Positions 1 to 64,000 of a stretch of DNA of 64,000 nt are shown here, piece by piece. The notes below the pieces were generated by a model. It was not told the origin of the DNA. It saw nothing but the letters and a program-made list of their open reading frames with translations, and did not search any database. The position numbers and the translations under genes were made by a program. This stretch comes from Nitrospirota bacterium (GTDB taxonomy: Bacteria > Nitrospirota > Nitrospiria > 2-01-FULL-66-17). Numbering within the stretch: position 1 is the stretch's first letter; every line of letters begins with the position of its first letter. The DNA lies in the NCBI GenBank assembly GCA_049325335.1, contig JBMOMC010000002.1, positions 46,612 through 110,611 on the forward strand, given 5' to 3'.

Positions 1-63
1 CATCAACCGCGCGGCGTCGCGAACCGAGGCGTTACGGTCGATGGTTTTGAGTTCACGAGCCAT
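1..63 (-). CDS. CBS-domain protein, N-terminal fragment; gene runs off the window start
   Basis: Reverse-strand ATG at 63..61 then MARELKTIDRNASVRDAARLM, a typical CBS-domain opening; open to the window edge; too short for the ORF track. Confidence 0.3.
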   Translation of the reverse strand, partial: MARELKTIDRNASVRDAARLM

Positions 64-213
64 TAAGACGGCGAGTGGCAACATACGGGTCGGGTTCGGT
101 ATTCCGCGCCGAATAAAAGAGTGGGCGGATTATACCGGGGTCCGAAGAAGGGGGTCAAGCCGAGGAGTCGTTGACAGGCGAACGGCCGAGTCGCTATGCT
201 CGCGCAAGTTGAA

Positions 214-750
214 TCACTCGTCGTGATCCAACTCCACGTTCCAATACAGGTAGTCTTTCCATACTGATGGAGTATGAGACAGGCCGATGGTCATCGCCAG
301 GGCGGGGTTCCAGGAGGGTTTCACGGGCGCTTTGATCAGCTTCATGCGGGCTTCACCCGGCGTACGACCGCTCTTGTGGTTGTTGCACCGCCAGCACGCG
401 GTGACGATGTTCTCCCAGCTCTTCTTCCCCCCGCGGGCGATGGGCAAGACGTGATCGAACGTCAGGTCTTCGGTGCGAAACCGTTTCCCGCAGTACTGGC
501 ACGAGTAGTGGTCGCGGATAAAAATATTGGCGCGCGAGAATTTCACGCCCCGGCGCGCGGGCTCGATCCGAATCAGTTTCAGCAGGCGCAGGACCGCGGG
601 CAAGGGGACCGTGGTGCTGACCCCTCGAATGCGGCGGTCGTACACCTCCAACACTTCGACCTTTTCCTGCCACAACAAGGTCACGGCTTTTTGCCAGTGA
701 ATGATCCGGAGCGGTTCGTAGGACGCGTTCAGGAGAAGCGATTGTTCCAT
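214..750 (-). CDS. HNH endonuclease
   Basis: ORF 214..813; Cys pairs CQYCGK and CWRCNNHK around FDHVLPIARGG give the HNH zinc-finger nuclease signature; the 813 start is TTG, first ATG is at 750 (MEQSLL). Confidence 0.75.
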   Translation of the reverse strand: MEQSLLLNASYEPLRIIHWQKAVTLLWQEKVEVLEVYDRRIRGVSTTVPLPAVLRLLKLIRIEPARRGVKFSRANIFIRDHYSCQYCGKRFRTEDLTFDHVLPIARGGKKSWENIVTACWRCNNHKSGRTPGEARMKLIKAPVKPSWNPALAMTIGLSHTPSVWKDYLYWNVELDHDE

Positions 751-839
751 CGACGGAATACCCCAGCCGACTTGCCTCGCGGAAAGTGTATCAACTTTAA
801 CGACCCCGCGCAAACCATTGATCGGGGAGGATCGGGCCC

Positions 840-1367
840 ATGATCCGGTCTTATCAGGGGAAAACGCCGGTGATCGACCCGACCGTGTACCTCGCCGCCG
901 GGGCGCGGGTGATCGGCGACGTGGTGATCGGGCCCGAATCGAGTCTGTGGTTCAACGTGGTGGTCCGCGGTGACGTGAACTCGATCCGCATCGGCTCGCG
1001 CACCAACGTGCAAGACCTGTCCATGCTGCACGTCACGCGTCGGACCGCGCCGTTGCGCGTGGGGGATGAGGTGACGGTCGGTCACGCGGCGATCCTGCAC
1101 GGCTGTACGGTTGAGAACCGATGTCTGATCGGCATGGGGTCGGTGGTGATGGACGGCGCCGTGGTCGGCGAGGAATCCATCGTCGGGGCCGGCGCGGTGG
1201 TGCCGGAGCGCATGATCATCCCGCCGCGAAGCCTCGTGGTGGGCGTGCCCGCGACGGTCCGACGCGCGTTGCGGCCCGAGGAGATCGCGTTTCTGGCCCG
1301 GAGCGCGGCCAACTACGTCCAGGACGCGGCGAACTACCGCGCGGACGAGGCGCTGAACAGCCCCTGA
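840..1367 (+). CDS. gamma-class carbonic anhydrase family / hexapeptide-repeat protein
   Basis: Hexapeptide-repeat left-handed beta-helix pattern (IGDVVIGPESSLWFNVVVRGDVNSIRIGSRTNVQD...); GGGAGG 10 nt upstream of ATG 840. Confidence 0.8.
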   Translation: MIRSYQGKTPVIDPTVYLAAGARVIGDVVIGPESSLWFNVVVRGDVNSIRIGSRTNVQDLSMLHVTRRTAPLRVGDEVTVGHAAILHGCTVENRCLIGMGSVVMDGAVVGEESIVGAGAVVPERMIIPPRSLVVGVPATVRRALRPEEIAFLARSAANYVQDAANYRADEALNSP

Positions 1368-2452
1368 TAAATCGCGTCGTGGATCGCGGGACGGAAGGCC
1401 GCGATACCCTGATTCTCCCGCGTCGGGTGGACCCGATTGGTCAACAGGATCACGGTCAGTTCGCGGTCAGGATCCACCCAGATCGAGGTGCCGGTGAACC
1501 CGAGGTGTCCATACGAGCGAGGGGAGAAGAACCGCCCCGATGTTGACGGCGGCGTCGGGGTCGTCCACCCCAGGGTCCAACTTCCATTGCCCACGTCGTT
1601 TTGTCGGGTGAGAAATCGCATGGCCAAGTCCGCGGGCCAGCGGGGTGAGCGCCCGAGCGACGCCTCGCGCCAGCCCCGAACGAGTCGGAGCACGCTCATC
1701 GCATCGCCGAACAGCCCGGCGTGACCGGACACCCCGCCCATGGCGTAGGCGTTCTCGTCGTGCACCTCGCCGCGCAACACGCGGCCCCGCCACGGACACT
1801 GTTCTGTGGCCGCCACGGTTCGATGGTCCGCCCAAGACGGTGAGTCCGTCCGGCGCGCCGGGAGAAAGCCGATGGAGTGCAGTCCCAGCGGGGCAAAGAG
1901 CCGTTCACGCGCCGATTCGTCCAACGGTTGATCCGCGACGCGTTCCAGAATCGACCCGAGCAGGATGAACCCCAGATCGCTGTACCGGCTCTCGGCCCCT
2001 GGAGGGCTGATCAACGGTTCTCGTTCAGCCGCGTCGATGAGCCGGTGTTTGCCCGCCGGCGTCGCGATCAGCTCCGGGGGCACGTCTCGGTAGAACGGGC
2101 GCCAGTCGGGTAATCCCGAGGTGTGCGTCAATAGATGGCGGATCGTCGCCCGCGCGCCCGCCCCGTCCCGCCAGCTCGGCAGGTAGCGGCCGACGGGATC
2201 ATCGACCGCGAGGCGGCGTTCGGCGACCAACGACAGCGCCAGGGCGGCGGTCACAAGGGGTTTGGTCAACGAGGCCAGGTCGAATACGGTGTCGGTGGTC
2301 ATGTCCTCTGCAACGGGGATTTCCGCCGCGCGGCCGAACGCCTCGAAAAACACGACGCGGCCGCCGACATCCGCTACGAGGACCCCGCCGGGAAAGGCGC
2401 GGGCGGCGAGGGTATCCGCCATGAGCCGTCGGATTCGTCGGTCGTGCAGCAC
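1334..2452 (-). CDS. serine hydrolase, beta-lactamase/transpeptidase-like family
   Basis: SxxK motif (SLTKP) near N-terminus and overall class C beta-lactamase/esterase-like pattern; GTG at 2452, alternative ATG at 2422. Confidence 0.7.
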   Translation of the reverse strand: MLHDRRIRRLMADTLAARAFPGGVLVADVGGRVVFFEAFGRAAEIPVAEDMTTDTVFDLASLTKPLVTAALALSLVAERRLAVDDPVGRYLPSWRDGAGARATIRHLLTHTSGLPDWRPFYRDVPPELIATPAGKHRLIDAAEREPLISPPGAESRYSDLGFILLGSILERVADQPLDESARERLFAPLGLHSIGFLPARRTDSPSWADHRTVAATEQCPWRGRVLRGEVHDENAYAMGGVSGHAGLFGDAMSVLRLVRGWREASLGRSPRWPADLAMRFLTRQNDVGNGSWTLGWTTPTPPSTSGRFFSPRSYGHLGFTGTSIWVDPDRELTVILLTNRVHPTRENQGIAAFRPAIHDAIYQGLFSASSAR

Positions 2453-2555
2453 GCGCCATTATACCGTGATCGCCCCGCTGCGGAGGCCGAGGCTGGCGGC
2501 GCGTTCGTGGTTCTCAGTTAAGGCCTTATGTTATGATAGCGACGTGTCGGGCTTG

Positions 2556-3506
2556 ATGACATCACTGCGATCCGGCCACGCGGGCGCCGGTGACGGACGT
2601 GACCCAGCGTCGCTGACCGGCGCGGCCATCGCCGCGCTGGTCACATTGCTGGATCGCGAATCCAAGGCGGAAAATCTGGCGATGATCCGTGCGCGGCTCG
2701 ACGAGGTCGGCGAGGGCGCGCTCCCGTGGCTTGATGCGGCCGCGTCGATGGGCGGCCGATCCGAGCGTGCCGCGGAGATGGCGACTCGTATTCGCCGCCG
2801 GCGTCTCGATGCCGAATGGGAACCGTGGATTGCCGATCCGTGCGCTGATCTCGAGTGCGGGGTGCTGCTCATCGATCGATTCGGTGATCCGTGCCGGGAG
2901 GCCCAAGCGGTCCGGCGCGCGTTGGATGAACTGGCTGAGGCCTTGGGCCGTCGGTTACATGGGGTATCGGACACGACCGCTGTCATCGAGCGTCTGAATG
3001 GGTTGCTGTTTGCCGAACTCGGGTTCCGCGGGAACGTGGAGTCGTATGACGATCCGGAGAACAGTTACCTTTCCCGAGTGTTGGATCGACGGGTCGGGAT
3101 TCCGGTGTCGCTTTCGGTCGTGGTGCTGCTCTTGGCGGAGCGCCTCAAGTTGCCGTTCGTGGGGATCGGGATGCCGGGACATTTTCTGCTTCGGTACGGC
3201 GCCGACCCCTCCGGGCCGTATCTTGACCCGTTCGGGAACGGCCGCGTCCTGAGTCGAGAGGACTGTTTGGCTTGGTTACGGGCGTCGGGATTGCCGGTGA
3301 CGCCCGGGCTGTTCCACCCGGTGGGCCCTCGATACATCGTGGCTCGCATGTTGCGGAACCTGATCGGCGTCTTCACAAAAGCCGGTTTGTCCGGTGAATC
3401 GGTCATATTGACGCGGTATCTCAAACGCGTGACTGCCGCGCCGAAATCATCCACCGGAACCGACTCGGGGCGGCGGAATGTCTCGAGTAGGGGCACGCTG
3501 CCGTGA
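2556..3506 (+). CDS. SirB1-like transglutaminase-family protein
   Basis: ORF 2262..3506 but the first 98 codons overlap the divergent hydrolase; ATG at 2556 (MTSLRSG); motif RRVGIPVSLSVVVLLLAERLKLPFVGIGMPGHFLLRY. Confidence 0.65.
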   Translation: MTSLRSGHAGAGDGRDPASLTGAAIAALVTLLDRESKAENLAMIRARLDEVGEGALPWLDAAASMGGRSERAAEMATRIRRRRLDAEWEPWIADPCADLECGVLLIDRFGDPCREAQAVRRALDELAEALGRRLHGVSDTTAVIERLNGLLFAELGFRGNVESYDDPENSYLSRVLDRRVGIPVSLSVVVLLLAERLKLPFVGIGMPGHFLLRYGADPSGPYLDPFGNGRVLSREDCLAWLRASGLPVTPGLFHPVGPRYIVARMLRNLIGVFTKAGLSGESVILTRYLKRVTAAPKSSTGTDSGRRNVSSRGTLP

Positions 3507-3540
3507 GAGCCGATATGCGCCCCATCCGTCAATAACCGTC

Positions 3541-3843
3541 ATGAGCGCCCCCCTGATGAGCACGTCTCCGCCTCATCCGTTGGTTGAGATCACGATTCTG
3601 GGACGATGTTATCGAGTGCGTCCCGATGTGTCTCTGGTGTGGGCGCTGTACGATGAGGGATTCATCACCGCGGCCAACCGATTTTGTTGGAACGGAACGT
3701 GTTTGTACTGCATGGTGACGGTGGTCTGGCCGAATACTACGGTCGCGGTGCGGAAAAAAGCGTGTGAGATCTTCCCTACCGCCGGGTTGAACGTGATTCG
3801 GCTCGGCGGGGAGTTTTCCGTGCCGGTCCGTCTCGCGTCGTGA
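3541..3843 (+). CDS. small (2Fe-2S)-binding domain protein
   Basis: C-x4-C-x2-C (CWNGTCLYC) plus a later Cys; stop TGA 3841-3843 overlaps the GTG start of the next gene (GTGA). Confidence 0.45.
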   Translation: MSAPLMSTSPPHPLVEITILGRCYRVRPDVSLVWALYDEGFITAANRFCWNGTCLYCMVTVVWPNTTVAVRKKACEIFPTAGLNVIRLGGEFSVPVRLAS

Positions 3844-5573
3844 AGCTCGATCTCGGTCCGTTTGCCGCGTTGGTGCGTCCCCACCGCGGCGCCATGGCGC
3901 AAGCCTCGCTGCTGGTCATGGGCGTGGCCGCGCTCAACCTCGCGTTGCTATGGCTCTTTCGGTATTTCTTCGACCATGTGTTGGTCCGCCACGACACCGC
4001 CGCGCTCGGTCGGATCATCTGGGCCTCGCTCGGCCTGTTTGCACTGCACAGCGCCTTGTCCTTGCGCCAACACGTGGTGTTGGCGCGCGTGGGACAGCGG
4101 ATCGTCACCGCGCTGCGGTTGCGGTTGGTGGAGCACCTAACCACGTTGTCATTGGATTTTTTCGTCAAACGACGGACCGGCGAGCTGATGTCGCGGGTGA
4201 CCAGCGACGTGGGCACGGTGCAACAGGTCGCGACCAACGTGCCCGTGGACTTGGCGAAACAGTCCGTGACGTTCGTGGGCGCGTTGGGGCTGCTCTTGTA
4301 CATGAATTGGCGGCTGTGTCTGGCCGTTCTCGCGGTGATCCCGTTGGTGGTGGTGGTCGCCCGTCTGTTCGGACGGCGGCTCAAGGCGCTCTCGACCGAG
4401 AGCCAGGACCGAGCTGCGGAGTCCGCGACGATCCTGGAGGAAATGTTGTCCGGCATCACGCTGGTGAAGTCGTTCGTGATGGAGCGACACGAGGTGGATC
4501 GACTCGGCGCGCAACTTGAGCGCGCGGACGCGGTGGCCGCCCGCCGCGCCGCGTTGGTGGGGGTGTTCGTGCCCGTGGTCACGGTCCTGACGCTGCTCGG
4601 CGCACTCGGCGTGTTGTGGTACGGCGGGGTGCAGGTGATCGCCGGCGCGATGAGTCCCGGCGATCTGGTCGCGTTTTTGTTGTACGGCGGCATTCTGATG
4701 GGACCGTTTTCCGCGGCGGCTCGCGTGTTTTCGCAGATCAAAGAGGCGCAGGGCGCAATGCAGCGGGTGACGGAGATCCTCAACGAACAGCCGATGGTTC
4801 GCGACGCCCCGGGCGCCGCCCGTCTGGGCGCGGTGAACGGTCGCGTGGAGGTCTGCGACGTCTCGTTCGCCTACGAGCCGGGACGATCGGTGTTGCGCGG
4901 CGTCTCGCTCACCGCGGAACCCGGGCAGATCGTGGCATTGGTCGGACCCAGCGGCGGCGGCAAATCCACGCTCGTTCATTTGTTACATCGGTTCTACGAT
5001 CCCTTGGAGGGGGCCATCTTGCTCGATGGCCGCGACCTACGGGCGATCCGGATGGCGGACCTGTACGCGCGGATCGCCTTCGTGCCGCAAGAGACGATGT
5101 TGTTCGGGGGGACGGTTGAAGAGAACATCCGGTTCGGTCGTCCGTCCGCGCGTCAGGACGAGGTGGCGGCGGCTGCGGAGGCCGCGCACGCGCACGGATT
5201 CATTCAGGCGCTGCCGAACGGGTACGGGACCGTGGTGGGGGAGAAGGGCGTGCGACTGTCCGGCGGGCAGCGACAACGGATCGCGATCGCGCGGGCGGTG
5301 CTCAAGGACCCGAGAATTTTGCTGTTGGATGAAGCCACGTCGGCGTTGGATAATGAATCCGAAGTGTTGGTGCAAGACGCGTTGGACCGCCTGATGAAGG
5401 GCCGCACCACGATCGTGGTCGCCCATCGGTTGTCCACCATCCAGCGCGCGGATCATATCCTGGTGTTGGATCAGGGGCGGATCGTGGAACGCGGCACGCA
5501 CGGCGAATTGTTGGCGAGCCGCGGGGTGTACCATCGTTTGTCGGTCGCGGTGTCGACGAGCGCGGGCGCATGA
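3840..5573 (+). CDS. ABC transporter, fused permease/ATP-binding exporter (MsbA-like)
   Basis: N-terminal six-helix TMD then Walker A GPSGGGKST, signature LSGGQRQRIAIARAV, Walker B ILLLDEATSALD. Confidence 0.85.
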   Translation: MKLDLGPFAALVRPHRGAMAQASLLVMGVAALNLALLWLFRYFFDHVLVRHDTAALGRIIWASLGLFALHSALSLRQHVVLARVGQRIVTALRLRLVEHLTTLSLDFFVKRRTGELMSRVTSDVGTVQQVATNVPVDLAKQSVTFVGALGLLLYMNWRLCLAVLAVIPLVVVVARLFGRRLKALSTESQDRAAESATILEEMLSGITLVKSFVMERHEVDRLGAQLERADAVAARRAALVGVFVPVVTVLTLLGALGVLWYGGVQVIAGAMSPGDLVAFLLYGGILMGPFSAAARVFSQIKEAQGAMQRVTEILNEQPMVRDAPGAARLGAVNGRVEVCDVSFAYEPGRSVLRGVSLTAEPGQIVALVGPSGGGKSTLVHLLHRFYDPLEGAILLDGRDLRAIRMADLYARIAFVPQETMLFGGTVEENIRFGRPSARQDEVAAAAEAAHAHGFIQALPNGYGTVVGEKGVRLSGGQRQRIAIARAVLKDPRILLLDEATSALDNESEVLVQDALDRLMKGRTTIVVAHRLSTIQRADHILVLDQGRIVERGTHGELLASRGVYHRLSVAVSTSAGA

Positions 5574-5597
5574 TGCGACGTACGGCGGGAGGATGCG

Positions 5598-5996
5598 GTG
5601 CAAGAGAACTTTGAAGCAATCAAGCAGGCCATTGCCGAACAACGCGTGCGGTTGGCGATCGTCAAACCGAAAGCGCGTCAATTATTGATCTGGCCCACGG
5701 CGGACCAGAAACAGTGGGCCCCGTCGGGGCTGCAGTGGTTCTCGCGCGGGTTGGGCGCGCTGTTTATCGGGTCGTCGTTGACCGCCGCGTATGCGTGGGT
5801 GACCTGGGAGTTGATGCAGATGATTTTTTCCTGCACGATCAGCCTGGTGTCGTTGCGGTACCTGGATCGGATCGCGGCCCACCATACCCAGGACAAGGCC
5901 TTGTCGGACGAAGCGTTTTTTCACGCAGGTCGCGAATCGGGGTTGATCGAACTCGAACCCGTGACCGGCCGAGCGGAATCCCGCGGCTACTCCTGA
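5598..5996 (+). CDS. hypothetical membrane protein
   Basis: GTG start 6 nt after GGGAGG; one hydrophobic helix (GLGALFIGSSLTAAYAWV); no recognised domain. Confidence 0.45.
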   Translation: MQENFEAIKQAIAEQRVRLAIVKPKARQLLIWPTADQKQWAPSGLQWFSRGLGALFIGSSLTAAYAWVTWELMQMIFSCTISLVSLRYLDRIAAHHTQDKALSDEAFFHAGRESGLIELEPVTGRAESRGYS

Positions 5997-6668
5997 TCAC
6001 CCGCCGCAGAGGCGGTCGATCGGTTCCACGCGCGGGCCCTTGAGGTTGTCGCGCGCGGCGTCCGCGCAATCAAGACTCACCAAATACCGAACCAACTTGT
6101 CCAGCCCGGCGACGGTGAACGTCGCCTTGAAATGGGCGGGCATGGTGGATTCATCGGGCCGTTCGCGCTGCTCGAACCCCGGGACGATGAACGCGCTGGG
6201 GCGGAGGACGGACTCGCGGATGTATTCCTCGGGCGACCGAGCCGAAGCGCGGCCGGATCGGACCGCGGCTTGATACGCGGGGGAGGCCATCCGGCGCTCC
6301 GCGGTGACCTTGGGGAGTAAGAGAGGTCCTTCGACCCCGGATTGCGCGGTGAGGATTCCCGGGATCTGGTGGCACACGCCGCAACCCAGTTTGGTGATCA
6401 TTCGTTCTGGCGTGTCCTCGTCTTGCGCCACCACCGGTATCGATGCGGGCAACGTGTCAGAACCTGGAGTCGTCACGGGCCGCCCGGCTGGGATCGATAT
6501 CGGCGCGGGCGGGGCGAACCACGCATGCCATGCCGCATACCCTCCGACCACCAGCGCGGCGGACCCGACTCCGAGCGTGAGCCAACGGTACTCGGGGGTG
6601 CGAGCCGCGGTCGAGAGCAAGATGAGCGCCATCAGCAGAAACGGGACGGCGATCAGGACGGAGGTCAT
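5997..6668 (-). CDS. membrane-anchored mono-heme c-type cytochrome
   Basis: N-terminal TM helix and a single CxxCH motif (CGVCH); ATG at 6668, ORF-track start 6674 is GTG. Confidence 0.65.
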   Translation of the reverse strand: MTSVLIAVPFLLMALILLSTAARTPEYRWLTLGVGSAALVVGGYAAWHAWFAPPAPISIPAGRPVTTPGSDTLPASIPVVAQDEDTPERMITKLGCGVCHQIPGILTAQSGVEGPLLLPKVTAERRMASPAYQAAVRSGRASARSPEEYIRESVLRPSAFIVPGFEQRERPDESTMPAHFKATFTVAGLDKLVRYLVSLDCADAARDNLKGPRVEPIDRLCGG

Positions 6669-6735
6669 CAACACATCGCGTCGGTGGACATCGCGGGCGG
6701 GAACGATACCAGCGAGAGGGTGGTCGGGTCAATCG

Positions 6736-6773
6736 AGGCCGAACCGTCGCGTAAATGAGACGGTTCGGCCTCG
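6736..6773 (-). terminator. stem-loop downstream of sat (14-bp perfect stem)
   Basis: GAGGCCGAACCGTC / loop gcgtaaatga / GACGGTTCGGCCTC immediately after the sat stop on the minus strand. Confidence 0.5.
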
Positions 6774-6782
6774 GACCTAAGG

Positions 6783-7946
6783 TCAGGCCGGCGCGCGCAT
6801 CGCGTCGATGAGGATCTGCGCGACCTCGGCGCGGGAGAACTCCGGGGGCGGCATTTGGCCCGTACTCAACATTTCCCGGACTTTGGTCCCGGAGAGCGCG
6901 ACGTGGTTGGTCGGGTCGTGCGGGCAGGTCTTGGACGAGGCCATGCTCCCGCACGTTTTGCAGAAAAACGTGTTGTCGAAGAATAATGGCGTGATCCCCA
7001 GTTCGCCGTCCTTGAATTCCCCGAAAATGTGGTGAGCGTCGAACGACCCGTAGAAGTTGCCGACCCCCGCGTGATCGCGCCCTACGATAAAGTGGGTACA
7101 CCCGTAGTTCTTACGCACCAGGGCGTGAAAGATCGCCTCGCGCGGTCCGGCGTAGCGCATGGCCGCCGGCAGCACCCCGAGCAGGGTCCGGTTCTTGGGG
7201 TAGTAGTTCGCCAGCAATGCCTGATAACAGCGCATCCGCACGTTCGCCGGAATGTCGTCGGATTTGGTTTCGCCCACCAATGGGTGGATGAAGAGCCCGT
7301 CCACGATTTCGAGCGCGCATTTCTGGATGTACTCGTGCGCCCGATGAATGGGGTTTCGGGTCTGAAAACCCACCACGGTTTTCCAGCCCCGTTCCGCGAA
7401 CGCCTTGCGGGTGTCCGCGGGGTCCAGGCGGTTCTCGTGAAAATCCGCGTGGGTTTGCCGTCGCAACACGTCGACTTTGCCGCCCAACAAGACCTCACCG
7501 CGTTTGAACAAGTAGTCGACGCCGGGATGCTTGCGATCTTCGGTGCGGTAGATCGAGCGCGCGGCTTGGGCCTTGTCGCGTTGGTAACGCTCTTCCAAGT
7601 GCAGGATCGCCACGATCGTCCCGCTCTCGTCGGTCAGGGCCGCGTCACGGCCGTCCTTCAGGGCTGCGGCCTGGCCGTGATCCACCGCCAGGATGATCGG
7701 CAGGCTCCACGGCAAACCGTTGGCCAGATGCATGGCGTCGCGCACGCTCTCGTAGTCCTTGCGTCCCATGAACCCTTCGATGGGGCTGTAGGCGCCGGTG
7801 GCGATCAAGTCGAGATCGGACCGTTCCCGCGCGTTCAGCGCGATCTTCGGCATGTCGGCGGCTCGGCGTTCTAGGTCGGCTTGTTGTTCGGGCGGGACCA
7901 TTCGATTGATCAGGACGCCGCCGTGGGGGATGGATTGAATAGACAT
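6783..7946 (-). CDS. sat: sulfate adenylyltransferase (ATP sulfurylase)
   Basis: 387 aa; QTRNPIHRAHE and GRDHAGVG motifs characteristic of homo-oligomeric ATP sulfurylase. Confidence 0.9.
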   Translation of the reverse strand: MSIQSIPHGGVLINRMVPPEQQADLERRAADMPKIALNARERSDLDLIATGAYSPIEGFMGRKDYESVRDAMHLANGLPWSLPIILAVDHGQAAALKDGRDAALTDESGTIVAILHLEERYQRDKAQAARSIYRTEDRKHPGVDYLFKRGEVLLGGKVDVLRRQTHADFHENRLDPADTRKAFAERGWKTVVGFQTRNPIHRAHEYIQKCALEIVDGLFIHPLVGETKSDDIPANVRMRCYQALLANYYPKNRTLLGVLPAAMRYAGPREAIFHALVRKNYGCTHFIVGRDHAGVGNFYGSFDAHHIFGEFKDGELGITPLFFDNTFFCKTCGSMASSKTCPHDPTNHVALSGTKVREMLSTGQMPPPEFSRAEVAQILIDAMRAPA

Positions 7947-8063
7947 CTGGTTGTGCTCCTTTCCGCGAACGCTTCTAATAAGAAGCCGACACCCCGCGCG
8001 GGACGAGGTGTCGGTCAGTCGTCGGCTCTTGGATCGAGGCGCAGGGAGGTACGCCTCGACGAA

Positions 8064-10499
8064 TCAGGACGCCTTGTTCTCGATCACCAGCTTGTAGTGA
8101 TCCCCTTCCTGCTCCATGGACACGACGCGGTAGCCGTCGGCCTTCACGCTGCGCGGCACGTTCTCGGCGGGCTCGCCCGCGTCCAACAAGACTTCGAGGA
8201 TTTGCAGGGGATCCATTTCTTCCAATTGGAGCTTGGTTTTGACGTAGTTCATGGGACAGGCCACGCCCAACAGGTCCATTTTGATGGTCGGCGCGGTCGC
8301 GGGCTGAGCCGGAGTAGTCGAGGCGGATGGCGCCGGAGTCGTCTCCGCCTGCGAGCCCTGCGCGACCTTGAGCGAGGCGTCGATCTTGGCGAACGCGGTC
8401 CGGCACGCGTCCGCGAGCGCCTTGGCATCGGCCACGAACCGGCGGGCTTCGTCGAGGGTGATGTGCGATTTGACCGCCGCGCTCCGCTGGATCACGGCCT
8501 CGTACCGATCGCGCGGTACCACGCCCTTGTCCACCATGCGTTGCGAGAATTCCTTGAGCACCAATTCATGGCTGGTTGGCTCGATCGCTTGGGTCACCAA
8601 CAATCCCTTGGCCGCGGCCACGATGCCCAGTTCAGCCCGCATCACCGCGTCAACGGGCTTGTGTTTCTCGATGAGCACGCTGGCGTGCGCCAATTCGTAC
8701 TTGGAGTCTTCCAAGTGTTGTTCCACCATGTTAATGACGCCGCCTGCGCACTCGCCCGCGCCCGCATCCTCCAAGGAGAACGGGGTGTAGGCCCCGTAGT
8801 CCAGGTACTGCGACGGCGCGTCCGCGTGGGACGGCAAGGTGGTGTACGGTTCGAGCGCGGCCGTGATCGGGGCTTTGCCCACGCGGTCCACGAACGCGGT
8901 GAACGATTCGCCGGCTTGACGGTGATCGCGGTAGTACTCCAAGAGCGCGTCCACGACTTCCGGGAGTCGTTTGGCCGGGTACTTACCGCCCGGCAGACCG
9001 AACGCCACGCCGTGATCCGTGGATCGGCCGCCCAGGTGCAACTGGTACGCAGGGATCAACTGCCCGTCGATGCGGTGCCCGAGGCCGTGGAACCCGATTG
9101 ACGCGATGTGATGTTGGGCGCAGGAGTTGGGGCACCCGCTGACTTTGATGTCGATGCCCTTGAGGTCCTCGGCAAAAGCCTTGCCGTTGTGCGCCAATTG
9201 TTCACTGAGCGCGAGCCCGACCCCCTTGGACGAGGTGATGCCCAGACCGCAGGTGTCGGCGCCGGGGCACGTGACCACGTCGCCGACGCGGTCGGCGCCC
9301 GGCGTGCCCAACCCGATCGCGGTGAGCGCCTCGTGCAGCACGAGCAAATCCGCGTCCGCCACCCAGCGCAGGAGAAAGTTCTGAGTCACGGTGACCCGAA
9401 TGCTGCCGTGCGCGAACCGCTCCGTGATGTCGGCCAAACCGCGCAATTGCGCCGTGGTCAAGTCCCCGATCGGCAACGTGACCAATGCCGCGGAGTAGCC
9501 GGCCTGTTTTTGCGGTTTCACGTTGGTGGCCTGCCACGCCTCGAACGCGTGCGAGCGCGACCCGTTGGACGGCGGGCGCTTGGACCCGTTGGTGGGCACC
9601 GGCTCCGACATCGGTGCGAACGCGGCCAGCGTCGCGGCGTCGCGGCCTTCGCATACGAACGCGTACTCCTCAGCGTACATGGCGTAGAACTTCTCGAATC
9701 CGCCTTTTTCAATCAGGAACTTGAGTCGGGCCAGGCTGCGGTTCTTACGGTTGCCGTGGCGGTTGAACACCCGGAGCACGGCTTCACAACGCGGGCGCAA
9801 CTCCGACGCGGGCACCCACTCTTCCAGCAGATAGGGTCGTTTGGGGCTGGGCCCCAAGCCGCCGCCGACCGTGAGCCGGAATCCGATCTCTTCGCGGCCG
9901 TTCACCGTGCGTTTCACGGCCAACACGCCGAAGTCATGGATGCCGGTGAGCGCGCAATCGCTCGCGCAGCCCGAAAACGCGATCTTGAACTTGCGGGGCA
10001 GATTCTCGCACACGGGGTTGCGCAGAAAATGCATGGCCACGCCGTGGGCGTAGGGCGTCACGTCCACCACTTCGTCGCGGCAAATGCCCGCGTAGGGACA
10101 GGCGGTGACGTTGCGGACCGTGTTGCCGCACGCCTCGCGGGTGGTCAGGCCCACCTCCGCGAGTTGCCGCATGATCGCGGCGGTGTATTCGAGTTTGATG
10201 TAGTGGAGCTGAATGTCTTGGCGCGTAGTCAGGTGGGCCACGCCTCGTGAGTAGCGATCGCCGATGTCCGCGACGCGACGAAGTTGAGGCGCGGTCATCC
10301 CGCCGAACGGGATCTTGATGCGCACCATCTGCACGCCGTCTTGCCGTTGGCCGTAGATGCCGTGTTGCAACCGGAACCGTCGAAAGACCTCGGGATGGAT
10401 CTCGCCGCGCAGGAAACGCTGCGTTTCCTGTTCGTAGTTGGCGATCTCCTCCTCGATGTCAGGAGGAATGGTGTGCGTCGCGATTGTTGCCTGTGCCAT
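8064..10499 (-). CDS. sir: assimilatory sulfite reductase (sirohaem/4Fe-4S, ferredoxin-type) with C-terminal TusA-like domain
   Basis: Nitrite/sulfite reductase repeat pattern with cluster Cys (CPGADTCG, CPNSCAQHH); last ~75 aa IKMDLLGVACPMNYVKTK... resemble TusA with a Cys-Pro motif; ATG at 10499 preceded by GGAGG, ORF-track start 10565. Confidence 0.8.
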   Translation of the reverse strand: MAQATIATHTIPPDIEEEIANYEQETQRFLRGEIHPEVFRRFRLQHGIYGQRQDGVQMVRIKIPFGGMTAPQLRRVADIGDRYSRGVAHLTTRQDIQLHYIKLEYTAAIMRQLAEVGLTTREACGNTVRNVTACPYAGICRDEVVDVTPYAHGVAMHFLRNPVCENLPRKFKIAFSGCASDCALTGIHDFGVLAVKRTVNGREEIGFRLTVGGGLGPSPKRPYLLEEWVPASELRPRCEAVLRVFNRHGNRKNRSLARLKFLIEKGGFEKFYAMYAEEYAFVCEGRDAATLAAFAPMSEPVPTNGSKRPPSNGSRSHAFEAWQATNVKPQKQAGYSAALVTLPIGDLTTAQLRGLADITERFAHGSIRVTVTQNFLLRWVADADLLVLHEALTAIGLGTPGADRVGDVVTCPGADTCGLGITSSKGVGLALSEQLAHNGKAFAEDLKGIDIKVSGCPNSCAQHHIASIGFHGLGHRIDGQLIPAYQLHLGGRSTDHGVAFGLPGGKYPAKRLPEVVDALLEYYRDHRQAGESFTAFVDRVGKAPITAALEPYTTLPSHADAPSQYLDYGAYTPFSLEDAGAGECAGGVINMVEQHLEDSKYELAHASVLIEKHKPVDAVMRAELGIVAAAKGLLVTQAIEPTSHELVLKEFSQRMVDKGVVPRDRYEAVIQRSAAVKSHITLDEARRFVADAKALADACRTAFAKIDASLKVAQGSQAETTPAPSASTTPAQPATAPTIKMDLLGVACPMNYVKTKLQLEEMDPLQILEVLLDAGEPAENVPRSVKADGYRVVSMEQEGDHYKLVIENKAS

Positions 10500-10522
10500 G
10501 CGTGGTTCCTCCCGCGAACGGG

Positions 10523-11269
10523 TCAGCGGCTGGCCGTCGCCTTGGACCCGCTGTGCAACCCGCACTCTTTATGTTCCGGTGACTCCCACCACCACCGGCC
10601 CGCCCGGACATCCTCGCCGGGTTTGATCGCGCGCGTGCACGGCGCGCAGCCGATGCTGGGGAATCCCTGATCGTGCAGCTTATTATAGGGCACTTTATTG
10701 GTTTTGATGTACTCCCACACCTGGGACTCGGACCAGTGGATCAAGGGGTTGAGCTTGGCGATGCCGTTGTGCCCGGCGTCGTGCTCGATCATCGGCATGT
10801 CCGCGCGCGTGACGGCTTGGGCGCTTCGCAGTCCCGTGATCCACGCTCGCAACCCGGAGAGGGCCCGACCCAGGGGCTCGACCTTGCGCACACCGCAGCA
10901 CTCCTTGCGGTTCTCGATGCTTTGATAGAACAGGTTCACGCCCTTGGCTCGCACCATGGACTCGACCGCCGGGGCCTGCGGGAAGTAGGTCTCGATCGAC
11001 ACGCCGTAGCGATCCCGGACCGCGTCCATGACCTCGTAGGTCTCCGAGTGCAGGCGTCCGGTGTCCAAACAGAAGATCCTGGGCGTTCGGTGGAGTTTAC
11101 ACAACATGTCGACCAGCACCACGTCTTCCGCGCCGAAGCTGCACGCGAGCGAGACCTGCGAACCGAACTCGTTGAGCGCCCACTTGAGCACGACTTCGGC
11201 CGGTTGCACGGTGTATTGTTGGTTCAAGGTTTTGAGTTGTTCTTGCGTGTACAACGTAGCGGTGCTCAT
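10523..11269 (-). CDS. cysH: adenylylsulfate (APS) reductase, thioredoxin-dependent, Fe-S type
   Basis: PAPS/APS reductase fold; CC...CxxC pairs (ECCGVRK, CAPC) typical of the Fe-S-containing APS-reducing form. Confidence 0.85.
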   Translation of the reverse strand: MSTATLYTQEQLKTLNQQYTVQPAEVVLKWALNEFGSQVSLACSFGAEDVVLVDMLCKLHRTPRIFCLDTGRLHSETYEVMDAVRDRYGVSIETYFPQAPAVESMVRAKGVNLFYQSIENRKECCGVRKVEPLGRALSGLRAWITGLRSAQAVTRADMPMIEHDAGHNGIAKLNPLIHWSESQVWEYIKTNKVPYNKLHDQGFPSIGCAPCTRAIKPGEDVRAGRWWWESPEHKECGLHSGSKATASR

Positions 11270-11531
11270 CGGGACGTCAGCTCCTCAATCGTCATGGTTC
11301 TGGTGAGTAGAATATGACCGGGTCGGGGTCATCGCCTATCTTGCTTCAGTTGTGAGACTATTCCAACTAGTTTACTCAGAATCTGTTCACTATAAATGGC
11401 CCCTGAACGGCCTGTCAAGGCCACTTATAGCCCGCGGCGCGATCTGCATCGGAACGGTTCCTTGTCAACAAACCGACTCGTTTGTTATTGTTATTCTCCG
11501 TGCGGAACTTGTGAGGTAATCCGTCAACAAC

Positions 11532-12842
11532 ATGCCTTGGTATTCCATACTCGTCATTTTGGCGTTGGTTTTGGCGAACGGGTTTTTTGCGGCCGCTGAG
11601 ATTGCGATCCTGACGGTTCGCAAAAGCCGCATCCTGCACCTGGTCGAAGCCGGGAAGCATCGCGCCAAAGACGTACAACGGCTTCAGGCGGATCCGGAAC
11701 GGTTTCTGGCCACGATCCAGATCGGTATCACCGTGATCAGCGCATTGGCCGGCGCGGTGGGCGGCGTGACCGCGATTGAGAACATCAAACCCTACCTGGA
11801 ACAGATTTCGAACCCGTTGCTGCGGAGCGCAAGCGAAGGCATCGCGTTGACCATTGTGGTGGCGTCGATTTCGTATTTGTCGCTGGTCTTCGGGGAGTTG
11901 GTGCCCAAGTCCCTGGCCTTGCGGTATCCGGAGCAGATCGCGTTGTGGGTGGCGTGGCCGATCGACGCGCTGTCTCGATTCTCGTCGGTGGTGGTCAAGG
12001 TCCTGACGTGGTCCAGCCGGCTGATTCTGCGGCCGCTCGGCGCGCACTCAAAGCCCGCGTTCTTCCCCGAGGAAGAGATCAAAAGCCTCTTGATCGAAGG
12101 GCGAGAGACCGGGGCGATCGATCGGACCGAACAGGAGTTGATCCATTCGGTATTCGAGTTCGCCGACATCTCGGTCAAGGAAGTCATGGTCCCTCCGCCC
12201 AAGATCCACGCGATCAAACTCGATACCCCGCAGGAAGCGGTGCTGGCTGATATTACGGAGAACAAGTTTTCCCGGTATCCGGTGTACCGCGAAGAGCTCA
12301 ACGACATTTGCGGCGTGGTGTATACCAAGGACATTCTCGACGCCATGGTGCGGCGGCGACCGATCGACATCAAGACCCTGATGCACCCCGCGTATTTTGT
12401 CCCCGAGAGTATGAAGGTGAGCCACCTGTTGCAGGAGATGCAGCGCCGGCACACCCAGATGGCGATTGTGGTCAACGAGTATGGGACGGTCGAGGGCTTG
12501 GCGACCATGGAAGATCTGATTGAAGAGATCGTGGGCGAGATTCGGGACGAATACGACTTGGAAGAGCGTCCGGTGGAGCGGCTCAAAGACGGATCATTCG
12601 TGGTGGACGCATCCCTCTCGGTCCGGGATTTGAACGAAGAGTATGGCTTGCCGATTCCGGAGTCCCCGCTGTACGAGACGTTGGGAGGCTTTGTCATGGC
12701 GCAGTTGCAGAACATCCCCCGCAGCGGAGCCATCACCCACCACAATCAGCTCAAGTACACGATCGTGGATATGGAAGGCCGGCGGATCATGAAAGTGAAG
12801 ATCGAAAAGGTGCCGGGCTACGAGAAGACGGCGGTGTCGTAG
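11532..12842 (+). CDS. CNNM/CorC-family transporter (DUF21-CBS pair-CorC_HlyC), putative Mg/Co efflux
   Basis: N-terminal DUF21 membrane domain, tandem CBS region, C-terminal transporter-associated domain. Confidence 0.85.
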   Translation: MPWYSILVILALVLANGFFAAAEIAILTVRKSRILHLVEAGKHRAKDVQRLQADPERFLATIQIGITVISALAGAVGGVTAIENIKPYLEQISNPLLRSASEGIALTIVVASISYLSLVFGELVPKSLALRYPEQIALWVAWPIDALSRFSSVVVKVLTWSSRLILRPLGAHSKPAFFPEEEIKSLLIEGRETGAIDRTEQELIHSVFEFADISVKEVMVPPPKIHAIKLDTPQEAVLADITENKFSRYPVYREELNDICGVVYTKDILDAMVRRRPIDIKTLMHPAYFVPESMKVSHLLQEMQRRHTQMAIVVNEYGTVEGLATMEDLIEEIVGEIRDEYDLEERPVERLKDGSFVVDASLSVRDLNEEYGLPIPESPLYETLGGFVMAQLQNIPRSGAITHHNQLKYTIVDMEGRRIMKVKIEKVPGYEKTAVS

Positions 12843-12968
12843 CTATGAGCCTGTCCATGAGCGGCCATCTGCGGCGTTGCTGCTGCGCTTCCGGTCCTCA
12901 CGTACGACTCAGTACGCTCCGGTCCGGTTCTCGCAGCGCCTTGCATCTGGCGCGCTCCTGAACAGGCT

Positions 12969-12989
12969 CCGCCCTGCTTTGCAGGGCGG
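12969..12989. terminator. bidirectional hairpin between convergent CNNM and pabC genes
   Basis: CCGCCCTGC ttt GCAGGGCGG, perfect 9-bp stem with 3-nt loop. Confidence 0.5.
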
Positions 12990-13859
12990 TTAAGGCTTGA
13001 ACCCCTCCAACATTGCGCCGACGAACTCTTGGTATCGGCGTCGCAGGGCGAGTGTAGCCTGTCCCGGTTGTCCCGATCCGACGTGACGCCCGTCTACTCG
13101 GGTGACCGGTAGTACCTCCATCCCCGTGCTGGTCAGCAAAACCTCGTCGGCTTCCCGGAGCTGATCCGGAGTCAGCCGATCTTCGGCTGACTTGATCCCA
13201 TCGCGGCGCGCTAGATCCAACACCACCTCGCGGGTGATGCCTTGGAGGATGCCGTCGGAGAGCGGCGGGGTGTGAAGTGTGCCGTTCTTGACGCAGAAGA
13301 CATTGCTCACCGTGCCTTCCGCGACGTGCCCCGACTCGGTGCACAACACGGCTTCATCCGCGCCCTGTCCGGAGGCCTCGCGTTTGGCTTGGACGTGCGC
13401 CAGCAGGCTCAGTGATTTGACCGACGGGGTCAGCGCGGCGGGACGGAGGCGGGTGTTGGCGAGGATGACGATCGAGGCTCCGGATCGGTACAACTGATCC
13501 GGGTACCCCGCGAACGGCTGCTCCACGATGACCACCGTGGGAGTGCCGTCGTGCCGAACGTCCCAGCCCGTGGTGACGCCCCTGGTGACGGTGGTGCGAA
13601 CCAGAGCCTCCGGGAGCTCATTCCGCTCGATGAGATCGCGGATCGTCCCGGCGAGCGCCGAAGCCGTCGGCAATGGGGCGATCCCCAGCGCGGTTGCGCC
13701 CTCGATCAGGCGCGCAAGGTGCCGGTCGATCAGAAACGGTTGCCCCCGATACACGCGGAGCGTGTCGAAGACCCCGTCGCCGTATCGAAACCCGCGGTCG
13801 TGGACCGAGACCACCGCCTCGCGGTCAGGGACGAACGTTCCGTTGACCACGGCCCACAC
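12990..13859 (-). CDS. class IV aminotransferase (aminodeoxychorismate lyase or branched-chain aminotransferase)
   Basis: Fold-type IV PLP enzyme pattern; sits 4 nt downstream of pabB, which favours PabC. Confidence 0.7.
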   Translation of the reverse strand: MWAVVNGTFVPDREAVVSVHDRGFRYGDGVFDTLRVYRGQPFLIDRHLARLIEGATALGIAPLPTASALAGTIRDLIERNELPEALVRTTVTRGVTTGWDVRHDGTPTVVIVEQPFAGYPDQLYRSGASIVILANTRLRPAALTPSVKSLSLLAHVQAKREASGQGADEAVLCTESGHVAEGTVSNVFCVKNGTLHTPPLSDGILQGITREVVLDLARRDGIKSAEDRLTPDQLREADEVLLTSTGMEVLPVTRVDGRHVGSGQPGQATLALRRRYQEFVGAMLEGFKP

Positions 13860-13863
13860 CGGA

Positions 13864-15396
13864 TCAACCCACCGCGTCGATCAAGGCCTGGGCTTTATAC
13901 AAGGTCTCGCGGTACTCCTTCTCCGGGTCTGAGTCCGCCACGATCCCCGCGCCGGTGTAGAACGACAGCTCGCCGCGTGTTCGCGTCAACGTGCGGATCA
14001 CAATGTTCCAATCCATGTGGCCCGACCACGACACGTAGCCGATGGACCCGGTGTACAACCCGCGCGACACGGGCTCCAGTTCGTCGATGATTTCCATGCA
14101 GCGGATCTTGGGCACGCCGGTCACGGTCCCGCCGGGGAACACCGCATCCAACACGTCGAAGCCCGTCGCGCCCTCCCGGAGCAGGCCGCGGATATTGGAC
14201 ACGATGTGGATGACGTGCGAGTACCGCTCCGTGACCATCAGCTCATCCACCTTGACCGATCCGTACGCGCACACTCGGCCCAGATCGTTGCGCTCCAGAT
14301 CCACCAACATCAGGTGTTCGGCGCGTTCCTTGGGGTTGAGCAACAAATCGGCCGTGAGATCGTCGTCATCGGTCGGGGTCGCGCCGCGGGGCCTGGTGCC
14401 CGCGATGGGACGGGTTTCCACCTCGCGGCCGGACACCTTGACCAGGCGTTCGGGCGATGAGCAGATGATTTCGGTCTCGCCAAGGTCCACAAACGCCGCG
14501 AACGGGGCGGGGTTAATGGTACGCAGGCGCCGATACACGTCCAACCCGTCGCCGTGATGCGTGGCCGTGAATCGCTGCGCCAGATTCGCCTGGAAGATAT
14601 CGCCCGCCGCGATATAGTCCTTGGCGCGGTCCACCATTGCGCAATACGCCTCGCGCGACATGCCGGCAACGATCGAGGCTGCGGGCGCGGTCGGGCTCAC
14701 GTGTTCCGCGCTGAGGCCACGCGTCACCGCGCCGAGAAAGTCCCTCAGCCTGGTGCGGCCCTCTTCCAGCAGCCGCGCGCGCGGCTCAGCCGCAAATCGC
14801 TCGGGAGACGGACAAAACGACGCGGTAAACGTACGCTCAACGTGATCGAACGCGCCCACGAGATCGAACAACATCCAATGCAGGTCCGGAAAGAAGTCGG
14901 TCCGATCGTGTGGTGCGCCGCGTCGGTGCCGTTGCGAGAGCCTGTACCCCAAGCATCCGATCGCGCCCCCGATAAACGGCGGTGCCCCGGGCGGCGCGGC
15001 CACGGCGCCCGGCAGCATCTGGTCAAACACGGCGGCCAGGGGATCAACCGTCGGCGTGGTCGTGGTTTCGCCGGACGTTGACGTCCAGCGGGTCAACGCG
15101 CCGTGTTGGGCCGTGACAGTCTGATACGGCGCGCCGCCGATGAACGAGTACCGTCCCAGCGCTCCGCGACCGGCTCGGCTCCCACTCTCCAGGAGAAACG
15201 ACGGCGCTGCCGCGCGGATAGCGGAGTACGCATCCACCGGCGCGAGATCCCCAAGTGGAATCGTCGCCAACAGCGGAACCGGCACGCGCGCGTCCAGAAA
15301 CCGGGCTTCATTGGTCAACACGCGCCCATCTTCCCGCGCGACTCCGCGCGCTGTCAAGCAGTCGAGTCGTGGTGAGACGCTCCGTGGCGCGTCCAT
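13864..15396 (-). CDS. pabB: aminodeoxychorismate synthase component I / anthranilate synthase component I family
   Basis: Chorismate-binding enzyme C-terminal pattern (GGTVTGVPKIRCMEIIDELEPVSRGLYTGSIGY). Confidence 0.8.
   Translation of the reverse strand: MDAPRSVSPRLDCLTARGVAREDGRVLTNEARFLDARVPVPLLATIPLGDLAPVDAYSAIRAAAPSFLLESGSRAGRGALGRYSFIGGAPYQTVTAQHGALTRWTSTSGETTTTPTVDPLAAVFDQMLPGAVAAPPGAPPFIGGAIGCLGYRLSQRHRRGAPHDRTDFFPDLHWMLFDLVGAFDHVERTFTASFCPSPERFAAEPRARLLEEGRTRLRDFLGAVTRGLSAEHVSPTAPAASIVAGMSREAYCAMVDRAKDYIAAGDIFQANLAQRFTATHHGDGLDVYRRLRTINPAPFAAFVDLGETEIICSSPERLVKVSGREVETRPIAGTRPRGATPTDDDDLTADLLLNPKERAEHLMLVDLERNDLGRVCAYGSVKVDELMVTERYSHVIHIVSNIRGLLREGATGFDVLDAVFPGGTVTGVPKIRCMEIIDELEPVSRGLYTGSIGYVSWSGHMDWNIVIRTLTRTRGELSFYTGAGIVADSDPEKEYRETLYKAQALIDAVG
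15319..15359. repeat. direct repeat copy 1, inside the pabB 5' coding region
   Basis: 41 bp matching 15572..15612 at 38/41; weaker similarity extends to about 64 bp. Confidence 0.7.
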
Positions 15397-15468
15397 GAAC
15401 GTTCGGTTGATGCGCGGTTGACGGGCGTAATTGGCAGCTGCTATGGTACGCCTATGTTTTATGAGGAT

Positions 15469-15551
15469 GGGGATGTTGTTTAAAGATTAAAAGCTCACTG
15501 CAATACCTGCGGCGCAAACCTCCGATCATAAAATCTTTAAACAACGTCCCC
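15469..15551. repeat. inverted repeat / hairpin, 20-bp arms (19/20) with 43-nt loop
   Basis: GGGGATGTTGTTTAAAGATT ... AATCTTTAAACAACGTCCCC in the AT-rich segment between the two pabB-5' repeat copies. Confidence 0.6.
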
Positions 15552-15571
15552 AATCAGTCCCAATTGGCTAG

Positions 15572-15612
15572 CACGCGTCCATCTTCCCGCGCGGCTCTGC
15601 GCGCTGTCAAGC
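15572..15612. repeat. direct repeat copy 2, diverged duplicate of pabB 5' end
   Basis: Reverse translation gives LTARRAAREDGRVLA versus pabB LTARGVAREDGRVLT; no in-frame start. Confidence 0.7.
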
Positions 15613-15833
15613 GATCAAATGGTGGGGCATTGACGGCTGCGTGATGTCAGAGGCCCTTGACGAGCGCGCGCTGAAGCGTGTTAGGCTGGGTACGCCTTAT
15701 TGGGATTTGACAGTGGAAGTGAAGTGGCTTTGAGACCGTCGTGATAATAAATCTGTCCCGTTAGTTGTAGAGAGGGCCGAAGAAAATGGTTCCTGTCACC
15801 CTCCGGGTCCCTGGCCCCAATCGTGGGCCGCAA

Positions 15834-17009
15834 TCAGTTCAAGGGAACGAATGAATTCCGGAACGACATCCACGCCTCCGCAAACTGTTCAGTCCGACCC
15901 ACATTCGACACCTGGTATTCCTCGTGCAGGCCACTACTGCTCTTGAAGACCAGCGCGCCGTATACGGTGACGGGAATCTGATAGTTGTCCTTGAAACGGC
16001 GATCAGGGCTGCCATCTTTGTTTGTCTTCGCCCAAGTATGCTCGATCACCCGGCTATCAGATGGCACATGCTCGTGCTCAATGAACTGAACTGGTGTGTA
16101 AGTCAGAACGACGTCGCGCGTGTCGATAAGGGCAAAGGCCTCTTTGGACACGCGATAGAGAATAAACCCCGGATAGATCCATAGGTCACCACCATTCCTA
16201 TTCGCGAGGTGAGGCACCTGCTGATCCCAGCTAATTAATTCACTCCGTCCCAGTCTAAACGTGACAGGTTCTCTGGTGATGGCCTCTTTGGCGAGGGATC
16301 GTTCGACAATGGCATTTGTTGGCCGTTTGGTCAGCGTGTCCCAGATCTGTTGGGACTCCGCGAGTGTGGCAAATGTGTCGCGCATGCGGTAATAGGGCTC
16401 AGCTTGCTCGCTAGGAATATCGAACTCGGTTGCTAGTGTTGTGAGGCGGAGCTGCTCTTGCAGCTCCGCTTGCTTGGCGGTCGCAGTGTCAGCGTCATTT
16501 TTGAGTTGGGCAAACCGGGTCTTCCACAGATTTTTAAGTAGAAACCCTCGGTCCCATCGTTGATAGCGGTCCGCAGCGTGCTCTTGCTCGCGGTCTGCAA
16601 GCGCAAGTTCCCTCTCAATTTCGTCGTGCTCATCCCGTGTAGTCTTAAGCAATTTCCGAAACTCCTCGAGGCCCTCACTTGTGAGCATTTGAGTGCTCGC
16701 GCTGCGGACCTCCTGAGTCGGTGCCGCCGGTGGTGAGGTTGGTTTTGGGACGGAAACTGTGTCAGGGGGATCTAGAAACGGAGTGATGCTAGGGACATTC
16801 GCCGGATCAGTTGCGTGGAGCCCCCTCCCAGCGATCCGGGTACGAAAGGACACGCCGGTGCCAGGAGCTGAGACGTTTCCATAAACCCCACGTGGTCCGA
16901 TGTTGAGTGAAAACGGGGCGGTTCCAATGGTTGTACTAATACCACTACGCGAAAGATTGAGGCGGACGCCTGGCAGTAGTTTGAATGTCTTCCTGAACCG
17001 CCAACCCAT
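15834..17009 (-). CDS. DUF4236-family protein with coiled-coil middle and uncharacterised C-terminal domain
   Basis: N-terminus MGWRFRKTFKLLPGVRLNLSRSGISTTIG matches the DUF4236 opening; low-GC codon usage unlike neighbours. Confidence 0.65.
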   Translation of the reverse strand: MGWRFRKTFKLLPGVRLNLSRSGISTTIGTAPFSLNIGPRGVYGNVSAPGTGVSFRTRIAGRGLHATDPANVPSITPFLDPPDTVSVPKPTSPPAAPTQEVRSASTQMLTSEGLEEFRKLLKTTRDEHDEIERELALADREQEHAADRYQRWDRGFLLKNLWKTRFAQLKNDADTATAKQAELQEQLRLTTLATEFDIPSEQAEPYYRMRDTFATLAESQQIWDTLTKRPTNAIVERSLAKEAITREPVTFRLGRSELISWDQQVPHLANRNGGDLWIYPGFILYRVSKEAFALIDTRDVVLTYTPVQFIEHEHVPSDSRVIEHTWAKTNKDGSPDRRFKDNYQIPVTVYGALVFKSSSGLHEEYQVSNVGRTEQFAEAWMSFRNSFVPLN

Positions 17010-17220
17010 GTGTCACTCGCTACTATAACAAGGCAGGAGAACCTCAAATACCCCTCCTATTTACTCGGATTCCCTGTCGGAGTCAATCGACTAACAAGCA
17101 ATCCCTCAGGCTCGCTTCAAAATATCGCAGACAAAGGAACTTATCAGCGCAACGCCCACCGAGTGACGCAAAGTAAGGGCCTCTCTCCTAACCCGCGTTG
17201 GTTTTGACACGAGGTCGGCT

Positions 17221-19008
17221 GTGGCTATACTTGGCCGCGTCGCGAGGGGAGCCGTTTGGTCGGTCTTCCTCGCGCTCTTACTTATCGCAGACATGGTGCA
17301 CGAACCCCTCAAGCCGGCATCTGTTGGAGCCCAGCTGGCACCCGAAAATCCTTTGGTCGAGTCCGCCCGCGAGGTGATGCGCGGGTTGGTCAAGGCCGTC
17401 AAAGCGTCGAAGATGTATCTGCCGGAGCACGAGATTTGCCGGAAGTTCCGAGACGATTTTGCAGGGCGGCTGTTGCGGCATCTGGACGAACAGGGCGACC
17501 TGGCGCTGACGGTCAAGGGGTGCGAGTTCTATGTCGGAGACACGCCGGTGTATGAGGAGCCCAACCGGTTCGAGAATCTGGCGTTTCGGTGTTCGTCGGA
17601 CGGCCTTTGTGAATTGGTCCTCCACCAGGGGCTGACGCGCGCAGACCTCGACCGGTTGTTGGATGTGCTCACGTCCGACGCGCGGCCGCTGGACAACGAC
17701 ATTGTCACTAGGTTGTGGGAGCAGCCGATTCCGCACGTCACGTATGAAGTGGCCGAGGTCGATGAAGCCTCGGATCGCGAGGTGGCGCTGTCATCCCGAC
17801 CGCCGGGCGCGAGATCGTTGTCCGAAGCCGCTGATGACGCTCCAGGGGCCGGGGCGCCCGCTCCTGAGCCGGAGGTCATTCCCGACTCGCTGCGTCATGA
17901 CAGTCCGGTGTTCACGCTGACGGATCAGGACATCGAGTTGCTGCAACGGCAAGTGGTGGAAGACAGCACGCAGGATTACGTGGGGCAGTTGATCGATATT
18001 CTGACGTCGATTCTGATGTTGGACGACGATGAGCAGTCGTTTCTGGAAGTGTTGCAGGTGTTGGACGACATTGTGGCCGCCAGCGTCACGCAGGATCGGT
18101 TCGAGCGCGCCAACGATATCGTGAGCCGGTTGTCGGCGTTGCGGGACGACGAGGTCAAGGTCTCGGCGCGCAGTCGCGAGTTGATTCGCGTAGTCTGGAC
18201 CCAGATGGGGAGTTGGGAGCGCGTGGCGCCCTTGGGGAATTCCCTCAGTCGGCAAGGCGCGTGGGAGTCGGACGCCATTGCGCGCTATCTGATCCAACTG
18301 CCGTCTTCCGCCGTGGACTCGCTGATCACTCTGCTCGATCACGTGCAGACCGCCAAAGGGCGACGGATCATTTGCGACGCGTTGACCGCGTTTGCGGGCG
18401 AGGCGCTGGACGCCATGCTCTCGCGGCTTCCGGAGGCGCCTTGGTACGTGGCGCGCAATCTGATCTATGTTCTGGGGCGCGTGAAGGATCCTCGTGCTCA
18501 GCCGGCATTGGAAACGTTCATGGGGCATGCCGATGTGCGCCTTCGCCGCGAAACGCTCAAGGCGTTGGAAGCGCTCGGCGCCGAGCGGCTGGCCGAGGCG
18601 CTTCCCCAGTGGTTGGGTGATGATGACGACGGGGTGCGACTGCACGTGCTTCGTTTGGCGCGCCGTCATCCATCGCGGGATCTTCTGGCGGCCTTGATCG
18701 CGGCGATCAATGACCGCGGGTTTGCCCACCGCAAGGACGCGGAACAGCGCGAGTGGTTTGATACGCTCGCGGATGTTGGGGGCGACGCGGCGTTGTCGCT
18801 GATCCGGCCGTGGTTGGAGCTGGGACGCGGGTGGCGGCAACTCTGGTCGGCGCGGCACGATGCGCGGGCGCGGCATGCCGTGGCGCTGGTGCGGCGAGTC
18901 GGGTCCTCCGCCGCGGTGGCGCTCTTGCGGGAAACCGTCGCGTCCGCGCGAGGGGACATCCGCGAGGAAGCGCGCCGCGCCCTGCAGGACCTGGAGCGTG
19001 CGGCGTGA
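17221..19008 (+). CDS. HEAT-repeat protein
   Basis: Repeated HEAT/PBS-lyase-like units in the C-terminal half; GTG start; stop overlaps next gene start. Confidence 0.7.
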   Translation: MAILGRVARGAVWSVFLALLLIADMVHEPLKPASVGAQLAPENPLVESAREVMRGLVKAVKASKMYLPEHEICRKFRDDFAGRLLRHLDEQGDLALTVKGCEFYVGDTPVYEEPNRFENLAFRCSSDGLCELVLHQGLTRADLDRLLDVLTSDARPLDNDIVTRLWEQPIPHVTYEVAEVDEASDREVALSSRPPGARSLSEAADDAPGAGAPAPEPEVIPDSLRHDSPVFTLTDQDIELLQRQVVEDSTQDYVGQLIDILTSILMLDDDEQSFLEVLQVLDDIVAASVTQDRFERANDIVSRLSALRDDEVKVSARSRELIRVVWTQMGSWERVAPLGNSLSRQGAWESDAIARYLIQLPSSAVDSLITLLDHVQTAKGRRIICDALTAFAGEALDAMLSRLPEAPWYVARNLIYVLGRVKDPRAQPALETFMGHADVRLRRETLKALEALGAERLAEALPQWLGDDDDGVRLHVLRLARRHPSRDLLAALIAAINDRGFAHRKDAEQREWFDTLADVGGDAALSLIRPWLELGRGWRQLWSARHDARARHAVALVRRVGSSAAVALLRETVASARGDIREEARRALQDLERAA

Positions 19009-20474
19009 CGCGCGGCGGGACTCCTCATCACGCGGCGCCCAAACTGTTCGATGCGGTCAAGGGCAGTCACATCCGAGACGAGAACCTGCACCGGATCGGC
19101 AAACGCCTCGTGTATCAAGTTCACATTCTCCTCAAGACCGCGCACATCCATTTGGCGGGCAACGTGGCGCTGAGTCAATCCGCGGACCGGCTGGTCAAGA
19201 CCGTCGTGGAGGTGCACGACTGGCGGGCCGAGCCCGTGTTGCGCCAGGACGGCGATCATGTATACCTCGATGACATTCGGCTCAAGGTTGATCTGGAAGG
19301 GTACATCGGGTTCAGCGAAGTGATCGCCGCTATGCAGGCGCGCGGGGTGGGAAGCGTTCGGTTCGACGCGGGCCTGAGCCCTGGAGACGTCATCGCGTTC
19401 GCGCACGAGTGGGCGACCGCCGCGACCACGACCGCGGAGGAACTGGGCGCGGCCCTGACCCGCGTTGGGGTGTCGCACGTGGAGGTTGCCCCGCCGCTGT
19501 CGGCCCGCGCGAAGCCGTCCCGCGAACACGAGAGCCAGAAAGCGGTGGCCAAACGCACCTACTTCCGCACGATCTCCGCCGTCGCGGAGGTGATGGAGAG
19601 CGTCAAACTCAAACAGGCGGTGGGCGTACGAAAGTCCAAACGCGTGGTGCAGGGCCTCGTGGACAACCTGTTGCAGGATGAGAACACCTTGCTGGGTCTC
19701 ACCACGCTGCGAAGCCACGACGAATACACGTACAGCCATTGCGTGAACGTCTGTATCCTCGCGCTCTCGATCGGTCAGCGGCTGGGTTATGAACGGACGC
19801 ACCTGTCCGAACTCGGCGTAGCCGCCCTGTTCCACGACGTGGGGAAGACGGACATTCCACTGGAGATCCTGAACAAGGCGGGGGATTTCACGCCGGAGGA
19901 CTGGCGGGTCATTCGGCGGCATCCCGTGTATGGCGTGAAAAGCCTGTTGCGCCTCAAGGGGCTCGACGACGTGTCCACGAAGATCGTGATCGCGGGATTC
20001 GAGCATCACCTCAATTATGACTTGTCGGGGTATCCCAAGATCGCAGTGCCGCGCAAACTCACCTTGTTCGGGCGGATCATCTCGCTCGCGGATTGTTACG
20101 ACGCCATGACCGCCTCGCGCGTGTACAGCCGGGTGCCGCTGTCGCCCGACAAGGCGTTGAGCCTCATGGCGGCCAAGGCCGGGACGGTGTACGACCCGTT
20201 ATTGCTCAAGGTGTTCGCCAACACGATGGGCGTGTACCCGGTGGGGACGATTGTGCGGTTCGACACCGGGGAACTGGCGGTGGTCGTCGGTGGCCACCAG
20301 TCCGCGGATCGCCGCGCGCATCCATTGGTCAAACTTATTCGTGACGCCTCGGGCCGCGAGGTGGACGGGGACACGATCGACCTCGCGGCCGCGAACGCGC
20401 GTCCGACGCGTCGGATCGTGGACACCGCGGACGCCCAGTCGCTCGGCATCGACCTCGCCCGGTACTTTCTGTAG
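19005..20474 (+). CDS. HD-GYP domain phosphohydrolase (putative c-di-GMP phosphodiesterase) with N-terminal sensor region
   Basis: HD motif (ALFHDVGK), HHLNYDLSGYP (GYP motif); GTG 19005 overlaps the HEAT gene stop (GTGA). Confidence 0.8.
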   Translation: MTRGGTPHHAAPKLFDAVKGSHIRDENLHRIGKRLVYQVHILLKTAHIHLAGNVALSQSADRLVKTVVEVHDWRAEPVLRQDGDHVYLDDIRLKVDLEGYIGFSEVIAAMQARGVGSVRFDAGLSPGDVIAFAHEWATAATTTAEELGAALTRVGVSHVEVAPPLSARAKPSREHESQKAVAKRTYFRTISAVAEVMESVKLKQAVGVRKSKRVVQGLVDNLLQDENTLLGLTTLRSHDEYTYSHCVNVCILALSIGQRLGYERTHLSELGVAALFHDVGKTDIPLEILNKAGDFTPEDWRVIRRHPVYGVKSLLRLKGLDDVSTKIVIAGFEHHLNYDLSGYPKIAVPRKLTLFGRIISLADCYDAMTASRVYSRVPLSPDKALSLMAAKAGTVYDPLLLKVFANTMGVYPVGTIVRFDTGELAVVVGGHQSADRRAHPLVKLIRDASGREVDGDTIDLAAANARPTRRIVDTADAQSLGIDLARYFL

Positions 20475-20600
20475 CCGCAGCGCGGTCTCCCCTTGATTTT
20501 CCCTCAGGCTGTGGTGTATCTCTATCCCGGTTTTGGGGACGGGTGTCCCCCTCCGGAATATGCATCCAACTGACATGAGAGAGGGGAGGTGATCGTAGTG

Positions 20601-20897
20601 ATGAAGAAGCTCGTGGTGGTGCCCTTGATTGCCGCGCTGTTGATGCTGCCCTTGACCGGGTGTGAATCCAAAAAGCTCAAAGAGGAGAACGCGAGTCTGA
20701 AACAACAAGTGGACTCGTTGACCCAAGAGAAGAACGGGTTGGCGGCGAAGACCGACGAATTGAGCAAGTCCAACATGGACCTCCAGGCGAAGATCGGCGA
20801 CTTGGAAAAGAAGGTGGAAGAGTTGTCAAAGCCGAAACCGGCTCCGAAGCCCGCGGCGAAGGCGCCCGCCAAGAAAGCTCCGGCGAAGAAGAAGTAA
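20601..20897 (+). CDS. Lpp-like coiled-coil lipoprotein with Lys/Ala/Pro-rich tail
   Basis: Signal peptide + lipobox LTGC, heptad-like segment, tail KPKPAPKPAAKAPAKKAPAKKK; GGAGG 11 nt upstream of ATG 20601. Confidence 0.6.
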   Translation: MKKLVVVPLIAALLMLPLTGCESKKLKEENASLKQQVDSLTQEKNGLAAKTDELSKSNMDLQAKIGDLEKKVEELSKPKPAPKPAAKAPAKKAPAKKK

Positions 20898-20921
20898 GGC
20901 GGTTGTCGATGATGTGTCGCG

Positions 20922-20946
20922 AGGGCGGACCGATTCGGTCCGCCCT
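20922..20946 (+). terminator. hairpin terminator after lipoprotein gene
   Basis: AGGGCGGACCG att CGGTCCGCCCT, perfect 11-bp stem, followed by T-containing tract. Confidence 0.55.
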
Positions 20947-21043
20947 TCGTGTTGTGGCTCCGCGTCATTCGTGGGGTGGCGTAGGGCTGCTGGGTTCAGG
21001 GCTTTACACGGTTCTGCGGCCGGCAGTAGGATAGCGGGACCCG

Positions 21044-22540
21044 ATGGTTACGCCACGCCTCCGTTCCGCCGCCCCGCGCGGTCCGTTCCGCGCGTTCCAA
21101 CGTCTTCATCTCACCACCAAACTCCTCTTGATGATGGGAGTGCTGACCGTGCTATCGCTCGGTTCGGTCTTCCTGTTCTATGCGTATAATGAACGACTGC
21201 TCATTCGAGAGATTACCGAGAATGTGAACGATCTCTCATCCGCGATCCAGATCAGCGGCGAGGAATTGACCAGCCAGGCGTCCACCAACGAGGGCCGGCT
21301 TCAAGATTATGTGGGCCGGTTGACTAAAAAGGGCGTGCGGGAAATTTCCATCATCAGTAACTCCGAAAAGGTCATTGCCAGCTCAAACCCGACTCGCGTG
21401 GGCCAGAAAATCAACCCGCATCGCAAGGATTTGTTCATCACGGCGCGACTGGGCGAGGGCAACGCCGAAGGCGTTCAGACCCATAATCTCTTGGTGCCGA
21501 TTGTCGTGGACAAGCAACAGGTCGGCTACGCCCACATCATGTTGGTGATGGACGATTACGAGCGGCTGCTCCGGACGAATCTGATCAAACGGTTGATGGT
21601 GACGGGCGGGATCTTCGGGCTCGGAGCCGGACTGGTGCTGTTTTTGTCGTGGCGGTACACGCGTCCCATCTATCAGGTCGTTGCGGTCGCCAAGCAAGTG
21701 GCCGCGGGCAACCTGTCGGCCACGCTTCCTCAAGACCGCGGCGACGAAATCGGCGAGCTGATTGCCAGCGTGAACGAGATGGTCGATCGGCTCAGAGAGC
21801 AGCGCGCCTTGGAAGACCGGCTGCGCGAGGCCGAGCGGTTTTCGGCGTTGGGGCAGCTCGCGGCTGGGATTGCCCACGAGATCCGCAATCCACTGAATTT
21901 CATCAGCCTGTCCCTCGACCGCGTTCGAGATCTCGTCAAGCGGGAGGATGGCGGCCGATCCGATGAGATCCCGGCGCTCCTCGGGAGTATCAAGGGCGAG
22001 GTGTTCCGGCTCAATCGCCTGATCGATAGTTTTTTGAAGTACGGGCGTCCGGTGAAGCTGGCGCGGCAGTGGGTGTCGGTGCGCGCGCTGCTGGACGACG
22101 TGATCGCGCTGGTCCGCCCGAAAGCGGATGAAGCCCGCGTGGCGCTGTCGGTGGACGGGGAGTCCCTTCCGCCGTGTTTCGTGGATCCCGAGCAGATCAC
22201 CCGGTGCGTCATGAACGTGATGCTCAATGCCTTTCAGTCGATGCCGGACGGCGGGAGACTGCGCGTGGTCTTGGCCTTGGAGCCCGGGGGCGACGAGTCC
22301 GTCGGGCGGTTCGTGCGGCTGGCAATCGGGGACACCGGGGCCGGTATCGGAGAAGAGGACTTGTCCCGGGTGTTCGAACCGTATTTTACGACCAAGAAGC
22401 TGGGCATCGGTCTGGGACTAGCCCTGACCAAGCAGATTATCGAAGAACACGGCGGGACGATCGCGATTGCCAGCCGGATCGGCGAGGGAACCACGGTCTC
22501 GATGCGGGTGCCGGTCGGACGCGACGAGGCGCGCGGATGA
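21044..22540 (+). CDS. sensor histidine kinase (TM-HAMP-HisKA-HATPase)
   Basis: H-box HEIRNPLNFIS, N/G boxes (DTGAGIGEED, GIGLGL). Confidence 0.85.
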   Translation: MVTPRLRSAAPRGPFRAFQRLHLTTKLLLMMGVLTVLSLGSVFLFYAYNERLLIREITENVNDLSSAIQISGEELTSQASTNEGRLQDYVGRLTKKGVREISIISNSEKVIASSNPTRVGQKINPHRKDLFITARLGEGNAEGVQTHNLLVPIVVDKQQVGYAHIMLVMDDYERLLRTNLIKRLMVTGGIFGLGAGLVLFLSWRYTRPIYQVVAVAKQVAAGNLSATLPQDRGDEIGELIASVNEMVDRLREQRALEDRLREAERFSALGQLAAGIAHEIRNPLNFISLSLDRVRDLVKREDGGRSDEIPALLGSIKGEVFRLNRLIDSFLKYGRPVKLARQWVSVRALLDDVIALVRPKADEARVALSVDGESLPPCFVDPEQITRCVMNVMLNAFQSMPDGGRLRVVLALEPGGDESVGRFVRLAIGDTGAGIGEEDLSRVFEPYFTTKKLGIGLGLALTKQIIEEHGGTIAIASRIGEGTTVSMRVPVGRDEARG

Positions 22541-23901
22541 CGCGATCGCTGCTGGTGGTGGACGACGAGCGCTCGCAACGCGAGATTCTGGAGCGTATTC
22601 TTCGCGACGAGGGGTACGAGGTGCGCACCGCGGGGACGGCGCGGGAGGCGGCCTCGATTCAGCGCCGTGGTCCGTGTGACGTCGTCCTGAGCGACGTGAA
22701 GATGCCGGACACCGAGGGGGTGTCCGTGCTGAACGATCTGCTCGGCGCGGCGCCAAACTCGACCGTGATCCTGATGACCGCGCACGGAACGATCGACTCC
22801 GCGGTGGACGCGATGAAAAAGGGCGCGTTCGACTACCTGACGAAGCCGCTGGATAAGGATGAGTTGCTGATCACCATCGCGCGGGCGTTCGAGCGCGTGA
22901 GCCTCTTGCGGGAGAACCGGCGGCTGCGCCAAGAACTAGATGACCGCGTTCGGGTCGGAAGCCTCATCGGACACCACCCGTCGATGCAGGACATCATCAA
23001 GGTCATCAAGAAGGTGGCGCCCAGCGCGTCGACCGTCTTGATCGTGGGTGAGAGCGGCACCGGCAAAGAGCTCATTGCGCGCGCGATTCATGATGAGAGC
23101 CCCCGACGGGAGCTGCCGTTTCAGGCGATCAACTGCGCGGCCATTCCCGATCCGCTGATGGAAAGCGAACTGTTCGGCTATGAGAAGGGGGCGTTCTCCG
23201 GCGCGCAGACTCGCAGCATCGGCCTCTTCGAGGCGGCTCACCGCGGGACGATCTTCCTGGATGAGATCGGCGACCTCGGGCTCGGTCTGCAGGCGAAAAT
23301 CTTGCGCACGTTGCAGGAGCGGACGATTCGCCGGGTCGGGGGACAAGAAGAAGTCCCGATCGACGTTCGCGTGGTGGCGGCGACCAACAAAGACCTCGAA
23401 GCGGAGATCACCGCGGGTCGGTTCCGTCTGGATCTGTTCTATCGCCTCAACGTGGTGACGCTCCGGGTGCCGCCGCTTCGCGAGCGTACGGCGGACATCC
23501 CGTACCTGGTCGACGCGTTTCTTCACAAACACGAGGGTATGGACCGTGGCGCCAAGACCATCTCGAAAGACGCACTGCGCGTGCTGATGGACTATCCGTG
23601 GCCGGGCAACGTCCGTCAGTTGGCCGCGACCATCGAGCGCGCGGTACTGCTCTGCGAGAAAGATGAAATTCAGGTGGATGATCTCCCGCCGGAAATCCGT
23701 CGGCCGCCGTCTCCGCTTCCCACCCCGTTTCAACTCCCGGTCGGCGGCGTGTCGCTCGATCAGCTCGAACGATCCTTGATCGAACAGGCGATGGCTCAGA
23801 GTCATGGAGTGATCGCCAAGGCCGCCCGTCTCCTCGGGCTCTCATACAAGACGCTCCAATATCGGCTCGAGAAGTTGCGGGCCGCCGACCCGCCGACCTG
23901 A
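22537..23901 (+). CDS. sigma-54-dependent response regulator (NtrC family)
   Basis: Receiver domain, AAA+ domain with GESGTGKE and GAFSGA, C-terminal HTH; ATG overlaps kinase stop (ATGA). Confidence 0.9.
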   Translation: MTRSLLVVDDERSQREILERILRDEGYEVRTAGTAREAASIQRRGPCDVVLSDVKMPDTEGVSVLNDLLGAAPNSTVILMTAHGTIDSAVDAMKKGAFDYLTKPLDKDELLITIARAFERVSLLRENRRLRQELDDRVRVGSLIGHHPSMQDIIKVIKKVAPSASTVLIVGESGTGKELIARAIHDESPRRELPFQAINCAAIPDPLMESELFGYEKGAFSGAQTRSIGLFEAAHRGTIFLDEIGDLGLGLQAKILRTLQERTIRRVGGQEEVPIDVRVVAATNKDLEAEITAGRFRLDLFYRLNVVTLRVPPLRERTADIPYLVDAFLHKHEGMDRGAKTISKDALRVLMDYPWPGNVRQLAATIERAVLLCEKDEIQVDDLPPEIRRPPSPLPTPFQLPVGGVSLDQLERSLIEQAMAQSHGVIAKAARLLGLSYKTLQYRLEKLRAADPPT

Positions 23902-24014
23902 ACACCCCAAATGGGGTAGGCGGTCGCCGCATTTCGGGTATCGCGGCGGCCACGCGTTCGGGCCACGGTTTGCAACTCTCTCGATTGCCGAGTGTTTTAA
24001 CCCCGTCATGCTCC

Positions 24015-24030
24015 TGGCACGCCCTATGCT
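24015..24030 (+). promoter_or_regulatory. sigma-54 (-24/-12) promoter candidate
   Basis: TGGCACGcccTATGCT: GG and GC at correct 12-nt spacing, about 35 nt upstream of ATG 24066. Confidence 0.5.
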
Positions 24031-24065
24031 GTAGCGAGCTGTTTCAAGAAAGGAGGTGATGTCAG

Positions 24066-24329
24066 ATGAAGCAGTGGCTCAAGAGTGTGTGCGCGATGGC
24101 GGCGGTGTTGGTGTTCGCGGCGGCGGCGTATGCCGGGATGACCTCGGTCAGCGGCGAGGTCGCCAAGTACGAAGCCGGGAAGACCCTCTCGGTCAAAGAC
24201 GCCAAGGGCGCGGTGGCGATGTTCGAGATCTCCAAGGACACGAAGGTCGAAGGCGAGGTGAAAGTTGGCGCCAAGGTGTCCGTGGAGGCTGATGGAAACA
24301 AGGCCCATTCGGTCAAAGCGGCCAAATAA
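24066..24329 (+). CDS. small secreted protein of unknown function
   Basis: 87 aa, signal peptide (AAVLVFAAAAYA), strong AGGAGG RBS. Confidence 0.6.
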   Translation: MKQWLKSVCAMAAVLVFAAAAYAGMTSVSGEVAKYEAGKTLSVKDAKGAVAMFEISKDTKVEGEVKVGAKVSVEADGNKAHSVKAAK

Positions 24330-24364
24330 CGGTCGGGTCTGATTCCGGCACGGTACGGTAGGGG

Positions 24365-24393
24365 CGCCGATCCTCTCGGGAGGGGGATCGGCG
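24365..24393 (+). terminator. hairpin after small secreted protein gene
   Basis: CGCCGATCC / 11-nt loop / GGATCGGCG. Confidence 0.45.
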
Positions 24394-24470
24394 GCGCGCG
24401 CCGCACGGGCTTGCTTCCTTCTACCGTACCTGCCGGACGGCCTTGGCGTGAACACGACGGGAGACGCAAG

Positions 24471-24806
24471 ATGATGATGCGACGGGTGATGCCGTGGGTG
24501 GCGATCGGGCTGGTGGCCGTGTTGCCGATCCTCGGAGGTTGTGAAAGCAAACAACAACGGGAGGACAACGCAAAACTCAAGGCGCAGGTCCAAGCGTTGA
24601 CGCAGGAGAAGGGCGAGTTGCAACGCAAGGTGGACGGCGCGCAACAAGAGCAGGCTCAGCTCAAGACGAAAGTCGATGAGTTGACGAAAAAAATCAGCGA
24701 CGCGGAGGCCAAGCTGGCCGCGGCGGCCAAGCCCGCTCCCAAGGCGGCGAAAGTAACGGTCAAGCCGGCGGCCAAACCCGCCCCCAAACCGGCGGTCAAA
24801 AAGTAA
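24471..24806 (+). CDS. Lpp-like coiled-coil lipoprotein, paralog of 20601..20897
   Basis: Lipobox LGGC followed by ESK as in paralog; shared LTQEK motif; tail KPAPKAAKVTVKPAAKPAPKPAVKK. Confidence 0.6.
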   Translation: MMMRRVMPWVAIGLVAVLPILGGCESKQQREDNAKLKAQVQALTQEKGELQRKVDGAQQEQAQLKTKVDELTKKISDAEAKLAAAAKPAPKAAKVTVKPAAKPAPKPAVKK

Positions 24807-24873
24807 CCGTATCGAGCATCGGTTCTACCGAAGGGGCTTGCCTGGTCCGGCAGGCCCCTCGTGTATCAAGACC

Positions 24874-24901
24874 GAACAACGATTGACAGCAGCCGATTCG
24901 C
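24874..24901 (+). promoter_or_regulatory. sigma-70-type promoter candidate upstream of FHA gene
   Basis: TTGACA - 16 nt - TATATT, about 45 nt upstream of GTG 24946. Confidence 0.4.
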
Positions 24902-24945
24902 CTCTATATTTGTGATGGCTGGATCTGCCGCCCGAGGAAACGATC

Positions 24946-25323
24946 GTGTTAGACCCCGAACAAACCATTCGTCCGGACCTTTCCCACCCGTATTTGCCGG
25001 GGCGAGAACCCGCGTATCCGTTGTTGCGCGTGTTGAGCGGGCCGCTGGAGGGGCGCGAGTTTACCCTGACGGCCGATCGGTACGCGGTGGGCCGTGACGT
25101 GCAATCGGATATCGTCATCGCGCAGCCGGAGGTCTCTCGCCGGCACGCCGAGATCATTCGGATGGCCAGCGAATACGTGGTGATGGACCTCAAAAGCGCC
25201 AACGGGATTTACATCAATAATTTGAAACTCGATCGAGCCGTGTTGCACCACGGCGACGTGTTCCAGATCGGCTCCTGTGTGTTTCAGTTCATCTGGAGCC
25301 GACACCAGTCGTCACCGCCGTAA
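24946..25323 (+). CDS. FHA domain protein
   Basis: FHA signature GR...DIVI...VSRRHAEI...DLKSANGIYIN...L..GDVFQIG. Confidence 0.75.
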   Translation: MLDPEQTIRPDLSHPYLPGREPAYPLLRVLSGPLEGREFTLTADRYAVGRDVQSDIVIAQPEVSRRHAEIIRMASEYVVMDLKSANGIYINNLKLDRAVLHHGDVFQIGSCVFQFIWSRHQSSPP

Positions 25324-25326
25324 CGC

Positions 25327-26952
25327 ATGGGCCGGCGCACACCCGCCAAGGGACGGTCGCGACGCCCGAGGGCGTCTCCACGGACGGCCGCGACGCCGTC
25401 GAAGCTCTCCACGCTCCTGGAACACCTCCCCGGCATGATGTATCGGTCGCGGGCCGACGGGCGTCACACGATCGAGTTCGCGAGCGAGGGGTGTTTCGAC
25501 TTGACCGGGTATCGCCCCGAGGCGTTGACGGCCGGGATGACGAGGCCGGATCTGGTCCATCCCGACGACCAATGGTCCGTGGAGCGCGCCATTGGAGACG
25601 CGGTGGGCGCCAAACGCGCGTTTCGGGTGGAGTACCGATTGCGGACCGCGTCCGGGGAGACGCGGTGGGTCTCCGAGCAGGGGCGGGGAGTGTACACCCG
25701 TCGCGGCGCGCTCACCGCGGTGGAAGGCTACGTCAGCGACATCACGGAGCAGAAATCGGCCGAGCGGTTGCTGGCCGAGCAGGCGATCCGCGATGCGCTG
25801 ACCGGTTTGTACAACCGCCGATTTTTCGACGAACGCATCGACATTGAGTTGGCCCGCGCCAGACGCAACGGCCACGCCGTCGCGTTTTTGATGTGCGATC
25901 TTGATCATTTTAAATCCATCAACGACAGCCGGGGGCATCAGATCGGCGACGAGGTGCTCAAGGCCGTGGCCAACGTGATCATGGCGGCCACGCGCGGCAG
26001 CGACATGGTCGTGCGGTGGGGGGGCGATGAAGTCGTCATCGTATTGTCCGAAACGAACGAAGCCGGCGGCCGTATCGTGGCCGACCGCATTCGGCGGGCG
26101 GTGTGTCGGCTGAGCGAGGCCCGGGACATCCGGTTCGACATCAGCATCGGGATCGCGGTGTTCCCGAGCCACGGCGAATCCGTGAGCCAGATCATTCGGC
26201 TCGCCGACCGCGCGCTGTATATCGCCAAAAAAAGCGGGGAGCGCATCCATGTCGGGGACGAACACTACCGGTTGGACGAACAGGCCATCAAAGTGGTGTT
26301 TCAGCCGATTGTGGACGTCTGGTCCGACCAGGTGTTGGGATACGAAGCCCTGAGCCGAGACCCCGAGGGCCGGTTGAGCGTGGCCGAGTTGTTTCGCAAG
26401 TACCACGTGGTGGGTCAACTCGACGAACTCAAAACGATCTGTTTCAAGGAGCAGTTGCGGGTCGCGGAGGAACTCCGATTGAACCGGATTTTCCTGAACG
26501 TGGATTTCCACGTCTTGGAACATCTGGAACCGCCGCCCAAGCCGGACGGCACCGACGTCATCGTCGAAATCTCCGAGCGCGACGCGCTCCACGACGTGGA
26601 GCGGCATTTGGAGATCGCGGTGAAGTGGCGCGCGTGCGGCTACAAGTTCGCCATCGACGATTTCGGCGCGGGCTTCGTGTCGCTGCCGTTCGTGGCGCGG
26701 CTGATGCCCGAGTACATCAAGATCGACCGATCGCTGGTGCTCCAAGCCGTGGCGTCGGACACATTTAAGGGGTTTTCCAAACATCTCCTAATCGCCTTGA
26801 GGACCTATGCCACCGAGGGGATCATCGCCGAGGGGATCGAAACGGAACGAGAACTGGCGGCGATGAAGGGGATCGGGATTTTTATCATCCAAGGGTTTCT
26901 TTTGGGGCGTCCCCGGGCATTGGGGCCGGACCAGTCCGCCGACGCCGCGTAG
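25327..26952 (+). CDS. PAS-GGDEF-EAL protein (variant GGDEV motif; EAL residues intact)
   Basis: PAS region, GGDEF domain with RWGGDEV, EAL domain with YEALSR, DDFGAGF, EGIETE, QGF. Confidence 0.85.
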   Translation: MGRRTPAKGRSRRPRASPRTAATPSKLSTLLEHLPGMMYRSRADGRHTIEFASEGCFDLTGYRPEALTAGMTRPDLVHPDDQWSVERAIGDAVGAKRAFRVEYRLRTASGETRWVSEQGRGVYTRRGALTAVEGYVSDITEQKSAERLLAEQAIRDALTGLYNRRFFDERIDIELARARRNGHAVAFLMCDLDHFKSINDSRGHQIGDEVLKAVANVIMAATRGSDMVVRWGGDEVVIVLSETNEAGGRIVADRIRRAVCRLSEARDIRFDISIGIAVFPSHGESVSQIIRLADRALYIAKKSGERIHVGDEHYRLDEQAIKVVFQPIVDVWSDQVLGYEALSRDPEGRLSVAELFRKYHVVGQLDELKTICFKEQLRVAEELRLNRIFLNVDFHVLEHLEPPPKPDGTDVIVEISERDALHDVERHLEIAVKWRACGYKFAIDDFGAGFVSLPFVARLMPEYIKIDRSLVLQAVASDTFKGFSKHLLIALRTYATEGIIAEGIETERELAAMKGIGIFIIQGFLLGRPRALGPDQSADAA

Positions 26953-27056
26953 GCTCGGCCCCTCGTAGGATTCCTCCGTACGGCGCCGGCCGTCACGAGT
27001 CCGGCGTCAGCCGCCTCGGGGTGCGTGATCGTGCCGGAACCGTCCGGCGCACGCTG

Positions 27057-28145
27057 TTACGCGTCGTGGTGCGACGGGCTGTGTTTCGGCAGGACGGAGG
27101 GATCGAACAGCACGGTGTGTGTGGCGTTGATTTTGATGTCTACGCGGCTCCCGAGCTCGTAGACCACGTCCGAGGGTTGCGTGGAGTGGAGCGGGCGTCC
27201 GGACGCCAGGTGCACGGTGTAGAGGTTCTCCGAGCCGCGGAATTGGCGGTTGACCACGACCGCGGGCGCGTGGTCCGACGGCACGAGCAGCACGTCGTCG
27301 GGTCGGATCATCACGGACACGGCCATGCCGGTCGGGAATCCCGAGGTGTTGGGGAACGGGCCGAGTTCGGTGCGGACCTGCAGGCCGTCCACCGCGCCCG
27401 GTACGAAGTCGGCTTGGCCCACGAACTCGGCCACGAACGGCGTGGTCGGGAGGTGGTAGACGATTTCGGGGGTGCCGAGTTGTTCGAGACGGCCGCGGTT
27501 CAAGACCGCGACGCGGTCGGCCATGGCAAAGGCTTCTTCGTGATCGTGCGTGACCAACACCGTGGTGGCGCCCGATTGCCGCAAGATCGCGTCGACTTCC
27601 TGCCGCATCCGCGAGCGCATATCCGGGTCGAGGTTGGAGAAGGGCTCATCGAGCAGGACCACGATCGGCTTGGGGGCCAAGGCCCGGGCCAGGGCCACGC
27701 GTTGCTGTTGGCCGCCGGAGAGTTGGTGCGGGTGCCGCGCTTGCAGCCCCGCGAGCCCCACGAGTTCCAAGACCTCCGACACGCGGCGTGTGCGCTCGGC
27801 CCGTCCCAACTGATGGAGACCGAACGAGACGTTGCGCGACACGGTTAAGTGGGGAAACAGGGCGTAGTCCTGGAACACCATGCCCACGCCGCGGCGTTCC
27901 GGCGGAACCCAGGCGCCGTTGCCCGCCACGCAATGGCCTCCGACATGGACCGTGCCGGTCGTGGGGTCCTCGAATCCGGCGATGAGACGCAGCAGCGTGG
28001 TTTTTCCGCACCCGCTGGGCCCTAGGACGGCGAGGGTGTGGCCGCGCGCCACGGTGAGCGAGAGCGCGTCGATCGCGGGCGCGTGGTCGGGTTGATACCG
28101 CTTGGTCACGCCCGCCAGTTCAATGACGGGGCCGGGCGCGTTCAT
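27057..28145 (-). CDS. ABC transporter ATP-binding protein with C-terminal TOBE-like domain (FbpC/ModC-like)
   Basis: Walker A GPSGCGKTT, signature LSGGQQQRVALARAL, Walker B VVLLDEPFSNLD; ATG 28145 preferred over 28208. Confidence 0.8.
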   Translation of the reverse strand: MNAPGPVIELAGVTKRYQPDHAPAIDALSLTVARGHTLAVLGPSGCGKTTLLRLIAGFEDPTTGTVHVGGHCVAGNGAWVPPERRGVGMVFQDYALFPHLTVSRNVSFGLHQLGRAERTRRVSEVLELVGLAGLQARHPHQLSGGQQQRVALARALAPKPIVVLLDEPFSNLDPDMRSRMRQEVDAILRQSGATTVLVTHDHEEAFAMADRVAVLNRGRLEQLGTPEIVYHLPTTPFVAEFVGQADFVPGAVDGLQVRTELGPFPNTSGFPTGMAVSVMIRPDDVLLVPSDHAPAVVVNRQFRGSENLYTVHLASGRPLHSTQPSDVVYELGSRVDIKINATHTVLFDPSVLPKHSPSHHDA

Positions 28146-28293
28146 CGCGGTCCCGTCCGGCGCTGCTCCGCGAGCGGGATGCGGCGGATTATGAGGCAGG
28201 CTCGGCATCGGCTTTGATTATACGTCGGAAACCGCATGAAACGAAGGGTATCCACGCGTCCTGTCCAGACCGGCTCACGTCGGGCGCGGTCGA

Positions 28294-29340
28294 TCAGCGG
28301 TTGGCGAGCAGATACACGTCCATGAAGAGATACACGAACCACCCCGCCAGCAGCAAAAACCAGCCCGCAATCAAAATAAAATCCAGTGTAGTGTGGAACG
28401 ACACCGAGAAATTTTCCGCGACCATGGTGGAGACGTCTTCGATCGTGTCCAGTTTATGTTGGACGGACGTTTGCCACGCCTCGATGTGGAATTTTTTGGC
28501 CAGGAGCGCGTACACGCGGGCCGCGTACCAGTCGCCGATGAGTTTGATGCGGTGCTCCGTGGCCTGCGACTCCAGGAGGGTCTCCGCACGGATTCGCATG
28601 ATCTCTCGGAGCAAGGCGCGGACTTCGCGACGGCGAAACATCGATTGTTTGGGCGTGGTGCGGAGCATCCGCGCGATATGGGCAATCCGCGCGTCGAGCG
28701 CCTGATCGGACATCCGCATGCGCAGCAGTTGGAAATTGGCGATTTCGATCAACTCGATGTTGGCGTCGAAATCCGCGTGCGGGTCAAAGAGCACCGCGCC
28801 GTCCCAGTCCACGATCGTCAGATCGTCCTTGCCGTATTTGATGTTGGCTCGGAGGGTGGCGTGAACCTCTTCTTCGTCGAGCGGGAGGCGCTCGTCCTTG
28901 ATCAGTCCCACCAGCCGTTCTCCGTGCAGGGTCAGGAACACCTCGGGGTCGCCCTGATAATCGGCGATGCAATACACCCGGTACTCTTCCTGAAATTGCG
29001 GATCGCCGTCCAGACGACGAAGGATCGCGCGGCACGCCTCAATGAGCTCGGTGTGGATGTCGAACAACGGGGCGGTGAGCAGGTCGTCGACCTCGACCGT
29101 GATCTCCGCGATCGCGAATCCGGGATCATAGGTCTTGACGATTTCCACTGCCGGGCGGCCGCTCAGCGTGACGGCGGTGCGTTCGATGATTTGCTGGCGC
29201 GGCGTCAGATCCGGGTAATAGTTGGGCGCGGCTTTGGAGGACTTAGAGGCGACCGTCCCGGTCGGCGCCACCCGCGCGGCAACCGGGCTGATCACGAAAC
29301 CGATCAGTCGGGCGGGGATCGCCAAGCGTTCCCGTTCCAT
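28294..29340 (-). CDS. membrane-anchored protein, possibly DUF155/RMD1-like
   Basis: Soluble domain plus C-terminal TM helix; family assignment from overall pattern only; start set at first ATG not overlapping the divergent ispB gene. Confidence 0.35.
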   Translation of the reverse strand: MERERLAIPARLIGFVISPVAARVAPTGTVASKSSKAAPNYYPDLTPRQQIIERTAVTLSGRPAVEIVKTYDPGFAIAEITVEVDDLLTAPLFDIHTELIEACRAILRRLDGDPQFQEEYRVYCIADYQGDPEVFLTLHGERLVGLIKDERLPLDEEEVHATLRANIKYGKDDLTIVDWDGAVLFDPHADFDANIELIEIANFQLLRMRMSDQALDARIAHIARMLRTTPKQSMFRRREVRALLREIMRIRAETLLESQATEHRIKLIGDWYAARVYALLAKKFHIEAWQTSVQHKLDTIEDVSTMVAENFSVSFHTTLDFILIAGWFLLLAGWFVYLFMDVYLLANR

Positions 29341-29512
29341 TCCGAGATCATACGGACGGCTCGGGGGGAGAGTCAATTTGCGCCGCGCCGCGCATGCGCG
29401 GGGGTGGTATCCGGAAGGTTGACACGCCGGATTCTCTTCTTGACTTCGGTCGTGAGCCTCCCCTACACTGGCGCCCATGCAAACCGGAAGGCCGGGAGTC
29501 GAGTTATCGACC

Positions 29513-30487
29513 ATGCAGGACGTCTGGGACTTCTATCGGACCGACCTGCGGGAGGTGGATCTCTCGATCGAAAAATACGTGGACTCCGGCGTTCCGCTCA
29601 TCAACCAAGTCGCACTCTATATCTTGACCAGCGGAGGCAAACGCATTCGCCCGCTGTTGCTGATGATTTCCGCCCGGGTCTCCGGGTTCGAGGGACCCTC
29701 GGACCAAACGGTCACACTGGCCAGCGCGGTCGAATACATCCACGCGGCCACCCTGTTGCACGACGACGTGTTGGACGACGCGACCCTGCGCCGCGGTAAA
29801 GACCCCGCGCACGCGGTGTGGGGGAATCGCGCGACGATTCTGGTCGGCGATTATCTCTATACCAAGGCCGTATGCCTGGCCGTGCAGATCGGCCTGTTGG
29901 AGGTGGATTCGATCCTGGCCAACGCGTGCCGGGTCATGGCCGAGGGCGAGGCGTTGCAATTACTGCACTGCGGGGACCTGTCGTTGACCGATGCGGCCTA
30001 TCTAAAGATCGTCGAGTGTAAAACCGCGGCGTTGCTGTCGGCCGCGTGCCGATTGGGCGGGGTCATCAGCGGCGCGCCGTGGCGGACCAAAGACGCGCTC
30101 GGCCAGTTCGGCATGCACCTGGGTATCGCGTATCAAGTGGCCGACGATACGCTCGATTACGTGGCGGATCAGGGGCGCTTGGGCAAGGCGCTCGGCAAGG
30201 ATCTCTCCGAAGGCAAAATCACCCTTCCGTTGCTGCACCTGTTGCGGTCGGTCAACGGCACCGAGCGCCGCCTGGTTGAAACCGTGGTGCGCGACGGGCA
30301 AGCCTCGGCCGAGCAGCTTCGGGACATCCTCGATCTGATGCAGACCTACGGTTCCACCACGTACGCCATGGACGTGGCGCGCCGGCACATCACCCTCGCC
30401 CAGCAACAGTTGGAAGCCTTCGACAATGGTCCGCATCGACAAGCCTTGATGGCGGTCGCGGATTACGTGGTCGCGCGGGATCACTGA
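29513..30487 (+). CDS. ispB: polyprenyl diphosphate synthase (octa/hepta/solanesyl type)
   Basis: Two Asp-rich motifs (LLHDDVLDD, VADDTLDY). Confidence 0.85.
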   Translation: MQDVWDFYRTDLREVDLSIEKYVDSGVPLINQVALYILTSGGKRIRPLLLMISARVSGFEGPSDQTVTLASAVEYIHAATLLHDDVLDDATLRRGKDPAHAVWGNRATILVGDYLYTKAVCLAVQIGLLEVDSILANACRVMAEGEALQLLHCGDLSLTDAAYLKIVECKTAALLSAACRLGGVISGAPWRTKDALGQFGMHLGIAYQVADDTLDYVADQGRLGKALGKDLSEGKITLPLLHLLRSVNGTERRLVETVVRDGQASAEQLRDILDLMQTYGSTTYAMDVARRHITLAQQQLEAFDNGPHRQALMAVADYVVARDH

Positions 30488-30569
30488 TCGGTTGCCCGTT
30501 GTTGTCGGTGGTCCCTTCCTACCAGCCCTCCTATCTGAACGCGAACCAGTGCCTCGACGAGGCCTGCTC

Positions 30570-30800
30570 ATGATCGGTCCAATCGTGCTGGGCCTCGTGC
30601 TGGCGCTTTCGCCAGCCGCATGTACGTCTTCCGAACGCGCCGCGCAAGAAGCTTACGAGCTCGCGCAGTTCGAAGAGAAACAGGGAAACGCGGCCCACGC
30701 CCGGCAACTCTATCAACAGATCGTCACGAAGCACCCCGACACGCCCTGGGCCGAAAAAGCCCAAGCGCGGCTAGGCGAGCTTCCTCCGGCCCAGCCCTAG
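30570..30800 (+). CDS. small lipoprotein with TPR-like helical hairpin
   Basis: Signal peptide MIGPIVLGLVLALSPAAC; ORF-track N-terminus lacks signal features. Confidence 0.4.
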   Translation: MIGPIVLGLVLALSPAACTSSERAAQEAYELAQFEEKQGNAAHARQLYQQIVTKHPDTPWAEKAQARLGELPPAQP

Positions 30801-30846
30801 TTCCTGCTAGAAACACGCTCCTGCGGCGAGTAGGGTGACTGGGAAT

Positions 30847-31416
30847 CTAATACGCGTCCGCGTCACATCGCACTAATCTCACGTCGACTTCCCGCTCCAC
30901 ATATGTCCATTCCACCGTGCTACGGAGCGCTGCGACCAGCTTGTCGAACGCCGCACCGTCCTCGGCCGCATACTCGAACCAGGTCAGAAAATCGAACGGC
31001 TCGTTGTCGCCCAGATCCCGGCAATGGTGCAGCTTGCGCGCAATCGCGGGCAGGAAACCCATGCCGATCCGGATGTGCTGGGACTGCGCTTCAAAGATCG
31101 CTCGTCGTTCGTCCTGCGGTAGGTTCCACCACGCGGCGGATTTTTTGATCGGGATCAGCGCGGCGTGCGTGGCCTCGAATCGGCCCAGCGGAGGCTGATT
31201 CGAGGCCAAGAGGCGTTTCTCCACCCGCTCCACGTAACGCTCGTTGCTGGTGATCCCGCGAAGCGCCCACGAACCGCTCCGCAACGGTTGCTGCGACAGG
31301 CTGTCGACCACGGTGACGTACCCCACCGGGTCCAAGCCATGCCCCTTCACCGCGTCCATTGTAAGGACGCGCCATTGACCCGTCGTACCTCCGATAAATG
31401 TTGACCGTCGAGACAT
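30847..31416 (-). CDS. chlorite dismutase family protein, short form
   Basis: 190 aa from ATG 31416; AAWWNLPQDERRAIFE and KLHHCRDLGDNEPFDFLTWFEY pattern typical of short-clade Cld-like haem proteins. Confidence 0.55.
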   Translation of the reverse strand: MSRRSTFIGGTTGQWRVLTMDAVKGHGLDPVGYVTVVDSLSQQPLRSGSWALRGITSNERYVERVEKRLLASNQPPLGRFEATHAALIPIKKSAAWWNLPQDERRAIFEAQSQHIRIGMGFLPAIARKLHHCRDLGDNEPFDFLTWFEYAAEDGAAFDKLVAALRSTVEWTYVEREVDVRLVRCDADAY

Positions 31417-31589
31417 CGCCACTCCGTCGAAATGTTCGATCGAAATACCCAATTTGCAACTTCCGGACCGAGTCGGGATGACTCGGGATTGGCCGAGCGG
31501 TGAAATGTTACCGAGGGAATGACGCGTTGAAGCTTGAACCAACCATCAAGGGTAGACAACTTTGTCGCCCGTCCGTCATTTCTGTCGGT

Positions 31590-31609
31590 CTCACGGCGAT
31601 CGCCGTGAG
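31590..31609. terminator. perfect 20-bp palindrome downstream of tonB
   Basis: CTCACGGCGATCGCCGTGAG; could be terminator hairpin or operator. Confidence 0.45.
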
Positions 31610-31623
31610 AAGGGTGAGGCCGT

Positions 31624-32586
31624 TTACACCGGGAAGAACACGAACGGGTAGGTGACGATGATGACGCCGTCATACAGGTGGGGGAACTTCCACATCTTGA
31701 TCCGGCTGGCGAGGGCTTGTTCCAGCGGGGCGTGATCCATGGTGGTGGAAATGATGCGCGTTTCAATGACCTTGCCGGTGGCGTCGATGGAAAACTCCAC
31801 GGAAATGGTGCCCTTGAGCGTGGGGTTGGCACGGAGTTCTTTGTTGTAGAGGTAGATCAGGCCGTTCTTGTACTGCTCCACCACGCGCGCGATGGCGTCG
31901 TAATCAATCGACGCGCCTGTCCCCGACCCACCGCCTCTCAGCCGGACGCCCACGCCGTCGCCGAGACGGTGCCCGCCGCTGCCCGCTCCGCCGGCGCCGG
32001 TCTCGGTTGGAATCCGGGCCAAGGCGACTTGTTCGCCGTGGGCGAGTCTGGTGCGGTCGCCGCTGCCCAGGGATTTGGATTTGGCCACGGTCTTGTCCAC
32101 CAATGCGGTATCGTGCGACAGGGGTTTAGTAGCAATGGCGCGGGTGCTCTTGGCGGTCGGGGCCGTGATCAGATCCGACGATGACAAGGCCTGGGTCAGG
32201 CGATCGCTCTCGATGATGTCGCTGAGTCCGCCTTTTTCTTCTTCTTCGATCAACGAGGCGAGCAGGCCGCTCTGCCGCACGATCTCCCGTGTTTGCTGGG
32301 CCGAGGGTTTTGGCGGGGCCGCCGGCTTCTTGTCGGCTTTGGGTTTGTCGGCGTCCTTCTTTTCCGGGGCGACGTCCGCCACGTTAGGTTTCTCCGGTGT
32401 GGCTACGATGGGCGGAGGTTCCAAGATCAGCTTCGCCACACGTTCGGGCAGATCCTGAATGTCGGGGTGCTCGGGAACAGGCATGCGGATGATGGTCACG
32501 AGCGCCGCGGCCAACAAATAGAAGCCCAGCGAGACACGCAGGGTCTTCTTAAACAGCTCATCGTCTGAATGCGGTACGATGATCAT
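31624..32586 (-). CDS. TonB-family energy transducer
   Basis: N-terminal TM anchor, Pro/Lys/Ala-rich linker, TonB-type C-terminal domain. Confidence 0.75.
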   Translation of the reverse strand: MIIVPHSDDELFKKTLRVSLGFYLLAAALVTIIRMPVPEHPDIQDLPERVAKLILEPPPIVATPEKPNVADVAPEKKDADKPKADKKPAAPPKPSAQQTREIVRQSGLLASLIEEEEKGGLSDIIESDRLTQALSSSDLITAPTAKSTRAIATKPLSHDTALVDKTVAKSKSLGSGDRTRLAHGEQVALARIPTETGAGGAGSGGHRLGDGVGVRLRGGGSGTGASIDYDAIARVVEQYKNGLIYLYNKELRANPTLKGTISVEFSIDATGKVIETRIISTTMDHAPLEQALASRIKMWKFPHLYDGVIIVTYPFVFFPV

Positions 32587-32598
32587 CTACGGTCTCCG

Positions 32599-33096
32599 TT
32601 AACCGATCTGCTCTTTTTGCACCACCGCGAGCGCGATGTGCGGAAACTCCGCCTGCGCGCAGGTGGCCATGAGTTTTTTGAGCAACTGAAACGGAATCTT
32701 GCGATCCCCCATAATCGTGATGTTCCCGGTGAACGTGACCGACGCGGTCTTTTGCGCCATGGCGCGGGTGCGGTCTCCCAACCGAGTCAGCTCCTGCGTG
32801 AGCGGTCCCAGGATAGTGTCCGGTTGCGCGATGGCTTCCGCCACGCCCATGACGCGTTTCCCGTCCACGAAGATCTCCCTGTCCGTCACCAACAAGGTGA
32901 CGGTCGGACGCGGGGCCTTTTCCGCGGTGGAGGCTGGCAGCTTGAGGCCTTCGGAGTCTGGTAACGCTTCTTCACCCGCAAGATGAACCAGGAGAAACAA
33001 TAGCAGGATGGTGAAAATGTCCATCAAGCTGATGAGGCTCAACGACACGACGGCGTCGCGGCCTCGTCGATTATGGAGCCGGTCGCGAAACTTCAT
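32599..33096 (-). CDS. ExbD/TolR-family protein
   Basis: Single TM helix and ExbD-like periplasmic domain. Confidence 0.8.
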   Translation of the reverse strand: MKFRDRLHNRRGRDAVVSLSLISLMDIFTILLLFLLVHLAGEEALPDSEGLKLPASTAEKAPRPTVTLLVTDREIFVDGKRVMGVAEAIAQPDTILGPLTQELTRLGDRTRAMAQKTASVTFTGNITIMGDRKIPFQLLKKLMATCAQAEFPHIALAVVQKEQIG

Positions 33097-33581
33097 ACGC
33101 GTTTAACCTCGCCGATTGAAATGTCCGGAAACAACTCCTGGGACGGGCCGGCCTTCCGGCACACGTCCATGACTTCGACCAAGGACTCGTACGCCACGTC
33201 GGGCTCGCTCAATAGGATGACCGACTTTTCCTGCGGGTAGGAGGTTTTTACCCGTTGCAACAGCGCAGTCAGCCCAGCGAGGTCGTACGCGCCGTTTTGC
33301 AGCGCGAGCCGATTCGGAGCCAACCCGCTGCCTTGTACGCTGATTCCGTCCCGGTGCAAGGCCACGATCAAGCTGAACGGTTCTTGCGCGGGCGGCGCGG
33401 CGGCGTGCGCGCTCGATGCCGTGGGCAGGTTGAGCTCCAACACCGCGAGCCGGGAAAACACCACGCCCGTCAGCAAGAACGGGATCAACACCACCATGAG
33501 ATTCATGAATGGCGTGATGTTCAGCGAGTTGTCGCCTTGCCCGAACCGGCGAGCCCGACGTAGCCGCACGCTATTTCGCAT
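33093..33581 (-). CDS. ExbD/TolR-family protein, second copy
   Basis: NITPFMNLMVVLIPFLL TM helix; 4-nt overlap with downstream exbD. Confidence 0.8.
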   Translation of the reverse strand: MRNSVRLRRARRFGQGDNSLNITPFMNLMVVLIPFLLTGVVFSRLAVLELNLPTASSAHAAAPPAQEPFSLIVALHRDGISVQGSGLAPNRLALQNGAYDLAGLTALLQRVKTSYPQEKSVILLSEPDVAYESLVEVMDVCRKAGPSQELFPDISIGEVKRV

Positions 33582-34293
33582 GCACGGTCCCTTTCATCCC
33601 CACCGCTCGGCGCGGCTGGAGCATTTCCGAGCCGTTGGAGTACGCGTCCGCCGCGTCACTCTTCGCCATCTGGCCGGCCAGATTCACCAGCCTCAGCGCG
33701 TACCCTTCCACGGTGTCGATAACCCGGTTGGTGCGGCTCTGGAGAAATCCGTGCACCAACATGAGCGGCACCGCCACGATCAATCCGAACGCGGTGGTGT
33801 TCATGGCTACTGAAATCCCCTTAGCCAACAACGTGGCCTTCTGGGCGGGGTCGGCCATCGACACCGCGGTAAAGGCCTGGATCAACCCTACGATGGTGCC
33901 GAGGAGTCCGAGCAGGGTGGCGACGTTGGCCAGATTCGGCAGGTAGTTGAGCCGTGCCTCCAGCCGCGGAATGACCTGCATCATGGCCTCGTCCACGCCG
34001 CCTTGGGCGTCTTCCCGGGTGAACGAGCCTTTCATGCCGCGAATTCCCCCCGCGAGGACCTGGTGGAGCGGGCGGTTGGACTGCGTGCAGTGACGCGCTG
34101 CTTCGTCCATGCGCCGGCCGTGGATGCTCGGCGCAATTTGCCCCCACAGCCGTTCGCCGTTGGTCCCGGCCCGCGCGATCACCACGATGCGTTCCACCAC
34201 GATCGCGGTTGACACAGCCAGCACCAGGAGGATCGGATACATGAAGAATCCTCCGGCCTGGAAAAAGTTGATATATGTTGCCACGCTGGTCAT
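33571..34293 (-). CDS. MotA/TolQ/ExbB proton-channel protein
   Basis: Three TM helices and the conserved C-terminal channel pattern. Confidence 0.85.
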   Translation of the reverse strand: MTSVATYINFFQAGGFFMYPILLVLAVSTAIVVERIVVIARAGTNGERLWGQIAPSIHGRRMDEAARHCTQSNRPLHQVLAGGIRGMKGSFTREDAQGGVDEAMMQVIPRLEARLNYLPNLANVATLLGLLGTIVGLIQAFTAVSMADPAQKATLLAKGISVAMNTTAFGLIVAVPLMLVHGFLQSRTNRVIDTVEGYALRLVNLAGQMAKSDAADAYSNGSEMLQPRRAVGMKGTVHAK

Positions 34294-34625
34294 TGGTTCC
34301 CTCCTCCTGTTCCGGATATCGGTGTGCGCAAAAGCTGGCGTTGAAAACGCGCTCGATCTACGGGTTCGAGTAGTTCTTGTTCAAAACTCCGGCGAAGCGG
34401 CATGTCGTTGTCCACCGCCGACAGCGTATTCTTCCACGGGACCACGTACACCACGTGCGGTTGCTCCAAGGTGCCCTGGATCTCGGTGCCTTCCATCAGA
34501 AAGCGTTCGACGTTCGCGTCCGTCCCGACGGACTCGGCTCCGGCGGGCGCGGTGTCCGCCGCTGAGGCCAGTCCGACAGCGAGCAGCACGGTTGCGGGTA
34601 TGAGCGACCCGATCAACCGCCTCAT
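34290..34625 (-). CDS. hypothetical periplasmic protein
   Basis: Signal peptide; 4-nt overlaps with both neighbours. Confidence 0.4.
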   Translation of the reverse strand: MRRLIGSLIPATVLLAVGLASAADTAPAGAESVGTDANVERFLMEGTEIQGTLEQPHVVYVVPWKNTLSAVDNDMPLRRSFEQELLEPVDRARFQRQLLRTPISGTGGGNQ

Positions 34626-35263
34626 GGCGTCTCCTTGACGCGGTCCACCCGCTTCTGGAGCGCGGCGATCCAGATCGCCACCTCCTCTTGCCCCTCTCCG
34701 CCCGCAGCCAGATAGGTCTGATAGTGCTCGATCGCCTTGTCGGGTTCATTGAGATACAGATCGTAGAGCACTGCCAGGTTGTAGTCGGCGTCTCGGAAAT
34801 CCGGCGCGGCATTGAGCGCGCGGCGGTATGCGTCTTCGGCCTGGCGAAACTTGCCTTGCTCGCGCAATGCGAGCCCCATGTTGTAGTAGGCTTCGGGGTA
34901 TTGGGGTTGGATCTTGATCGCCTGTTGGTACGCGGCTACGGCTTCCGGCAGCAGTCCCATGCGCTTGTAGACCACGCCGAGATTGTTGTGGAACACGCTC
35001 ACGTGCGGGTAGCTGGTCCGCAAGTTTTCGAACGCGGCCCTGGCTTCCTTGAGCTTTCCGTTCTCAATCAGGCTCGTACCTTTTTGGAAGCGTAGGAGAA
35101 CCTGGTCAAGTTTTTGTGCCTCAGCGGCACGCGATTCGTCGCTTCGCGCGGTGGTCTGAGTCGGGATCGGCGCGGGCGGCGGCAACATCGCGCGGGTGCA
35201 AGCCGTCAGCGCCGCGACAAGGACGAGCAACAGACGCATGAATTTCTGGGGACGGGTACTCAT
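34622..35263 (-). CDS. TPR-repeat lipoprotein
   Basis: Signal peptide with LTAC lipobox; at least three TPR units. Confidence 0.75.
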   Translation of the reverse strand: MSTRPQKFMRLLLVLVAALTACTRAMLPPPAPIPTQTTARSDESRAAEAQKLDQVLLRFQKGTSLIENGKLKEARAAFENLRTSYPHVSVFHNNLGVVYKRMGLLPEAVAAYQQAIKIQPQYPEAYYNMGLALREQGKFRQAEDAYRRALNAAPDFRDADYNLAVLYDLYLNEPDKAIEHYQTYLAAGGEGQEEVAIWIAALQKRVDRVKETP

Positions 35264-38103
35264 CGTTCAGCCGCCAAGAGCCTGTCAATGATTGACGAGA
35301 GCGGTTTAGCCGTCAACGTCTCGACATCGATATTCGAAGTGAGTCGCTCGGTTCGCTCTGGACGTTTGTAGAGCGCGGGCCGCAATTCCGCCAGCCGGTC
35401 GTAACTCTTCTTGACCCACTCGTTGTAGGCTCCCGGTTGGCTCGACGCCCGCTGCACGTTGCTGGCATACGCCTGAATCGCCTTTTCTTCAAACGGGAAC
35501 GCTTTCTCTTCCAGTTGGAACTTGTACTCGTCCACCTGTTCCGGGGTGAGTTTCTTCGGGAGTTCGGCTTCGAGCAGCGCGGTCTTGAAGTGTTCGAACA
35601 CCTCGCCCAGGCGGTACGCGGACGTGGCAACCACCTCCTGGTATCGCGTCTCCGCGGCCCGTGTGTAGAGCGTGATCGTCTTGTCCAACGCCTGAGTCTT
35701 ATTTTTGAGGTTCTTTTTGAACGGCTCCCTCAGGGCGATTTTTTTAAGCGACCGGAACGACTCCTCGGCCTGGTGGAACACGGCTTGCGCCGCGAACTGG
35801 GTGCCGGGTGCCTGTTGTTCCACCTCCGTGAACAGCTTGAGGGCCTCCATGGTCTTCCCCTGGCGCTGCCGGATCATGGCCATCTTCCACCAACCTTCAG
35901 GCGCATCCGGGTGTTTGGGGAACCGCTCGGTGAATTGCGCGAAGACCGCGTAGCTCTTGTCCCATTGGGAGGCCTTTTCGTAATCGACACCGGCGGTCCA
36001 GAGAATCTGTGGCGCCTGCGCGTGGTGTTGGGGTAACGTGGCCGCGGCTTCGAAAGCCTCGGCGGCTTCGCCCCACTGTTCACCTTGTTCGTAAATCAAG
36101 GCGGTTTGGAGCGCGGCTTTTGCGCCGAGGTCGGACGTGGGGTCGCGCTGGACCAGTTGCTGGTAGGCGGCGATCGCCTCGCGCGGCTGCTTGAGCGTTT
36201 CGTACAGACTCGCCGCCTCGAACAACGCGTCGGCCGCCAAGGGGCTCTCCGGGGCTTCGCGCGAGATGGCGGCAAACGTCTTGGCCGCGTCGCTGAGCCG
36301 ATTGGCCTTCTTGTGCTGCTCTCCCTGCTTGTACATGGCCGCGGCCAACAGATCGTTCATCTCGCGCTGCTGGGCCTTGTCCGCTGTCGGGAGGAGCGAC
36401 AGGGTCAGCGCGTACGCCGCGCGAGCCTCGTCGAAACGGCCTTGCCGCATATAGGAGTGGGCGATCAACTTCTGCGCGGTGGCGGTGCCCGTGAAATTGG
36501 GATACCGGGACAAGACCTGCCCCAACATCTCGCGCGCCTCGGCATCGCGTTGCTGGTCGAACAGGATCTCGCCGGACTTGAGCAAGACCGTGGGCGTCCG
36601 GGCATCCTTCGGGAACTGATCCGCGAACCGTTTCGTCAACGCGACGAATCGCTCGTGGCCCTTCTTGTCCTGAAGTTTTTCCGCGGCCACGATGGCGGAG
36701 TACGCGGGTTCTTTGTCCGCCGCGACTCCGGGATAGCTGTAGGCCACGGCTTCGTACGCCGCGGCCGCCTGCGCATACTCCTGCAACGCCATCAGGGATT
36801 CGGCGTACAGCAGATGGACTTCCCGCGTGTCCTTTTCCTCAGGGAACTCCGCGAGGAACTGGCGATACCATCCGACTGCTTCCCGATACTGCTCGGCCTG
36901 TTTGCTCTCCCGCGCAGCGGCATGCGCGGACACCCCGAGCCGGTACAGACTGTCTTTGACCAAGGGGCGCGAGCGGGCTCGACCGGCCTCGTCGGTGGCC
37001 TTGTACCAGACGCTGGTGCTCAGGTACCCGTTCACGAGTGCGATTCTGGCGTCACGCGCGGCTTCGGGATCCCTCTCCTTCTCGTACGCCTCGATGACAT
37101 ACGACGCGAAGATGGGCGCCATGTCGTGCATGGGATGCTGTTGTACGAACGTCCGGTAGGTCGCAATCGCCTGCTGCCGGTTCCCCTCACCCAGATATTG
37201 GTTCCCCATCATGAGGTAGAGATCTTTCTCGTAGAGCGCGATCCCGTGTTGTTTGAAATAGTCGGCCATGGGTTGCGGCCCGCCCAACCCCCGGAATGAA
37301 ATAGCCACGTACGTCAGCGCTTCCCACACGAGGGACCCGGAGTCGGCGGCCGTGGCCGGTTGTCCGGCGGTCTTCTTGTCCACGAGGTACAAGAACTGAT
37401 CGACCGCGTGCGGGTATGCGCGGAGATTGAAGTAGGTCCACCCGAGTTTGTACCGGGCCCGGTCTTGAAGGACCGGATCGTCGAGCCCAATCGTCTGCTC
37501 ATAGGCGTCAGCCGCCTGCTCGAATCGACGGCCGTCAAAGTCGGATTCGCCGATACGGAAATATGCTTCCTGGAGGTGGGGACTGGTCGGGTATTCCGCG
37601 ACCAACTTACTGAGCAACGGCTGGGCCAGGTCCCGACGCCCGGTCTCCGAGTAGGCACGGGCCAGACCGTACAGCACGTCGTCCTGCGCATGAAATGTCG
37701 GATCGGTTTCGAGCAACGTCCGGTAGGTCGTGATCGCGTCGTCGTAATTGACCAGCGGCGGGGGGCCTTGTGGGTCCTTCTCATACGCCTCCATCGCCGA
37801 GAGAAATTGCTGGTGCGCGCGTTCAAGATACAGATCCCCGAGCCGTTTGAGTGCCTCGGATCGCAGGACGGGGTCCACGGTTCCGTAATCCTTGAGAAAG
37901 CCTTCATACCCTGTGATCACGTCGGCTTTGCGAACCACGGGCAACGGCGCGCTCGAAGCCGCGTTTACGGCCTCCGAGTCCACGCGCAACACGCCGTGAT
38001 CCTTCGCGCTTGCGCAGGCCGTCAGCAGGCATGTGAGGCCGGCGAGAGACCACGTGGTCGCGGTGTGAAAAACACGGTGTTTCATTGGCTCGCCATATCC
38101 CAC
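35260..38103 (-). CDS. large TPR-repeat protein (947 aa), secreted
   Basis: Signal peptide then TPR-like helical repeats throughout. Confidence 0.8.
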   Translation of the reverse strand: MGYGEPMKHRVFHTATTWSLAGLTCLLTACASAKDHGVLRVDSEAVNAASSAPLPVVRKADVITGYEGFLKDYGTVDPVLRSEALKRLGDLYLERAHQQFLSAMEAYEKDPQGPPPLVNYDDAITTYRTLLETDPTFHAQDDVLYGLARAYSETGRRDLAQPLLSKLVAEYPTSPHLQEAYFRIGESDFDGRRFEQAADAYEQTIGLDDPVLQDRARYKLGWTYFNLRAYPHAVDQFLYLVDKKTAGQPATAADSGSLVWEALTYVAISFRGLGGPQPMADYFKQHGIALYEKDLYLMMGNQYLGEGNRQQAIATYRTFVQQHPMHDMAPIFASYVIEAYEKERDPEAARDARIALVNGYLSTSVWYKATDEAGRARSRPLVKDSLYRLGVSAHAAARESKQAEQYREAVGWYRQFLAEFPEEKDTREVHLLYAESLMALQEYAQAAAAYEAVAYSYPGVAADKEPAYSAIVAAEKLQDKKGHERFVALTKRFADQFPKDARTPTVLLKSGEILFDQQRDAEAREMLGQVLSRYPNFTGTATAQKLIAHSYMRQGRFDEARAAYALTLSLLPTADKAQQREMNDLLAAAMYKQGEQHKKANRLSDAAKTFAAISREAPESPLAADALFEAASLYETLKQPREAIAAYQQLVQRDPTSDLGAKAALQTALIYEQGEQWGEAAEAFEAAATLPQHHAQAPQILWTAGVDYEKASQWDKSYAVFAQFTERFPKHPDAPEGWWKMAMIRQRQGKTMEALKLFTEVEQQAPGTQFAAQAVFHQAEESFRSLKKIALREPFKKNLKNKTQALDKTITLYTRAAETRYQEVVATSAYRLGEVFEHFKTALLEAELPKKLTPEQVDEYKFQLEEKAFPFEEKAIQAYASNVQRASSQPGAYNEWVKKSYDRLAELRPALYKRPERTERLTSNIDVETLTAKPLSSIIDRLLAAER

Positions 38104-40010
38104 AGACGAATTTGGTTGAGCCGCGCCGCGGCGGCCATGGTTTCGATCCGCCCGTGGCGTTGGTCCACGGCTTTGACCAACAGGGCTTGCAGCGGCGGGA
38201 GGAGTTCGGCCCGCGCCGCGGTTAATCGGCGTTGGTGCGCAACCAAATCGCGTCTGATGTCACGGATGTCGCTGCGGAACGTGCCGAGTCGGTTTTCAAT
38301 GCCCGCAATGGATTCCACCAACTTCCGTTGATCGCGATCCGCCTGCTCAAGGTCCTCGTGCAATCGGTTTAACGCACGTTGAAGGTCGTCGCGTCGTCCC
38401 GGGACGTCGGTGGCAATGGTCCATACACGCTCGCCATAGAGCACATCGAGCCAGCGATCGGTCGTTTGCCACTGCGCCCGAAGGTCGTGGAGCCGGTCAC
38501 GCACGGCAGGTGTTCCGTCGTCCATCCGTCGGATGGATTCTCCGACCGCACGGCTCTTCCGCCGAGCGTCTTCCAGCTCGTCGAGCGCGGGGCGCTCAGC
38601 GCCCGATGCCCAGTTCCGCGCGGTCTCGTGCCGGACAGCCTGCTCGATCGCGGTTTGCAACACAGCCTCTCGCTGCGTGAGCGGGGCCACGGGGCTTTCA
38701 TCGAGAAAGCCTTGCACAATGGGCACGCGCTCGCGAAAAATCGCTTGTCGATGCTCGAGCATCACGTCGAAGACGGCCGTGTCCTCGAGTTTTCGGGCCA
38801 GGTAGTGCTCAAGGGCCGCGAGTTCGCCGTATTGTTTGACCCAGTATCGGAGTCCGTCGTCTTCCAGGATCGGAGCGAGGGGACTCCGCATCACTGCGTG
38901 GAAGTCCGTAAACAGCGCGTCCAATTGATCGCGATCTCGGATCAGGGATTTGATCGCAAGAAGGTTCTGCTGTGTCCGCTGGTAGGTGTCCAGGGCCGTG
39001 ACATACGATTCGAGCGCCTTGGCGTGTTGTCCCAGGCGGTCGTAGCAATGGCCGATCGTGGTGAGGGCTTCCAGCGCATAAGGATGGTCGGGGGCCGCGC
39101 GTACGAGCGCTAAAAACGCGGCAAGCGACTCGTTGTACCGCTTGCGATACAAATGAGCCCAACCTAAGCCGAACGTCGCGTCGGGGTAGAACCGGCTGCT
39201 CGAAGGCACGGAGGCCAAGGTCGGGACCGCGTTGTCGTACCACCCGGTCTCGGTGAACAACAATCCCAATGTCACTCGGCTCTTCTCGGCAAGGGCTTGG
39301 CGTTCCGCGTCGTCCTCGGGGGTGAACGCGCCCGCGCCTTCGAGCAGGCGGATCGCGGCCGACACGTCGGCCAGTTGCATCCGGGATTTGGCCGACGCCA
39401 GCGCGGCGAACGGGCGGTACGCGCTGGAAGTCGGAACCGTCGCGAACGCGCGCAGCGATTCGTCGAATTGCCCCAGCGCGTAATGGCTCATTCCGGCGAA
39501 GTAGGCGGCTTGGTCAAGCGATGCGAATGTCGGATCGCGATCAAGTCGCTTGTACGTGGACACCGCAGCCTCGTACAAGGATCGCGAGTATTGGAGCCGT
39601 TCGATCAGCAGCAACACCTGGTTACGGTCGTTTCCCGGTGGGAATGTGGCAACGAGCTGATCAAAGATGGTTCTGGCGGACCGGTGAAGGCCCCATGCCA
39701 GATAGAGGCTGCCCCGAAGCAGGCGGGTCTCGTTGAGCAGGCTGGGCTCGTTCTGAACCCCCTTTTCCATCAGCTTCAGTCGAGTCGCGGACGTCAGGTA
39801 GTCCTCCAGAAAGAAGTGGTAGTAGGCTTCTTTCTTAAGCGAGGCCACGGTGGCGGGGGATACGGGGGAGACCGGCCATGCCTCGGCCGTGGTCGCTCCG
39901 ACCTGGAGGGTGTCGGAAGCCGCAGCAAGGGGCGTGGTGCCATCCCCGGCAAAGGCCGGGAACGCCCACGCGCCGAGACTCAGGACAAGGATGTTAATGC
40001 CACGCTTCAT
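38082..40010 (-). CDS. TPR-repeat protein (642 aa), secreted
   Basis: Signal peptide; TPR-like repeats and coiled-coil C-terminal region. Confidence 0.7.
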   Translation of the reverse strand: MKRGINILVLSLGAWAFPAFAGDGTTPLAAASDTLQVGATTAEAWPVSPVSPATVASLKKEAYYHFFLEDYLTSATRLKLMEKGVQNEPSLLNETRLLRGSLYLAWGLHRSARTIFDQLVATFPPGNDRNQVLLLIERLQYSRSLYEAAVSTYKRLDRDPTFASLDQAAYFAGMSHYALGQFDESLRAFATVPTSSAYRPFAALASAKSRMQLADVSAAIRLLEGAGAFTPEDDAERQALAEKSRVTLGLLFTETGWYDNAVPTLASVPSSSRFYPDATFGLGWAHLYRKRYNESLAAFLALVRAAPDHPYALEALTTIGHCYDRLGQHAKALESYVTALDTYQRTQQNLLAIKSLIRDRDQLDALFTDFHAVMRSPLAPILEDDGLRYWVKQYGELAALEHYLARKLEDTAVFDVMLEHRQAIFRERVPIVQGFLDESPVAPLTQREAVLQTAIEQAVRHETARNWASGAERPALDELEDARRKSRAVGESIRRMDDGTPAVRDRLHDLRAQWQTTDRWLDVLYGERVWTIATDVPGRRDDLQRALNRLHEDLEQADRDQRKLVESIAGIENRLGTFRSDIRDIRRDLVAHQRRLTAARAELLPPLQALLVKAVDQRHGRIETMAAAARLNQIRLWDMASQ

Positions 40011-40542
40011 ACCCGAACTCGGGTTGTTTCTTGGCGTCGTCGTCGCGAATGACCAACTTTAAGAAAGCCGCGCCTTTCTCCTTGGCGAGGGGGATGTTCT
40101 CCGCTCGTTTGTAGTCCTGTCCTTGCGGACCTTTGCCCGTAAACACCGCGGCGATTTGATGGTCGCCTGACTTCACGTTACCCATATACAGCCGCTGAAT
40201 CCCGCCCTTTTTGAGCGCGGTGACTTCGCGCTCGGTATACAGGTGCGTGGTCACCATGGTGTCGTCGAGCACCAATTTCACGGAGTCTAAGACGAAGTAA
40301 TTCCCGCCCTCGACGCTCAGGAAAATCACCAACGAGGAGTCCTCCGGATACAACAGATCTTCCTGGAGTCGAAAGAGCCGCGTGTTGAGATCGAGCACGT
40401 CGTCTTTTAATCGCTGGATCTTCACGTCCAATGCCTCGATGTCGCGTTCAGGATTGGGAGGTTCCTCCGCCCGCGTGGGGAACCCCGTCGTGAAGACGAA
40501 CGAAAGACACCAGAATCCGACGAGTGCGTGAAATGGTTTCAT
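39994..40542 (-). CDS. hypothetical secreted protein
   Basis: ATG 40542 overlaps apbE stop (ATGA); signal peptide MKPFHALVGFWCLSFVFT; ORF-track N-terminal extension lies inside apbE. Confidence 0.5.
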   Translation of the reverse strand: MKPFHALVGFWCLSFVFTTGFPTRAEEPPNPERDIEALDVKIQRLKDDVLDLNTRLFRLQEDLLYPEDSSLVIFLSVEGGNYFVLDSVKLVLDDTMVTTHLYTEREVTALKKGGIQRLYMGNVKSGDHQIAAVFTGKGPQGQDYKRAENIPLAKEKGAAFLKLVIRDDDAKKQPEFGYEAWH

Positions 40543-41585
40543 CAGGGTTCCTTCCCGTGTTCCATAAGTTTTGCCCCGAGGCCGAGTCCCGCCAGCCCCG
40601 AGGACAGGTGCATGTCGCCGTTTCGGTCGATGATGATCGCCTCCACGTCGTCCAGTTGTTCGACCAGCGCCAGGCCTTGTTCCGGGCCCAGCACGAATAC
40701 GGTTGTCGACAACGCGTCGCTGGTCATCGCGTCCGTCGCCAAAATGGTGGCGCTGCGAGATTTCTTCGCGGGATATCCGGTGGTCGTGTCGAGAATATGG
40801 TGGTAACGCACGCCGTCTTTGACGAAGAATCGTTCGTAGTCTCCGGACGTGGAAACAGCCTGGTCTTCGAGCGGCAACACCGCGAGAATGCCGTCGGCCT
40901 TGTCCGGATCCCGAAGCCCGATTCGCCACAAATCGTCGCCGTTTGTGCCCCGGATCAGCGTGTCACCGCCCGCCATGACCATGGCGTTGTGGACTCCGTG
41001 TGCGTTGAGCACGGCCATGGCCCGGTCCATGGCGTACCCTTTGCCGATCCCGCCGAGGCCGATCTCCATCTCACGCGCAGGGAGAAACACCGTGGAGTGG
41101 TCGTCGTCGACGCGGACCTTCCGATAATCCACAAAGGGGAGCTGGGCCTTCACGGCGGCGGGGTCGGGGATCACGCCCGCGCGAAAGTTCCAAAGTTTTC
41201 CGACCGACGCGAAGGAAATGTCGAACGCGCCGTCGGAGAGTCGGGAGAAAAACAGCGAGCGTTGAATCACCTGCAACAATTCGCGACTCACCGCAACCGG
41301 CGCCACCCCGGCCTGTTGATTGATCCGGGACAGTTCGGTCTCCGGCAGAAAATTGCTCATGAGCCGTTCCAGACGGGAAACCTCGTCGAACGCGGCGTTG
41401 ACCGCGCGCCGCAGTTGTTCGCGATCGTTACCCACGGCTTTCACGATCACCTGGGTTCCCATCAACGCGCGCTCTTCGGACACGAGTACGGGTCGGGAAG
41501 GCGGCGTGACGGCCTGAACCGGCGCCACCGCTGCGCCGGCCAGCAGTACGTTAGTAAGTAAAGCCAACGCTCGTGTGTAGGACAT
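40542..41585 (-). CDS. apbE: FAD:protein FMN transferase (ApbE family)
   Basis: Signal peptide; ApbE-family pattern (GGIGKGYAMD, SGDYERFF...RYHHILD). Confidence 0.8.
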   Translation of the reverse strand: MSYTRALALLTNVLLAGAAVAPVQAVTPPSRPVLVSEERALMGTQVIVKAVGNDREQLRRAVNAAFDEVSRLERLMSNFLPETELSRINQQAGVAPVAVSRELLQVIQRSLFFSRLSDGAFDISFASVGKLWNFRAGVIPDPAAVKAQLPFVDYRKVRVDDDHSTVFLPAREMEIGLGGIGKGYAMDRAMAVLNAHGVHNAMVMAGGDTLIRGTNGDDLWRIGLRDPDKADGILAVLPLEDQAVSTSGDYERFFVKDGVRYHHILDTTTGYPAKKSRSATILATDAMTSDALSTTVFVLGPEQGLALVEQLDDVEAIIIDRNGDMHLSSGLAGLGLGAKLMEHGKEP

Positions 41586-42687
41586 GGGCTCTCTGCGAGT
41601 ACAGTGCGCCGGTGCGCGGGTCCGTAAAGTTGTCGTAGTCGTACATCAACAATGCGTAGCTGAACAGGACCGACATGTTTTCCAGCCCGTGCCACTTGAA
41701 CCCTTGGGGTTTGTATTGAAGCGATCCGCCGATCCAGTGGTCGGAGAAGCGTGATAACTCCTTGTCCCGGGCCTTGTAGATCTGGGTGGCCGGGACCCGG
41801 TCCCCGTAAAAACTGGCCTCGCCCTGACGGTAATATCGATAAAACACGCCGCCGAGCCAATCGGCGCGTATGTACCGCTGATATTCCACCTTGCCGGTAT
41901 GGGACCTGACCTCAAAGGTGTCCTGGTAGTACCGATAATCGATCTGGATGGCGCTGCGCCGCCCGATCGACACGTTGTCCGCTGATCCGGGATCAAACCC
42001 ATAACTGGTTCGCAGCGCCCACGCGTGCCCGGTCCGTGATTCAGGATACCGTTCAGGAGCAAACGCCTCGCTGTCGAGGATCGCGCTGCGGTACGGATTG
42101 TTGAGAAAACCGGAGTCAGCCGTGTTTTCATAGTTGATCTGCCCCAACCAACGAGGGGTCAATGACTGACTCAGCCCGACCGCATAAATCGTTCGGTTGG
42201 CGTGTTCCTGCCCGAACGCGGGATCGCCGTTTTTGCCGATCTCATCCCAGGAGCGAGCAAGCCGGAAAGTGAGCGTGGCGTTCTTCTCGAAGAGGTCGTG
42301 CGCCATGGCCACGGCGAACGTGTTTGAGGTGTAGTCGGACTCGTGGCTCCGCGTGTAGTTGATTCCGGTGAGGATGTCCTCGTGCAGGACGTCGGCGCCC
42401 AATGAATATTCGGTCCGCTGTTCGCGGTACGGGCTGGCCTGGGTCACCACGTCGATCGATGCCGAGCTGACCAGATCCACCCTGGCGCCGGCCTTGACCG
42501 ACAGGCGGTTGAGCAATTCCTTCTTGACGATCATGGCCGGTCCTTGAACCGTAATACCGCCGCCGCTGTAGAGGTTGTAGCCGATCGCCATATCGTCTTG
42601 GGGAGGCTCCACGGCCTCCGCGGTACCGAGCAGCCCGGCCAGCAGCGCCGCACAACCGCCGGCTTGCATGCACGCGCGCGCGTTCAC
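41551..42687 (-). CDS. DUF3570-like outer-membrane beta-barrel protein
   Basis: Signal peptide; alternating beta-strand pattern ending in aromatic residue. Confidence 0.6.
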   Translation of the reverse strand: MNARACMQAGGCAALLAGLLGTAEAVEPPQDDMAIGYNLYSGGGITVQGPAMIVKKELLNRLSVKAGARVDLVSSASIDVVTQASPYREQRTEYSLGADVLHEDILTGINYTRSHESDYTSNTFAVAMAHDLFEKNATLTFRLARSWDEIGKNGDPAFGQEHANRTIYAVGLSQSLTPRWLGQINYENTADSGFLNNPYRSAILDSEAFAPERYPESRTGHAWALRTSYGFDPGSADNVSIGRRSAIQIDYRYYQDTFEVRSHTGKVEYQRYIRADWLGGVFYRYYRQGEASFYGDRVPATQIYKARDKELSRFSDHWIGGSLQYKPQGFKWHGLENMSVLFSYALLMYDYDNFTDPRTGALYSQRAHVLHTSVGFTY

Positions 42688-42911
42688 CGGCAGCCGCAGC
42701 CCCCGCCGCTTCCGCTAAACCCGCCGCGCGATCCCTCCAACACTTCTTCGATGTGCACGTGCCATTCCGCCTGGAGGACGTTGGCGTCGAACTGCATGAT
42801 TTCGTCCGCGAGGTACTCTCGCTGCCACGGCTTCACCGCGGAGCAACCCGCGAGCAGGGCGCTGATCATCACGGTCGCAAGCACGAGGGCCTTCGCGGTC
42901 ACCGGCGTCAC
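42684..42911 (-). CDS. DUF4266-like small lipoprotein
   Basis: 75 aa, lipobox LAGC, C-terminal GGGCGC signature. Confidence 0.6.
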   Translation of the reverse strand: MTPVTAKALVLATVMISALLAGCSAVKPWQREYLADEIMQFDANVLQAEWHVHIEEVLEGSRGGFSGSGGGCGCR

Positions 42912-43432
42912 TCCTTGAGCAATGCGCGGATTTCGGATTCGTACCGATCCGGGTCGGCGGGCCCAAACCCCCAGTGCACGTGACGAAGGGTCCCGTCCTT
43001 GGCCACGACGAACGTGGTCGGCATGGAGCGAATCTGGTACAGGTCCGATGTGCTCCCGGCCGGATCGAGCAACACGGGGAACGACAGGCCGAGCGCGGCG
43101 CTCAGGTGCGAGGCCTGGGAGGACACCTTGTCGATATTGACGCCGAGGACTTCCAACCCGAGGTTCTGATACCGACGATACAGGACGTTGAAATACGGGA
43201 GTTCCTCTTTACACGGCGTGCACCACGTGGCCCAAAAATTCACGAGCACCACCCGTCCGCGCAGTTCGCTCAACTTCACGTTGCCGCCGGTCGAGCGCTT
43301 CAGCGTGAAGTCGGGCGCCTTCTTTCCCGCGCGGGGGATCTCGCTTGAAACGGGTGGCGCCAACAGCAGCACACTCAACAACGAGGCGGCCAACAACGAG
43401 ACAATGCGAATCGTACGCATCGGGTTCCTCAA
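42908..43432 (-). CDS. TlpA-family thiol:disulfide oxidoreductase
   Basis: Signal peptide; thioredoxin fold with WATWCTPCKEE active site. Confidence 0.85.
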   Translation of the reverse strand: MRNPMRTIRIVSLLAASLLSVLLLAPPVSSEIPRAGKKAPDFTLKRSTGGNVKLSELRGRVVLVNFWATWCTPCKEELPYFNVLYRRYQNLGLEVLGVNIDKVSSQASHLSAALGLSFPVLLDPAGSTSDLYQIRSMPTTFVVAKDGTLRHVHWGFGPADPDRYESEIRALLKE

Positions 43433-44079
43433 AAGAATAGGACGAGGGCGAGGGTGCCCTCGATGTTGTACGTGAGTTTGTTCACGCCCGTGACATCGGT
43501 TTCGAACATATGAAACCGCAGGTCGGGCCTCACGTTGAACCAGTCCGTGACAAAGATTTTGAACCCGGTCCCCGCATTGGCGCTGAAGTGGCTGCGGTCA
43601 TCCATGGTGACCTGGCCTAAGCCGCCCGCCAGATAGATGGCGGAGTTGATGGTGCGTTTGCGCGTGAGAAAGAGTTGGCCCGGGAAGAGATCGTAAGAGA
43701 CGCCGACGTTCCAGTATGAGAGATCGTCATTGACCAATAACGAGCGGCCCGTCAGCCGGCGAAACGCGGATTGATCGACTTGCGAGATCGCGTAACTCGC
43801 CTCGAACGCGACATCTTCGTTGACGTGATAGGTGAGTCGCAGTCCGAACACGGAGGATGCGCCGAAGCCGTCGGGCGCGTAGATGCCGGCGTACGGACCC
43901 AACTCAAACCGTTCGGTGTCCAGGCGCGCTTCTTTGAGCCGCCGATCGTCGCTCGGCGGCTTGATGACGGGTTCCTCCTCGATCGGCAGGCCCTGACCGA
44001 ATGCCGATGATCCGAGATCCACGCCCGCGCCGATTACCAGACCCATCCCCACCGCCATCCATGTCCGCCACGTCATCAT
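43429..44079 (-). CDS. outer-membrane beta-barrel protein
   Basis: ATG 44079 gives signal peptide MMTWRTWMAVGMGLVIGAG; amphipathic strands, C-terminal Phe. Confidence 0.5.
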   Translation of the reverse strand: MMTWRTWMAVGMGLVIGAGVDLGSSAFGQGLPIEEEPVIKPPSDDRRLKEARLDTERFELGPYAGIYAPDGFGASSVFGLRLTYHVNEDVAFEASYAISQVDQSAFRRLTGRSLLVNDDLSYWNVGVSYDLFPGQLFLTRKRTINSAIYLAGGLGQVTMDDRSHFSANAGTGFKIFVTDWFNVRPDLRFHMFETDVTGVNKLTYNIEGTLALVLFF

Positions 44080-44084
44080 GGTCG

Positions 44085-44807
44085 CTAGAAGTGGAACACC
44101 AATCCCGCGCTGTACTCTTGGAACTCCCTGGTGCGTTCGGTGGTCATGAACAGGGTGAAATGTCGGACGTCCACGCGCCCCTCCAGGTTCCGGAACAGCG
44201 GAACGATGACTCCGACGCCGGCATGCATGGTGGGAAACGTGCCGGAGTCGGCGTTGACCAACAGGGTGGTGGGCGTGACGTGCGCGACGCCCCCGCCCAT
44301 GGCGGCGTTGACCGCCAGCCACGACGCGCGCCACGGGGTTACCACGATCCCTCCGTGGTAGAGTTGCGTGCTGCCCAAGTCCCCGGCCCCAAAGCCTCCG
44401 GTCGCTTCGAACGCGAGATGGTCGGTGAGCGTGTGCGTGAACCGCACGCAGAGGACCGGATCACCCGCGAACGTGCCGGCGCTCCACCCCAATGCGGTAC
44501 GGCCCGCGATGAAGTCGTCATAGATTCGCTCGGTCCAACGCTTGCGGTATCCGGATGCCATCAAGGTTTTTTCGATCTCGCGTCGATGGGCCCATCCCAC
44601 GGTTCCGTTGCGGAGACGGATTTCGTACCAGTCCACGCGTTGTTTGAGCAGCCGGATGGTTTCGCCTTTCTCCGCGATATAAAAGACCGGGTAGCTGCTT
44701 CCCGGTCCGGTATGGATTTCCAGAAACGGTTCGACCACCGCGGCTTCCCGGAAGACGGGCTCCTTTCCGAACGCGACGGCGGGGCCGACCATCAGCCCCA
44801 CCGCCAT
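44085..44807 (-). CDS. SH3-like domain + outer-membrane beta-barrel protein
   Basis: ATG 44807 (MAVGLMVG); bacterial SH3-like segment then barrel strands ending in Phe. Confidence 0.45.
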   Translation of the reverse strand: MAVGLMVGPAVAFGKEPVFREAAVVEPFLEIHTGPGSSYPVFYIAEKGETIRLLKQRVDWYEIRLRNGTVGWAHRREIEKTLMASGYRKRWTERIYDDFIAGRTALGWSAGTFAGDPVLCVRFTHTLTDHLAFEATGGFGAGDLGSTQLYHGGIVVTPWRASWLAVNAAMGGGVAHVTPTTLLVNADSGTFPTMHAGVGVIVPLFRNLEGRVDVRHFTLFMTTERTREFQEYSAGLVFHF

Positions 44808-44848
44808 GATGCAGATCCCGAGTCCCCATCCCGCAATCACCCGCGCCC

Positions 44849-45310
44849 TCAAAGCGGGTTCTGGATCCAGCCCAAGATCGCGACATAATCCGCGTCCGTC
44901 GCGCTCATGAAGATGTCTCCCCCCAGGTGCTGAATCCCGCCCGCCGCGAGCGCCAATGGTTTGGTGAGCAGTTTGCTGGTCGTCGGGTTGGCGAGGTTGG
45001 CCATGCCCGCGGCCGAGTCGCTGTTGGCGAGCAACTGATCCGCGGTGCAGGAGTTTCCCGAACAGTCGAACACCCGAAAACTCCCGCCGGGTCCTCCCGA
45101 ATTCGGGTTGTCCTTGTCCCGGTAGTGGCACCCGCCCTGCGAGCAACTGCGCGCGTCGAGGATCGATTGAATCGCCGTGGCAAATACCGACTGATCCAAT
45201 TGACCGAGCGCCTCCTGCTCGCCGGGTTCCACGTGCCCGCAACCCGTTCCGAACCACGCCGTCATCATCGCGCACGCAAGTATACCCCTCGTGTGTGATC
45301 GGCCCGCCAT
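44849..45310 (-). CDS. small secreted cytochrome-c-like protein, paralog of the C-terminal module of 45313..47745
   Basis: Cys-rich; CSQGGCH (Cx4CH) at the position of CASCH in the paralog; shared C-terminal TDADY(V/A)(A/T)IL(G/N)WI. Confidence 0.5.
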   Translation of the reverse strand: MAGRSHTRGILACAMMTAWFGTGCGHVEPGEQEALGQLDQSVFATAIQSILDARSCSQGGCHYRDKDNPNSGGPGGSFRVFDCSGNSCTADQLLANSDSAAGMANLANPTTSKLLTKPLALAAGGIQHLGGDIFMSATDADYVAILGWIQNPL

Positions 45311-45312
45311 CC

Positions 45313-47745
45313 TCACTGCGCCGCGATGATCCAGTTGAGGATGGTGGCGTAATCCGCGTCCGTGGCGGCCAACGGCGCGGGATTCACCGGCTGGCCGTTG
45401 CGGACCATCGGCACCACGCCGGTGCCTTTGACGAACAGCAGGCTATTGGCCGGGTTGGTCACGTTCACGCGGGCCGCGGTCGCCCCAAAGTCGCCTTCGG
45501 GGTCTCCGGTCAGCACGAAATTGCTGTCGCCGCCCGCCACGTGACAACTCGCGCACCGTCGTTGCAAGATGGGCTGAATCGTGGTTTCGAACACGGTCTC
45601 GTCCAGATTCGCCCGGCCCGGATTGGTGATGACGTCGTAGTTGCTGAACTGCGCGCCCAGATCGATCCACTCCACGATGGTGCGTTTATCTTGGGCCGAC
45701 AACATCCCGGCGTGGTTATTGGCGTCGGTGGCCGGCAAGGCCACGGACGAACGGAGTTCCTCGCCGAAGATGCGCTCGACCAGATGGCTTTGGCGTGATT
45801 CCCCGGGCTGCACGAGGTCGGATCCGTCCGACTCCATTTCGCCGCCGAGCAGGGTGGTGTACGAGATCGGGAACCCGAGGCCCGACACATCGCCGCTCAA
45901 ATCAAGATTCCCGCTCGGGGTGGTTGACGAGTGGCACGACACGCATTCCGCGTCGAAGATCGTCTGCACGTGGTCCGTATAGTCAATGACCGCGATGGTG
46001 GGCGGCGTGTACACGGACGGCGCGCGGTTGAGCGCGATCGAATCCGCGGCTGCGCGTTGCGGCTGACCGCGACGCGGCGAATGGCAGCCGTTGCAGGTCC
46101 GGCTTTCGCCGGGCCGCACCTGCAGCCAGTTTTCCTTCACCTTAAACGACCGTCCCTCATTATCGACCACGTGCAAGGTCAGGGACGTGTCGGCCGGGAC
46201 CGTGACCCGGAACGAGCCGTCCGCTTCGACCGGGGCATATCCCAGGATTTTTTGGCGCTCGAAGTCGGTGAGCCCCATGTCTTCGACCCCCACCCCGGGC
46301 TGGCTCGGCACCGCCTGGACCACTCGAACCTGTCTGACCACTTGCAGCGACGCGTCGCCGACCAGCGCCGCGAAGTCGATGTTGCCGCTGCCGTCGCGCG
46401 GAATGGTCACCCCCAAGACGCTGTTCGACAACGCGCGGTTGGCTTCGGAGTCGTACACGCTTGTTGCCGCGAGCACGCCGGTTGTCCCGGTCCGGTTCGC
46501 AGGTGTACTGGGCTTGGTCGAGGGGATATCGCTGGCGGCCACGGCCATCAACGGCACCGGCTCCACGTAGACCTGCTGGGTTCCGGCGTTCGGCACTTTG
46601 ATGGGTTTGAGCGTTCCGTCCGCGTTGTTGAGCATCCAGATGCCATACCGAGCCTCTTCCCCCTCGGTCACCACCCCGGTATCCTCGTCTTCCATATCTT
46701 CGACCACCTCACCGGTCGAGTAGGAGACCAGGTAGCGGTTGGTCCCGTCCGGCACCGGGTACACGTTGTGATACCGGCCGACCTCGGAGGCTTCCCGGCC
46801 GGTGGGAATCACTTGGCTTCCGGTCAACTGGAGCGACGAGGTGTTGGGGTTGTCGGCTTCCGCCGCCACGTCGACCACGCCGATGGCGCCGCCTTCAAAC
46901 GTGCCGGTCAATGGCATCATGGTGCCGACCATTTGCCCATCCGGGAGCTCCCGGATGTCCAAGAACGAGTTCACCCCGGAATGGGATCCGTATTTGACGA
47001 ACATGTCGGTTCCGTCCGGTCCCATCACGAACATGGGGAACTTGTTTTCTCTGCCCAAGTGTTCCCAACGACTGAACGCAATGTTCCCGTCGCGCAGGAC
47101 AATCGGGTTGCGGTCGTGGCTTTGATTAAACGAAATCTGGACCACCTCGCCGCCGTCGCACGACGGTTGGGACGACGACACCGGTTGCGTGCGATCCAGC
47201 ATGTGCAGCACGGTGGATCGCCGGCGTTCGTATTCGTCGAGGTGCCCGGGTCGATCCGAGGAGAACACGATTCGGCCGTCGGGCAGGTACTGCGGATCCA
47301 CTTCGTTTGACGAACCGCACGTGAGCTGGACCGGATCGCTCACCCGCGTCCCGTCCGCGTTCACGTCCACTTCGTACAGATGCCACCGGTCCGCGCTGCT
47401 GGTGCGCATCGCGAACACCACCCGAAACTGCTCGTCGGTGGTCTGGGCGAACACCTCCGGATCGCTCACATCGCCGACCCCGTTCGTGACATCACCCGTG
47501 AGGTTTCGTAGGGTGCCGGATGGGGTGGCGGGCACCAGAGTCATCAGATCGCCGCCTGGTTCGAAGCGAATGGGATCCAATGGGTCACCAATCGCGTCGA
47601 GGCTCCGCGCCGCAAAGACGATCCCAGGGATGTCTTCCTGCGCGACCGGGCTCTCTCCGGTTCCGCAGGACCACGCGGCAACCCCGCCGACCAGGGACAA
47701 CGCGCCCCAACGGATCCACTTCATCGTTTGTGCGTGCAGTCGCAT
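45313..47745 (-). CDS. secreted beta-propeller (TolB/PD40-like) protein with three CxxCH haem-binding motifs
   Basis: Signal peptide; PD40-like repeats (LPDGRIVFSSDR); CNGCH, CVSCH, CASCH; ATG 47745 with GAGGA upstream. Confidence 0.65.
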   Translation of the reverse strand: MRLHAQTMKWIRWGALSLVGGVAAWSCGTGESPVAQEDIPGIVFAARSLDAIGDPLDPIRFEPGGDLMTLVPATPSGTLRNLTGDVTNGVGDVSDPEVFAQTTDEQFRVVFAMRTSSADRWHLYEVDVNADGTRVSDPVQLTCGSSNEVDPQYLPDGRIVFSSDRPGHLDEYERRRSTVLHMLDRTQPVSSSQPSCDGGEVVQISFNQSHDRNPIVLRDGNIAFSRWEHLGRENKFPMFVMGPDGTDMFVKYGSHSGVNSFLDIRELPDGQMVGTMMPLTGTFEGGAIGVVDVAAEADNPNTSSLQLTGSQVIPTGREASEVGRYHNVYPVPDGTNRYLVSYSTGEVVEDMEDEDTGVVTEGEEARYGIWMLNNADGTLKPIKVPNAGTQQVYVEPVPLMAVAASDIPSTKPSTPANRTGTTGVLAATSVYDSEANRALSNSVLGVTIPRDGSGNIDFAALVGDASLQVVRQVRVVQAVPSQPGVGVEDMGLTDFERQKILGYAPVEADGSFRVTVPADTSLTLHVVDNEGRSFKVKENWLQVRPGESRTCNGCHSPRRGQPQRAAADSIALNRAPSVYTPPTIAVIDYTDHVQTIFDAECVSCHSSTTPSGNLDLSGDVSGLGFPISYTTLLGGEMESDGSDLVQPGESRQSHLVERIFGEELRSSVALPATDANNHAGMLSAQDKRTIVEWIDLGAQFSNYDVITNPGRANLDETVFETTIQPILQRRCASCHVAGGDSNFVLTGDPEGDFGATAARVNVTNPANSLLFVKGTGVVPMVRNGQPVNPAPLAATDADYATILNWIIAAQ

Positions 47746-47942
47746 AGCGTCCTCGTTTCTCGGGGTGAAGAGTGGGTACATGGCTCGTCGCATAGGTGCA
47801 AATCGCATGCGAGGCTCGGTGTGGAGCTCGATCGCGGCCGCGGGGGCGAAACGCTCGATTGCCGGCTTGTCGTTGTTCGAACATGGACATCGGATTCAAA
47901 AATGGTGATGACCCTTCCATGGGTAATTACCATCCGGTGATG

Positions 47943-49310
47943 TCAGGCGATACGCGCCGGGGCGAGCGAGCCGTCGGCGGGGGGCGTATGCTCCTGGAGC
48001 AACACGCGGCGGTGCCAGTGTCCGGCGCGGACGCGGTGCAGCAGCAGCGCCATGCGCACGAGCCAATCCGCGGCCATCAAGCTCCACACGGTCGTCACGT
48101 CCGCGTGCCAGACCGCCGCGCACAACCACGCCGCCGGAACCCGCACGCCCCAACTCCCGATGACCGTGCTCAGGAAGAGAAACCCCGTGTCGCCGGCTCC
48201 GCGCAGCGAACCCGACAGCGTCAACGCGAGGGCCATAGGGATCTGGAGGATCGCGGCGATCAGGAGAAACGACGCGCCGAGCGCGATGACTTCCGGATCG
48301 TGGGTGAACAGTCGGAGCAAGGGCCCCGGCGCGAGCACGAACAGCAACGCACATCCGGCCATCATCATGACGGCCAGGCGTGCGGCTTCACGAGTGGCGA
48401 TGACCGCCTGCGTGATCTGCCGAGCGCCCAACCGTTGCCCCACCACGGTGGTCGCGGCGATGCCGATTCCCAGACCGGGGAGAAAGGAGATCGCTTCGAT
48501 CGCCATGCCGATTTGGTGCGCCGCGTACGCCACGGTGCCGTACACGATCACGGCTTTGACGAAGAGCAGTTGCGCGAGTTGTTGCAGGATTCGATCTGCG
48601 AAGACCGGCAGTCCGACCCGCAGCACGGGCGCCATGACGGTTTGCGGGGCGCGCCCCGCGAGGAGGTACCGTTTCTTGAGGCCGACGTAGAGGAGGTACG
48701 CGGCGCCCGAGGACTCCGAGACCGCGCCGGCGACCGCCGCGCCGGTGACCCCGAGCGCGGGGAGCCCCCAGAGGCCGTGGATCAAGGGATAGGCCGCGGC
48801 CACGTGGATGACGTTCATGCCGATCGCGGCGCACAGGGGCGAACGCGTGTTGCCCGCGCCGTGCATCACGGCGGAGATCAGGTTCACGAGCAGGGAGCAG
48901 GTAAAGAACAAAAACACGATGCGAAGATAGGGCGCGACCACGTCCACCACGTCATCGGGCGCGCCCAGAAAGATCGCGCCGTAGCGGCTGCACAATATGC
49001 CGGCCGCGCTGATGCCGATTCCCATGACCGCGCCGACCATGACGGACCGCATTCCCACGCGGCCGGCGTCGTCGCGTCGCTGCGCGCCCCAGAGTTGAGC
49101 GACCAAGACGCTGGCGCCGGCCGCCAGCCCCCACGCCGCGGTCATCCCCGTCAGCATGAGGAGTTGTCCGATGCCGACCGTGGCGATGGCGACTGTTCCC
49201 AGGCCGCCGACCAACGCCAGATCAACGATCATGGTGGCGCGTTGGAGCAGGCTGCTGAGCACCACCGGCCCCGCCAAGGAGCAGATTTCTCGGCGAATCG
49301 CGTCCATCAT
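47943..49310 (-). CDS. MATE-family efflux transporter
   Basis: 12-TM MATE pattern; ATG 49310 (MMDAIRR) preferred over ORF-track start 49436. Confidence 0.85.
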   Translation of the reverse strand: MMDAIRREICSLAGPVVLSSLLQRATMIVDLALVGGLGTVAIATVGIGQLLMLTGMTAAWGLAAGASVLVAQLWGAQRRDDAGRVGMRSVMVGAVMGIGISAAGILCSRYGAIFLGAPDDVVDVVAPYLRIVFLFFTCSLLVNLISAVMHGAGNTRSPLCAAIGMNVIHVAAAYPLIHGLWGLPALGVTGAAVAGAVSESSGAAYLLYVGLKKRYLLAGRAPQTVMAPVLRVGLPVFADRILQQLAQLLFVKAVIVYGTVAYAAHQIGMAIEAISFLPGLGIGIAATTVVGQRLGARQITQAVIATREAARLAVMMMAGCALLFVLAPGPLLRLFTHDPEVIALGASFLLIAAILQIPMALALTLSGSLRGAGDTGFLFLSTVIGSWGVRVPAAWLCAAVWHADVTTVWSLMAADWLVRMALLLHRVRAGHWHRRVLLQEHTPPADGSLAPARIA

Positions 49311-49654
49311 GAATGTGTGAGAGGCGGTAGCAAGATAACACAGCCCTGTGGCGTGTCTATCCAATGACGGGGTGAGCGGCGGACGTGCGCCTGAAGCGTG
49401 GCGGTGTCGAATGTGCCGCGGTGTCGCGATCAACACCCGTCGCGGCTTAATGCCAGAACAATGCCACCGTGTGTCGTTGATCTCGGCGTGGAAAACGCGG
49501 TGGGTTCATCAGAATATGCCGAAAATCCGTCGCGAGTGCCGGGTTTTGGCGTCACTGTTTCGCCGGGCGCTCTCCCCGTGAAATGGGAGGGGATCTGTTC
49601 GCGTCGGGTGATTCAAGAAGGAGGCGGTGAGTCGTCGCGACGTGTCATGATAAG

Positions 49655-49684
49655 GGCCCGTCGGTGGAGTGTCCGACGGGCCCT
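49655..49684 (-). terminator. hairpin downstream of yceI-like gene
   Basis: GGGCCCGTCGG / 8-nt loop / CCGACGGGCCC. Confidence 0.45.
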
Positions 49685-49717
49685 TGGGCCACGGGTTGGA
49701 ACCGAGAGGGGAGTGGA

Positions 49718-50335
49718 TTACTTCGACGGTTTTTCCTGAATAGCCTCGATCTCCAATTTGATCTTCACCGTATCACCCACCACGAGGCCGCCCTTATCCA
49801 AGGTCTTGGTCCACTGCATGCCGAAATCTTTGCGGTTGATGACGCCTTCGCCGCTAAATCCCACACGGGTATTCCCGTACGGGTCGGCCACCGCCCCGTT
49901 GAACGTCCCGGTGAGCGTCATCTCTTTTGTGACGCCGAGCAGGGTGAGGTCACCGATCGCGGTGTACTGATCGCCCGCCTTGGTGTACCTCTTCATTTTG
50001 TACGTCATGGTCGGGTGTTTGGCGACGTGAAAGAAGTCGGGACTCTTCAAATGGTCGTCTCGTTTTTTGTGGTTGGTGGTCACGGAAGCGGTCTGGATCA
50101 CCGCGTCGATGGATTTAACCTCTTTCGTGTCGGGGTCCATGACCACCGATCCCGACAACTCCGTAAATCGCCCGGTGGTCCGGGAGACCACCATATGGGC
50201 CACGTCGAACCCGACGATCGAGTGGTCGAGGTCCACGTTGAACCGCGCAACCTCGGCATACACGGCGTTCGGAAGCCACGCAACGGCCGCCGCGACCGCA
50301 AACAGACGCGCCCATCCTGGGAAAACGTGACTCAT
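49718..50335 (-). CDS. YceI-family periplasmic protein
   Basis: Signal peptide; YceI-like pattern; AGGAGGA RBS before ATG 50335. Confidence 0.75.
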   Translation of the reverse strand: MSHVFPGWARLFAVAAAVAWLPNAVYAEVARFNVDLDHSIVGFDVAHMVVSRTTGRFTELSGSVVMDPDTKEVKSIDAVIQTASVTTNHKKRDDHLKSPDFFHVAKHPTMTYKMKRYTKAGDQYTAIGDLTLLGVTKEMTLTGTFNGAVADPYGNTRVGFSGEGVINRKDFGMQWTKTLDKGGLVVGDTVKIKLEIEAIQEKPSK

Positions 50336-50478
50336 CGTGTCCTCCTGTGCCTGTTGTCCTTGGTGTGTGGCGTCGAAGCCGAGGGATGCTAGCCATGAGG
50401 ACATGAGCTTGTCAAGCGGGCCCGCGCGACGCGTCGGGGAGTTGACAGGCGAGCGGAAGCTGGTATGTCCATACCATC

Positions 50479-51321
50479 ATGACGATGATTCACGGCGCGG
50501 ATGGAGCCGCTAGGCGGCGCCCCAACAAATGGTTCGTGGCCGTGTGGCGCGCGATCTGCAAGTGGAGCGTGCGTCCCGTTGCGGACCGAGGCGATGTGCG
50601 TGAGACGCGGGCCCCCCGCGCCGCGGCCGGTTATACCGTGGATCTCGCCGAAGCGTTGCAGGTTCTTCGGCACGCCGGGTATCCGGAACCGCCCAACCAC
50701 GTCCGATCCGAGAATGCCCGAATCGAATACGTGTTGCACGCCTTGTGCGAATTGACGATCCATGACGGCTTGACCGGTCTGGTCAACGCCCGGCAGTTCA
50801 TGACCGTGTTGGAACAGGAGGTGGAACGATCGTTCCGGACCGGACAGCCGTGTTCATTGCTGCTGATCGACTTGGATCATTTTAAGGCGATCAACGATCA
50901 CCGCGGGCACGTGGCCGGCGATCAAGCGCTTCGGATGGTGGGGCGTGTGATGAAGTCCGGAACACGCACCATGGACACTGCGGCACGCTACGGCGGCGAG
51001 GAGTTCGCGGTGCTGCTCCCGAACACGTCGCGGGACAGCGCCGCGAAAATCGCCGAGCGACTCAGATGTCACATCGCGCAGGAGGCGGTGCCGGTCGAGG
51101 GCGGCGCGTTCCACGTGACGTGCAGCATCGGCATGGCCTGTCTGAGTGGTCAAGCCCGTCGCACCGGAACGGAATTCATCGCGATGGCCGACGAACAGCT
51201 CTACCGCGCGAAACACCAGGGCCGGAACCAAGTGTGCTGCGACGAGGAACCCGCGCTCGCGCTGACTCCGAACGAGCGGCTGGCCTTGTCGAATCGAACC
51301 CGCGGCACGGAGGGGATGTGA
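50479..51321 (+). CDS. GGDEF-domain diguanylate cyclase
   Basis: Canonical RYGGEEF active site. Confidence 0.85.
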   Translation: MTMIHGADGAARRRPNKWFVAVWRAICKWSVRPVADRGDVRETRAPRAAAGYTVDLAEALQVLRHAGYPEPPNHVRSENARIEYVLHALCELTIHDGLTGLVNARQFMTVLEQEVERSFRTGQPCSLLLIDLDHFKAINDHRGHVAGDQALRMVGRVMKSGTRTMDTAARYGGEEFAVLLPNTSRDSAAKIAERLRCHIAQEAVPVEGGAFHVTCSIGMACLSGQARRTGTEFIAMADEQLYRAKHQGRNQVCCDEEPALALTPNERLALSNRTRGTEGM

Positions 51322-52133
51322 TGAGCACAACCATGCAACGGGCCCGCGTCATCGCGGTGACCAGTGGGAAAGGCGGCGTCGGCAAAACGCTCCTCACCGC
51401 CAACCTGAGTTATTGTCTGGCGCAGGCCGGTCACGCGGTGTTGGTGGTGGACGCGGATTTTGGTCTGGCCAATCTGGACATCATGCTTAATCTCAGTCCG
51501 TCGGCCACGCTCCATGACGTCATCGTCGGCGCCAAATCGCTCGACGAGGTGATCATCGACGGACCCGGCGGCATCCGGATCGTGCCGGCCGCGTCCGGGA
51601 TGGCCGAGTACACTCGGATGTCCGCGGACTTTCGGGACGCGTTGGTGGAGACGCTCGCCGCGCTCGCCGCGCGGTACGACTACGTGTTGCTCGATACCGG
51701 CGCCGGGATTTCCGACGCGGTGTTGTACACCACGTCGTTGGCGGATGAGGTGATCATTGTGGCGACGCCGGACCCGACCGCCATGACCGACGCGTATGCC
51801 GCGGTGAAACTCATTGCGGGGCAACAGCGGCGGTCATGGCTGTGGTTGTTGGTCAATCAGGCGTCCGACGCCGCGACCGGTACGCGCATCGCACAGCAAC
51901 TTCAGCGCGTAGTCGATCAGTTTCTGCAACCGCAACTGGGGCGTCCGGTCCGGTTGTCCCCTCTGGCCGTGATTCCCGCGGACCCCCGAGCCGGGCAGTC
52001 CGTCTGCGCGCAGCAACTCTTGACGGCCGTGGCCCGGGACTCGAAGGCCGCGCTCGCCATCGCGGACGCGGCCCAACGCCTTCAGGTTCCTCCGGGGGAA
52101 TCCGCCGTACCGCGTGTCGCCAACCAACGGTGA
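51321..52133 (+). CDS. MinD/ParA/FlhG-family P-loop ATPase
   Basis: Deviant Walker A SGKGGVGKT; ATG overlaps the GGDEF gene stop by one base (TGATG). Confidence 0.75.
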   Translation: MSTTMQRARVIAVTSGKGGVGKTLLTANLSYCLAQAGHAVLVVDADFGLANLDIMLNLSPSATLHDVIVGAKSLDEVIIDGPGGIRIVPAASGMAEYTRMSADFRDALVETLAALAARYDYVLLDTGAGISDAVLYTTSLADEVIIVATPDPTAMTDAYAAVKLIAGQQRRSWLWLLVNQASDAATGTRIAQQLQRVVDQFLQPQLGRPVRLSPLAVIPADPRAGQSVCAQQLLTAVARDSKAALAIADAAQRLQVPPGESAVPRVANQR

Positions 52134-52251
52134 CGGGGTCCGCCGGCGCGCGATTTGACGGCCTGACGGGCGGGCGGTACCTTTCCGGTACGCGGGTATC
52201 CGAGATGGGGATGTGTCGCGCGGAGAACGGCTCCGCGCAGGGAGGAACCAC

Positions 52252-53526
52252 ATGACGGTACGTCACGTCGTCGCCGTTGTTTCGGCCGCCTGGGGCGTGG
52301 TTGCCTTGGGCGCGTTAGCGGGCCTTGCCGCGCTGTTCGTTCGATCGGGATCGGTCAGCGCTCCGGCATCGGTCGCCAGTCTTGCCGCGGTGGCCGGCGC
52401 GCTCGCCGCGTTGACCGTGATCGCCATTGGTCTGGCGGCCAGACGCCTGTTCGATCCGATGGCGCGGGCGCTCGCGGATCGGTGGTTGGACGCGCAACGC
52501 TCCGCGCGCGAATTGGAGCGTTCCCACAAAGAATTCGCGATCGTGGCCCGTTACGCGGATTCCTGTACGAAGTTCCAAGACTCCGCGGAACTTTACCGGA
52601 ATCTGACCCATCACATGGCGCAAACGGTCGGCGCCGGCGTGTGTTTCATCATGCGATATGAAAAGGCGTCCAACCGCATGGTGGGTCAAGCCCCGGGATA
52701 CGGGATCGCGGAGGAGGCCATCAAGTCGATCCAGTATGCGGTGACCCCTGCAGTCAAGGCCGTCTGGAACTTCTCGACCCAGGGGAGCCTGCTCAGTAAC
52801 GATCCGCAAGGAGACCGGCGTATCTTGCCCGAGATCACCACCGCATTGGGGCTCTACAACTGCCTGGTGGTCCCGTTCTTTTTCCAGGGGCGCGTGGCCG
52901 GCCTTGTGGTGGCTGCGAATAAACCGCGCTGGTTTACCTACGATGAGGTGCGGATGCTGAGCGCGTTTTCGAGCTACACGTCGCTGGCAGTGGCCAACCA
53001 ACAACTGCAGCAGGAAATGCGGCGGACCATTCGTGACGGCCTCACCGGGTTGTATGCCGCGCATTACTTCCGCGGGTTGTTGGATCAGGCCATCGCGGCC
53101 CAGGAGGCCGGGGGCCGCCACGTCTCGGTGTTGGCGGTGGCCATCGATAATTTTCAGGCGTGCCTGGAGTTGTACGGTCGCTCCGGCGCGGATCGGATCG
53201 TCAAGGAAGTGGCGTCGCGCCTGCTCGGTTACGTGGGCGCCGACGGGTACGTGGCGCGGTACGGAGCCCAGGAGTTCGTGATGGCGTGGCTGGGCCGAGA
53301 CGGGAACGACCCGACGACCGCGGCGGAACGGATCCGCGGGCTGGTTGAGGAACACCCGGTTGCCGTCGACACCGGGATTCCGTTTGCCGTCACCGTGAGC
53401 ATCGGGGTGGCGTCCGCCACCGTTCCGGTCGCTTCCGAACGACTGCTCCACGCGGCCCAGAGCGCGTTGCGTCGAGCCAACCAGAGCGGGAAGAACCACA
53501 TCGTGACGGCCGGCGTCGACGCATAA
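52252..53526 (+). CDS. membrane-anchored GAF + degenerate GGDEF domain protein
   Basis: Two N-terminal TM helices, GAF-like region, GGDEF fold with YGAQEF in place of GG(D/E)EF; GGAGG RBS before ATG 52252. Confidence 0.7.
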   Translation: MTVRHVVAVVSAAWGVVALGALAGLAALFVRSGSVSAPASVASLAAVAGALAALTVIAIGLAARRLFDPMARALADRWLDAQRSARELERSHKEFAIVARYADSCTKFQDSAELYRNLTHHMAQTVGAGVCFIMRYEKASNRMVGQAPGYGIAEEAIKSIQYAVTPAVKAVWNFSTQGSLLSNDPQGDRRILPEITTALGLYNCLVVPFFFQGRVAGLVVAANKPRWFTYDEVRMLSAFSSYTSLAVANQQLQQEMRRTIRDGLTGLYAAHYFRGLLDQAIAAQEAGGRHVSVLAVAIDNFQACLELYGRSGADRIVKEVASRLLGYVGADGYVARYGAQEFVMAWLGRDGNDPTTAAERIRGLVEEHPVAVDTGIPFAVTVSIGVASATVPVASERLLHAAQSALRRANQSGKNHIVTAGVDA

Positions 53527-53623
53527 GCGTTCCCTTTTCCAGCTTCACGAGCCAGCCCACGAACGTCTCGCCGGATACACCCGCCGTCTCCGTAGTACAA
53601 TAGGCCGCACAGGAGGGCGGGTG

Positions 53624-54010
53624 ATGAACGGATCGATGTGGATCGGCCTGTTGGCCGCGGCGATGATTGTGGTGGGTGGTGCGCCTGAGGTGGGCGCGGC
53701 GGATCTGACGACCATTCACGGTCCGCAACTTGAGGCATTGATGGCCGACGGCCGGCCGCTAACGGTCGTGGACGTTCGGGAGCCCGAGTTGTTCGCCGCC
53801 GGGCACATTCCGGGCGCCGTGAATATCCCGTACGACGACGCCAGGCCGCGCATCGTTCGGGACCTGTCGCCAGACGAACGGATCGTGTTCGTCTGCCACG
53901 GCGGCCCAATGGGTGATGAACTGGGTGCCCTGCTTGCGGCTCGCGGGTATGGCTCCGTCTACAACCTCGCGGGCGGCATGAAAAAGTGGCGAGGCGCCGT
54001 GGTGAAGTAG
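53624..54010 (+). CDS. rhodanese-domain sulfurtransferase, secreted
   Basis: Signal peptide; rhodanese fold with active-site Cys in FVCHGG. Confidence 0.8.
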   Translation: MNGSMWIGLLAAAMIVVGGAPEVGAADLTTIHGPQLEALMADGRPLTVVDVREPELFAAGHIPGAVNIPYDDARPRIVRDLSPDERIVFVCHGGPMGDELGALLAARGYGSVYNLAGGMKKWRGAVVK

Positions 54011-54043
54011 CGGAGCCCCGTTCGAGGCGGGCCGCGTCGGGTG

Positions 54044-54961
54044 TTAGAACGTGACGTAGACGTCCACGAGGCCTCCGGCGCCGCTCTCCTTGCCGGTTCG
54101 TTCAAAGTTCGTGACCACCACCCCCGCGGTCACGCCCCACGAATCAGCCAGGAAGCGGATGCCGGGCACGAACGACAGCGCGTCATCCGGCTCGTGCGCC
54201 GCGCTCCGGCGGGCGGATGTACCGCTTGCCTCCGCGATGAGTTGCAGTTCTCCGGCATCTTCCAACAATCCGGCCCGACCCAGGGGAACCACGACCGCCA
54301 CCCCATACACCAGGGCGGAGTCGGATTCCGGACGGCCGGGGTCGCGCCAGAATCCTCCCAACTCGGTTACCACCGACCACCGGTGTTCGCCGGAGGCCAG
54401 GTCGAGTTCTCCCGACAGCGTGGCCAGATACCCGTTGGTGCTGACGCTGCCGATCTCCAGTTTGTCCGCGGTTTCGCCCACCCAGGTGGCGGAGGCGGCG
54501 AGCGCGGGACGCCAACCGCGTTGATTCCACACCCGATGTTTCACCGAGAGGGTGGTGTCCCCGACGCCGTCGGTCGACACGTCGTTCGCCTGAACATTGA
54601 CGTACGGGGCGGTGACGGCCGCCTCGATGCGCGCCGGGAGCCCCACTGCCACGGCCCATCGGATCTGGGTAAGGGCATCGGCCGCCGGGTCCTCTCCCAA
54701 AAGGATGTCCACGCGGTTGCCGACGCTTCCGGAGGCGCCGTAGGCCATGAGCCCGACACGGCCCTGCCCCGGGGCCAACACCTCGGGCGAGTTGACGGTG
54801 ATCGCGCCGGTGTATCCCAACACCGTGGGCGCCGGGGCAAACGGCCCGGCCGTGCCGGGCCGCGGCGTTGCTGCGATCGCCAACAACAGGAGGAGCAGAG
54901 TGAATCGGCGCCGACGTATCAACCGTGTGGTCATTAGGGGTCCCGGGTATCCCGTCAACAT
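54044..54961 (-). CDS. outer-membrane beta-barrel protein
   Basis: Signal peptide (RRRRFTLLLLLLAIAA); alternating strands, C-terminal YVTF. Confidence 0.45.
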   Translation of the reverse strand: MLTGYPGPLMTTRLIRRRRFTLLLLLLAIAATPRPGTAGPFAPAPTVLGYTGAITVNSPEVLAPGQGRVGLMAYGASGSVGNRVDILLGEDPAADALTQIRWAVAVGLPARIEAAVTAPYVNVQANDVSTDGVGDTTLSVKHRVWNQRGWRPALAASATWVGETADKLEIGSVSTNGYLATLSGELDLASGEHRWSVVTELGGFWRDPGRPESDSALVYGVAVVVPLGRAGLLEDAGELQLIAEASGTSARRSAAHEPDDALSFVPGIRFLADSWGVTAGVVVTNFERTGKESGAGGLVDVYVTF

Positions 54962-55078
54962 GGCGTGTAACCGCCGGGCGATCGTAGCCAGGGGGCCATC
55001 GACGTGTCAAGGGGTTCGCCGTCGATCGCGGGGCGGCGCCCGTGTATGGACGATGCGGCACGCTGGTCCGCGGTCGAG

Positions 55079-55107
55079 TTGACGGATCGCCACGCTGTGC
55101 GTACTCT
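55079..55107 (+). promoter_or_regulatory. sigma-70-type promoter candidate
   Basis: TTGACG - 17 nt - TACTCT, about 35 nt upstream of ATG 55141. Confidence 0.35.
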
Positions 55108-55140
55108 CTTCTCCCGTCACCTCATGGGAGGAGTGGCGGC

Positions 55141-55527
55141 ATGCAAAACCGCATCGTGATCCATTTCGGCGACGGCCGCATCGTCAAAGGCAGCACCGGG
55201 GACTTTTTCCCGAACAAACAGTGGTTTCACTTGGTGGAGAAGGACAGCGGCAAGTCCAATCGCATCGACGTCGCCAAGCTCAAGGGGATTTTTTTCGTCA
55301 AAGACTACGACGGCCAACCGGAATACCGGCATTGCAACGACGTGGAGCGATCCGGGCTTGGGAAACGGGTGAAAGTCAGTTTTAAAGACGGGGAATCGAT
55401 CGTAGGGTATACCTCGGGGTTTTCTCCGACCAAACCGGGTTTTTTCCTCTTTCCCGCGGATGGGAACGGGAACACGGAAAAAATCTTTGTGGTCAGCGTG
55501 GCCACCGAGGAAATCAGTTTTTTGTGA
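55141..55527 (+). CDS. hypothetical protein
   Basis: ATG 55141 with GGGAGGAG RBS; beta-rich, no recognised domain. Confidence 0.45.
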   Translation: MQNRIVIHFGDGRIVKGSTGDFFPNKQWFHLVEKDSGKSNRIDVAKLKGIFFVKDYDGQPEYRHCNDVERSGLGKRVKVSFKDGESIVGYTSGFSPTKPGFFLFPADGNGNTEKIFVVSVATEEISFL

Positions 55528-55582
55528 GAGACCTCGCGGCCGGACGCCCTGCACCCCGCGCTCGAATGCACCATCGGGCGTC

Positions 55583-56566
55583 ATGTCCGGTGCCAACATG
55601 ACACGAAGCGTCGTCCAGCCCCAACTGATGTCCGCGTTGAACGCGGCGAACAACGACGAGTTCCGCTTCGCCCTGATCTGCGGCATCTTGGAGGCGTCGC
55701 CCGACGGCATTCTCGTCGTGGATGATCAGGACCGGATTGTCACGCACAACCGGCGCATGCTGCACGTCTGGGACATCCCGGAGACCGACTTGCCGGGAGC
55801 TCGCGACGGCGTGGCGGAAGGGATCGACGATCACCACCTGTTATCGCGCGTGCTTTCTCGGGTGGCGAATCCGGACGCGTTCCTGGCTCGGGTGAAGGAA
55901 CTGTACGCCGATCCCAAGGCGGACGATCATTGCGAAATCGAGCTCAAGGACGGTCGGACGCTCGATCGGCATTCCACCGGGTTGTGGAACCAAGCTGGGA
56001 AATACCTGGGGCGGGTATGGTTTTTCCGCGACATTACGCAGCGCAAGGCGACCGAAGCCGCGCTGAAAGACCTTGCGCAGACCGATTCGCTCACTGGGGT
56101 GGCGAACCGGCGGCACTTCTTGCTGCGCGCGAACGAGGAGTTCAGCCGCGCGAAACGGTTCGGTCGGCACCTCTCGGTGATCATGATCGACCTCGATCAC
56201 TTCAAGGCCGTCAACGACCGATGGGGCCACGCCGGGGGCGACGAGGTCCTCAAGGCGTTTTGCGCCGCGTGGAGTGCGATCGTGCGACGCGGCGATGTGC
56301 TGGCGCGGATGGGCGGAGAGGAATTTGCGTGGCTGTTGTCAGAAACCGGACGGGAGAAAGCGTGTCTGGCGGCCGAGAAGCTCCGTCGCGTGGCGGCCAC
56401 GATCGCCGTCCCCCGCGACGGCGACGTGATCACGTTTACGATCAGCGCGGGGGTTGCGACCATGGCGCCGACCGATCGAACGGTCGAAGACGCCGTGGCG
56501 CGGGCCGACGCGGCGTTGTATCACGCCAAAGCCAACGGCCGTAACCGCACCGAGTCCGACGCCTAA
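55583..56566 (+). CDS. PAS-GGDEF diguanylate cyclase
   Basis: PAS-like N-terminal region; GGDEF domain with RMGGEEF. Confidence 0.8.
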   Translation: MSGANMTRSVVQPQLMSALNAANNDEFRFALICGILEASPDGILVVDDQDRIVTHNRRMLHVWDIPETDLPGARDGVAEGIDDHHLLSRVLSRVANPDAFLARVKELYADPKADDHCEIELKDGRTLDRHSTGLWNQAGKYLGRVWFFRDITQRKATEAALKDLAQTDSLTGVANRRHFLLRANEEFSRAKRFGRHLSVIMIDLDHFKAVNDRWGHAGGDEVLKAFCAAWSAIVRRGDVLARMGGEEFAWLLSETGREKACLAAEKLRRVAATIAVPRDGDVITFTISAGVATMAPTDRTVEDAVARADAALYHAKANGRNRTESDA

Positions 56567-56586
56567 GCCGCGCGGTCCATCACGGA

Positions 56587-58242
56587 TCAGCGGGCCGGAT
56601 ACGGAGGCAAACTCCGCAGCCGCGGGTCATCAACCGGTCCACCCAGCGTGAAGTGATACAGACTCTGGTACTGGAGTGTCGTCAGTCCCAACACCCGGTG
56701 CATGGGGTCGTCGAAGAAACAGCCGATGCCTGTGCCGCGGATGCCCGTGGCCTCGGCCTCCAAGTATAGGACCTGGCCGACGATGCCGGTTTCCCAAAAC
56801 AGCCTGGGATACGCCCATGCGCCGTCGCGCTGCAAGGGCCGCTCGAACTCCGCGATCATGCCGAGCGCAAAACAGCCGTCGGCCGCAATCGCTTGATGGC
56901 AGGAGACTTGCTCGGCGACTTGCCGGGCATCCCCGGTGAGTAACCGATATAGCGGCAGGCCGTCAGGGCACGCCGCGGGTCGCTCCCAGGCGAACTCCGG
57001 CTTCATGGCCGCGCGGAGGGCCTCCGCCTGCCCGGGCTCTCGTACCAGCAGATAGAGTCCGGGGTCCAGGTCCTGGACGCGATGGACAAAGAGCGCTAAG
57101 TGAACGCGCGGTGTCCAGGGGAGCATGGTGAAGGGGAATTGACCGGGACCGGCCAAGGTCTTGCCCAGAATCTGGTAGAACGCCTCGCGTGTAATGCCGG
57201 TCCGGCCGTCGAACGCCACCGCGCTGCGACGTTGAAAAATCATGTGGCGGAACGGAATCGGCACGGTTCCGATCGCGCGCGGCGGGCCGGCAGGATGAGC
57301 GCTCTCAGCCCCATGAGCGGTTGGCGGCTTGCGGGCCGCGGCGCTCACGCGGTCGATGATGGGCCAGTCCACGTGATCGGGACTCAACGGATTGGGGCGA
57401 CCGTGCCACGACACACTCGCGAACGCGGCGATCGCATCGCTCGGCACCGTCACCGCTCCGCGGGATTCGCCTTGTGGGTAGACCGCGAGCACGCAGTCGG
57501 GGTCCTCGGCTTCGGCGCCGTGAGGATCCCCGACGCCGAGCAACGCCGCCACCTCGTCGCTGCTCAAATCATCCAGGAGGGTTGCCTGCCAGCCCAAACC
57601 CGCGGCCGCCAGGCTCACGGCGGCCATGGCGTGTCCCACGTCGTGCTGGCAATAGCGGTACGCCCGCTCGCCGTACTTCCACGCTTCCCGCCAATGGACC
57701 GACGTCAACCCAATCAACAACACCGCGCTCGGCAACTCCGCGGTCAAGGCTTGCCAGGTCTCCAACGGGACCTCGGCACGGCGTTCCAACGCGTGTTCGG
57801 CGGGCGCGTAGTGGCACACCATCGGCGCAATGCACAATCCCTCGATCGGGCCGCAGATCAGGTACCCTTCAGTGGGATGGAGGTTGCCGCTGGACGGGTT
57901 GATCCGCAACGCCCATGACGAGTCCCCGGCCTGTTTCCAGGCGGAGAGCGCCAGGCTGTCCGAGAAGAGTTGCGACACGGTGCGATGCGTGAAGGGCTGC
58001 GGTACCACGTGGCCTGCGACAAACGCCGGCTCGTAGCGGGGGTCCGGAGTGGGCGCGACGTGCTCCAGCGTGATCAGCGTGGCGCCCGCGTACCGCCGAA
58101 ACGGATCGGGCTGCGTGGCCCAGTCCAAGTGGCCGGGCCCGCGGGCATACGCGTGCAAGTGGTGCTTGGTTGCCTGGTGGTAGGCGATGACTTCCGTGAG
58201 CGTATCAGACGTCACGCTGCCCTGGTCATCGCCGGTCGTCAT
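56587..58242 (-). CDS. SagB-type dehydrogenase / two-domain nitroreductase-family protein
   Basis: N-terminal AYHQATKHH motif typical of SagB/ThcOx-type dehydrogenases; two nitroreductase-like halves. Confidence 0.65.
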   Translation of the reverse strand: MTTGDDQGSVTSDTLTEVIAYHQATKHHLHAYARGPGHLDWATQPDPFRRYAGATLITLEHVAPTPDPRYEPAFVAGHVVPQPFTHRTVSQLFSDSLALSAWKQAGDSSWALRINPSSGNLHPTEGYLICGPIEGLCIAPMVCHYAPAEHALERRAEVPLETWQALTAELPSAVLLIGLTSVHWREAWKYGERAYRYCQHDVGHAMAAVSLAAAGLGWQATLLDDLSSDEVAALLGVGDPHGAEAEDPDCVLAVYPQGESRGAVTVPSDAIAAFASVSWHGRPNPLSPDHVDWPIIDRVSAAARKPPTAHGAESAHPAGPPRAIGTVPIPFRHMIFQRRSAVAFDGRTGITREAFYQILGKTLAGPGQFPFTMLPWTPRVHLALFVHRVQDLDPGLYLLVREPGQAEALRAAMKPEFAWERPAACPDGLPLYRLLTGDARQVAEQVSCHQAIAADGCFALGMIAEFERPLQRDGAWAYPRLFWETGIVGQVLYLEAEATGIRGTGIGCFFDDPMHRVLGLTTLQYQSLYHFTLGGPVDDPRLRSLPPYPAR

Positions 58243-58246
58243 GCCG

Positions 58247-59056
58247 TTATCCCGCGGTGATCACGTCATTGAGCAGCCGACACCCGGCAAAGAGTGTGGC
58301 CTCTTCGTCACGCATCCACCGGCTGATGGCGCCCAGGTAGACGAGTGTGTCCGCGACGGCTTTGATGTCGTGGATCCCGGTGTCCGATTGGGCAACCGTG
58401 GGATTCACCGGTTTGCTGCGATCAATCAGATACCGCAAGAGTTGTCGTTCCGGGCCATGACCAATCTCGGCCGCGAGGCGCTGTACAAAGGGTTCCCACT
58501 GAGGCCGGCCCGTTGCGATCGGATTGTCCCCGTAGTGAAGCAACAACTTGGTCAGATACGGATGGTTCCCGGTCCACGCAGCCAACGGGGGGGCAGTGTC
58601 TTTCCCGATCAGCCGTCGCGTTTCCCCATCAAGGAGGACCGAGAGGGGGAACAGGCGGAACGACACATCAGCCAACATCTGGGTGTCGCCCAAGAGCGTT
58701 CTCAGTCGGCGCCCACCGGTCACCACCAGGCTGGTTGGTTTCGCCGCGCACACTCGCGCGAGCAAGGGGGTGATCACCGAGTCAGTCAGCGCGTCGAGAT
58801 TGTCCAGAACGATGATCGAACCAGGAGACCACTCAGTGTGTGGAGAAGGGATTTCAGCGAGGTCGACCTCGACGGTTGGGCGTGACAGTCCCTGCAGGGC
58901 GGTTCGGACCAGGGAGGTCTTACCCAGCTTCGGCCCGCCGATCACCGCCAGTGACTCGCCCTGCGCGATGCGCCAACGCAGGTTCCGCACGAGGCCCTGC
59001 CGACCGATGAATGTGTCTCCGGTCGTGGGAACGGACGTGAAGGGTGTGATGAACAT
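58247..59056 (-). CDS. P-loop NTPase-like protein of unknown function
   Basis: Walker A-like GGPKLGKTS; 4 nt upstream of SagB-type gene on same strand. Confidence 0.5.
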   Translation of the reverse strand: MFITPFTSVPTTGDTFIGRQGLVRNLRWRIAQGESLAVIGGPKLGKTSLVRTALQGLSRPTVEVDLAEIPSPHTEWSPGSIIVLDNLDALTDSVITPLLARVCAAKPTSLVVTGGRRLRTLLGDTQMLADVSFRLFPLSVLLDGETRRLIGKDTAPPLAAWTGNHPYLTKLLLHYGDNPIATGRPQWEPFVQRLAAEIGHGPERQLLRYLIDRSKPVNPTVAQSDTGIHDIKAVADTLVYLGAISRWMRDEEATLFAGCRLLNDVITAG

Positions 59057-59232
59057 GGCTCACTGTAGCACAGGTCACGCCGCGCTCGATGTGCTCCGCC
59101 TCGCAGCTCCTCCACTGAATCCCTCGGATCGAAGGATTCGGTTTGCCGGCCGCCTCCGTCGTTGATTTGAGAACCGCATAAACCTCACGGCGACTTCCCG
59201 GCATAGAGACCCGGGTTGGCGTCGAACTGCCG

Positions 59233-59403
59233 CTAACGGCCGACCGAACAGCAGGAGTATGTTTGGTCCCGATGCTCGCTCTGATCTGCCGTGTTCTTCG
59301 GGTTTGCCGACATGCAGCAGTCCGGATCCTTCTGGGGCATGCCGTGATGAACCGAAGTGGTATGTCCACACCCGCACCCCCCGGTTACTGTCTGTTTGTT
59401 CAT
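59233..59403 (-). CDS. small Cys/His-rich peptide (56 aa), not in ORF track
   Basis: AGGAGG 6 nt upstream of ATG 59403; MNKQTVTGGCGCGHTTSVHHGMPQKDPDCCMSANPKNTADQSEHRDQTYSCCSVGR; 6 Cys in CxC/CC/CC pairs plus 4 His. Confidence 0.5.
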   Translation of the reverse strand: MNKQTVTGGCGCGHTTSVHHGMPQKDPDCCMSANPKNTADQSEHRDQTYSCCSVGR

Positions 59404-59585
59404 GTCCGTCCTCCTGTTTGGGGGTTCGCCAAAGGCTCAAGTGCCCTGGTCACCTCGGAGACGGACGACCGAGCCGGATATTACACCGGGCCAAACAATG
59501 CCCCGCCTTCCCTCCAAACACGTGGTCCGCACCGCTTGTCGGGTGAACGCGGAATACGATAGACTCCGGCCTCTGAGAGCTACCG

Positions 59586-60191
59586 ATGTCCGACCATCTG
59601 TCTCATCAGCCGCATGAGTCCGAGGCTCCCGAGTCGGCAGTCGTCCGGCTTGACGACCTGGTGGCGGCGCTCAACCAACACCAGGACGCGTTTCGCGGGT
59701 TTCTGCGCCGTCGGGTGGAGGACTCGGCGTTGGCGGAGGACTTGCTTCAGCAGAGTCTGGTGCGGGCGGTGGAGCGCCACCGCTCGGTCCGAGACGAGAC
59801 CAGCGCGGTGGCGTGGTTCTACCAGATTTTGCGCAACACCGTCATCGACTATTACCGCTCGCGCGGGGCGGAAGCGCGGCGCGATGACGCGTACCTTCAA
59901 GAGCTGGTGGCGACCGGACAGGACAAGGAGCCGCCGCCGGGTGAGATCACCGCCACGATCTGCGCGTGCCTTAATCGATTGCTGCCGGCTTTGCGGCCGA
60001 ACTACGCCGAACTGATCCGGCGTATCGATCTGGAAGGTGAATCGCCCCAACAGGTCGCGGCGGCACTGAACATCTCGGTGAATAACCTGACGGTTCGACT
60101 CCACCGTGCCCGCCAAGCCCTCCGCGCCAGCCTGGAAGAGACCTGCGGCATCTGTACCACCCACGGGTGCTTAAACTGTACCTGCGAATAG
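59586..60191 (+). CDS. ECF sigma factor with C-terminal Cys-rich extension (CorE-like)
   Basis: Sigma-70 region 2 and region 4 patterns; tail CGICTTHGCLNCTCE. Confidence 0.8.
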   Translation: MSDHLSHQPHESEAPESAVVRLDDLVAALNQHQDAFRGFLRRRVEDSALAEDLLQQSLVRAVERHRSVRDETSAVAWFYQILRNTVIDYYRSRGAEARRDDAYLQELVATGQDKEPPPGEITATICACLNRLLPALRPNYAELIRRIDLEGESPQQVAAALNISVNNLTVRLHRARQALRASLEETCGICTTHGCLNCTCE

Positions 60192-60315
60192 GCCGGGAGG
60201 ATCGGCGCGCCGTTTCCGGCGAGGCCCTGTTCCGGCACTGTAATATCCGCGACGGTCGTCCGTCTCCAGGGTGAGCACGGGCAATGGGCCTGGGGCACCA
60301 CGAGGAGGGCGACCC

Positions 60316-61080
60316 ATGAACAGCGCGACGATGACAACTCGGGACCACGCAACAGCGCACCACCACGGCACGGTCACGGACCCGATCTGCGGGATGTCGG
60401 TTGACCCGGCGGAGGCGGCTGGCACGAGCGAGTACCGGGGCAACACGTATTATTTCTGCTCGATTCGATGCAAACAAACGTTCGATCGCGATCCGCCCGC
60501 GCACGTTCGTTCCGAGGCTCACGCAGGGCGCGGACCGGCGTCGAAGCCGCCTACGGTTTCCGATCAACCTGGCGGGTTGGGCTCGCTCAATCGTCTGGCC
60601 TTGAGCGCGACCGTGCACTGCTTGACCGGTTGCGCGACCGGTGAAGTGCTGGGTCTGGTGATCGGCACGGCGTTGGGGTGGGGTACATGGCCCACCATCG
60701 CGTTGGCGGTGGGCTTGGCCTTCGTGTTCGGTTATCTCTTTACTCTGGTCCCGCTCGTGCGGGGAGGGCTGGGATTCCGCGCCGCGTTCGGTCTGGCTTT
60801 GGCCTCGGACACGGCGTCGATCGCGATCATGGAAGTGGTCGACAACGGCGTGATGCTCGTGATTCCCGGCGCAATGGACGCGGGGCTGGCCGATCCGCTT
60901 TTCTGGGGAAGCCTTTCCATCGCACTGACGATCGCGGGCGTCGCCGCGTTTCCGGTGAATCGGTGGCTGATCGCCCGCGGGCGAGGGCATGCCTTGGTCC
61001 ATCAGTACCACGGCCACACCCCGTCGGAGGGTGGGCCTGCCGGCGGGCAGCATGCCGGGACATACGGAGCGCACCATTAA
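60316..61080 (+). CDS. YHS-domain + DUF4396-like membrane protein
   Basis: YHS/TRASH-like DPICGMSV...YYFCSIRCKQTF then 4-TM domain with HCLTGCATGE; GAGGAGGG RBS before ATG 60316. Confidence 0.7.
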   Translation: MNSATMTTRDHATAHHHGTVTDPICGMSVDPAEAAGTSEYRGNTYYFCSIRCKQTFDRDPPAHVRSEAHAGRGPASKPPTVSDQPGGLGSLNRLALSATVHCLTGCATGEVLGLVIGTALGWGTWPTIALAVGLAFVFGYLFTLVPLVRGGLGFRAAFGLALASDTASIAIMEVVDNGVMLVIPGAMDAGLADPLFWGSLSIALTIAGVAAFPVNRWLIARGRGHALVHQYHGHTPSEGGPAGGQHAGTYGAHH

Positions 61081-61194
61081 TGGATTGGGACGCGTGAACG
61101 GCATCGTTATCACCGTGCACCACCGTCGGAGGCCTGTCATTCCGCGTGGTGATATGGTCTGCGGGTTTGCCAATTCCGCGAGGGGACTTCCGGC

Positions 61195-62019
61195 ATGACC
61201 GACCGCGCAGGTGGCGCGTCCGTGCGGTGGCCGCTCCCCAAACACGACTACTGGTCCACGCCGTTCGCCGAGGCGTTGTTACACCATTTGGTGCTCGTTC
61301 CGGGATTGACCATCCTGGATGTTGCCTGCGGCCACGGTATTCCCGCGTTCTATGTGGCCGAACAGATCGGCCCGACCGGGCAGGTCTTGGGCCTCGACAT
61401 CAGCGAGCACCAGATCGCGCGCGCTCGGGCGATTCAGGGATCGCAGCTCCCGTGGTTGAAGTTTGAGTGTGTGGACGTGCGCGTATTGCCGTCATCGGTT
61501 CCGACGTTCGATCGCATTATCGGCAACTTGTCGGTCATGTTCTTTCGCCCGAACCGGTTCGACTCGGTCCGCGGGTTGGTTGAGCATCTCAAGCCCGGCG
61601 GCCAACTGGTCCTGACCTTCCCGTCCCTCGGCACGTTCGATGCGCTGTGGCGGAGAATCGATCGCGAAATGGTCGCGCGCGGGCTGAGGGTGGAAGCATC
61701 GCGCCTTGCGGCGTATGTGGCGGAGCGGCCGTCCGCCAAAGACGGTCGGGGATGGCTCGAAGCATTGGGTCTCGATCGGATCGAGGTTGCCGAGTGGCCC
61801 CTGGAAATCGCCACCGGTCCCGGCCCGGCGTTTCTTTTCCATCCGTTGCTGCGAGGAGGATTTCTTGACGATGCGTATGAGTGTTTCGATGATCAGCGGC
61901 TTGCGGACGAGGTCATGAAGGCGGTATCCGAGGACTTGCCGAGTTTCACGCCGTTGATCGCCCAACGGTGCGTCTTGTCGGGGTGGAAGCGCGGCCTGAA
62001 CGACGCCGCGGTCAAGTGA
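61195..62019 (+). CDS. class I SAM-dependent methyltransferase
   Basis: Motif I LDVACGHG and motif post-I LGLDIS. Confidence 0.8.
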   Translation: MTDRAGGASVRWPLPKHDYWSTPFAEALLHHLVLVPGLTILDVACGHGIPAFYVAEQIGPTGQVLGLDISEHQIARARAIQGSQLPWLKFECVDVRVLPSSVPTFDRIIGNLSVMFFRPNRFDSVRGLVEHLKPGGQLVLTFPSLGTFDALWRRIDREMVARGLRVEASRLAAYVAERPSAKDGRGWLEALGLDRIEVAEWPLEIATGPGPAFLFHPLLRGGFLDDAYECFDDQRLADEVMKAVSEDLPSFTPLIAQRCVLSGWKRGLNDAAVK

Positions 62020-62563
62020 TGTGTGTGAGCCGTAGCCGGGGCGTGTCCGATCCAGACGCCGGTCTGACCCCGGTGTCCACCAGCCCGAGATAGCGATCGA
62101 CATCGGTCCGGAATGTTTCGACTGCGAGTCCCATCCAGATTCCGTGGAATGCACCGAGTCGCTCGCCCGCTGCTTTGGCGAGCGTGCGCGCCGCCCGCGT
62201 GTGGCCCATGCGGAGTTTAAGCAACGCAGCGGCCGAGCCGATCAGTCCCTGGACGAACCGCGCGTGGTCTGACTGCGGGGGGTGCGCGCGCCACAACGGT
62301 TCCCACGCTTCATGCGCCTCCCAGAAATACCAACGGTTGAACAGGTCGACCCCGCGAAGATAGGCCTGCAGCGTCGGCCACTGCTCGGGCGTCCATGGTG
62401 CGTGCACGGCGGGTACACTGCGCGCGATGCGACCGGTTTCCGGGTTTCGGTCAGGGTGCGGCGAGAGGCCGGGGATGAATCGCGACGCGGGGAGCGTCCG
62501 GTCGGATCCGTACCAGGGAATCGTGGCGACGTCAGATGGATCAAGGGGCGGGGTGACGGGCAT
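62012..62563 (-). CDS. DUF309-domain protein
   Basis: DLFNRWYFWEAHEAWEPLW matches the DUF309 signature. Confidence 0.6.
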   Translation of the reverse strand: MPVTPPLDPSDVATIPWYGSDRTLPASRFIPGLSPHPDRNPETGRIARSVPAVHAPWTPEQWPTLQAYLRGVDLFNRWYFWEAHEAWEPLWRAHPPQSDHARFVQGLIGSAAALLKLRMGHTRAARTLAKAAGERLGAFHGIWMGLAVETFRTDVDRYLGLVDTGVRPASGSDTPRLRLTHIT

Positions 62564-62595
62564 CAGGTGGTGGATAGAAGATGACGGGTGGGTCG

Positions 62596-64000
62596 CTACT
62601 TCGCGGAGAATGAAAAGTTAGCGTTGGTCTGTCGGTTTGGACGGATCGTGACGTGGGCGTCCTGTTTTCCCAACGTGGGGTGCCACGCGTAGACGTCGTA
62701 CGTCCCCGGCGGGATGTCGTGAATCCGGAATGAGCCGTCGTCCCGTACGATGGCGTAGTAGGGATTCTCCACCGGGAGGAAGAATGCCTGCATGAAGTTA
62801 TGCTGATCGCACTCCAGTTTGAAGATACGGTCTTTCTTCCGGAGGATTACCGGCTTCTTGATGATCTGGCCTTTTTCAGGGAGGGGAAGATTGAAGATCG
62901 ATATGTTGCTCGAGCCCACGACTTCATAACTATGCAGATTGTGCAGGACGCCAGTGGCGGCTTTGGGATCGGTTGGGTCCGCGTCCAGATTTTCGATCAC
63001 GATTTCCTTTTTCTTGACCACCACGCCCGCAAACGTCGATGCGCCGCCCTGCACGAGAAAGCGACACCCCTCCGCCGTCACCTTGGTCCCCGTGAACTCA
63101 AAGGGCTCCCCGCTCTGGACATCCTTCATGTAGACCACGACGTCCTTGAGCGCGTTGTCCTTGCCGATTCGGACCTCCTGGACAATACGATTGCCGTGAC
63201 CGTCGGAGTCGGCTCGGGCGCAGAATCCCATGTTGGGGAACTTGTCGAGGGCAACCACCTTGGGCGCGGGCGGAACGCCTTTGAACGTCACCATGCCCGT
63301 CAGCGTTCCACCCGTCCTGGCCGGGATTTCGACGGAGTCCTCGTCGTCTTCGATCTCGTCTGACTCAGCCGGCACAACGACGAGGTGGATTGGATCCGGC
63401 GTATCGAATGTCAGGGTGACGCGCTGCGTTCGTTCATTACCGGCGGCGTCGCGCGCTGAGACGGTGATGGTGTTGGTCCCCTCGAGCAACGGCACGCTGT
63501 GTGAGAATTCGCCGCGATCCAAGGCAAGGGGAACGTCGTTAAGTCGCGCCTCCACCACGTCGTCGGTATCGGAAATTCGACCCTCCACCGTGATCACTCC
63601 GACATTCGTCACCATGCCATCAGCCGGCCTCGAGATCGAGATATCTGGAGAGATGGTATCAAGCGCGACCATGATCGAGTCCCGGCTCTGATTGCCGGCG
63701 CGGTCCACAGCGGTGGCCACCAGCGGATTCGATCCCTGATCGGTCAGCAGAACGTGAGCGGTAAAAGTCCTGCCCGTCGTCGTCGCCCGTACGTCATTGA
63801 CCGTTACGACCGCAGTCGCGTCATCAACCGTGCCAGTGACGATCACGAGGTTACGATTCAGGAGTGCCCCATACGCCGGGGACGTGATGGTCACCGCGGG
63901 GCGGGTAGTATCTGGACGTGTGGAGACGGTTCCTTTCGGCGTGGCTTCGACCGTGTCCGTCGTCGGAGCTTCGTTGGCGAGCACCAGGGGTTCACGGGCC
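62596..64000 (-). CDS. Ig-like / carboxypeptidase-regulatory-like domain protein, probably N-terminally truncated by window end
   Basis: Beta-rich repeats; frame stays open upstream of 63984 to the window edge; no signal peptide at ORF-track start. Confidence 0.5.
   Translation of the reverse strand, partial: AREPLVLANEAPTTDTVEATPKGTVSTRPDTTRPAVTITSPAYGALLNRNLVIVTGTVDDATAVVTVNDVRATTTGRTFTAHVLLTDQGSNPLVATAVDRAGNQSRDSIMVALDTISPDISISRPADGMVTNVGVITVEGRISDTDDVVEARLNDVPLALDRGEFSHSVPLLEGTNTITVSARDAAGNERTQRVTLTFDTPDPIHLVVVPAESDEIEDDEDSVEIPARTGGTLTGMVTFKGVPPAPKVVALDKFPNMGFCARADSDGHGNRIVQEVRIGKDNALKDVVVYMKDVQSGEPFEFTGTKVTAEGCRFLVQGGASTFAGVVVKKKEIVIENLDADPTDPKAATGVLHNLHSYEVVGSSNISIFNLPLPEKGQIIKKPVILRKKDRIFKLECDQHNFMQAFFLPVENPYYAIVRDDGSFRIHDIPPGTYDVYAWHPTLGKQDAHVTIRPNRQTNANFSFSAK

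What the first reader, a model, noticed from the sequence alone, without database searches (positions are those of the whole stretch)
8064..10499. Sulfite reductase fused to a C-terminal TusA-like sulfur-carrier domain
The 812-aa protein is a complete sulfite/nitrite-reductase-type enzyme followed by a linker and a TusA-like module with a Cys-Pro motif. Fusing a persulfide carrier to an assimilatory sulfite reductase could channel sulfide directly into sulfur trafficking. I do not know this as a standard Sir architecture.
Basis: partly seen in the sequence, partly recalled or inferred. Interest (0 to 1): 0.55.

Follow-up and report, generated by a model that had tools for sequence, protein, structure and literature searches.

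The report
Sulfite reductase with built-in sulfur carrier
This gene encodes a sulfate-assimilation sulfite reductase that carries a helical adaptor and a TusA-type sulfur-carrier domain at its end; the design is common and already annotated in many bacteria but has not been tested biochemically, and it probably passes newly reduced sulfur to partner proteins rather than releasing it only as free sulfide.

Summary

The architecture is not unusual. At least 595 species genomes carry relatives, mainly Nitrospirota and Nitrospinota but also Acidobacteriota, Fibrobacterota, Poribacteria, Kiritimatiellia and others. NCBI and JGI already name both domains.

In other phyla the gene sits among ThiS, rhodanese-less ThiF, JAB, CysK/M and MetY genes, and is sometimes fused to JAB. 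In sister Nitrospirota it lies next to a DsrE gene. Iyer et al. (2006) described this SirA/TusA–sulfite reductase–ThiS neighbourhood.

Most likely the TusA Cys carries sulfur from the reductase to downstream acceptors. No acceptor is encoded in this window. Verdict: a new member of a known but biochemically untested family; moderate interest.

The parts
11389..11418 (-). Promoter-like site (TTGACA-18-TATAGT, 11 of 12 matches) upstream of cysH; candidate operon promoter
   Evidence: This is a consensus match only. Three sites were found in the region against 1.1 expected by chance.
10523..11269 (-). cysH: APS/PAPS reductase, the enzyme that produces sulfite, directly upstream
   Evidence: Pfam PAPS_reduct E 1.1e-50. 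CysH is adjacent to the fused gene in 60 of 80 related loci.
10507..10513 (-). Shine-Dalgarno-like GGGAGGA, 7 nt upstream of the ATG at 10499
   Evidence: Sequence read
8064..10499 (-). Whole ORF: SiR core, HEPN-like module, linker and TusA (811 aa plus stop)
8835..10499 (-). Siroheme/[4Fe-4S] sulfite/nitrite-reductase core (residues 1-555): two NIR_SIR_ferr plus NIR_SIR repeats
   Evidence: Pfam. Best solved relative is M. tuberculosis NirA/SirA 1zj8 (E 8e-52), with conserved RKFK (K170, K172), R93, R129 and C124.
9120..9269 (-). Span holding the four cluster/siroheme Cys ligands: C411-x5-C417 and C456-x3-C460
   Evidence: Invariant in alignment A1. Aligned to CSGIEFC and GCPNSC of 1zj8.
8364..8834 (-). 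HEPN-fold helical module (residues 556-712; helices 588-611, 615-635, 644-656, 663-676, 682-712)
8748..8756 (-). Invariant Gly582-Glu583-Cys584 motif at the entry to the HEPN-like module
   Evidence: Invariant in A1, A2 and A3 down to 27% identity. Present in 262 of 279 full-length family members and kept in the 14 counted members that lack TusA. pLDDT is below 50 in both models.
8289..8363 (-). Low-complexity Pro/Ala/Ser/Thr flexible linker (residues ~713-737)
   Evidence: pLDDT below 50 over residues 711-735. Length and sequence vary across alignments.
8067..8288 (-). TusA-family domain (residues 738-811)
8247..8258 (-). Cys748-Pro-Met-Asn751: putative persulfide-carrying Cys in the family signature CPxN[YF]V[KR]xK
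   Evidence: Aligned to the catalytic Cys of TusA, YedF and TM0983. Asn replaces the second Pro of CPxP in 181 of 182 fused domains. C748, P749 and N751 are invariant in A3.
7986..8014 (-). Terminator-like hairpin (12 pairs, 8 G-C) followed by CTTCTTATT, between the fused gene and sat
   Evidence: Pattern match only; four such sites were found in the region against 5.0 expected in shuffles.
6783..7946 (-). sat: ATP sulfurylase (PUA_2 plus ATP-sulfurylase), directly downstream
   Evidence: Pfam E 2.4e-99 and 9e-54

Best explanation
The gene encodes this Nitrospirota bacterium's assimilatory, NirA/Sir-type (the ferredoxin-dependent class) siroheme/[4Fe-4S] sulfite reductase. It belongs to a large subfamily with two added C-terminal parts. 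The first is a non-catalytic HEPN-fold helical module that begins with an invariant Gly-Glu-Cys (Cys584). The second is a TusA-family domain (Cys748 in a CPxN motif) tethered by a flexible linker.

Shown: domain content, intact cofactor ligands, conservation of both Cys residues, and the gene's position between cysH and sat.

Inferred: sulfite made by CysH is reduced at the siroheme. The reduced sulfur is then captured covalently as a persulfide on the tethered TusA Cys, possibly via Cys584. One possible route is sulfide attack on a Cys584–Cys748 disulfide. The swinging TusA domain passes the sulfur to a downstream acceptor instead of, or as well as, letting free sulfide diffuse away.

In other phyla the acceptor is most likely the acyl-adenylate of a ThiS-type carrier protein bound to a rhodanese-less ThiF-like enzyme. 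This would yield the protein thiocarboxylate used by CysK/M- or MetY-type enzymes, with JAB releasing the amino acid. In sister Nitrospirota a DsrE-family protein is the likely partner. In this window's organism the acceptor is not encoded nearby and is unknown.
For: Architecture and catalytic residues.

TusA: fold and catalytic Cys are conserved.

Cys conservation: both extra Cys residues are invariant down to 27-38% identity. They co-occur in 247 of 279 full-length members.

Assimilatory context: cysH–sir–sat in the window; CysH adjacent in 60 of 80 loci, and Rrf2, CysN/APS-kinase in 59 and 48 loci respectively.

Link to carrier-protein thiocarboxylate systems:
- L068 and L078: PALP–ThiS–MetY–ThiF (270 aa, no rhodanese)–JAB–SiR-TusA–DUF2061–CysH–CysD–CysN.
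- L081, L082, L083, L087, L088 and L089 show the same theme.
- L077 is a single JAB–SiR–TusA protein, and 12 of the 120 listed hits carry the same JAB fusion.
- L069 has a ThiS–PALP fusion, ThiS and ThiF next to the gene.

Link to DsrE, a classical TusA partner family: a DsrE gene lies between sir-tusA and sat in the syntenic sister clade L086, and a DsrE-like gene follows cysH in 9 further Nitrospirota loci.

Published precedent:
- Iyer et al. 2006 noted that these sulfate-assimilation/ThiS/JAB/E1 neighbourhoods always contain SirA, that their E1 always lacks rhodanese, and predicted that SirA plays the rhodanese role (PMC1779556).
- E. coli TusA persulfide donates sulfur to MoaD-AMP on rhodanese-less MoeB and to TusD. 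MOCS3 works through a persulfide, then an acyl-disulfide that a second Cys resolves (PMC5372717).
Against: No acceptor gene (ThiS, ThiF, JAB, DsrE, CysK/M, MetY, or a second TusA) lies in the 64-kb window. Most Nitrospira-type loci also lack one within ±6 kb.

Close relatives in the same synteny (L084, L085) lack the TusA domain entirely yet keep the operon. TusA is therefore dispensable, or replaced from elsewhere in the genome, in some lineages.

L083 has a ThiF with its own rhodanese next to a SiR–TusA gene, so TusA is not simply a rhodanese substitute.

The canonical second Pro of CPxP is replaced by Asn. By sequence the domain is closer to YedF/TM0983 than to bona fide TusA.

Making a persulfide from fully reduced sulfide needs an oxidised partner such as a disulfide. 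Nothing here shows one.

The position of Cys584 relative to the active site could not be resolved.

From memory: the W. succinogenes pathway was reconstituted with bisulfide as the nucleophile, so free sulfide may suffice.
Confidence: 0.55

Rival explanations
1. Free sulfide is the only product. The HEPN-like module and TusA domain act as structural, regulatory or protective add-ons, for example in oligomerisation, docking of the electron donor, or redox or sulfide sensing through the two Cys residues. They do not form a sulfur relay.
For: Syntenic relatives lack TusA and keep the operon. No acceptor is encoded near the gene in this window or in most Nitrospira loci. The HEPN-like module has no catalytic motif. 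From memory: bisulfide sufficed in the W. succinogenes reconstitution.
Against: The catalytic Cys and surrounding TusA signature are strictly invariant over wide divergence. One relative has a tandem duplication of TusA (P0025). There is recurrent gene-order and gene-fusion linkage to ThiS/ThiF/JAB and DsrE, both of which work by Cys-persulfide transfer.
Confidence: 0.17
2. Input-side role. The TusA Cys binds thiosulfate or another oxidised sulfur species as a Cys-S-thiosulfonate, as in YeeD/TsuB or Metallosphaera TusA. It delivers sulfite, or the sulfane sulfur, to the reductase, so the enzyme would serve thiosulfate assimilation.
Against: No gene carrying a YeeE/TsuA-type transporter annotation appears among the Pfam-annotated genes of the loci shown (L081-L089); no dedicated search for one was made. 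The conserved partners are CysH, Sat and CysDN, which supply sulfite from sulfate. Any TusA fold matches YeeD equally well, and sequence similarity to YeeD is weak (E 0.2).
Confidence: 0.1
3. DsrAB/DsrC-like chemistry in an assimilatory enzyme. Sulfite is reduced by only four electrons. The zero-valent sulfur is trapped directly by Cys584 and/or Cys748 as a persulfide or trisulfide, so free sulfide is never formed.
For: There are two invariant Cys residues outside the catalytic core, one on a mobile domain. The Cys584 loop and the active-site Cys124 loop are the only poorly modelled parts of the folded protein, as expected for cofactor-dependent regions. Direct capture would give a persulfide without needing an external oxidant.
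Against: This is purely an analogy. The core is a NirA/Sir-type enzyme whose characterised relatives perform the full six-electron reduction (established knowledge). TusA-less members exist. There is no structural evidence that either Cys can reach the siroheme.
Confidence: 0.1
4. The core is an assimilatory nitrite reductase (NirA) rather than a sulfite reductase.
For: The best NCBIfam and PDB matches include NirA-family proteins and plant nitrite reductases. Many related organisms are nitrite oxidisers.
Against: The gene is flanked by cysH and sat here, and by CysH/CysDN and ThiS/MetY/CysK genes across the family. The top solved match, M. tuberculosis 'NirA', is a sulfite reductase (established knowledge). 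All NCBIfam nitrite-reductase scores are far below their cut-offs. A sulfur-carrier domain has no obvious role with nitrite.
Confidence: 0.04

Closest known systems
M. tuberculosis NirA/SirA (PDB 1zj8) and plant ferredoxin-dependent sulfite/nitrite reductases
   Same: It shares the two-repeat NIR_SIR_ferr/NIR_SIR core, the C-x5-C and C-x3-C cluster/siroheme ligands, the basic anion-binding residues (RKFK, R93, R129) and the Cys equivalent to Mtb Cys161 (C124).
   Different: Those enzymes end where the core ends (1zj8 aligns only to residue ~540). The window protein adds about 255 residues: HEPN-like module, linker and TusA. No curated NCBIfam SiR/NiR equivalog cut-off is reached (best 287.9 against 523).
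TusA/SirA family (E. coli TusA 3lvj/1dcj; YedF 1je3; TM0983 1jdq; YeeD/TsuB 8j4c)
   Different: It is fused to an enzyme rather than free-standing. The motif is CPxN[YF]V[KR]xK instead of CPxP, in 181 of 182 fused domains. Sequence is closest to YedF/TM0983 (E 1e-6 to 3e-8) and weak to TusA itself (E 0.05). Any sulfur source would be the attached reductase, not a cysteine desulfurase (inference).
ThiS/MoaD–E1–JAB sulfate-assimilation neighbourhoods (type 4e of Iyer, Burroughs & Aravind 2006); W. succinogenes HcyS/HcyF/HcyD/MetY/Sir and M. tuberculosis CysO/CysM/Mec/MoeZ pathways
   Same: Homologues of the window gene in Fibrobacterota, Acidobacteriota, Kiritimatiellia, Omnitrophota and others sit in exactly such clusters: ThiS, ThiF without rhodanese, JAB, MetY and/or CysK/M, CysH, CysDN. 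The 2006 paper states that these clusters always contain SirA and predicts a rhodanese-like role for it.
   Different: The window's operon is only cysH–sir–sat, with no ThiS/ThiF/JAB/PLP enzyme within 64 kb. The passages read from the 2006 paper describe SirA as a 'protein' in the neighbourhood and do not mention the fusion or the HEPN-like module. The Begley papers could not be read here and are cited from memory.
MOCS3/Uba4/MoeZ (E1 fused to a rhodanese persulfide carrier)
   Same: The logic is the same: a Cys-persulfide carrier domain is tethered to an enzyme of a sulfur-incorporation pathway, and a second Cys is proposed to resolve an acyl-disulfide (PMC5372717).
   Different: Here the carrier has a TusA fold, not rhodanese, and it is tethered to the sulfur-producing reductase rather than the adenylating E1.
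Dissimilatory sulfite reductase DsrAB with DsrC; TusA–DsrEFH relay
   Same: A siroheme sulfite reductase works with Cys-based sulfur carriers. TusA and DsrE families co-occur with it.
   Different: The core is the assimilatory monomeric type; dsrA/dsrB scores are 61-77 bits against cut-offs of 340-390. No DsrC is present. The context is assimilatory (CysH, Sat).
HEPN domain proteins (AF0298 2hsb, 4nqf, sacsin HEPN 3o10, TT1696 1ufb)
   Different: There is no conserved Rx4-6H motif and the score is below the Pfam cut-off in the window protein. The unique invariant feature is a G-E-C motif before helix 1. It is embedded in a redox enzyme, not in a toxin or nucleotidyltransferase system.

Membership tests
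Siroheme/[4Fe-4S] sulfite/nitrite reductase (NirA/Sir type) | Two tandem NIR_SIR_ferr plus NIR_SIR repeats | tested here: met
   Pfam E 4.5e-55 and 2.2e-37, two stretches each
Siroheme/[4Fe-4S] sulfite/nitrite reductase (NirA/Sir type) | Four Cys ligands, C-x5-C and C-x3-C, for the cluster and the siroheme bridge | tested here: met
   C411, C417, C456 and C460 are invariant and aligned to the 1zj8 motifs
Siroheme/[4Fe-4S] sulfite/nitrite reductase (NirA/Sir type) | Conserved basic anion-binding residues | tested here: met
   R93, R129, K170 and K172 are identical to aligned residues of 1zj8 and invariant in A1. Their assignment as substrate ligands rests on established knowledge of SiRHP/NirA.
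Siroheme/[4Fe-4S] sulfite/nitrite reductase (NirA/Sir type) | Membership of a curated equivalog (NirA family, ferredoxin Sir, CysI) | tested here: not met
   NF007126 287.9 against 523; TIGR02042 121.4 against 731.5; TIGR02041 102.1 against 756.6. It is a distinct subfamily.
Siroheme/[4Fe-4S] sulfite/nitrite reductase (NirA/Sir type) | Sulfite, not nitrite, as the physiological substrate; six-electron reduction | not testable with these tools
   Only context supports sulfite: cysH and sat flank the gene, and CysH is adjacent in 60 of 80 loci.
TusA/SirA sulfur carrier (PF01206) | Profile match above the curated cut-off | tested here: met
   65.6 bits against 28.6, E 3.6e-18
TusA/SirA sulfur carrier (PF01206) | Two-layer alpha/beta sandwich fold | tested here: met
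TusA/SirA sulfur carrier (PF01206) | Catalytic Cys at the N-terminus of helix 1 | tested here: met
   C748 aligns with the Cys of TusA, YedF and TM0983 and is invariant in A3
TusA/SirA sulfur carrier (PF01206) | Full canonical Cys-Pro-x-Pro motif | tested here: not met
   The motif is CPMN. Asn occupies the second-Pro position in 181 of 182 fused domains.
TusA/SirA sulfur carrier (PF01206) | Forms and transfers a Cys persulfide | not testable with these tools
   Needs biochemistry (mass spectrometry of the Cys748 adduct)
HEPN domain (PF05168) | Helical bundle of HEPN topology | tested here: met
HEPN domain (PF05168) | Profile match above the curated cut-off | tested here: not met
   18.3 bits against 22, E 0.0026. 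Many homologues do carry a precomputed PF05168 hit.
HEPN domain (PF05168) | Rx4-6H catalytic motif | tested here: not met
   No conserved motif in 23 diverse members
ThiS/E1/JAB protein-thiocarboxylate Cys/Met clusters (Iyer type 4e) | ThiS-like, E1-like and JAB genes next to sulfite reductase and SirA/TusA | tested here: not met
   Not met for the window: no ThiS/ThiF/JAB/CysK-M/MetY homologue in 64 kb (tblastn). At least part of the cluster is present for homologues in L068, L069, L077, L078, L081-L083 and L087-L089.
Dissimilatory sulfite reductase system (DsrAB/DsrC) | DsrA/DsrB-type subunits and a DsrC partner | tested here: not met
   dsrA 60.8 against 392.9; dsrB 77.4 against 341.5. No DsrC-like gene appeared among the genes annotated in this study.

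The most novel reading that the evidence does not exclude
This widespread enzyme class performs assimilatory sulfite reduction without releasing free sulfide. Reduced sulfur would be captured on the enzyme by the invariant Cys584/Cys748 pair, either after full reduction via an interdomain disulfide or, as in DsrC, after four-electron reduction. It would leave only as a protein persulfide handed to carriers such as DsrE-like proteins or ThiS-type thiocarboxylates. If so, sulfur assimilation in Nitrospira, Nitrospina and many other phyla would run through a protein-bound relay rather than the textbook sulfide pool.
Probability: 0.15. Interest if true: 0.75.

Novelty: new member of a known kind. 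Interest (0 to 1): 0.4.

Why it matters
Textbook sulfate assimilation ends with sulfite reductase releasing free sulfide, which cysteine synthase then picks up. This subfamily is the form found at these loci in the major nitrite oxidisers (Nitrospira, Nitrospina) and in members of several other phyla. It has a persulfide-carrier domain and a second invariant Cys built into the reductase.

If these act as a relay, toxic and easily oxidised sulfide would be kept protein-bound in aerobes. The sulfur source for protein-thiocarboxylate routes to cysteine and methionine would also be explained.

The protein is a compact single-polypeptide system for testing how a siroheme reductase hands over its product. 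The gene itself is an ordinary member of an already annotated family. The value lies in the family's untested biochemistry, not in this locus.

Tried and rejected
1. Frameshift or two genes: rejected. The frame is continuous, and the same contiguous layout is seen in 77 of 80 loci.
2. Simple linker: rejected. The region is a folded HEPN-like module.
3. Catalytic HEPN RNase: rejected. There is no Rx4-6H motif.
4. Second Cys of the module (C699) as a universal partner: rejected. It is not conserved in distant members.
5. Placing Cys584 relative to the siroheme using a full-length AF2 model: uninformative.
6. Naming the distant representatives through the listing of cluster members: no names were returned.
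7. Foldseek against afdb50, to find named UniProt members such as the Wolinella Sir: the library was unavailable.
8. Reading Tanabe/Leimkühler/Dahl 2019, Krishnamoorthy & Begley 2011 and Tran et al. 2011: none is held. I therefore could not check whether the fusion is described there or whether the W. succinogenes Sir is a member.
9. Ten literature searches found no explicit description of the SiR–TusA fusion or of the HEPN-like module.
10. Rfam scan of the window: no hits.
11. Acceptor genes in the window (ThiS, ThiF, JAB, CysK/M, MetY, DsrE, a second TusA): none found.
12. PDB sequence search with the middle module: only non-significant HEPN hits (E 1.7).
Full report
**1. Observation**

The window has a single open reading frame on the minus strand, 8064-10565. 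The likely start is the ATG at 10499, which lies 7 nt downstream of GGGAGGA and 23 nt after the cysH stop codon.

Pfam finds the complete two-repeat sulfite/nitrite-reductase core: NIR_SIR E 4.5e-55 and NIR_SIR_ferr E 2.2e-37, over residues ~49-548. It also finds a TusA domain at residues 740-807 (E 3.6e-18, 65.6 bits against a cut-off of 28.6). The TusA Cys is residue 748, in 'GVACPMNYV'. It aligns with the catalytic Cys of E. coli TusA, YedF and TM0983.

No frameshift or internal stop is present. In 77 of 80 related genome loci the three parts are contiguous in one frame.

**2. Anatomy**

*The core is intact.*
- The four cluster/siroheme ligands (C411-x5-C417, C456-x3-C460) are invariant and align with M. 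tuberculosis NirA/SirA, PDB 1zj8.
- The basic residues R93, R129, K170 and K172 are likewise conserved.
- So is C124, the equivalent of Mtb Cys161.
- No curated NCBIfam equivalog threshold is reached; the best is the NirA family at 287.9 bits against 523. The protein therefore belongs to a distinct subfamily.

*The 'linker' is mostly a folded domain.*
- AlphaFold2 models of residues 556-811 (pLDDT 85) and of the full length (pLDDT 79) give a five-helix bundle: helices 588-611, 615-635, 644-656, 663-676 and 682-712.
- A disordered Pro/Ala/Ser/Thr stretch (~713-737) follows, and then the TusA alpha/beta domain.
- Foldseek agrees.
- The HEPN Rx4-6H motif is absent, and the Pfam HEPN score is sub-threshold. 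I call the module HEPN-like and non-catalytic.

*Conserved residues outside the core.*
- The only invariant features of the bundle across sequences down to 27% identity are D567, F574, L634 and a Gly582-Glu583-Cys584 motif just before the first helix.
- A second Cys (C699) is conserved only among close relatives.
- The TusA domain carries a family signature, CPxN[YF]V[KR]xK. The second Pro of the canonical CPxP is Asn in 181 of 182 fused domains.

**3. Distribution**

- A search with the whole protein returned 120 listed full-length hits. All have the reductase domains and 113 also carry TusA. Most named ones are Nitrospirota or Nitrospira. NCBI names them 'sulfurtransferase TusA family protein' and JGI 'sulfite reductase (ferredoxin)'.
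- The middle module alone finds 120 clusters at 50% identity. Of the 39 full-length representatives, all have the module C-terminal of a SiR core, 32 continue into TusA and 7 stop before it.
The top 80 include Nitrospirota, Nitrospinota, Poribacteria, Fibrobacterota, Omnitrophota, Planctomycetota and Kiritimatiellia.
- A second protein search, seeded from a Fibrobacterota member, gave another 120 listed hits, all with both domains. Named ones are from Terriglobales, Terracidiphilus, Deltaproteobacteria, Elusimicrobia, Calditrichaeota and Chitinivibrionales. One JGI name spells out both domains.
- Over 279 full-length members, 262 keep the G[ED]C Cys, 264 keep CPxN and 247 keep both. The 14 counted members with that Cys but no TusA show it is retained without TusA.
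- The nearest relative is 95% identical, from a Nitrospirota MAG (Betzabe_MAG041), with the same gene order.

The architecture is therefore common and already annotated.

**4. Context in the window**

The gene lies between cysH (10523-11269, PAPS_reduct E 1e-50) and sat (6783-7946, ATP sulfurylase E 2e-99), all on the minus strand. A strong promoter-like site precedes cysH (11418-11389). A terminator-like hairpin (8014-7986) separates the fused gene from sat. Both are pattern matches only.

The flanking genes are unrelated: a CNNM/CorC transporter, an aminotransferase, a chorismate-binding enzyme and an ABC exporter. The window holds no ThiS, ThiF, JAB, CysK/M, MetY or DsrE gene and no second TusA.

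**5. Context elsewhere**

*Nitrospira-type loci.* The conserved order is Rrf2 regulator, SiR-TusA, CysH, a TrpD-like Glycos_transf_3 protein, then CysN/APS kinase.

*The window's own syntenic lineage* (HEAT – chorismate-binding – aminotransferase – CNNM – … – PAPS reductase – SiR – ATP sulfurylase):
- One sister (L086, 57% identity) has a DsrE gene inserted between sir-tusA and sat.
- DsrE-like genes also follow cysH in nine other Nitrospirota loci.
- Two other sisters (L084, L085; ~53% identity) have the core and the HEPN-like module with its Cys but no TusA.

*Outside Nitrospirota and Nitrospinota* the gene sits in a very different and informative setting:
- L068 and L078: PALP (CysK/M-like), ThiS, MetY, ThiF (270 aa, no rhodanese), Prok-JAB, SiR-TusA, DUF2061, CysH, CysD, CysN.
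- L081 has the same arrangement with an Rrf2 gene in front.
- L082: MetY–ThiF–JAB–SiR-TusA. L087 and L088: ThiS–MetY–ThiF–JAB–SiR-TusA.
- L083: SiR-TusA – PALP – JAB – ThiS – ThiF-rhodanese.
- L089: PAPS reductase – JAB – SiR-TusA.
- L069: a ThiS–PALP fusion, SiR-TusA, a ThrC-like PALP enzyme, a MoaD/Urm1-like ThiS and ThiF.
- L077: a single 931-aa JAB–SiR–TusA polypeptide. Twelve of the 120 listed hits have this JAB fusion, and one has a PAPS-reductase fusion.

Gene order and gene fusion therefore tie this reductase subfamily both to ThiS-type protein-thiocarboxylate systems and to DsrE.

**6. Prior knowledge**

[quoted passage not shown] They noted that the E1 always lacks rhodanese, that the neighbourhood always contains SirA (another name for TusA), and that SirA was predicted to play a rhodanese-like role. 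Wolinella and Geobacter are among the taxa listed (PMC1779556).

From my own memory, since the papers were not held: Krishnamoorthy and Begley (2011) reconstituted the W. succinogenes HcyS/HcyF/HcyD/MetY pathway with sulfide from Sir. The M. tuberculosis CysO/CysM/Mec/MoeZ pathway is the cysteine counterpart.

In E. coli, TusA persulfide donates sulfur to MoaD-AMP on rhodanese-less MoeB and to TusD, a DsrE-family protein. MOCS3 uses a persulfide, forms an acyl-disulfide, and a second Cys resolves it (PMC5372717).

Ten full-text searches found no explicit description of the SiR–TusA fusion or of the HEPN-like module. The key TusA review could not be read.

**7. Mechanism**

*Shown.* The protein is an intact assimilatory-type siroheme reductase in a sulfate-reduction operon. 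It carries a conserved helical module with an invariant Cys and a tethered TusA domain with its catalytic Cys.

*Inferred (confidence ~0.55).* The TusA Cys takes up sulfur made by the attached reductase as a persulfide and delivers it to partner proteins. The 25-residue disordered tether would let the domain swing between the reductase and an acceptor.

One chemically balanced cycle uses both invariant Cys residues:
1. Sulfide attacks a Cys584–Cys748 disulfide, giving Cys748-SSH plus Cys584-SH.
2. The persulfide attacks a ThiS acyl-adenylate, giving an acyl-disulfide.
3. Cys584, or a Cys on the E1, resolves this. ThiS-COSH is released and the disulfide is regenerated.

This mirrors the MOCS3 scheme. 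I propose it; nothing here tests it. In the window's organism the acceptor is unknown.

*Points against the relay model.*
- Syntenic relatives without TusA exist.
- No acceptor is encoded nearby.
- One cluster has a ThiF that already carries rhodanese.
- The motif is CPxN rather than CPxP.
- Neither model resolves where Cys584 sits.

*Rival explanations.*
- The extra domains are structural or regulatory add-ons and free sulfide is the product (0.17).
- The TusA domain acts on the input side, handling thiosulfate like YeeD (0.10).
- The enzyme uses DsrC-like four-electron chemistry with direct capture of zero-valent sulfur (0.10).
- The core is a nitrite reductase (0.04).

**8. Verdict**

The claim that the architecture is unusual is wrong. 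The window's gene is a new member of a large, already annotated but biochemically untested family. Its link to sulfur-carrier systems was foreshadowed in 2006.

Items apparently not described in the literature I could search:
- the HEPN-fold module with its invariant Gly-Glu-Cys;
- the CPxN signature of the fused TusA domains;
- the DsrE association in Nitrospirota;
- the recurrent JAB–SiR–TusA fusions.

Interest is moderate (0.4).

Noticed in passing
window 45313-47808 (-): An 831-aa protein with a hydrazine-synthase alpha-subunit middle domain (HZS_alpha, E 8e-20) and a weak C-terminal cytochrome c domain.
   Followed up: no
window 5997-6674 (-): A 225-aa ORF directly downstream of sat. It has coding-like GC3 and no Pfam hit, yet is 90% conserved at the same place in the related MAG locus L001. 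Function unknown.
   Followed up: partly
window 7986-8014 (-) and 11389-11418 (-): A terminator-like hairpin (12 pairs) lies between the fused gene and sat, and a near-consensus promoter-like site lies upstream of cysH. cysH and sir-tusA may form one transcription unit with attenuated read-through into sat.
   Followed up: partly
L084 8001-10193 and L085 5165-7402: These relatives (~53% identity) sit in the same synteny as the window: HEAT, chorismate-binding, aminotransferase, CNNM, Rrf2, PAPS reductase, SiR, ATP sulfurylase. They keep the HEPN-like module and its Cys but lack the TusA domain. The window in turn lacks the Rrf2 and SpoU genes found there.
   Followed up: partly
L086 10501-10917; also L002, L003, L014, L015, L022, L027, L038, L040, L071: A 138-aa DsrE-family gene lies directly after sir-tusA (L086, the syntenic sister clade) or after cysH (nine Nitrospirota loci). 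It is absent from the window.
   Followed up: partly
L077 3949-6744; P0258, P0262, P0278, P0293, P0310, P0313 and others: Single polypeptides of 910-940 aa combine Prok-JAB, SiR and TusA. This occurs in 12 of the 120 listed hits. P0347 instead carries a fused PAPS-reductase domain.
   Followed up: partly
P0025 (899 aa); P0035: P0025 has two tandem TusA domains after the HEPN-like module. P0035 has Gly in place of the TusA Cys ('GVAGPLNYV'), which may be a sequencing error or a dead domain.
   Followed up: no
L069 1204-2343: A ThiS domain is fused to the N-terminus of a PALP (cysteine-synthase-like) enzyme, next to the SiR-TusA gene. A ThrC-like PALP enzyme, a MoaD/Urm1-like ThiS and a ThiF follow.
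   Followed up: no
Nitrospira-type loci, e.g. L041 7576-8685: A 369-aa anthranilate-phosphoribosyltransferase-like protein (Glycos_trans_3N plus Glycos_transf_3) is conserved between cysH and cysN/APS kinase in 53 loci. Its role in a sulfate-assimilation operon is unexplained.
   Followed up: partly
L068 6723-6992, L078, L075, L081, L087: A small predicted membrane protein (DUF2061, 76-100 aa) recurs directly downstream of the SiR-TusA gene in non-Nitrospirota clusters.
   Followed up: no
window 214-813 (-), 22174-23901 (+), 25327-26952 (+), 35260-40010 (-): Other genes in the window: an HNH endonuclease, a sigma-54 response regulator, a PAS-GGDEF-EAL protein and two large TPR proteins. There is no evident link to the finding.
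   Followed up: no

Follow-up and report, generated by a model that had tools for sequence, protein, structure and literature searches.

How did a single gene of low GC content come to lie between a pair of core genes in a Nitrospirota chromosome, and what might its product do? The gene sits between pabB and a divergent HEAT-repeat gene in a stretch of 64 kb, referred to here as the window. Adjoining pabB are a hairpin and a direct repeat of the gene's 5' end, and a preliminary description of the DNA took these as the mark of a site-specific insertion that had preserved the pabB start. Our answer separates the gene from the repeat. The gene is probably an acquired member of a prophage-borne family lodged in a variable hotspot, with an independent transposon scar beside it, and its product would be a scaffold or sensor used in phage conflict.

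The gap between the HEAT-repeat gene and pabB

Over positions 15350-17300 the GC content in 300-nt sliding windows is 0.51-0.59, compared with 0.64-0.70 in pabB, 0.61-0.73 in the HEAT and HD genes and a mean of 0.63 for the 64-kb window. The drop is real, although the earlier figure of 'about 50%' slightly overstated it, the measured value being about 54%. The true start of pabB is the GTG at 15321 (15321-15319); the public annotation gives a protein of 485 aa and those of relatives have 485-488 aa. The promoter-like site of the HEAT-repeat gene is native, equivalent boxes being present in the relative L095. The coding sequence of this gene probably begins with the ATG at 17293, and the HEAT alignment starts at residue 28. 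The features of the locus are collected in Table 1.

Table 1. Features of the pabB/HEAT gap and its borders, in window coordinates
Feature	Position	Strand	Evidence
pabC-like class IV aminotransferase gene, after pabB	12990-13859		Synteny
pabB/trpE-family gene for a chorismate-utilising enzyme, native core gene	13864-15321	-	Pfam Chorismate_bind and Anth_synt_I_N; NCBIfam; synteny with L093, L094 and L095
Repeat copy A, working pabB promoter and 5' end	15310-15372	-	TTGACA -35-like box at 15357-15352; GTG at 15321-15319; motif kept in L093, L094 and L095
Putative relic of nucleotidyltransferase-like gene, first five codons (ATGTTTTATGAGGA...) and intergenic DNA	15409-15469	+	blastn, 84% to L093 1539-1599
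Putative MITE from ISL3-type IS (the hairpin)	15464-15563	.	93% identical to L094 1490-1589
Repeat copy B, putative relic pabB promoter (TTGACA ... GAAGAT) with GTG and three codons, cut at the MITE flank	15563-15627	-	
Native-type pabB-upstream intergenic DNA, as in L094, now parted from pabB	15634-15800	-	blastn
Downstream flank of inserted gene	15801-15833	-	L094 homology starts at 15800
Intact gene for DUF4236/coiled-coil/PH-like protein (phrog_17982), 391 aa	15834-17009	-	ORF, Pfam, PHROG, structure models
Upstream flank of inserted gene	17010-17180	-	blastn map; GC 0.51; no homology to relatives' loci
Promoter-like site of divergent HEAT-repeat gene, TTGACA-16-TATACT	17204-17231	+	Promoter scan, 11/12 matches

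Related loci differ mainly in what lies in this gap. In L095 (Nitrospirota; pabB 72% identical) the HEAT-repeat and HD genes read away from an interval of 172 bp, pabB and pabC read away from its other side, and the flanking genes are the same. A search of species-representative genomes, in which the best pabB was only 45-46% identical, yielded L001, where the HEAT gene and pabB are adjacent with the same synteny and the gap is empty. The closer relatives carry other cargo: a nucleotidyltransferase-like gene with ORFs of 67 and 149 aa in L093 (pabB 86% identical), and a DUF488 gene, an ISL3 transposase and an MITE in L094 (pabB 89% identical). Within this comparison of four genomes, in which the L093 and L094 contigs break off or change short of the HEAT side, gene order shows the gap to behave as a variable hotspot of the lineage, empty in some relatives and otherwise filled in closer ones. 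In none of the relatives does this gene occupy a conserved position. Together with the outlying composition of the gene, the empty sites of L095 and L001 bear out the earlier suggestion of a single-gene foreign insertion.

Variable cargo hotspots between conserved core genes are familiar as integration hotspots or defence islands. The present gap resembles them in being empty or holding either a nucleotidyltransferase-like pair or DUF488 and an IS, and differs in having no associated recombinase, again among four genomes.

The repeat and hairpin, and the ends of the acquired block

The two copies of the repeat, at 15310-15372 and 15563-15625, each span 63 nt and share 83% identity at a spacing of 253 bp. 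A 33-nt degenerate core matches the window at these two places and nowhere else; the number expected from shuffling is 0. The spacing is as first described, but the repeat covers mostly the pabB promoter and 5' leader and includes only four codons of the gene. It does bracket the hairpin, as had been noted, and it brackets the hairpin only, not the DUF4236 gene. Copy B can be aligned with the regions upstream of pabB in L093, L094 and L095 (82-89% by blastn). The DNA beyond it matches L094 in two segments, 15800-15770 with 669-699 (87%) and 15762-15634 with 2230-2357 (72%).

The hairpin has arms of 21 nt, rather than the 20 bp originally given, at 15468-15488 and 15532-15552; these are 95% complementary, enclose a 43-nt loop and fold as DNA with z = -4.7. 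A snoRNA match to the same segment in Rfam scored 27.9 bits against a threshold of 50 and was dismissed as chance, and no Rfam match reached threshold anywhere over 15200-17400. The element is about 100 bp long and contains no ORF. One of its arms recurs in L094 (786-819), where it comes straight after the stop codon of a truncated transposase gene of DDE_Tnp_ISL3 type (Pfam, E 5e-60); the assignment to an ISL3 end is made from this fragment, no complete IS with both ends having been recovered. A third full copy is present in L140 and solo ends in five more metagenome contigs, all with different flanks. No transposase gene lies within the 64-kb window, and none adjoins the ends in the metagenome loci, where the copies are solo or miniature.

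By these similarities the hairpin appears to be an MITE relic of an ISL3-type IS. It is like ISL3-family MITEs in its length of about 100 bp, in 21-nt terminal inverted repeats that equal the transposase-side end of ISL3 and in its varied flanks, and unlike them in lacking an 8-bp target-site duplication, the flanks being ggactgat and tcctcata. These two flanks are the truncated starts of two different genes. One is pabB; the other is the nucleotidyltransferase-like gene, which is intact in L093 (1048..1554), gives weak matches to DUF6036 and to aminoglycoside nucleotidyltransferases, and appears to be truncated by the MITE in the window. The missing duplication and the two truncated flanks together suggest that the element was the site of recombination or deletion and did not simply insert. 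Such an IS/MITE rearrangement would have left the MITE flanked to one side by a relic pabB promoter with four codons and to the other by the five-codon nucleotidyltransferase-like relic followed by the working pabB promoter. We favour reading the repeat and hairpin as the scar of this rearrangement, separate from the DUF4236 gene.

Elements that integrate into gene ends are known to duplicate those ends, and the islet does have a diverged, directly repeated copy of the pabB 5' region next to it. It is nevertheless very unlikely that a site-specific element entered the pabB 5' end and supplied a replacement start, with the two copies as attL and attR. Both copies are to the pabB side of the DUF4236 gene, there is no third in the window, and no att-like repeats flank the gene. 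What the copies enclose is 190 bp made up of the MITE and the five-codon gene relic, and from the gene to copy B the sequence is, by homology to L094, of the native pabB-upstream type. The hairpin arms are IS ends that occur in unrelated contexts. No integrase or recombinase was found in or beside the block, whose flanks are collinear with the core genes of L095, and no tRNA target was found near it. On these grounds the site-specific insertion of the preliminary description is not upheld.

As copy B and about 170 bp upstream of it appear to be native pabB-upstream DNA, the pabB-side junction of the insertion would lie near 15800 and not at the repeat. On the HEAT side, similarity to the intergenic region of L095 stops about 15-20 nt past the -35 box, and on our reading the left junction is near 17180. 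Near 17180 and 15770 there is an imperfect inverted repeat of 12 nt; it was considered as the ends of the islet and rejected, its right copy being inside sequence that is native and shared with L094. The foreign block is therefore likely to measure about 1.4 kb, roughly 15801-17180, and to hold one intact gene; the DUF4236 gene is the sole ORF in the part without homology to relatives. Its own promoter and leader are presumed to be in the upstream flank. The whole block would have been acquired horizontally into the gap between the divergent HEAT-repeat/HD and pabB/pabC pairs.

Codon composition fits this history. The total GC of the DUF4236 gene, 0.547, is the lowest among the 48 long ORFs of the window, and its GC3 is the lowest credible value, 0.587 where the five neighbouring genes all have 0.77-0.80; the few ORFs with equally low GC3 all have GC1 above GC3, and we read them as wrong-frame ORFs. 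That the gene is native, and owes its composition to amino-acid content or expression level rather than to transfer, is barely credible: GC1 (0.59) and GC2 (0.46) are indeed close to those of the neighbours, but GC3 is far from theirs, the syntenic site lacks the gene in L095 and L001 and holds other genes in L093 and L094, and the nearest homologues, at about 55% identity, come from other phyla.

The protein and its family

Pfam and an AlphaFold2 model agree with the earlier outline of a 391-aa protein with a DUF4236 N-terminus, a coiled-coil middle and an unrecognised C-terminal domain. The DUF4236 match (PF14020) covers residues 3-56 and profile positions 1-55 of 55 with 69.6 bits (E 3.1e-19), well over the gathering threshold of 27 bits. 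The protein also matches phrog_17982 from end to end (residues 1-381 to profile positions 1-375 of 390; E 7.2e-83). No public 272-aa version of it was on record. The model has a pLDDT of 84 overall, and the C-domain one of 90.9. The N-domain (residues 1-62) is a polybasic, glycine-rich beta-meander with ten K/R and no D/E, the family means being 8.8 and 0.9. It is joined by a disordered, Pro-rich linker (63-107), which ends in an invariant short motif, ERSASTELL, to a long helical hairpin (111-189) and an alpha/beta C-domain (200-385). No transmembrane segment is predicted. The DUF4236 domain had no match among the top 50 of a Foldseek run of the full model against the PDB.

In the model, the C-domain forms a beta-sandwich that a C-terminal helix closes off; its polar loop, which includes N330, D332, D336, R338 and N342, is invariant. 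Its top structural neighbours are all of PH, PTB, FERM-F3 or FACT type, and it shares the sandwich and the closing helix with, for example, the Sin1 PH domain (PDB 3voq) and a bacterial PH protein (3b77). The model thus places it within the PH-like fold. Sequence methods did not find this: Pfam, NCBIfam and PADLOC gave nothing in the C-terminal part, and a profile search of PDB sequences returned coiled-coil noise alone (E at least 0.037). No enzyme fold or catalytic motif was found in the protein, the C-domain matching PH-like structures and not a housekeeping enzyme.

The family is large. At E<=1e-30, 486 representatives of clusters at 50% identity match the protein. A word-index search gave 931 matches at 50-56% identity, in Acidobacteriota, Verrucomicrobiota and Bacteroidota; the homologues at this level span 99% of the protein length in several phyla, and no donor closer than 56% was found by that search. 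Long members have C-terminal extensions in which Pfam recognises only Sel1 repeats, and these only in some. In an alignment of 54 sequences the mean column identity across phyla is 57%, which is unusually high for a defence gene, and the window protein keeps all 52 invariant columns. Literature searches on DUF4236 and PF14020 gave a single incidental mention, the rest being Plasmodium gene identifiers with no relation to the family.

Homologues are found in mobile surroundings. In genomes, integrase, transposase and HNH genes are close by; many of these loci show no phage structural genes, and at one an HTH_3 regulator lies 80 bp upstream. A homologue is present in 41 viral contigs, in many of them at one end of the predicted prophage. 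Across the genome and viral loci no shared neighbour was found, and in 43 of 45 loci the homologue has a lower GC content than the remainder of the locus as fetched. In Microcystis phage Mea-Yong924-1 the homologue (QXN68084.1) directly follows terL on the same strand, in the packaging/structural block, a position that would fit a role in the phage life cycle.

Lambdoid prophages carry accessory genes (morons, defence hotspots) between the tail-fibre genes and att. The E. coli homologue WP_039022691.1, encoded by a lambdoid prophage that 122 of 5426 complete E. coli genomes carry at icd, occupies exactly this spot and resembles prophage morons in its low GC content and its own transcription unit. 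It adjoins a DUF3800 gene and a DUF2971 gene, and the latter matches the PADLOC candidate PDC-S31 (E 1.6e-16). The presence of a candidate defence gene next door and the location among prophage accessory genes are circumstantial support for a defence role. In enterobacterial prophages the homologue is outside the structural operon, where umuDC, yedK and invertase genes accompany it, and its GC content is under that of the prophage.

These two members of phrog_17982, from E. coli and the Microcystis phage, have the architecture and length of the window protein at 34-38% identity, and their genes are likewise solitary and of lower GC than the flanks. The window copy differs in being on a Nitrospirota chromosome, stranded between core genes with no surrounding prophage. 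As no member of phrog_17982 has a known function, membership gives no mechanism. The distribution makes it likely that the family travels mainly as a solitary accessory gene, or moron, of prophages and integrative islands.

What the protein may do

From its predicted architecture the protein may work as a scaffold or sensor. Its basic head would hold the protein on an anionic surface, either membrane or nucleic acid, with oligomerisation through the helical hairpin and ligand binding by the PH-like domain. A role in conflict between phages or between phage and host, as exclusion or abortive infection, is plausible and would be the likeliest benefit of the gene. A more specific proposal, which we put forward only tentatively, is that the family forms a hitherto unrecognised system in which one non-enzymatic protein brings about phage exclusion or abortive infection, and that prophages have spread it over many phyla, from Enterobacteria to Nitrospirota. 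It would be the PH-like domain that senses a component of the phage, and the polybasic DUF4236 head that acts at membrane or nucleic acid. Neither Pfam nor NCBIfam gave a match that assigns the protein a function. In PADLOC-DB 2.0 there was no match for the window protein at E <= 0.1 or for the E. coli homologue at E <= 0.01; the family thereby differs from defence genes at prophage ends that have a PADLOC model, and a defence role is putative.

It is also conceivable, if rather unlikely, that the protein serves the phage life cycle, in assembly, packaging, lysis timing or host take-over, and that the Nitrospirota copy is a useless, stranded remnant of a decayed prophage. The family has a PHROG, the Microcystis homologue follows terL on the same strand, and conservation across phyla is more typical of a machine part than of a gene in an arms race. 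On the other hand, the enterobacterial homologue is in the accessory region past the tail-fibre genes and by the att end, many loci are without phage structural genes, and the window copy is alone yet fully intact, with all 52 invariant residues, a point in favour of selection acting in the cell.

It is highly improbable that the gene is a one-protein toxin or addiction element, kept because its loss kills the cell. Such an element would agree with a solitary low-GC gene in mobile contexts, with the HTH_3 regulator seen at one locus and with the hotspot of L093, where the nucleotidyltransferase-like gene and a small ORF resemble a toxin-antitoxin pair. However, no conserved two-gene arrangement, partner or antitoxin-sized neighbour is shared across the genome and viral loci, the protein shows a PH-like domain and no toxin fold or catalytic motif, and known addiction toxins do not resemble a multidomain scaffold of 391 aa.

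Taken by itself the locus is ordinary: one acquired gene in a variable gap, beside a transposon scar. It illustrates that a repeat and hairpin at the edge of an island can be IS debris and not an att site. The value of the locus lies in pointing to a large, unusually conserved, prophage-borne family present in many phyla, for which the model provides a first structural description, as a polybasic head, a helical hairpin and a PH-like domain. As a close architectural homologue resides in a lambdoid prophage of E. coli, the function of the family is directly testable in a standard host.

A foreign gene between the HEAT-repeat gene and pabB

The DUF4236 gene is foreign, intact and solitary. GC is 0.51-0.59 across 15350-17300 (300-nt windows), as against 0.64-0.70 in pabB, 0.61-0.73 in the HEAT and HD genes and a mean of 0.63 for the window; the drop in the preliminary description is present, at ~54% GC rather than the ~50% claimed. 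The ORF has the lowest total GC among the 48 long ORFs of the window, and its GC3 is 0.587 versus 0.77-0.80 in five neighbouring genes. The few ORFs with a similar GC3 are read as wrong-frame ORFs because their GC1 exceeds their GC3.

Relatives were found by pabB protein search (86-89%, 72% and lower identity). In L095, from Nitrospirota MAG GCA_040757335 (pabB 72% identical), the HEAT and HD genes diverge from pabB and pabC across 172 bp with no gene between HEAT and pabB, and CNNM, PAPS reductase and sulfite reductase lie beyond pabC in the order seen in the window. HEAT also adjoins pabB in L001, from a more distant genome. Other cargo is found upstream of pabB in L093 (pabB 86%), with a 168-aa nucleotidyltransferase-like gene, a 67-aa ORF and a 149-aa ORF before the contig ends, and in the gap of L094 (pabB 89%), with a DUF488 gene and a truncated ISL3 transposase. 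A blastn map gave no counterpart of 15801-17352 in these four loci, whereas both its sides do have counterparts there. Judged by eye, similarity to the L095 intergenic DNA reaches ~15-20 nt past the HEAT -35 box, so that the left junction falls near 17180. There is no nearby integrase, transposase or tRNA, and the flanks are collinear core genes. The GC3 difference and the empty gap in L095 and L001 uphold the foreign single-gene insertion proposed earlier. It is very probable that the gene was inserted horizontally into a hotspot and that the scar beside it is an IS/MITE one; for the mode of entry, homologous recombination within the core genes on either side is only a reasonable guess.

Features of the pabB locus, the encoded protein and a related prophage
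Feature	Position	Remarks
HEAT-repeat gene		plus strand, divergent; before the 391-aa ORF in minus-strand order
391-aa ORF	17009..15834	minus strand; then ~440 bp non-coding DNA
pabB, then pabC-like gene		minus strand; after the ~440 bp
HEAT and HD pair	window 17221-20474; L001 2990-6308; L095 4644-7828	
Direct repeat	15310-15372 (copy A); 15563-15625 (copy B)	
Hairpin arms	15468-15488; 15532-15552	
pabB upstream motif	window 15319-15357; L093 1606-1644; L094 2476-2514; L095 7964-8003	minus strand in window
Six-strand beta-meander	residues 7-60	AlphaFold2
Disordered stretch	residues 62-107	AlphaFold2
Helical hairpin	residues 111-189	AlphaFold2
Alpha/beta domain	residues 200-385	AlphaFold2
DUF2971 gene	L138 10461-11201	flanks homologue, E. 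coli SCU-113
DUF3800 gene	L138 6698-7432	flanks homologue, E. coli SCU-113

The surrounding loci hold further features. At L093 852-1554, the nucleotidyltransferase-like gene (weak DUF6036 and aminoglycoside nucleotidyltransferase matches) overlaps the 67-aa ORF, and the two look like a toxin-antitoxin pair; the low-GC 149-aa ORF (165-614) has, on reading the sequence, cysteine pairs and a coiled-coil-like stretch. L094 1-2230 carries an ISL3 transposase, truncated at its 5' end and bordered by one IS end and a complete MITE copy, with a possible gene C-terminus cut by the IS end at ~715-785; its first 668 bp have no match in window 11000-21000, the region compared. The HEAT-repeat protein (~570-615 aa), directly followed by HD_5/HD (HD-GYP-like), forms a conserved pair beside pabB in distant Nitrospirota (window versus L001: HEAT 27% identical, HD 45%) and weakly matches PADLOC 'HEAT-ARM_XIII'. 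A second GC dip (0.49-0.54) at 11150-11750, intergenic between the PAPS-reductase and CNNM/CorC genes, is only partly homologous to relatives; the ORFs of at least 60 aa seen there, with an ORF list starting at 12000, are the CNNM gene and one antisense ORF. A small ORF at 20589-20897 (plus strand; GC 0.56), its DNA conserved in L095, encodes a peptide resembling a lipoprotein: its signal sequence ends in LTGC, and a coiled coil and a tail rich in Lys, Ala and Pro follow.

The repeat, the hairpin and the pabB start

The preliminary description had taken a diverged repeat of the pabB 5' end, 253 bp apart and bracketing a hairpin, as a sign of site-specific insertion. Repeat (63 nt, 83% identical, spacing 253) and hairpin (21-nt arms) are real, each far beyond chance, the former being mostly promoter and leader because the true pabB start is the GTG at 15321 (485 aa in the public annotation; 485-488 aa in relatives). 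The repeat is rejected as an att pair for the DUF4236 gene, since both copies lie on one side of it and flank the hairpin element; site-specific insertion is not supported, as the repeat is IS debris and there is no integrase nearby.

Between the hairpin region (15464-15563) and L094 1490-1589 identity is 93%, and in L094 a DDE_Tnp_ISL3 transposase fragment (Pfam E 5e-60) has a second arm copy (786-819) directly 3' of its stop codon. A metagenome scan found the 20-nt arm in six more contigs, all with different flanks and none with an adjoining transposase, one of which (L140) holds a complete miniature copy. An arm beside an ISL3 transposase and copies in varied flanks identify the hairpin as a MITE of an ISL3-type element.

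On the DUF4236-gene side of this element lies copy B, ending after GTG and three codons; it and ~170 bp upstream are native pabB-upstream DNA, being homologous to L094 2230-2357 and 2461-2516 (blastn). On the pabB side come five initial codons of a nucleotidyltransferase-like gene, which L093 has intact, then L093-type intergenic DNA and copy A, which holds the pabB start in use. The two truncated gene starts both face into the element, and no 8-bp target duplication surrounds it. In the -35/-10 spacer, the copies differ from each other at 2 of 17 positions, versus 5-6 of 17 from L093 and L094 (manual count on the alignment), and have derived bases in common. These flanks, the missing target duplication and the common derived bases favour a within-lineage duplication, after which IS copies recombined or the DNA between them was deleted.

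An upstream motif of pabB, gcTTGACA-N17/18-GAAGAT-N6-GTG, is common to all four genomes (window, L093, L094 and L095), with the -10-like box only ~6-7 nt from the start codon. The pabB mRNA may be leaderless or near-leaderless; alternatively, GGGAAG may be the ribosome-binding site.

Family and structure of the protein

The match to phrog_17982 (E 7e-83) spans the whole protein, and DUF4236 (residues 3-56) is its only Pfam domain. The public MAG annotation holds only a 272-aa protein (P0001, 'hypothetical protein ACOYXR_03695'), which lacks this domain because its start was placed at the TTG of codon 120; the homologues show that the real gene is the 391-aa ORF, with its ATG at 17009. By word index, 931 homologues were retrieved; the best 120 all share 46-56% identity across 92% or more of the length, and those named by organism among these 120 are Acidobacteriota, Verrucomicrobiota and Bacteroidota MAGs. 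An exhaustive search gave 486 cluster representatives at E<=1e-30; at E<=1e-3 there were 7851, of which the weaker ones probably match in DUF4236 only. About half of the family members have a further C-terminal extension of 130-330 aa, with Sel1 repeats in a few and unannotated in the rest. In many members, such as P0003, P0026 and P0112 (residues ~400-615), the extension is conserved and helical (e.g. ...LWEYLLTEELL.SKL...YDDFD...RPFSGPDY..WL...) with no Pfam match, the Sel1 repeats taking its place in a few.

An alignment of 54 sequences has 52 invariant columns, including the loop W-AK-NKDG-PD-RF-NN-QIP; the invariant motif E-[IV]-R-S-A-S-T-E-L-L-[TN]-S sits inside the stretch that is disordered in the AlphaFold2 model (pLDDT 84). 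The N-domain is polybasic, with 10 K/R and no D/E (family mean 8.8 versus 0.9). No enzyme fold or transmembrane segment was found in the 391-aa protein, and structure prediction and remote homology, suggested earlier for the C-terminal domain, found no housekeeping-enzyme fold there. The protein is predicted to be a non-enzymatic multidomain scaffold.

Prophage surroundings and possible function

The family is prophage-borne. In 41 viral contigs, the homologue often closes the predicted prophage, and its GC is lower than that of the remaining fetched sequence in 43 of the 45 loci examined. On long genomic contigs, homologues lie amid integrases, transposases, HNH genes and runs of ORFs without Pfam matches, with no neighbour common to these loci. 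In enterobacterial prophages the neighbours are umuDC, yedK, a hin-type invertase and tail-fibre assembly genes, which is the accessory end of the prophage; in Microcystis phage Mea-Yong924-1, the homologue follows terL. Of 5426 complete E. coli genomes, 122 have a 400-aa homologue; it belongs to a lambdoid prophage integrated at icd, with the tail-fibre genes on one side of it, the att end on the other, and DUF3800 and DUF2971 genes flanking it. These two make up a small accessory or defence-like cluster where this prophage ends; the DUF2971 protein matches PADLOC candidate PDC-S31 (E 1.6e-16). The DUF3800 protein of L138 weakly matches PDC-M04A. Genes directly downstream of two environmental homologues (L083 9223-10125 and L089 8312-9295) have PADLOC Lamassu matches too weak to interpret (LmuA E 5e-6, LmuB E 3e-3). 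PADLOC has no model for the DUF4236/phrog_17982 family, and the searchable literature has one incidental mention only, in a Salmonella prophage remnant.

The polybasic head would bind an anionic surface, the helical hairpin would oligomerise the protein, and the PH-like C-terminal domain would bind a ligand, perhaps a phage protein or, in auto-inhibition, the invariant linear motif that the family itself carries. The benefit would be exclusion of competing phages or abortive infection, which we put forward tentatively; a role for the protein in the phage life cycle is rather unlikely.

Neither the hotspot nor the MITE is out of the ordinary. The window gene adds a member to a family already catalogued without an assigned function, and the remaining interest is that this family is large, conserved and testable in E. 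coli.

Follow-up and report, generated by a model that had tools for sequence, protein, structure and literature searches.

An inverted-repeat hairpin at a promoter junction upstream of a pabB-like gene in Nitrospirota: probable kinship with miniature derivatives of ISL3-family insertion sequences

The region upstream of the pabB-like gene

The DNA analysed here, referred to as the window, is a 64-kb stretch of a Nitrospirota genome in which a gene for a chorismate-binding enzyme is preceded by a long-armed hairpin lying between two versions of the promoter region of that gene. The encoded protein reaches the NCBIfam cut-off for neither TrpE nor PabB, so that ‘pabB-like’ is the safe name for it, and its GTG start agrees with that of a 485-aa NCBI protein (P0001, 100% identical). 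The features of the region are given below in the order of their coordinates, with L numbers designating the loci collected from other genomes and metagenomes.

13864 to 15321, minus strand: pabB-like gene for a chorismate-binding enzyme (Pfam Chorismate_bind and Anth_synt_I_N), adjoining a class IV aminotransferase gene
15310 to 15372, minus strand: repeat copy 1, the working pabB promoter (-35 TTGACA at 15352-15357; -10 GAAGAT at 15328-15333; GTG start at 15319-15321)
15418 to 15468, plus strand: orphan promoter TTGACG-18-TATGGT (15418-15447) with five codons, ATG TTT TAT GAG GAT (15454-15468)
15468 to 15552, no strand assigned: hairpin, read as a probable MITE-like element, with terminal inverted repeats (TIRs) at 15468-15488 and 15532-15552 and a core of 43 nt (15489-15531)
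15553 to 15563, minus strand: outer tail TTGGGACTGATT, beyond the arm, which resembles a tandem duplicate of the arm tip in degenerate form
15563 to 15625, minus strand: repeat copy 2, a relic of the pabB promoter (TTGACA, 18 nt, GAAGAT; GTG at 15572-15574 and about four codons), cut off beside the tail
15626 to 17201, no strand assigned: rest of the extra DNA, made up of L002-like upstream sequence and a DUF4236 ORF and absent from L003
15831 to 15843, minus strand: armless second occurrence of the tail motif, CTTGAACTGATTG, followed by the tip-like GATTGGGG, overlapping the stop codon of the DUF4236 ORF

A preliminary description of this sequence had reported a hairpin of 20-bp arms and a 43-nt loop between two repeat copies of the pabB 5' end, with a promoter-like TTGACG-18-TATGGT on the plus strand, and had proposed that its folding energy be calculated and that further copies of the arm be sought. 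The hairpin was borne out: the arm at 15469-15488 (GGGGATGTTGTTTAAAGATT) recurs as its reverse complement at 15532-15551 with one mismatch, and the inverted repeat extends to 21 nt on each side (15468-15488 and 15532-15552), where 20 of 21 positions (95%) are complementary and 43 nt separate the arms. The promoter was likewise recovered, one base away from its original placement, and the flanking repeats proved to be a 63-nt direct repeat with 83% identity between copies and no third copy in the window. The lone mismatch in the stem sets a T opposite a G, which would form a G-U wobble in plus-strand RNA. By inspection, the arms are not palindromic in themselves apart from TTTAAA, and the reference orientation used for the family (arm, then TTTTATG) is the minus strand in the window.

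The element measures 85 nt, or about 96 nt with the tail, which is below the 500-bp limit for MITEs, and its G+C content is 42% against 63% for the window. No other inverted repeat in the 64-kb window has arms of 21 nt with at most one mismatch and a loop of at most 100 nt; none comparable arose in 40 dinucleotide shuffles of the window, and the arm has no third copy within it. The predicted RNA folding energy was -35.0 kcal/mol for the plus strand (z = -6.0) and -37.3 kcal/mol for the minus strand (z = -5.1); folds this stable arose in 0 of 200 shuffles. A looser inverted repeat was seen far from the hairpin, with arms of 58 nt at 59428-59485 and 60239-60296 that are 76% complementary and 753 nt apart, and it overlaps several candidate ORFs.

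In the working pabB promoter, 18 nt separate the -35 and -10 motifs and the GTG start follows six bases after the -10, with three further codons completing the repeat; this promoter-start spacing predicts a leaderless pabB mRNA. The promoter motif is conserved, in one copy each, at five orthologous loci (L001, L002/L032, L003 and L037/L038), where the module lies at about 1590-1650 in L001, 2462-2525 in L002, 300-360 in L003 and 732-795 in L037. The 18-nt spacer is G+C-rich and contains in the window a small palindrome, CGCGCG ACTC CGCGCG, which differs among relatives and is often still self-complementary. Among all versions of the motif, copy 2 has diverged furthest, sharing 38-44 of 51 positions with each of the others, as expected for a relic no longer under selection.

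The two copies differ in ancestry. Copy 1 and the 95 nt upstream of it are L001-like, while copy 2, the sequence upstream of it (15634-15762, which matches the L002 upstream region) and positions 75-375 of the pabB alignment are L002-like. Across overlapping 150-column windows of those alignment positions, identity was 0.81-0.90 to L002 vs 0.73-0.84 to L001, and the remainder of pabB and the downstream genes are closest to L001. Roughly the first 350 nt of the pabB-like gene were accordingly nearest to L002 (up to 0.90 identity) and the rest nearest to L001. This mosaic points to homologous recombination within the pabB-like gene between related Nitrospirota lineages, as judged from the alignments.

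The junction at the hairpin

On the plus strand, window positions 15409-15469 match L001 1539-1599 at 83.6% identity. The window then reads ATGTTTTATGAGGAT followed by the hairpin arm; L001 continues as an intact gene of 168 aa (MFYEDVF...). With the arm placed after codon 5, the window frame becomes MFYEDGDVV followed by a stop, and the plus-strand promoter is the orphan of a gene that the hairpin cuts off after its fifth codon. On the opposite side of the hairpin come the 11-12 nt of the tail and then copy 2 of the pabB promoter, which is truncated within the first four codons. The hairpin therefore lies exactly between two different truncated units, and since a simple insertion would leave the same gene on both sides, this arrangement indicates a rearrangement or recombination at the element. 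The intact counterpart of the stub in L001 (852-1554) encodes 168 aa with a weak resemblance to nucleotidyltransferases (DUF6036-like); a 67-aa ORF overlaps it, and the layout of the pair recalls an accessory module of the toxin-antitoxin type.

Comparison with L003 delimits about 1.84 kb of extra DNA in the window (~15373-17201), between the pabB promoter and a HEAT-repeat gene: L003 2-286 matches window 17486-17202 and L003 from 313 onwards matches the pabB promoter, so that the two are adjacent in L003. The HEAT-repeat gene occupies 17221-19008 in the window, and in L003 the two divergent promoters stand back to back. The extra DNA includes the DUF4236 ORF (15834-17009, minus strand, 391 aa), for which neither PADLOC nor NCBIfam gave a match, and G+C content drops between 15250 and 17200. 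Every relative examined had different DNA upstream of pabB. The preliminary description had named the same hairpin at orthologous pabB loci as a finding that would speak against its proposals; the hairpin was absent from the orthologous position at all five loci compared (L001, L002, L003 and L037/L038, with L032 included) and by this test is not a conserved pabB-associated structure.

Copies of the hairpin and their relation to ISL3 elements

With the search for further copies in other contigs, the hairpin comes to six full copies, that of the window included, and one decayed copy, all at unrelated loci. Five of the full copies have homologous loops and occupy non-orthologous sites (the window, L002/L032, L009, L019 and L014); the sixth, L008, differs in its loop, and the decayed copy is that of L025. 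The full hairpins recovered by the exact-arm scans (L008, L009, L014 and L019) are 83-90 bp long. The closest comparison is with L002, where positions 1490-1589 match window 15464-15563 by BLAST with 93% identity over 100 bp; that hairpin lies about 900 bp upstream of the L002 pabB in a different context. An nhmmer profile built from the copies scored the window hairpin at E = 5.5e-28 and found no further copies in the 266 kb of collected loci and the window, where the hairpin is thus a single copy. The genome and metagenome scans used one exact 19-mer, so that diverged copies are under-counted, and the other matches to this 19-mer, which lie in AT-rich genomes and lack the GGGG tip, are due to chance.

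The copies are apparently few, with one per 64 kb here and two exact-arm matches in one other MAG, a Nitrospirae genome from groundwater, which supplied both L008 and L009; L014, L019 and L025 all come from one metagenome. Every site has its own set of neighbouring genes (an ISL3 transposase fragment with DUF488; RNase III; adenosine kinase; a group II intron reverse transcriptase; DUF5131 with cytochrome c), towards which the copies may lie in either orientation. In all copies the arms show sequence conservation, and the homology of the loops of the window, L002, L009, L019 and L014 copies indicates that the short form itself was propagated. The hairpin is therefore a member of a small dispersed repeat family. 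Solo arms were also found, in L002, L020, L023 and the Elusimicrobia contigs L004/L030 and L010, and no transposase lies alongside those in L004/L030, L010, L020 and L023; viral contigs gave no match to the arm. In L019 (530-2173), the hairpin stands about 280 nt downstream of the ORF of the group II intron reverse transcriptase/maturase, and its flank carries GGGGGACGAT directly ahead of the arm.

The connection with ISL3 insertion sequences comes from L002 and L032, which are two samples of one locus. There, the arm with its inner bases (GGGGACGTTGTTTAAAGATTTTATG; 25-26 nt) begins 7 nt past the stop codon of a transposase fragment of 214 aa, which matches positions 174-370 of the NCBIfam ISL3 model with 182.1 bits (cut-off 180), carries the Pfam domain DDE_Tnp_ISL3 and has plasmid homologues annotated as ISL3 family. 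A complete ISL3 relative, L036, encodes a transposase (P0125) that is 69% identical to the L002 fragment and is bounded by inverted repeats of 49 nt at 57-105 and 1355-1403. Its outer tip lies 25 nt beyond a conserved GGTTCATC encoding the C-terminus of the transposase, and in L002 the G-run of the arm (GGGGG) begins exactly 25 nt beyond the same GGTTCATC. This common offset places the arm in the position of an ISL3 terminal repeat, and the inner bases TTATG are common to the IS end and the hairpin. By this positional comparison, the arm corresponds to one end of an ISL3 element.

The match to the presumptive parent IS is with one end only, the one next to the L002/L032 ISL3 fragment and positionally homologous to the L036 repeat, as the IS is truncated there and its other end is out of sight. 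None of the copies has a DDE_Tnp_ISL3 transposase between its repeats, the transposase being present only in L002/L032 beside the solo arm; no intact IS bounded by both arms was recovered among the collected loci, and no ISL3 transposase was detectable in the window. Four ISL3 elements with transposases about 70% identical (L033-L036) have different ends without this arm. The L002 locus has an arrangement of its own, in which the C-terminal half of the ISL3 transposase is situated between the solo arm and the full hairpin (L002 786-1589, equivalent to L032 2841-3640), both of which are preceded by an ACTGATT tail. The full hairpin there has the transposase, which lacks its N-terminal part, on one side and the 3' end of a DUF488 gene on the other, and its far arm provides the last codons and the stop of the DUF488 ORF.

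A conserved tail next to one arm makes the outer boundaries of the element uncertain. By BLAST, the match to L002 continues for 11-12 nt past the arm, showing that the tail travels with the arm in the L002 copies; tails similar to the ACTGATT of the two L002 arms occur in L025, L023 and L019, and in several copies GGGAC(T)GAT(T), in which the arm tip is repeated in tandem and in degenerate form, stands ahead of one arm. Of 19 arm ends, 8 have GGAC in the 13 nt flanking them on the outside; in 5000 null trials the mean was 1.0 and the highest count 6. Target-site duplications (TSDs) of 3-12 nt were absent from the six copies at any offset within 25 nt, as were duplications of 3-10 nt with an offset common to the copies, and none is visible at the complete relative L036. 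ISL3 elements normally give 8-bp target duplications, for example Tn7546 (PMC9782665); the missing TSDs are atypical for ISL3 and, together with the tip-like tails, are the sole unusual features of the element.

The tail motif has a second, armless occurrence in the window. The exact match to CTTGAACTGATTG at 15831-15843, of which about 0.004 would be expected by our estimate, shares the orientation of the hairpin, from which it is 280 nt away. The stretch around it (15806-15849, GGTCCCTGGCCCCAATCGTGGGCCGCAATCAGTTCAAGGGAACG) contains this motif together with tip-like CCCCAATC motifs and includes the stop codon of the DUF4236 ORF, and may be the relic of another element end, one that truncated that ORF.

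Origin of the element and alternative explanations

The explanation that we favour, with a probability of about 0.68, is that the hairpin derives from an ISL3-family IS as a non-autonomous, MITE-like element, left as a remnant of about 85 bases at a rearrangement scar. Such an element would consist of two IS ends (TIRs of about 21 nt with a few adjacent bases) joined over the 43-nt core without a transposase gene, and an ISL3 transposase with its gene elsewhere would have spread its copies in trans. Recombination or rearrangement at the element, such as a crossover of two copies or a one-ended event, may then have produced the present arrangement; it would have put the L001-like promoter and start module before pabB and reduced the older L002-like promoter to a relic. 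The preliminary description had offered three identities for the hairpin, namely a MITE-like remnant, an attachment site and a structured sRNA; the dispersed family and the correspondence of the arm to an ISL3 end support the first of these, and the other two found no such support.

Prokaryotic MITEs are shorter than 500 bp, AT-rich and derived from IS elements, have TIRs of 4-30 bp and lose their flanking direct repeats with age, and they have been described as hotspots of homologous recombination (PMC10969869). The hairpin resembles elements of this kind, such as QMITE2 of Coxiella (PMC10969869), in being small and non-coding, with TIRs of about 21 nt and a composition AT-richer than its host, in having a transcript that would fold into a stable stem-loop, and in its occurrence at several unrelated sites, the apparent match of its arm to one IS end and its position at a recombination junction. 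It differs from them in the lack of a TSD at any copy, in apparently few copies and in the conserved tail outside one arm, which makes the repeat not strictly terminal. Compared with ISL3 ends (L036; Tn7546, PMC9782665), the arm likewise starts with a G-run, 25 nt outside GGTTCATC, and in L002 it abuts an ISL3 transposase fragment; unlike ISL3 elements, it comes with no transposase in the element or the window and no 8-bp TSD, and its sequence differs from the ends of L034, L035 and L036, notwithstanding transposases that are about 70% identical.

The absence of TSDs at every copy speaks for another route, in which a palindromic repeat was moved without TSD by something other than classical ISL3 cut-and-paste transposition, candidates being a REPIN-like repeat moved by a RAYT and IR-replacing insertion in the style of IS1272, with the ISL3 fragment of L002 as a bystander or target. 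The enrichment of GGAC or tip-like motifs outside the arms (8 of 19 ends), the tip-like tandem tails that accompany the arm and the placement of the two best-preserved copies between unrelated truncated genes would all suit such a route. IS1272, of the IS1182 family, uses inverted repeats as targets, produces no duplication on insertion and may have its left end duplicated in tandem (PMC5678879), and so shares with the hairpin the missing TSD, an inverted-repeat-like target sequence and one tandemly duplicated end; it belongs, however, to another IS family and replaces its target repeat entirely, and the resemblance is a lead from reading only. With REPINs, which are doublets of REP sequences that form hairpins and are mobilised by RAYT transposases, the hairpin has in common an intergenic position, two inverted conserved arms, a less conserved spacer and no TSD, but its arms are not REP-like palindromes, its copies are far fewer, its arm matches an ISL3 end and no RAYT gene was seen, albeit in no systematic search. 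Neither a RAYT nor an IS1182-type gene was noticed next to any copy, and against mobilisation by such means stand the location of the arm exactly at the expected tip of an ISL3 terminal repeat relative to the transposase C-terminus and the inner TTATG shared by IS end and hairpin; we regard it as unlikely. More doubtful again is a bolder version, in which the repeat is no passive cut-and-paste MITE and acts as an end-module (the IR tip with its tandem tip-like tail) that joins unrelated DNA without TSD by one-ended or IR-replacing-type events and delivered a 253-bp cassette, comprising the element, the divergent promoter and the pabB promoter and start, into the pabB 5' end; if true, the promoter of an essential folate gene would have been swapped with the gene kept intact.

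A function as RNA, whether a structured sRNA or a cis-regulatory hairpin acting on pabB and transcribed from the plus-strand promoter (15418-15447) or the minus-strand relic of the pabB promoter, is quite improbable on the present evidence. Its attractions are the very stable predicted fold, promoter-like sites on both sides of the stem at 6 nt and about 20 nt from it, and the ability of MITE transcripts to serve as sRNAs in other bacteria (PMC10969869). No Rfam 15 family was matched at the gathering thresholds, however (the best sub-threshold hit was a eukaryotic snoRNA model with 27.9 vs 50 bits), permissive E-values gave nothing meaningful for the hairpin, a scan of 15200-16000 found no terminator-like sites and neither strand has a T-run after the stem. 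Pairing is not specially preserved across the five copies compared, where 1 of 29 pairs is compensatory and 12 of 29 are broken in at least one copy, and the copies stand in unrelated contexts and in both orientations to neighbouring genes; both promoters are explained as remnants of truncated units, and the five orthologous pabB loci lack the hairpin. The sRNA of the preliminary description is therefore not borne out, and the foldability of the element can be attributed to its inverted repeats being transposase-binding ends rather than an evolved RNA structure. A chance palindrome or generic transcription terminator, for which the intergenic, AT-richer setting might be cited, has a negligible probability, given the 0 of 40 shuffled windows with a comparable repeat, the near-identical copies in other genomes, the empty terminator scan and the missing T-runs; chance in particular is refuted by the shuffles and the copies.

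The preliminary description had also considered an attachment site, which can be formulated as the recombination site of an integrative islet, with the 63-nt repeats as attL and attR and the hairpin as a recombinase-binding palindrome. The direct repeats flanking the hairpin, the ~1.84 kb absent from L003 and the lower G+C content from 15250 to 17200 are compatible with an islet, yet the repeats enclose only 190 bp and leave the rest of the extra DNA outside, they consist of the conserved pabB promoter and the first four codons, and at 83% identity they have different ancestries. Moreover, scanning the neighbouring ORFs revealed no integrase or recombinase domain, the window has no tRNA or tmRNA genes and the hairpin recurs at loci without such repeats, so that this identity is highly improbable. 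An integron attC site was tried as well and rejected: read inwards, the arms give GTT...AAC, the reverse of the order in attC core sites (RYYYAAC ... GTTRRRY), there is no second hairpin at the far end of the DUF4236 ORF that would indicate an array, and the ORFs scanned include no integrase.

With the ISL3-derived, MITE-like element as the preferred explanation, the hairpin would account for the odd composition of the pabB upstream region, with its duplicated promoter, its orphan promoter with a five-codon stub and its AT-rich extra DNA, all of which are in keeping with scars left by IS-related rearrangement and by recombination among related Nitrospirota lineages. Today the element is probably inert, with at most passive transcription from the two orphan promoters that converge on it, and is most likely an ordinary kind of bacterial genome debris. 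For annotation, the consequence is that the region should not be labelled as an sRNA gene or an attachment site. A literature search found no described miniature element from Nitrospira or of ISL3, and the hairpin would add an undescribed ISL3-related miniature element in uncultured Nitrospirota of groundwater and soil.

The 20-nt arm also occurs in identical form in Elusimicrobia MAG contigs (L004 6637-6656, equivalent to L030 1128-1147, and L010 458-477), which have a G+C content of 50-54%. The solo arms there adjoin accessory genes, namely those for a retropepsin-like protease and a DUF1016/YhcG nuclease, and this identity of the arm hints at an exchange of the parent IS between phyla.
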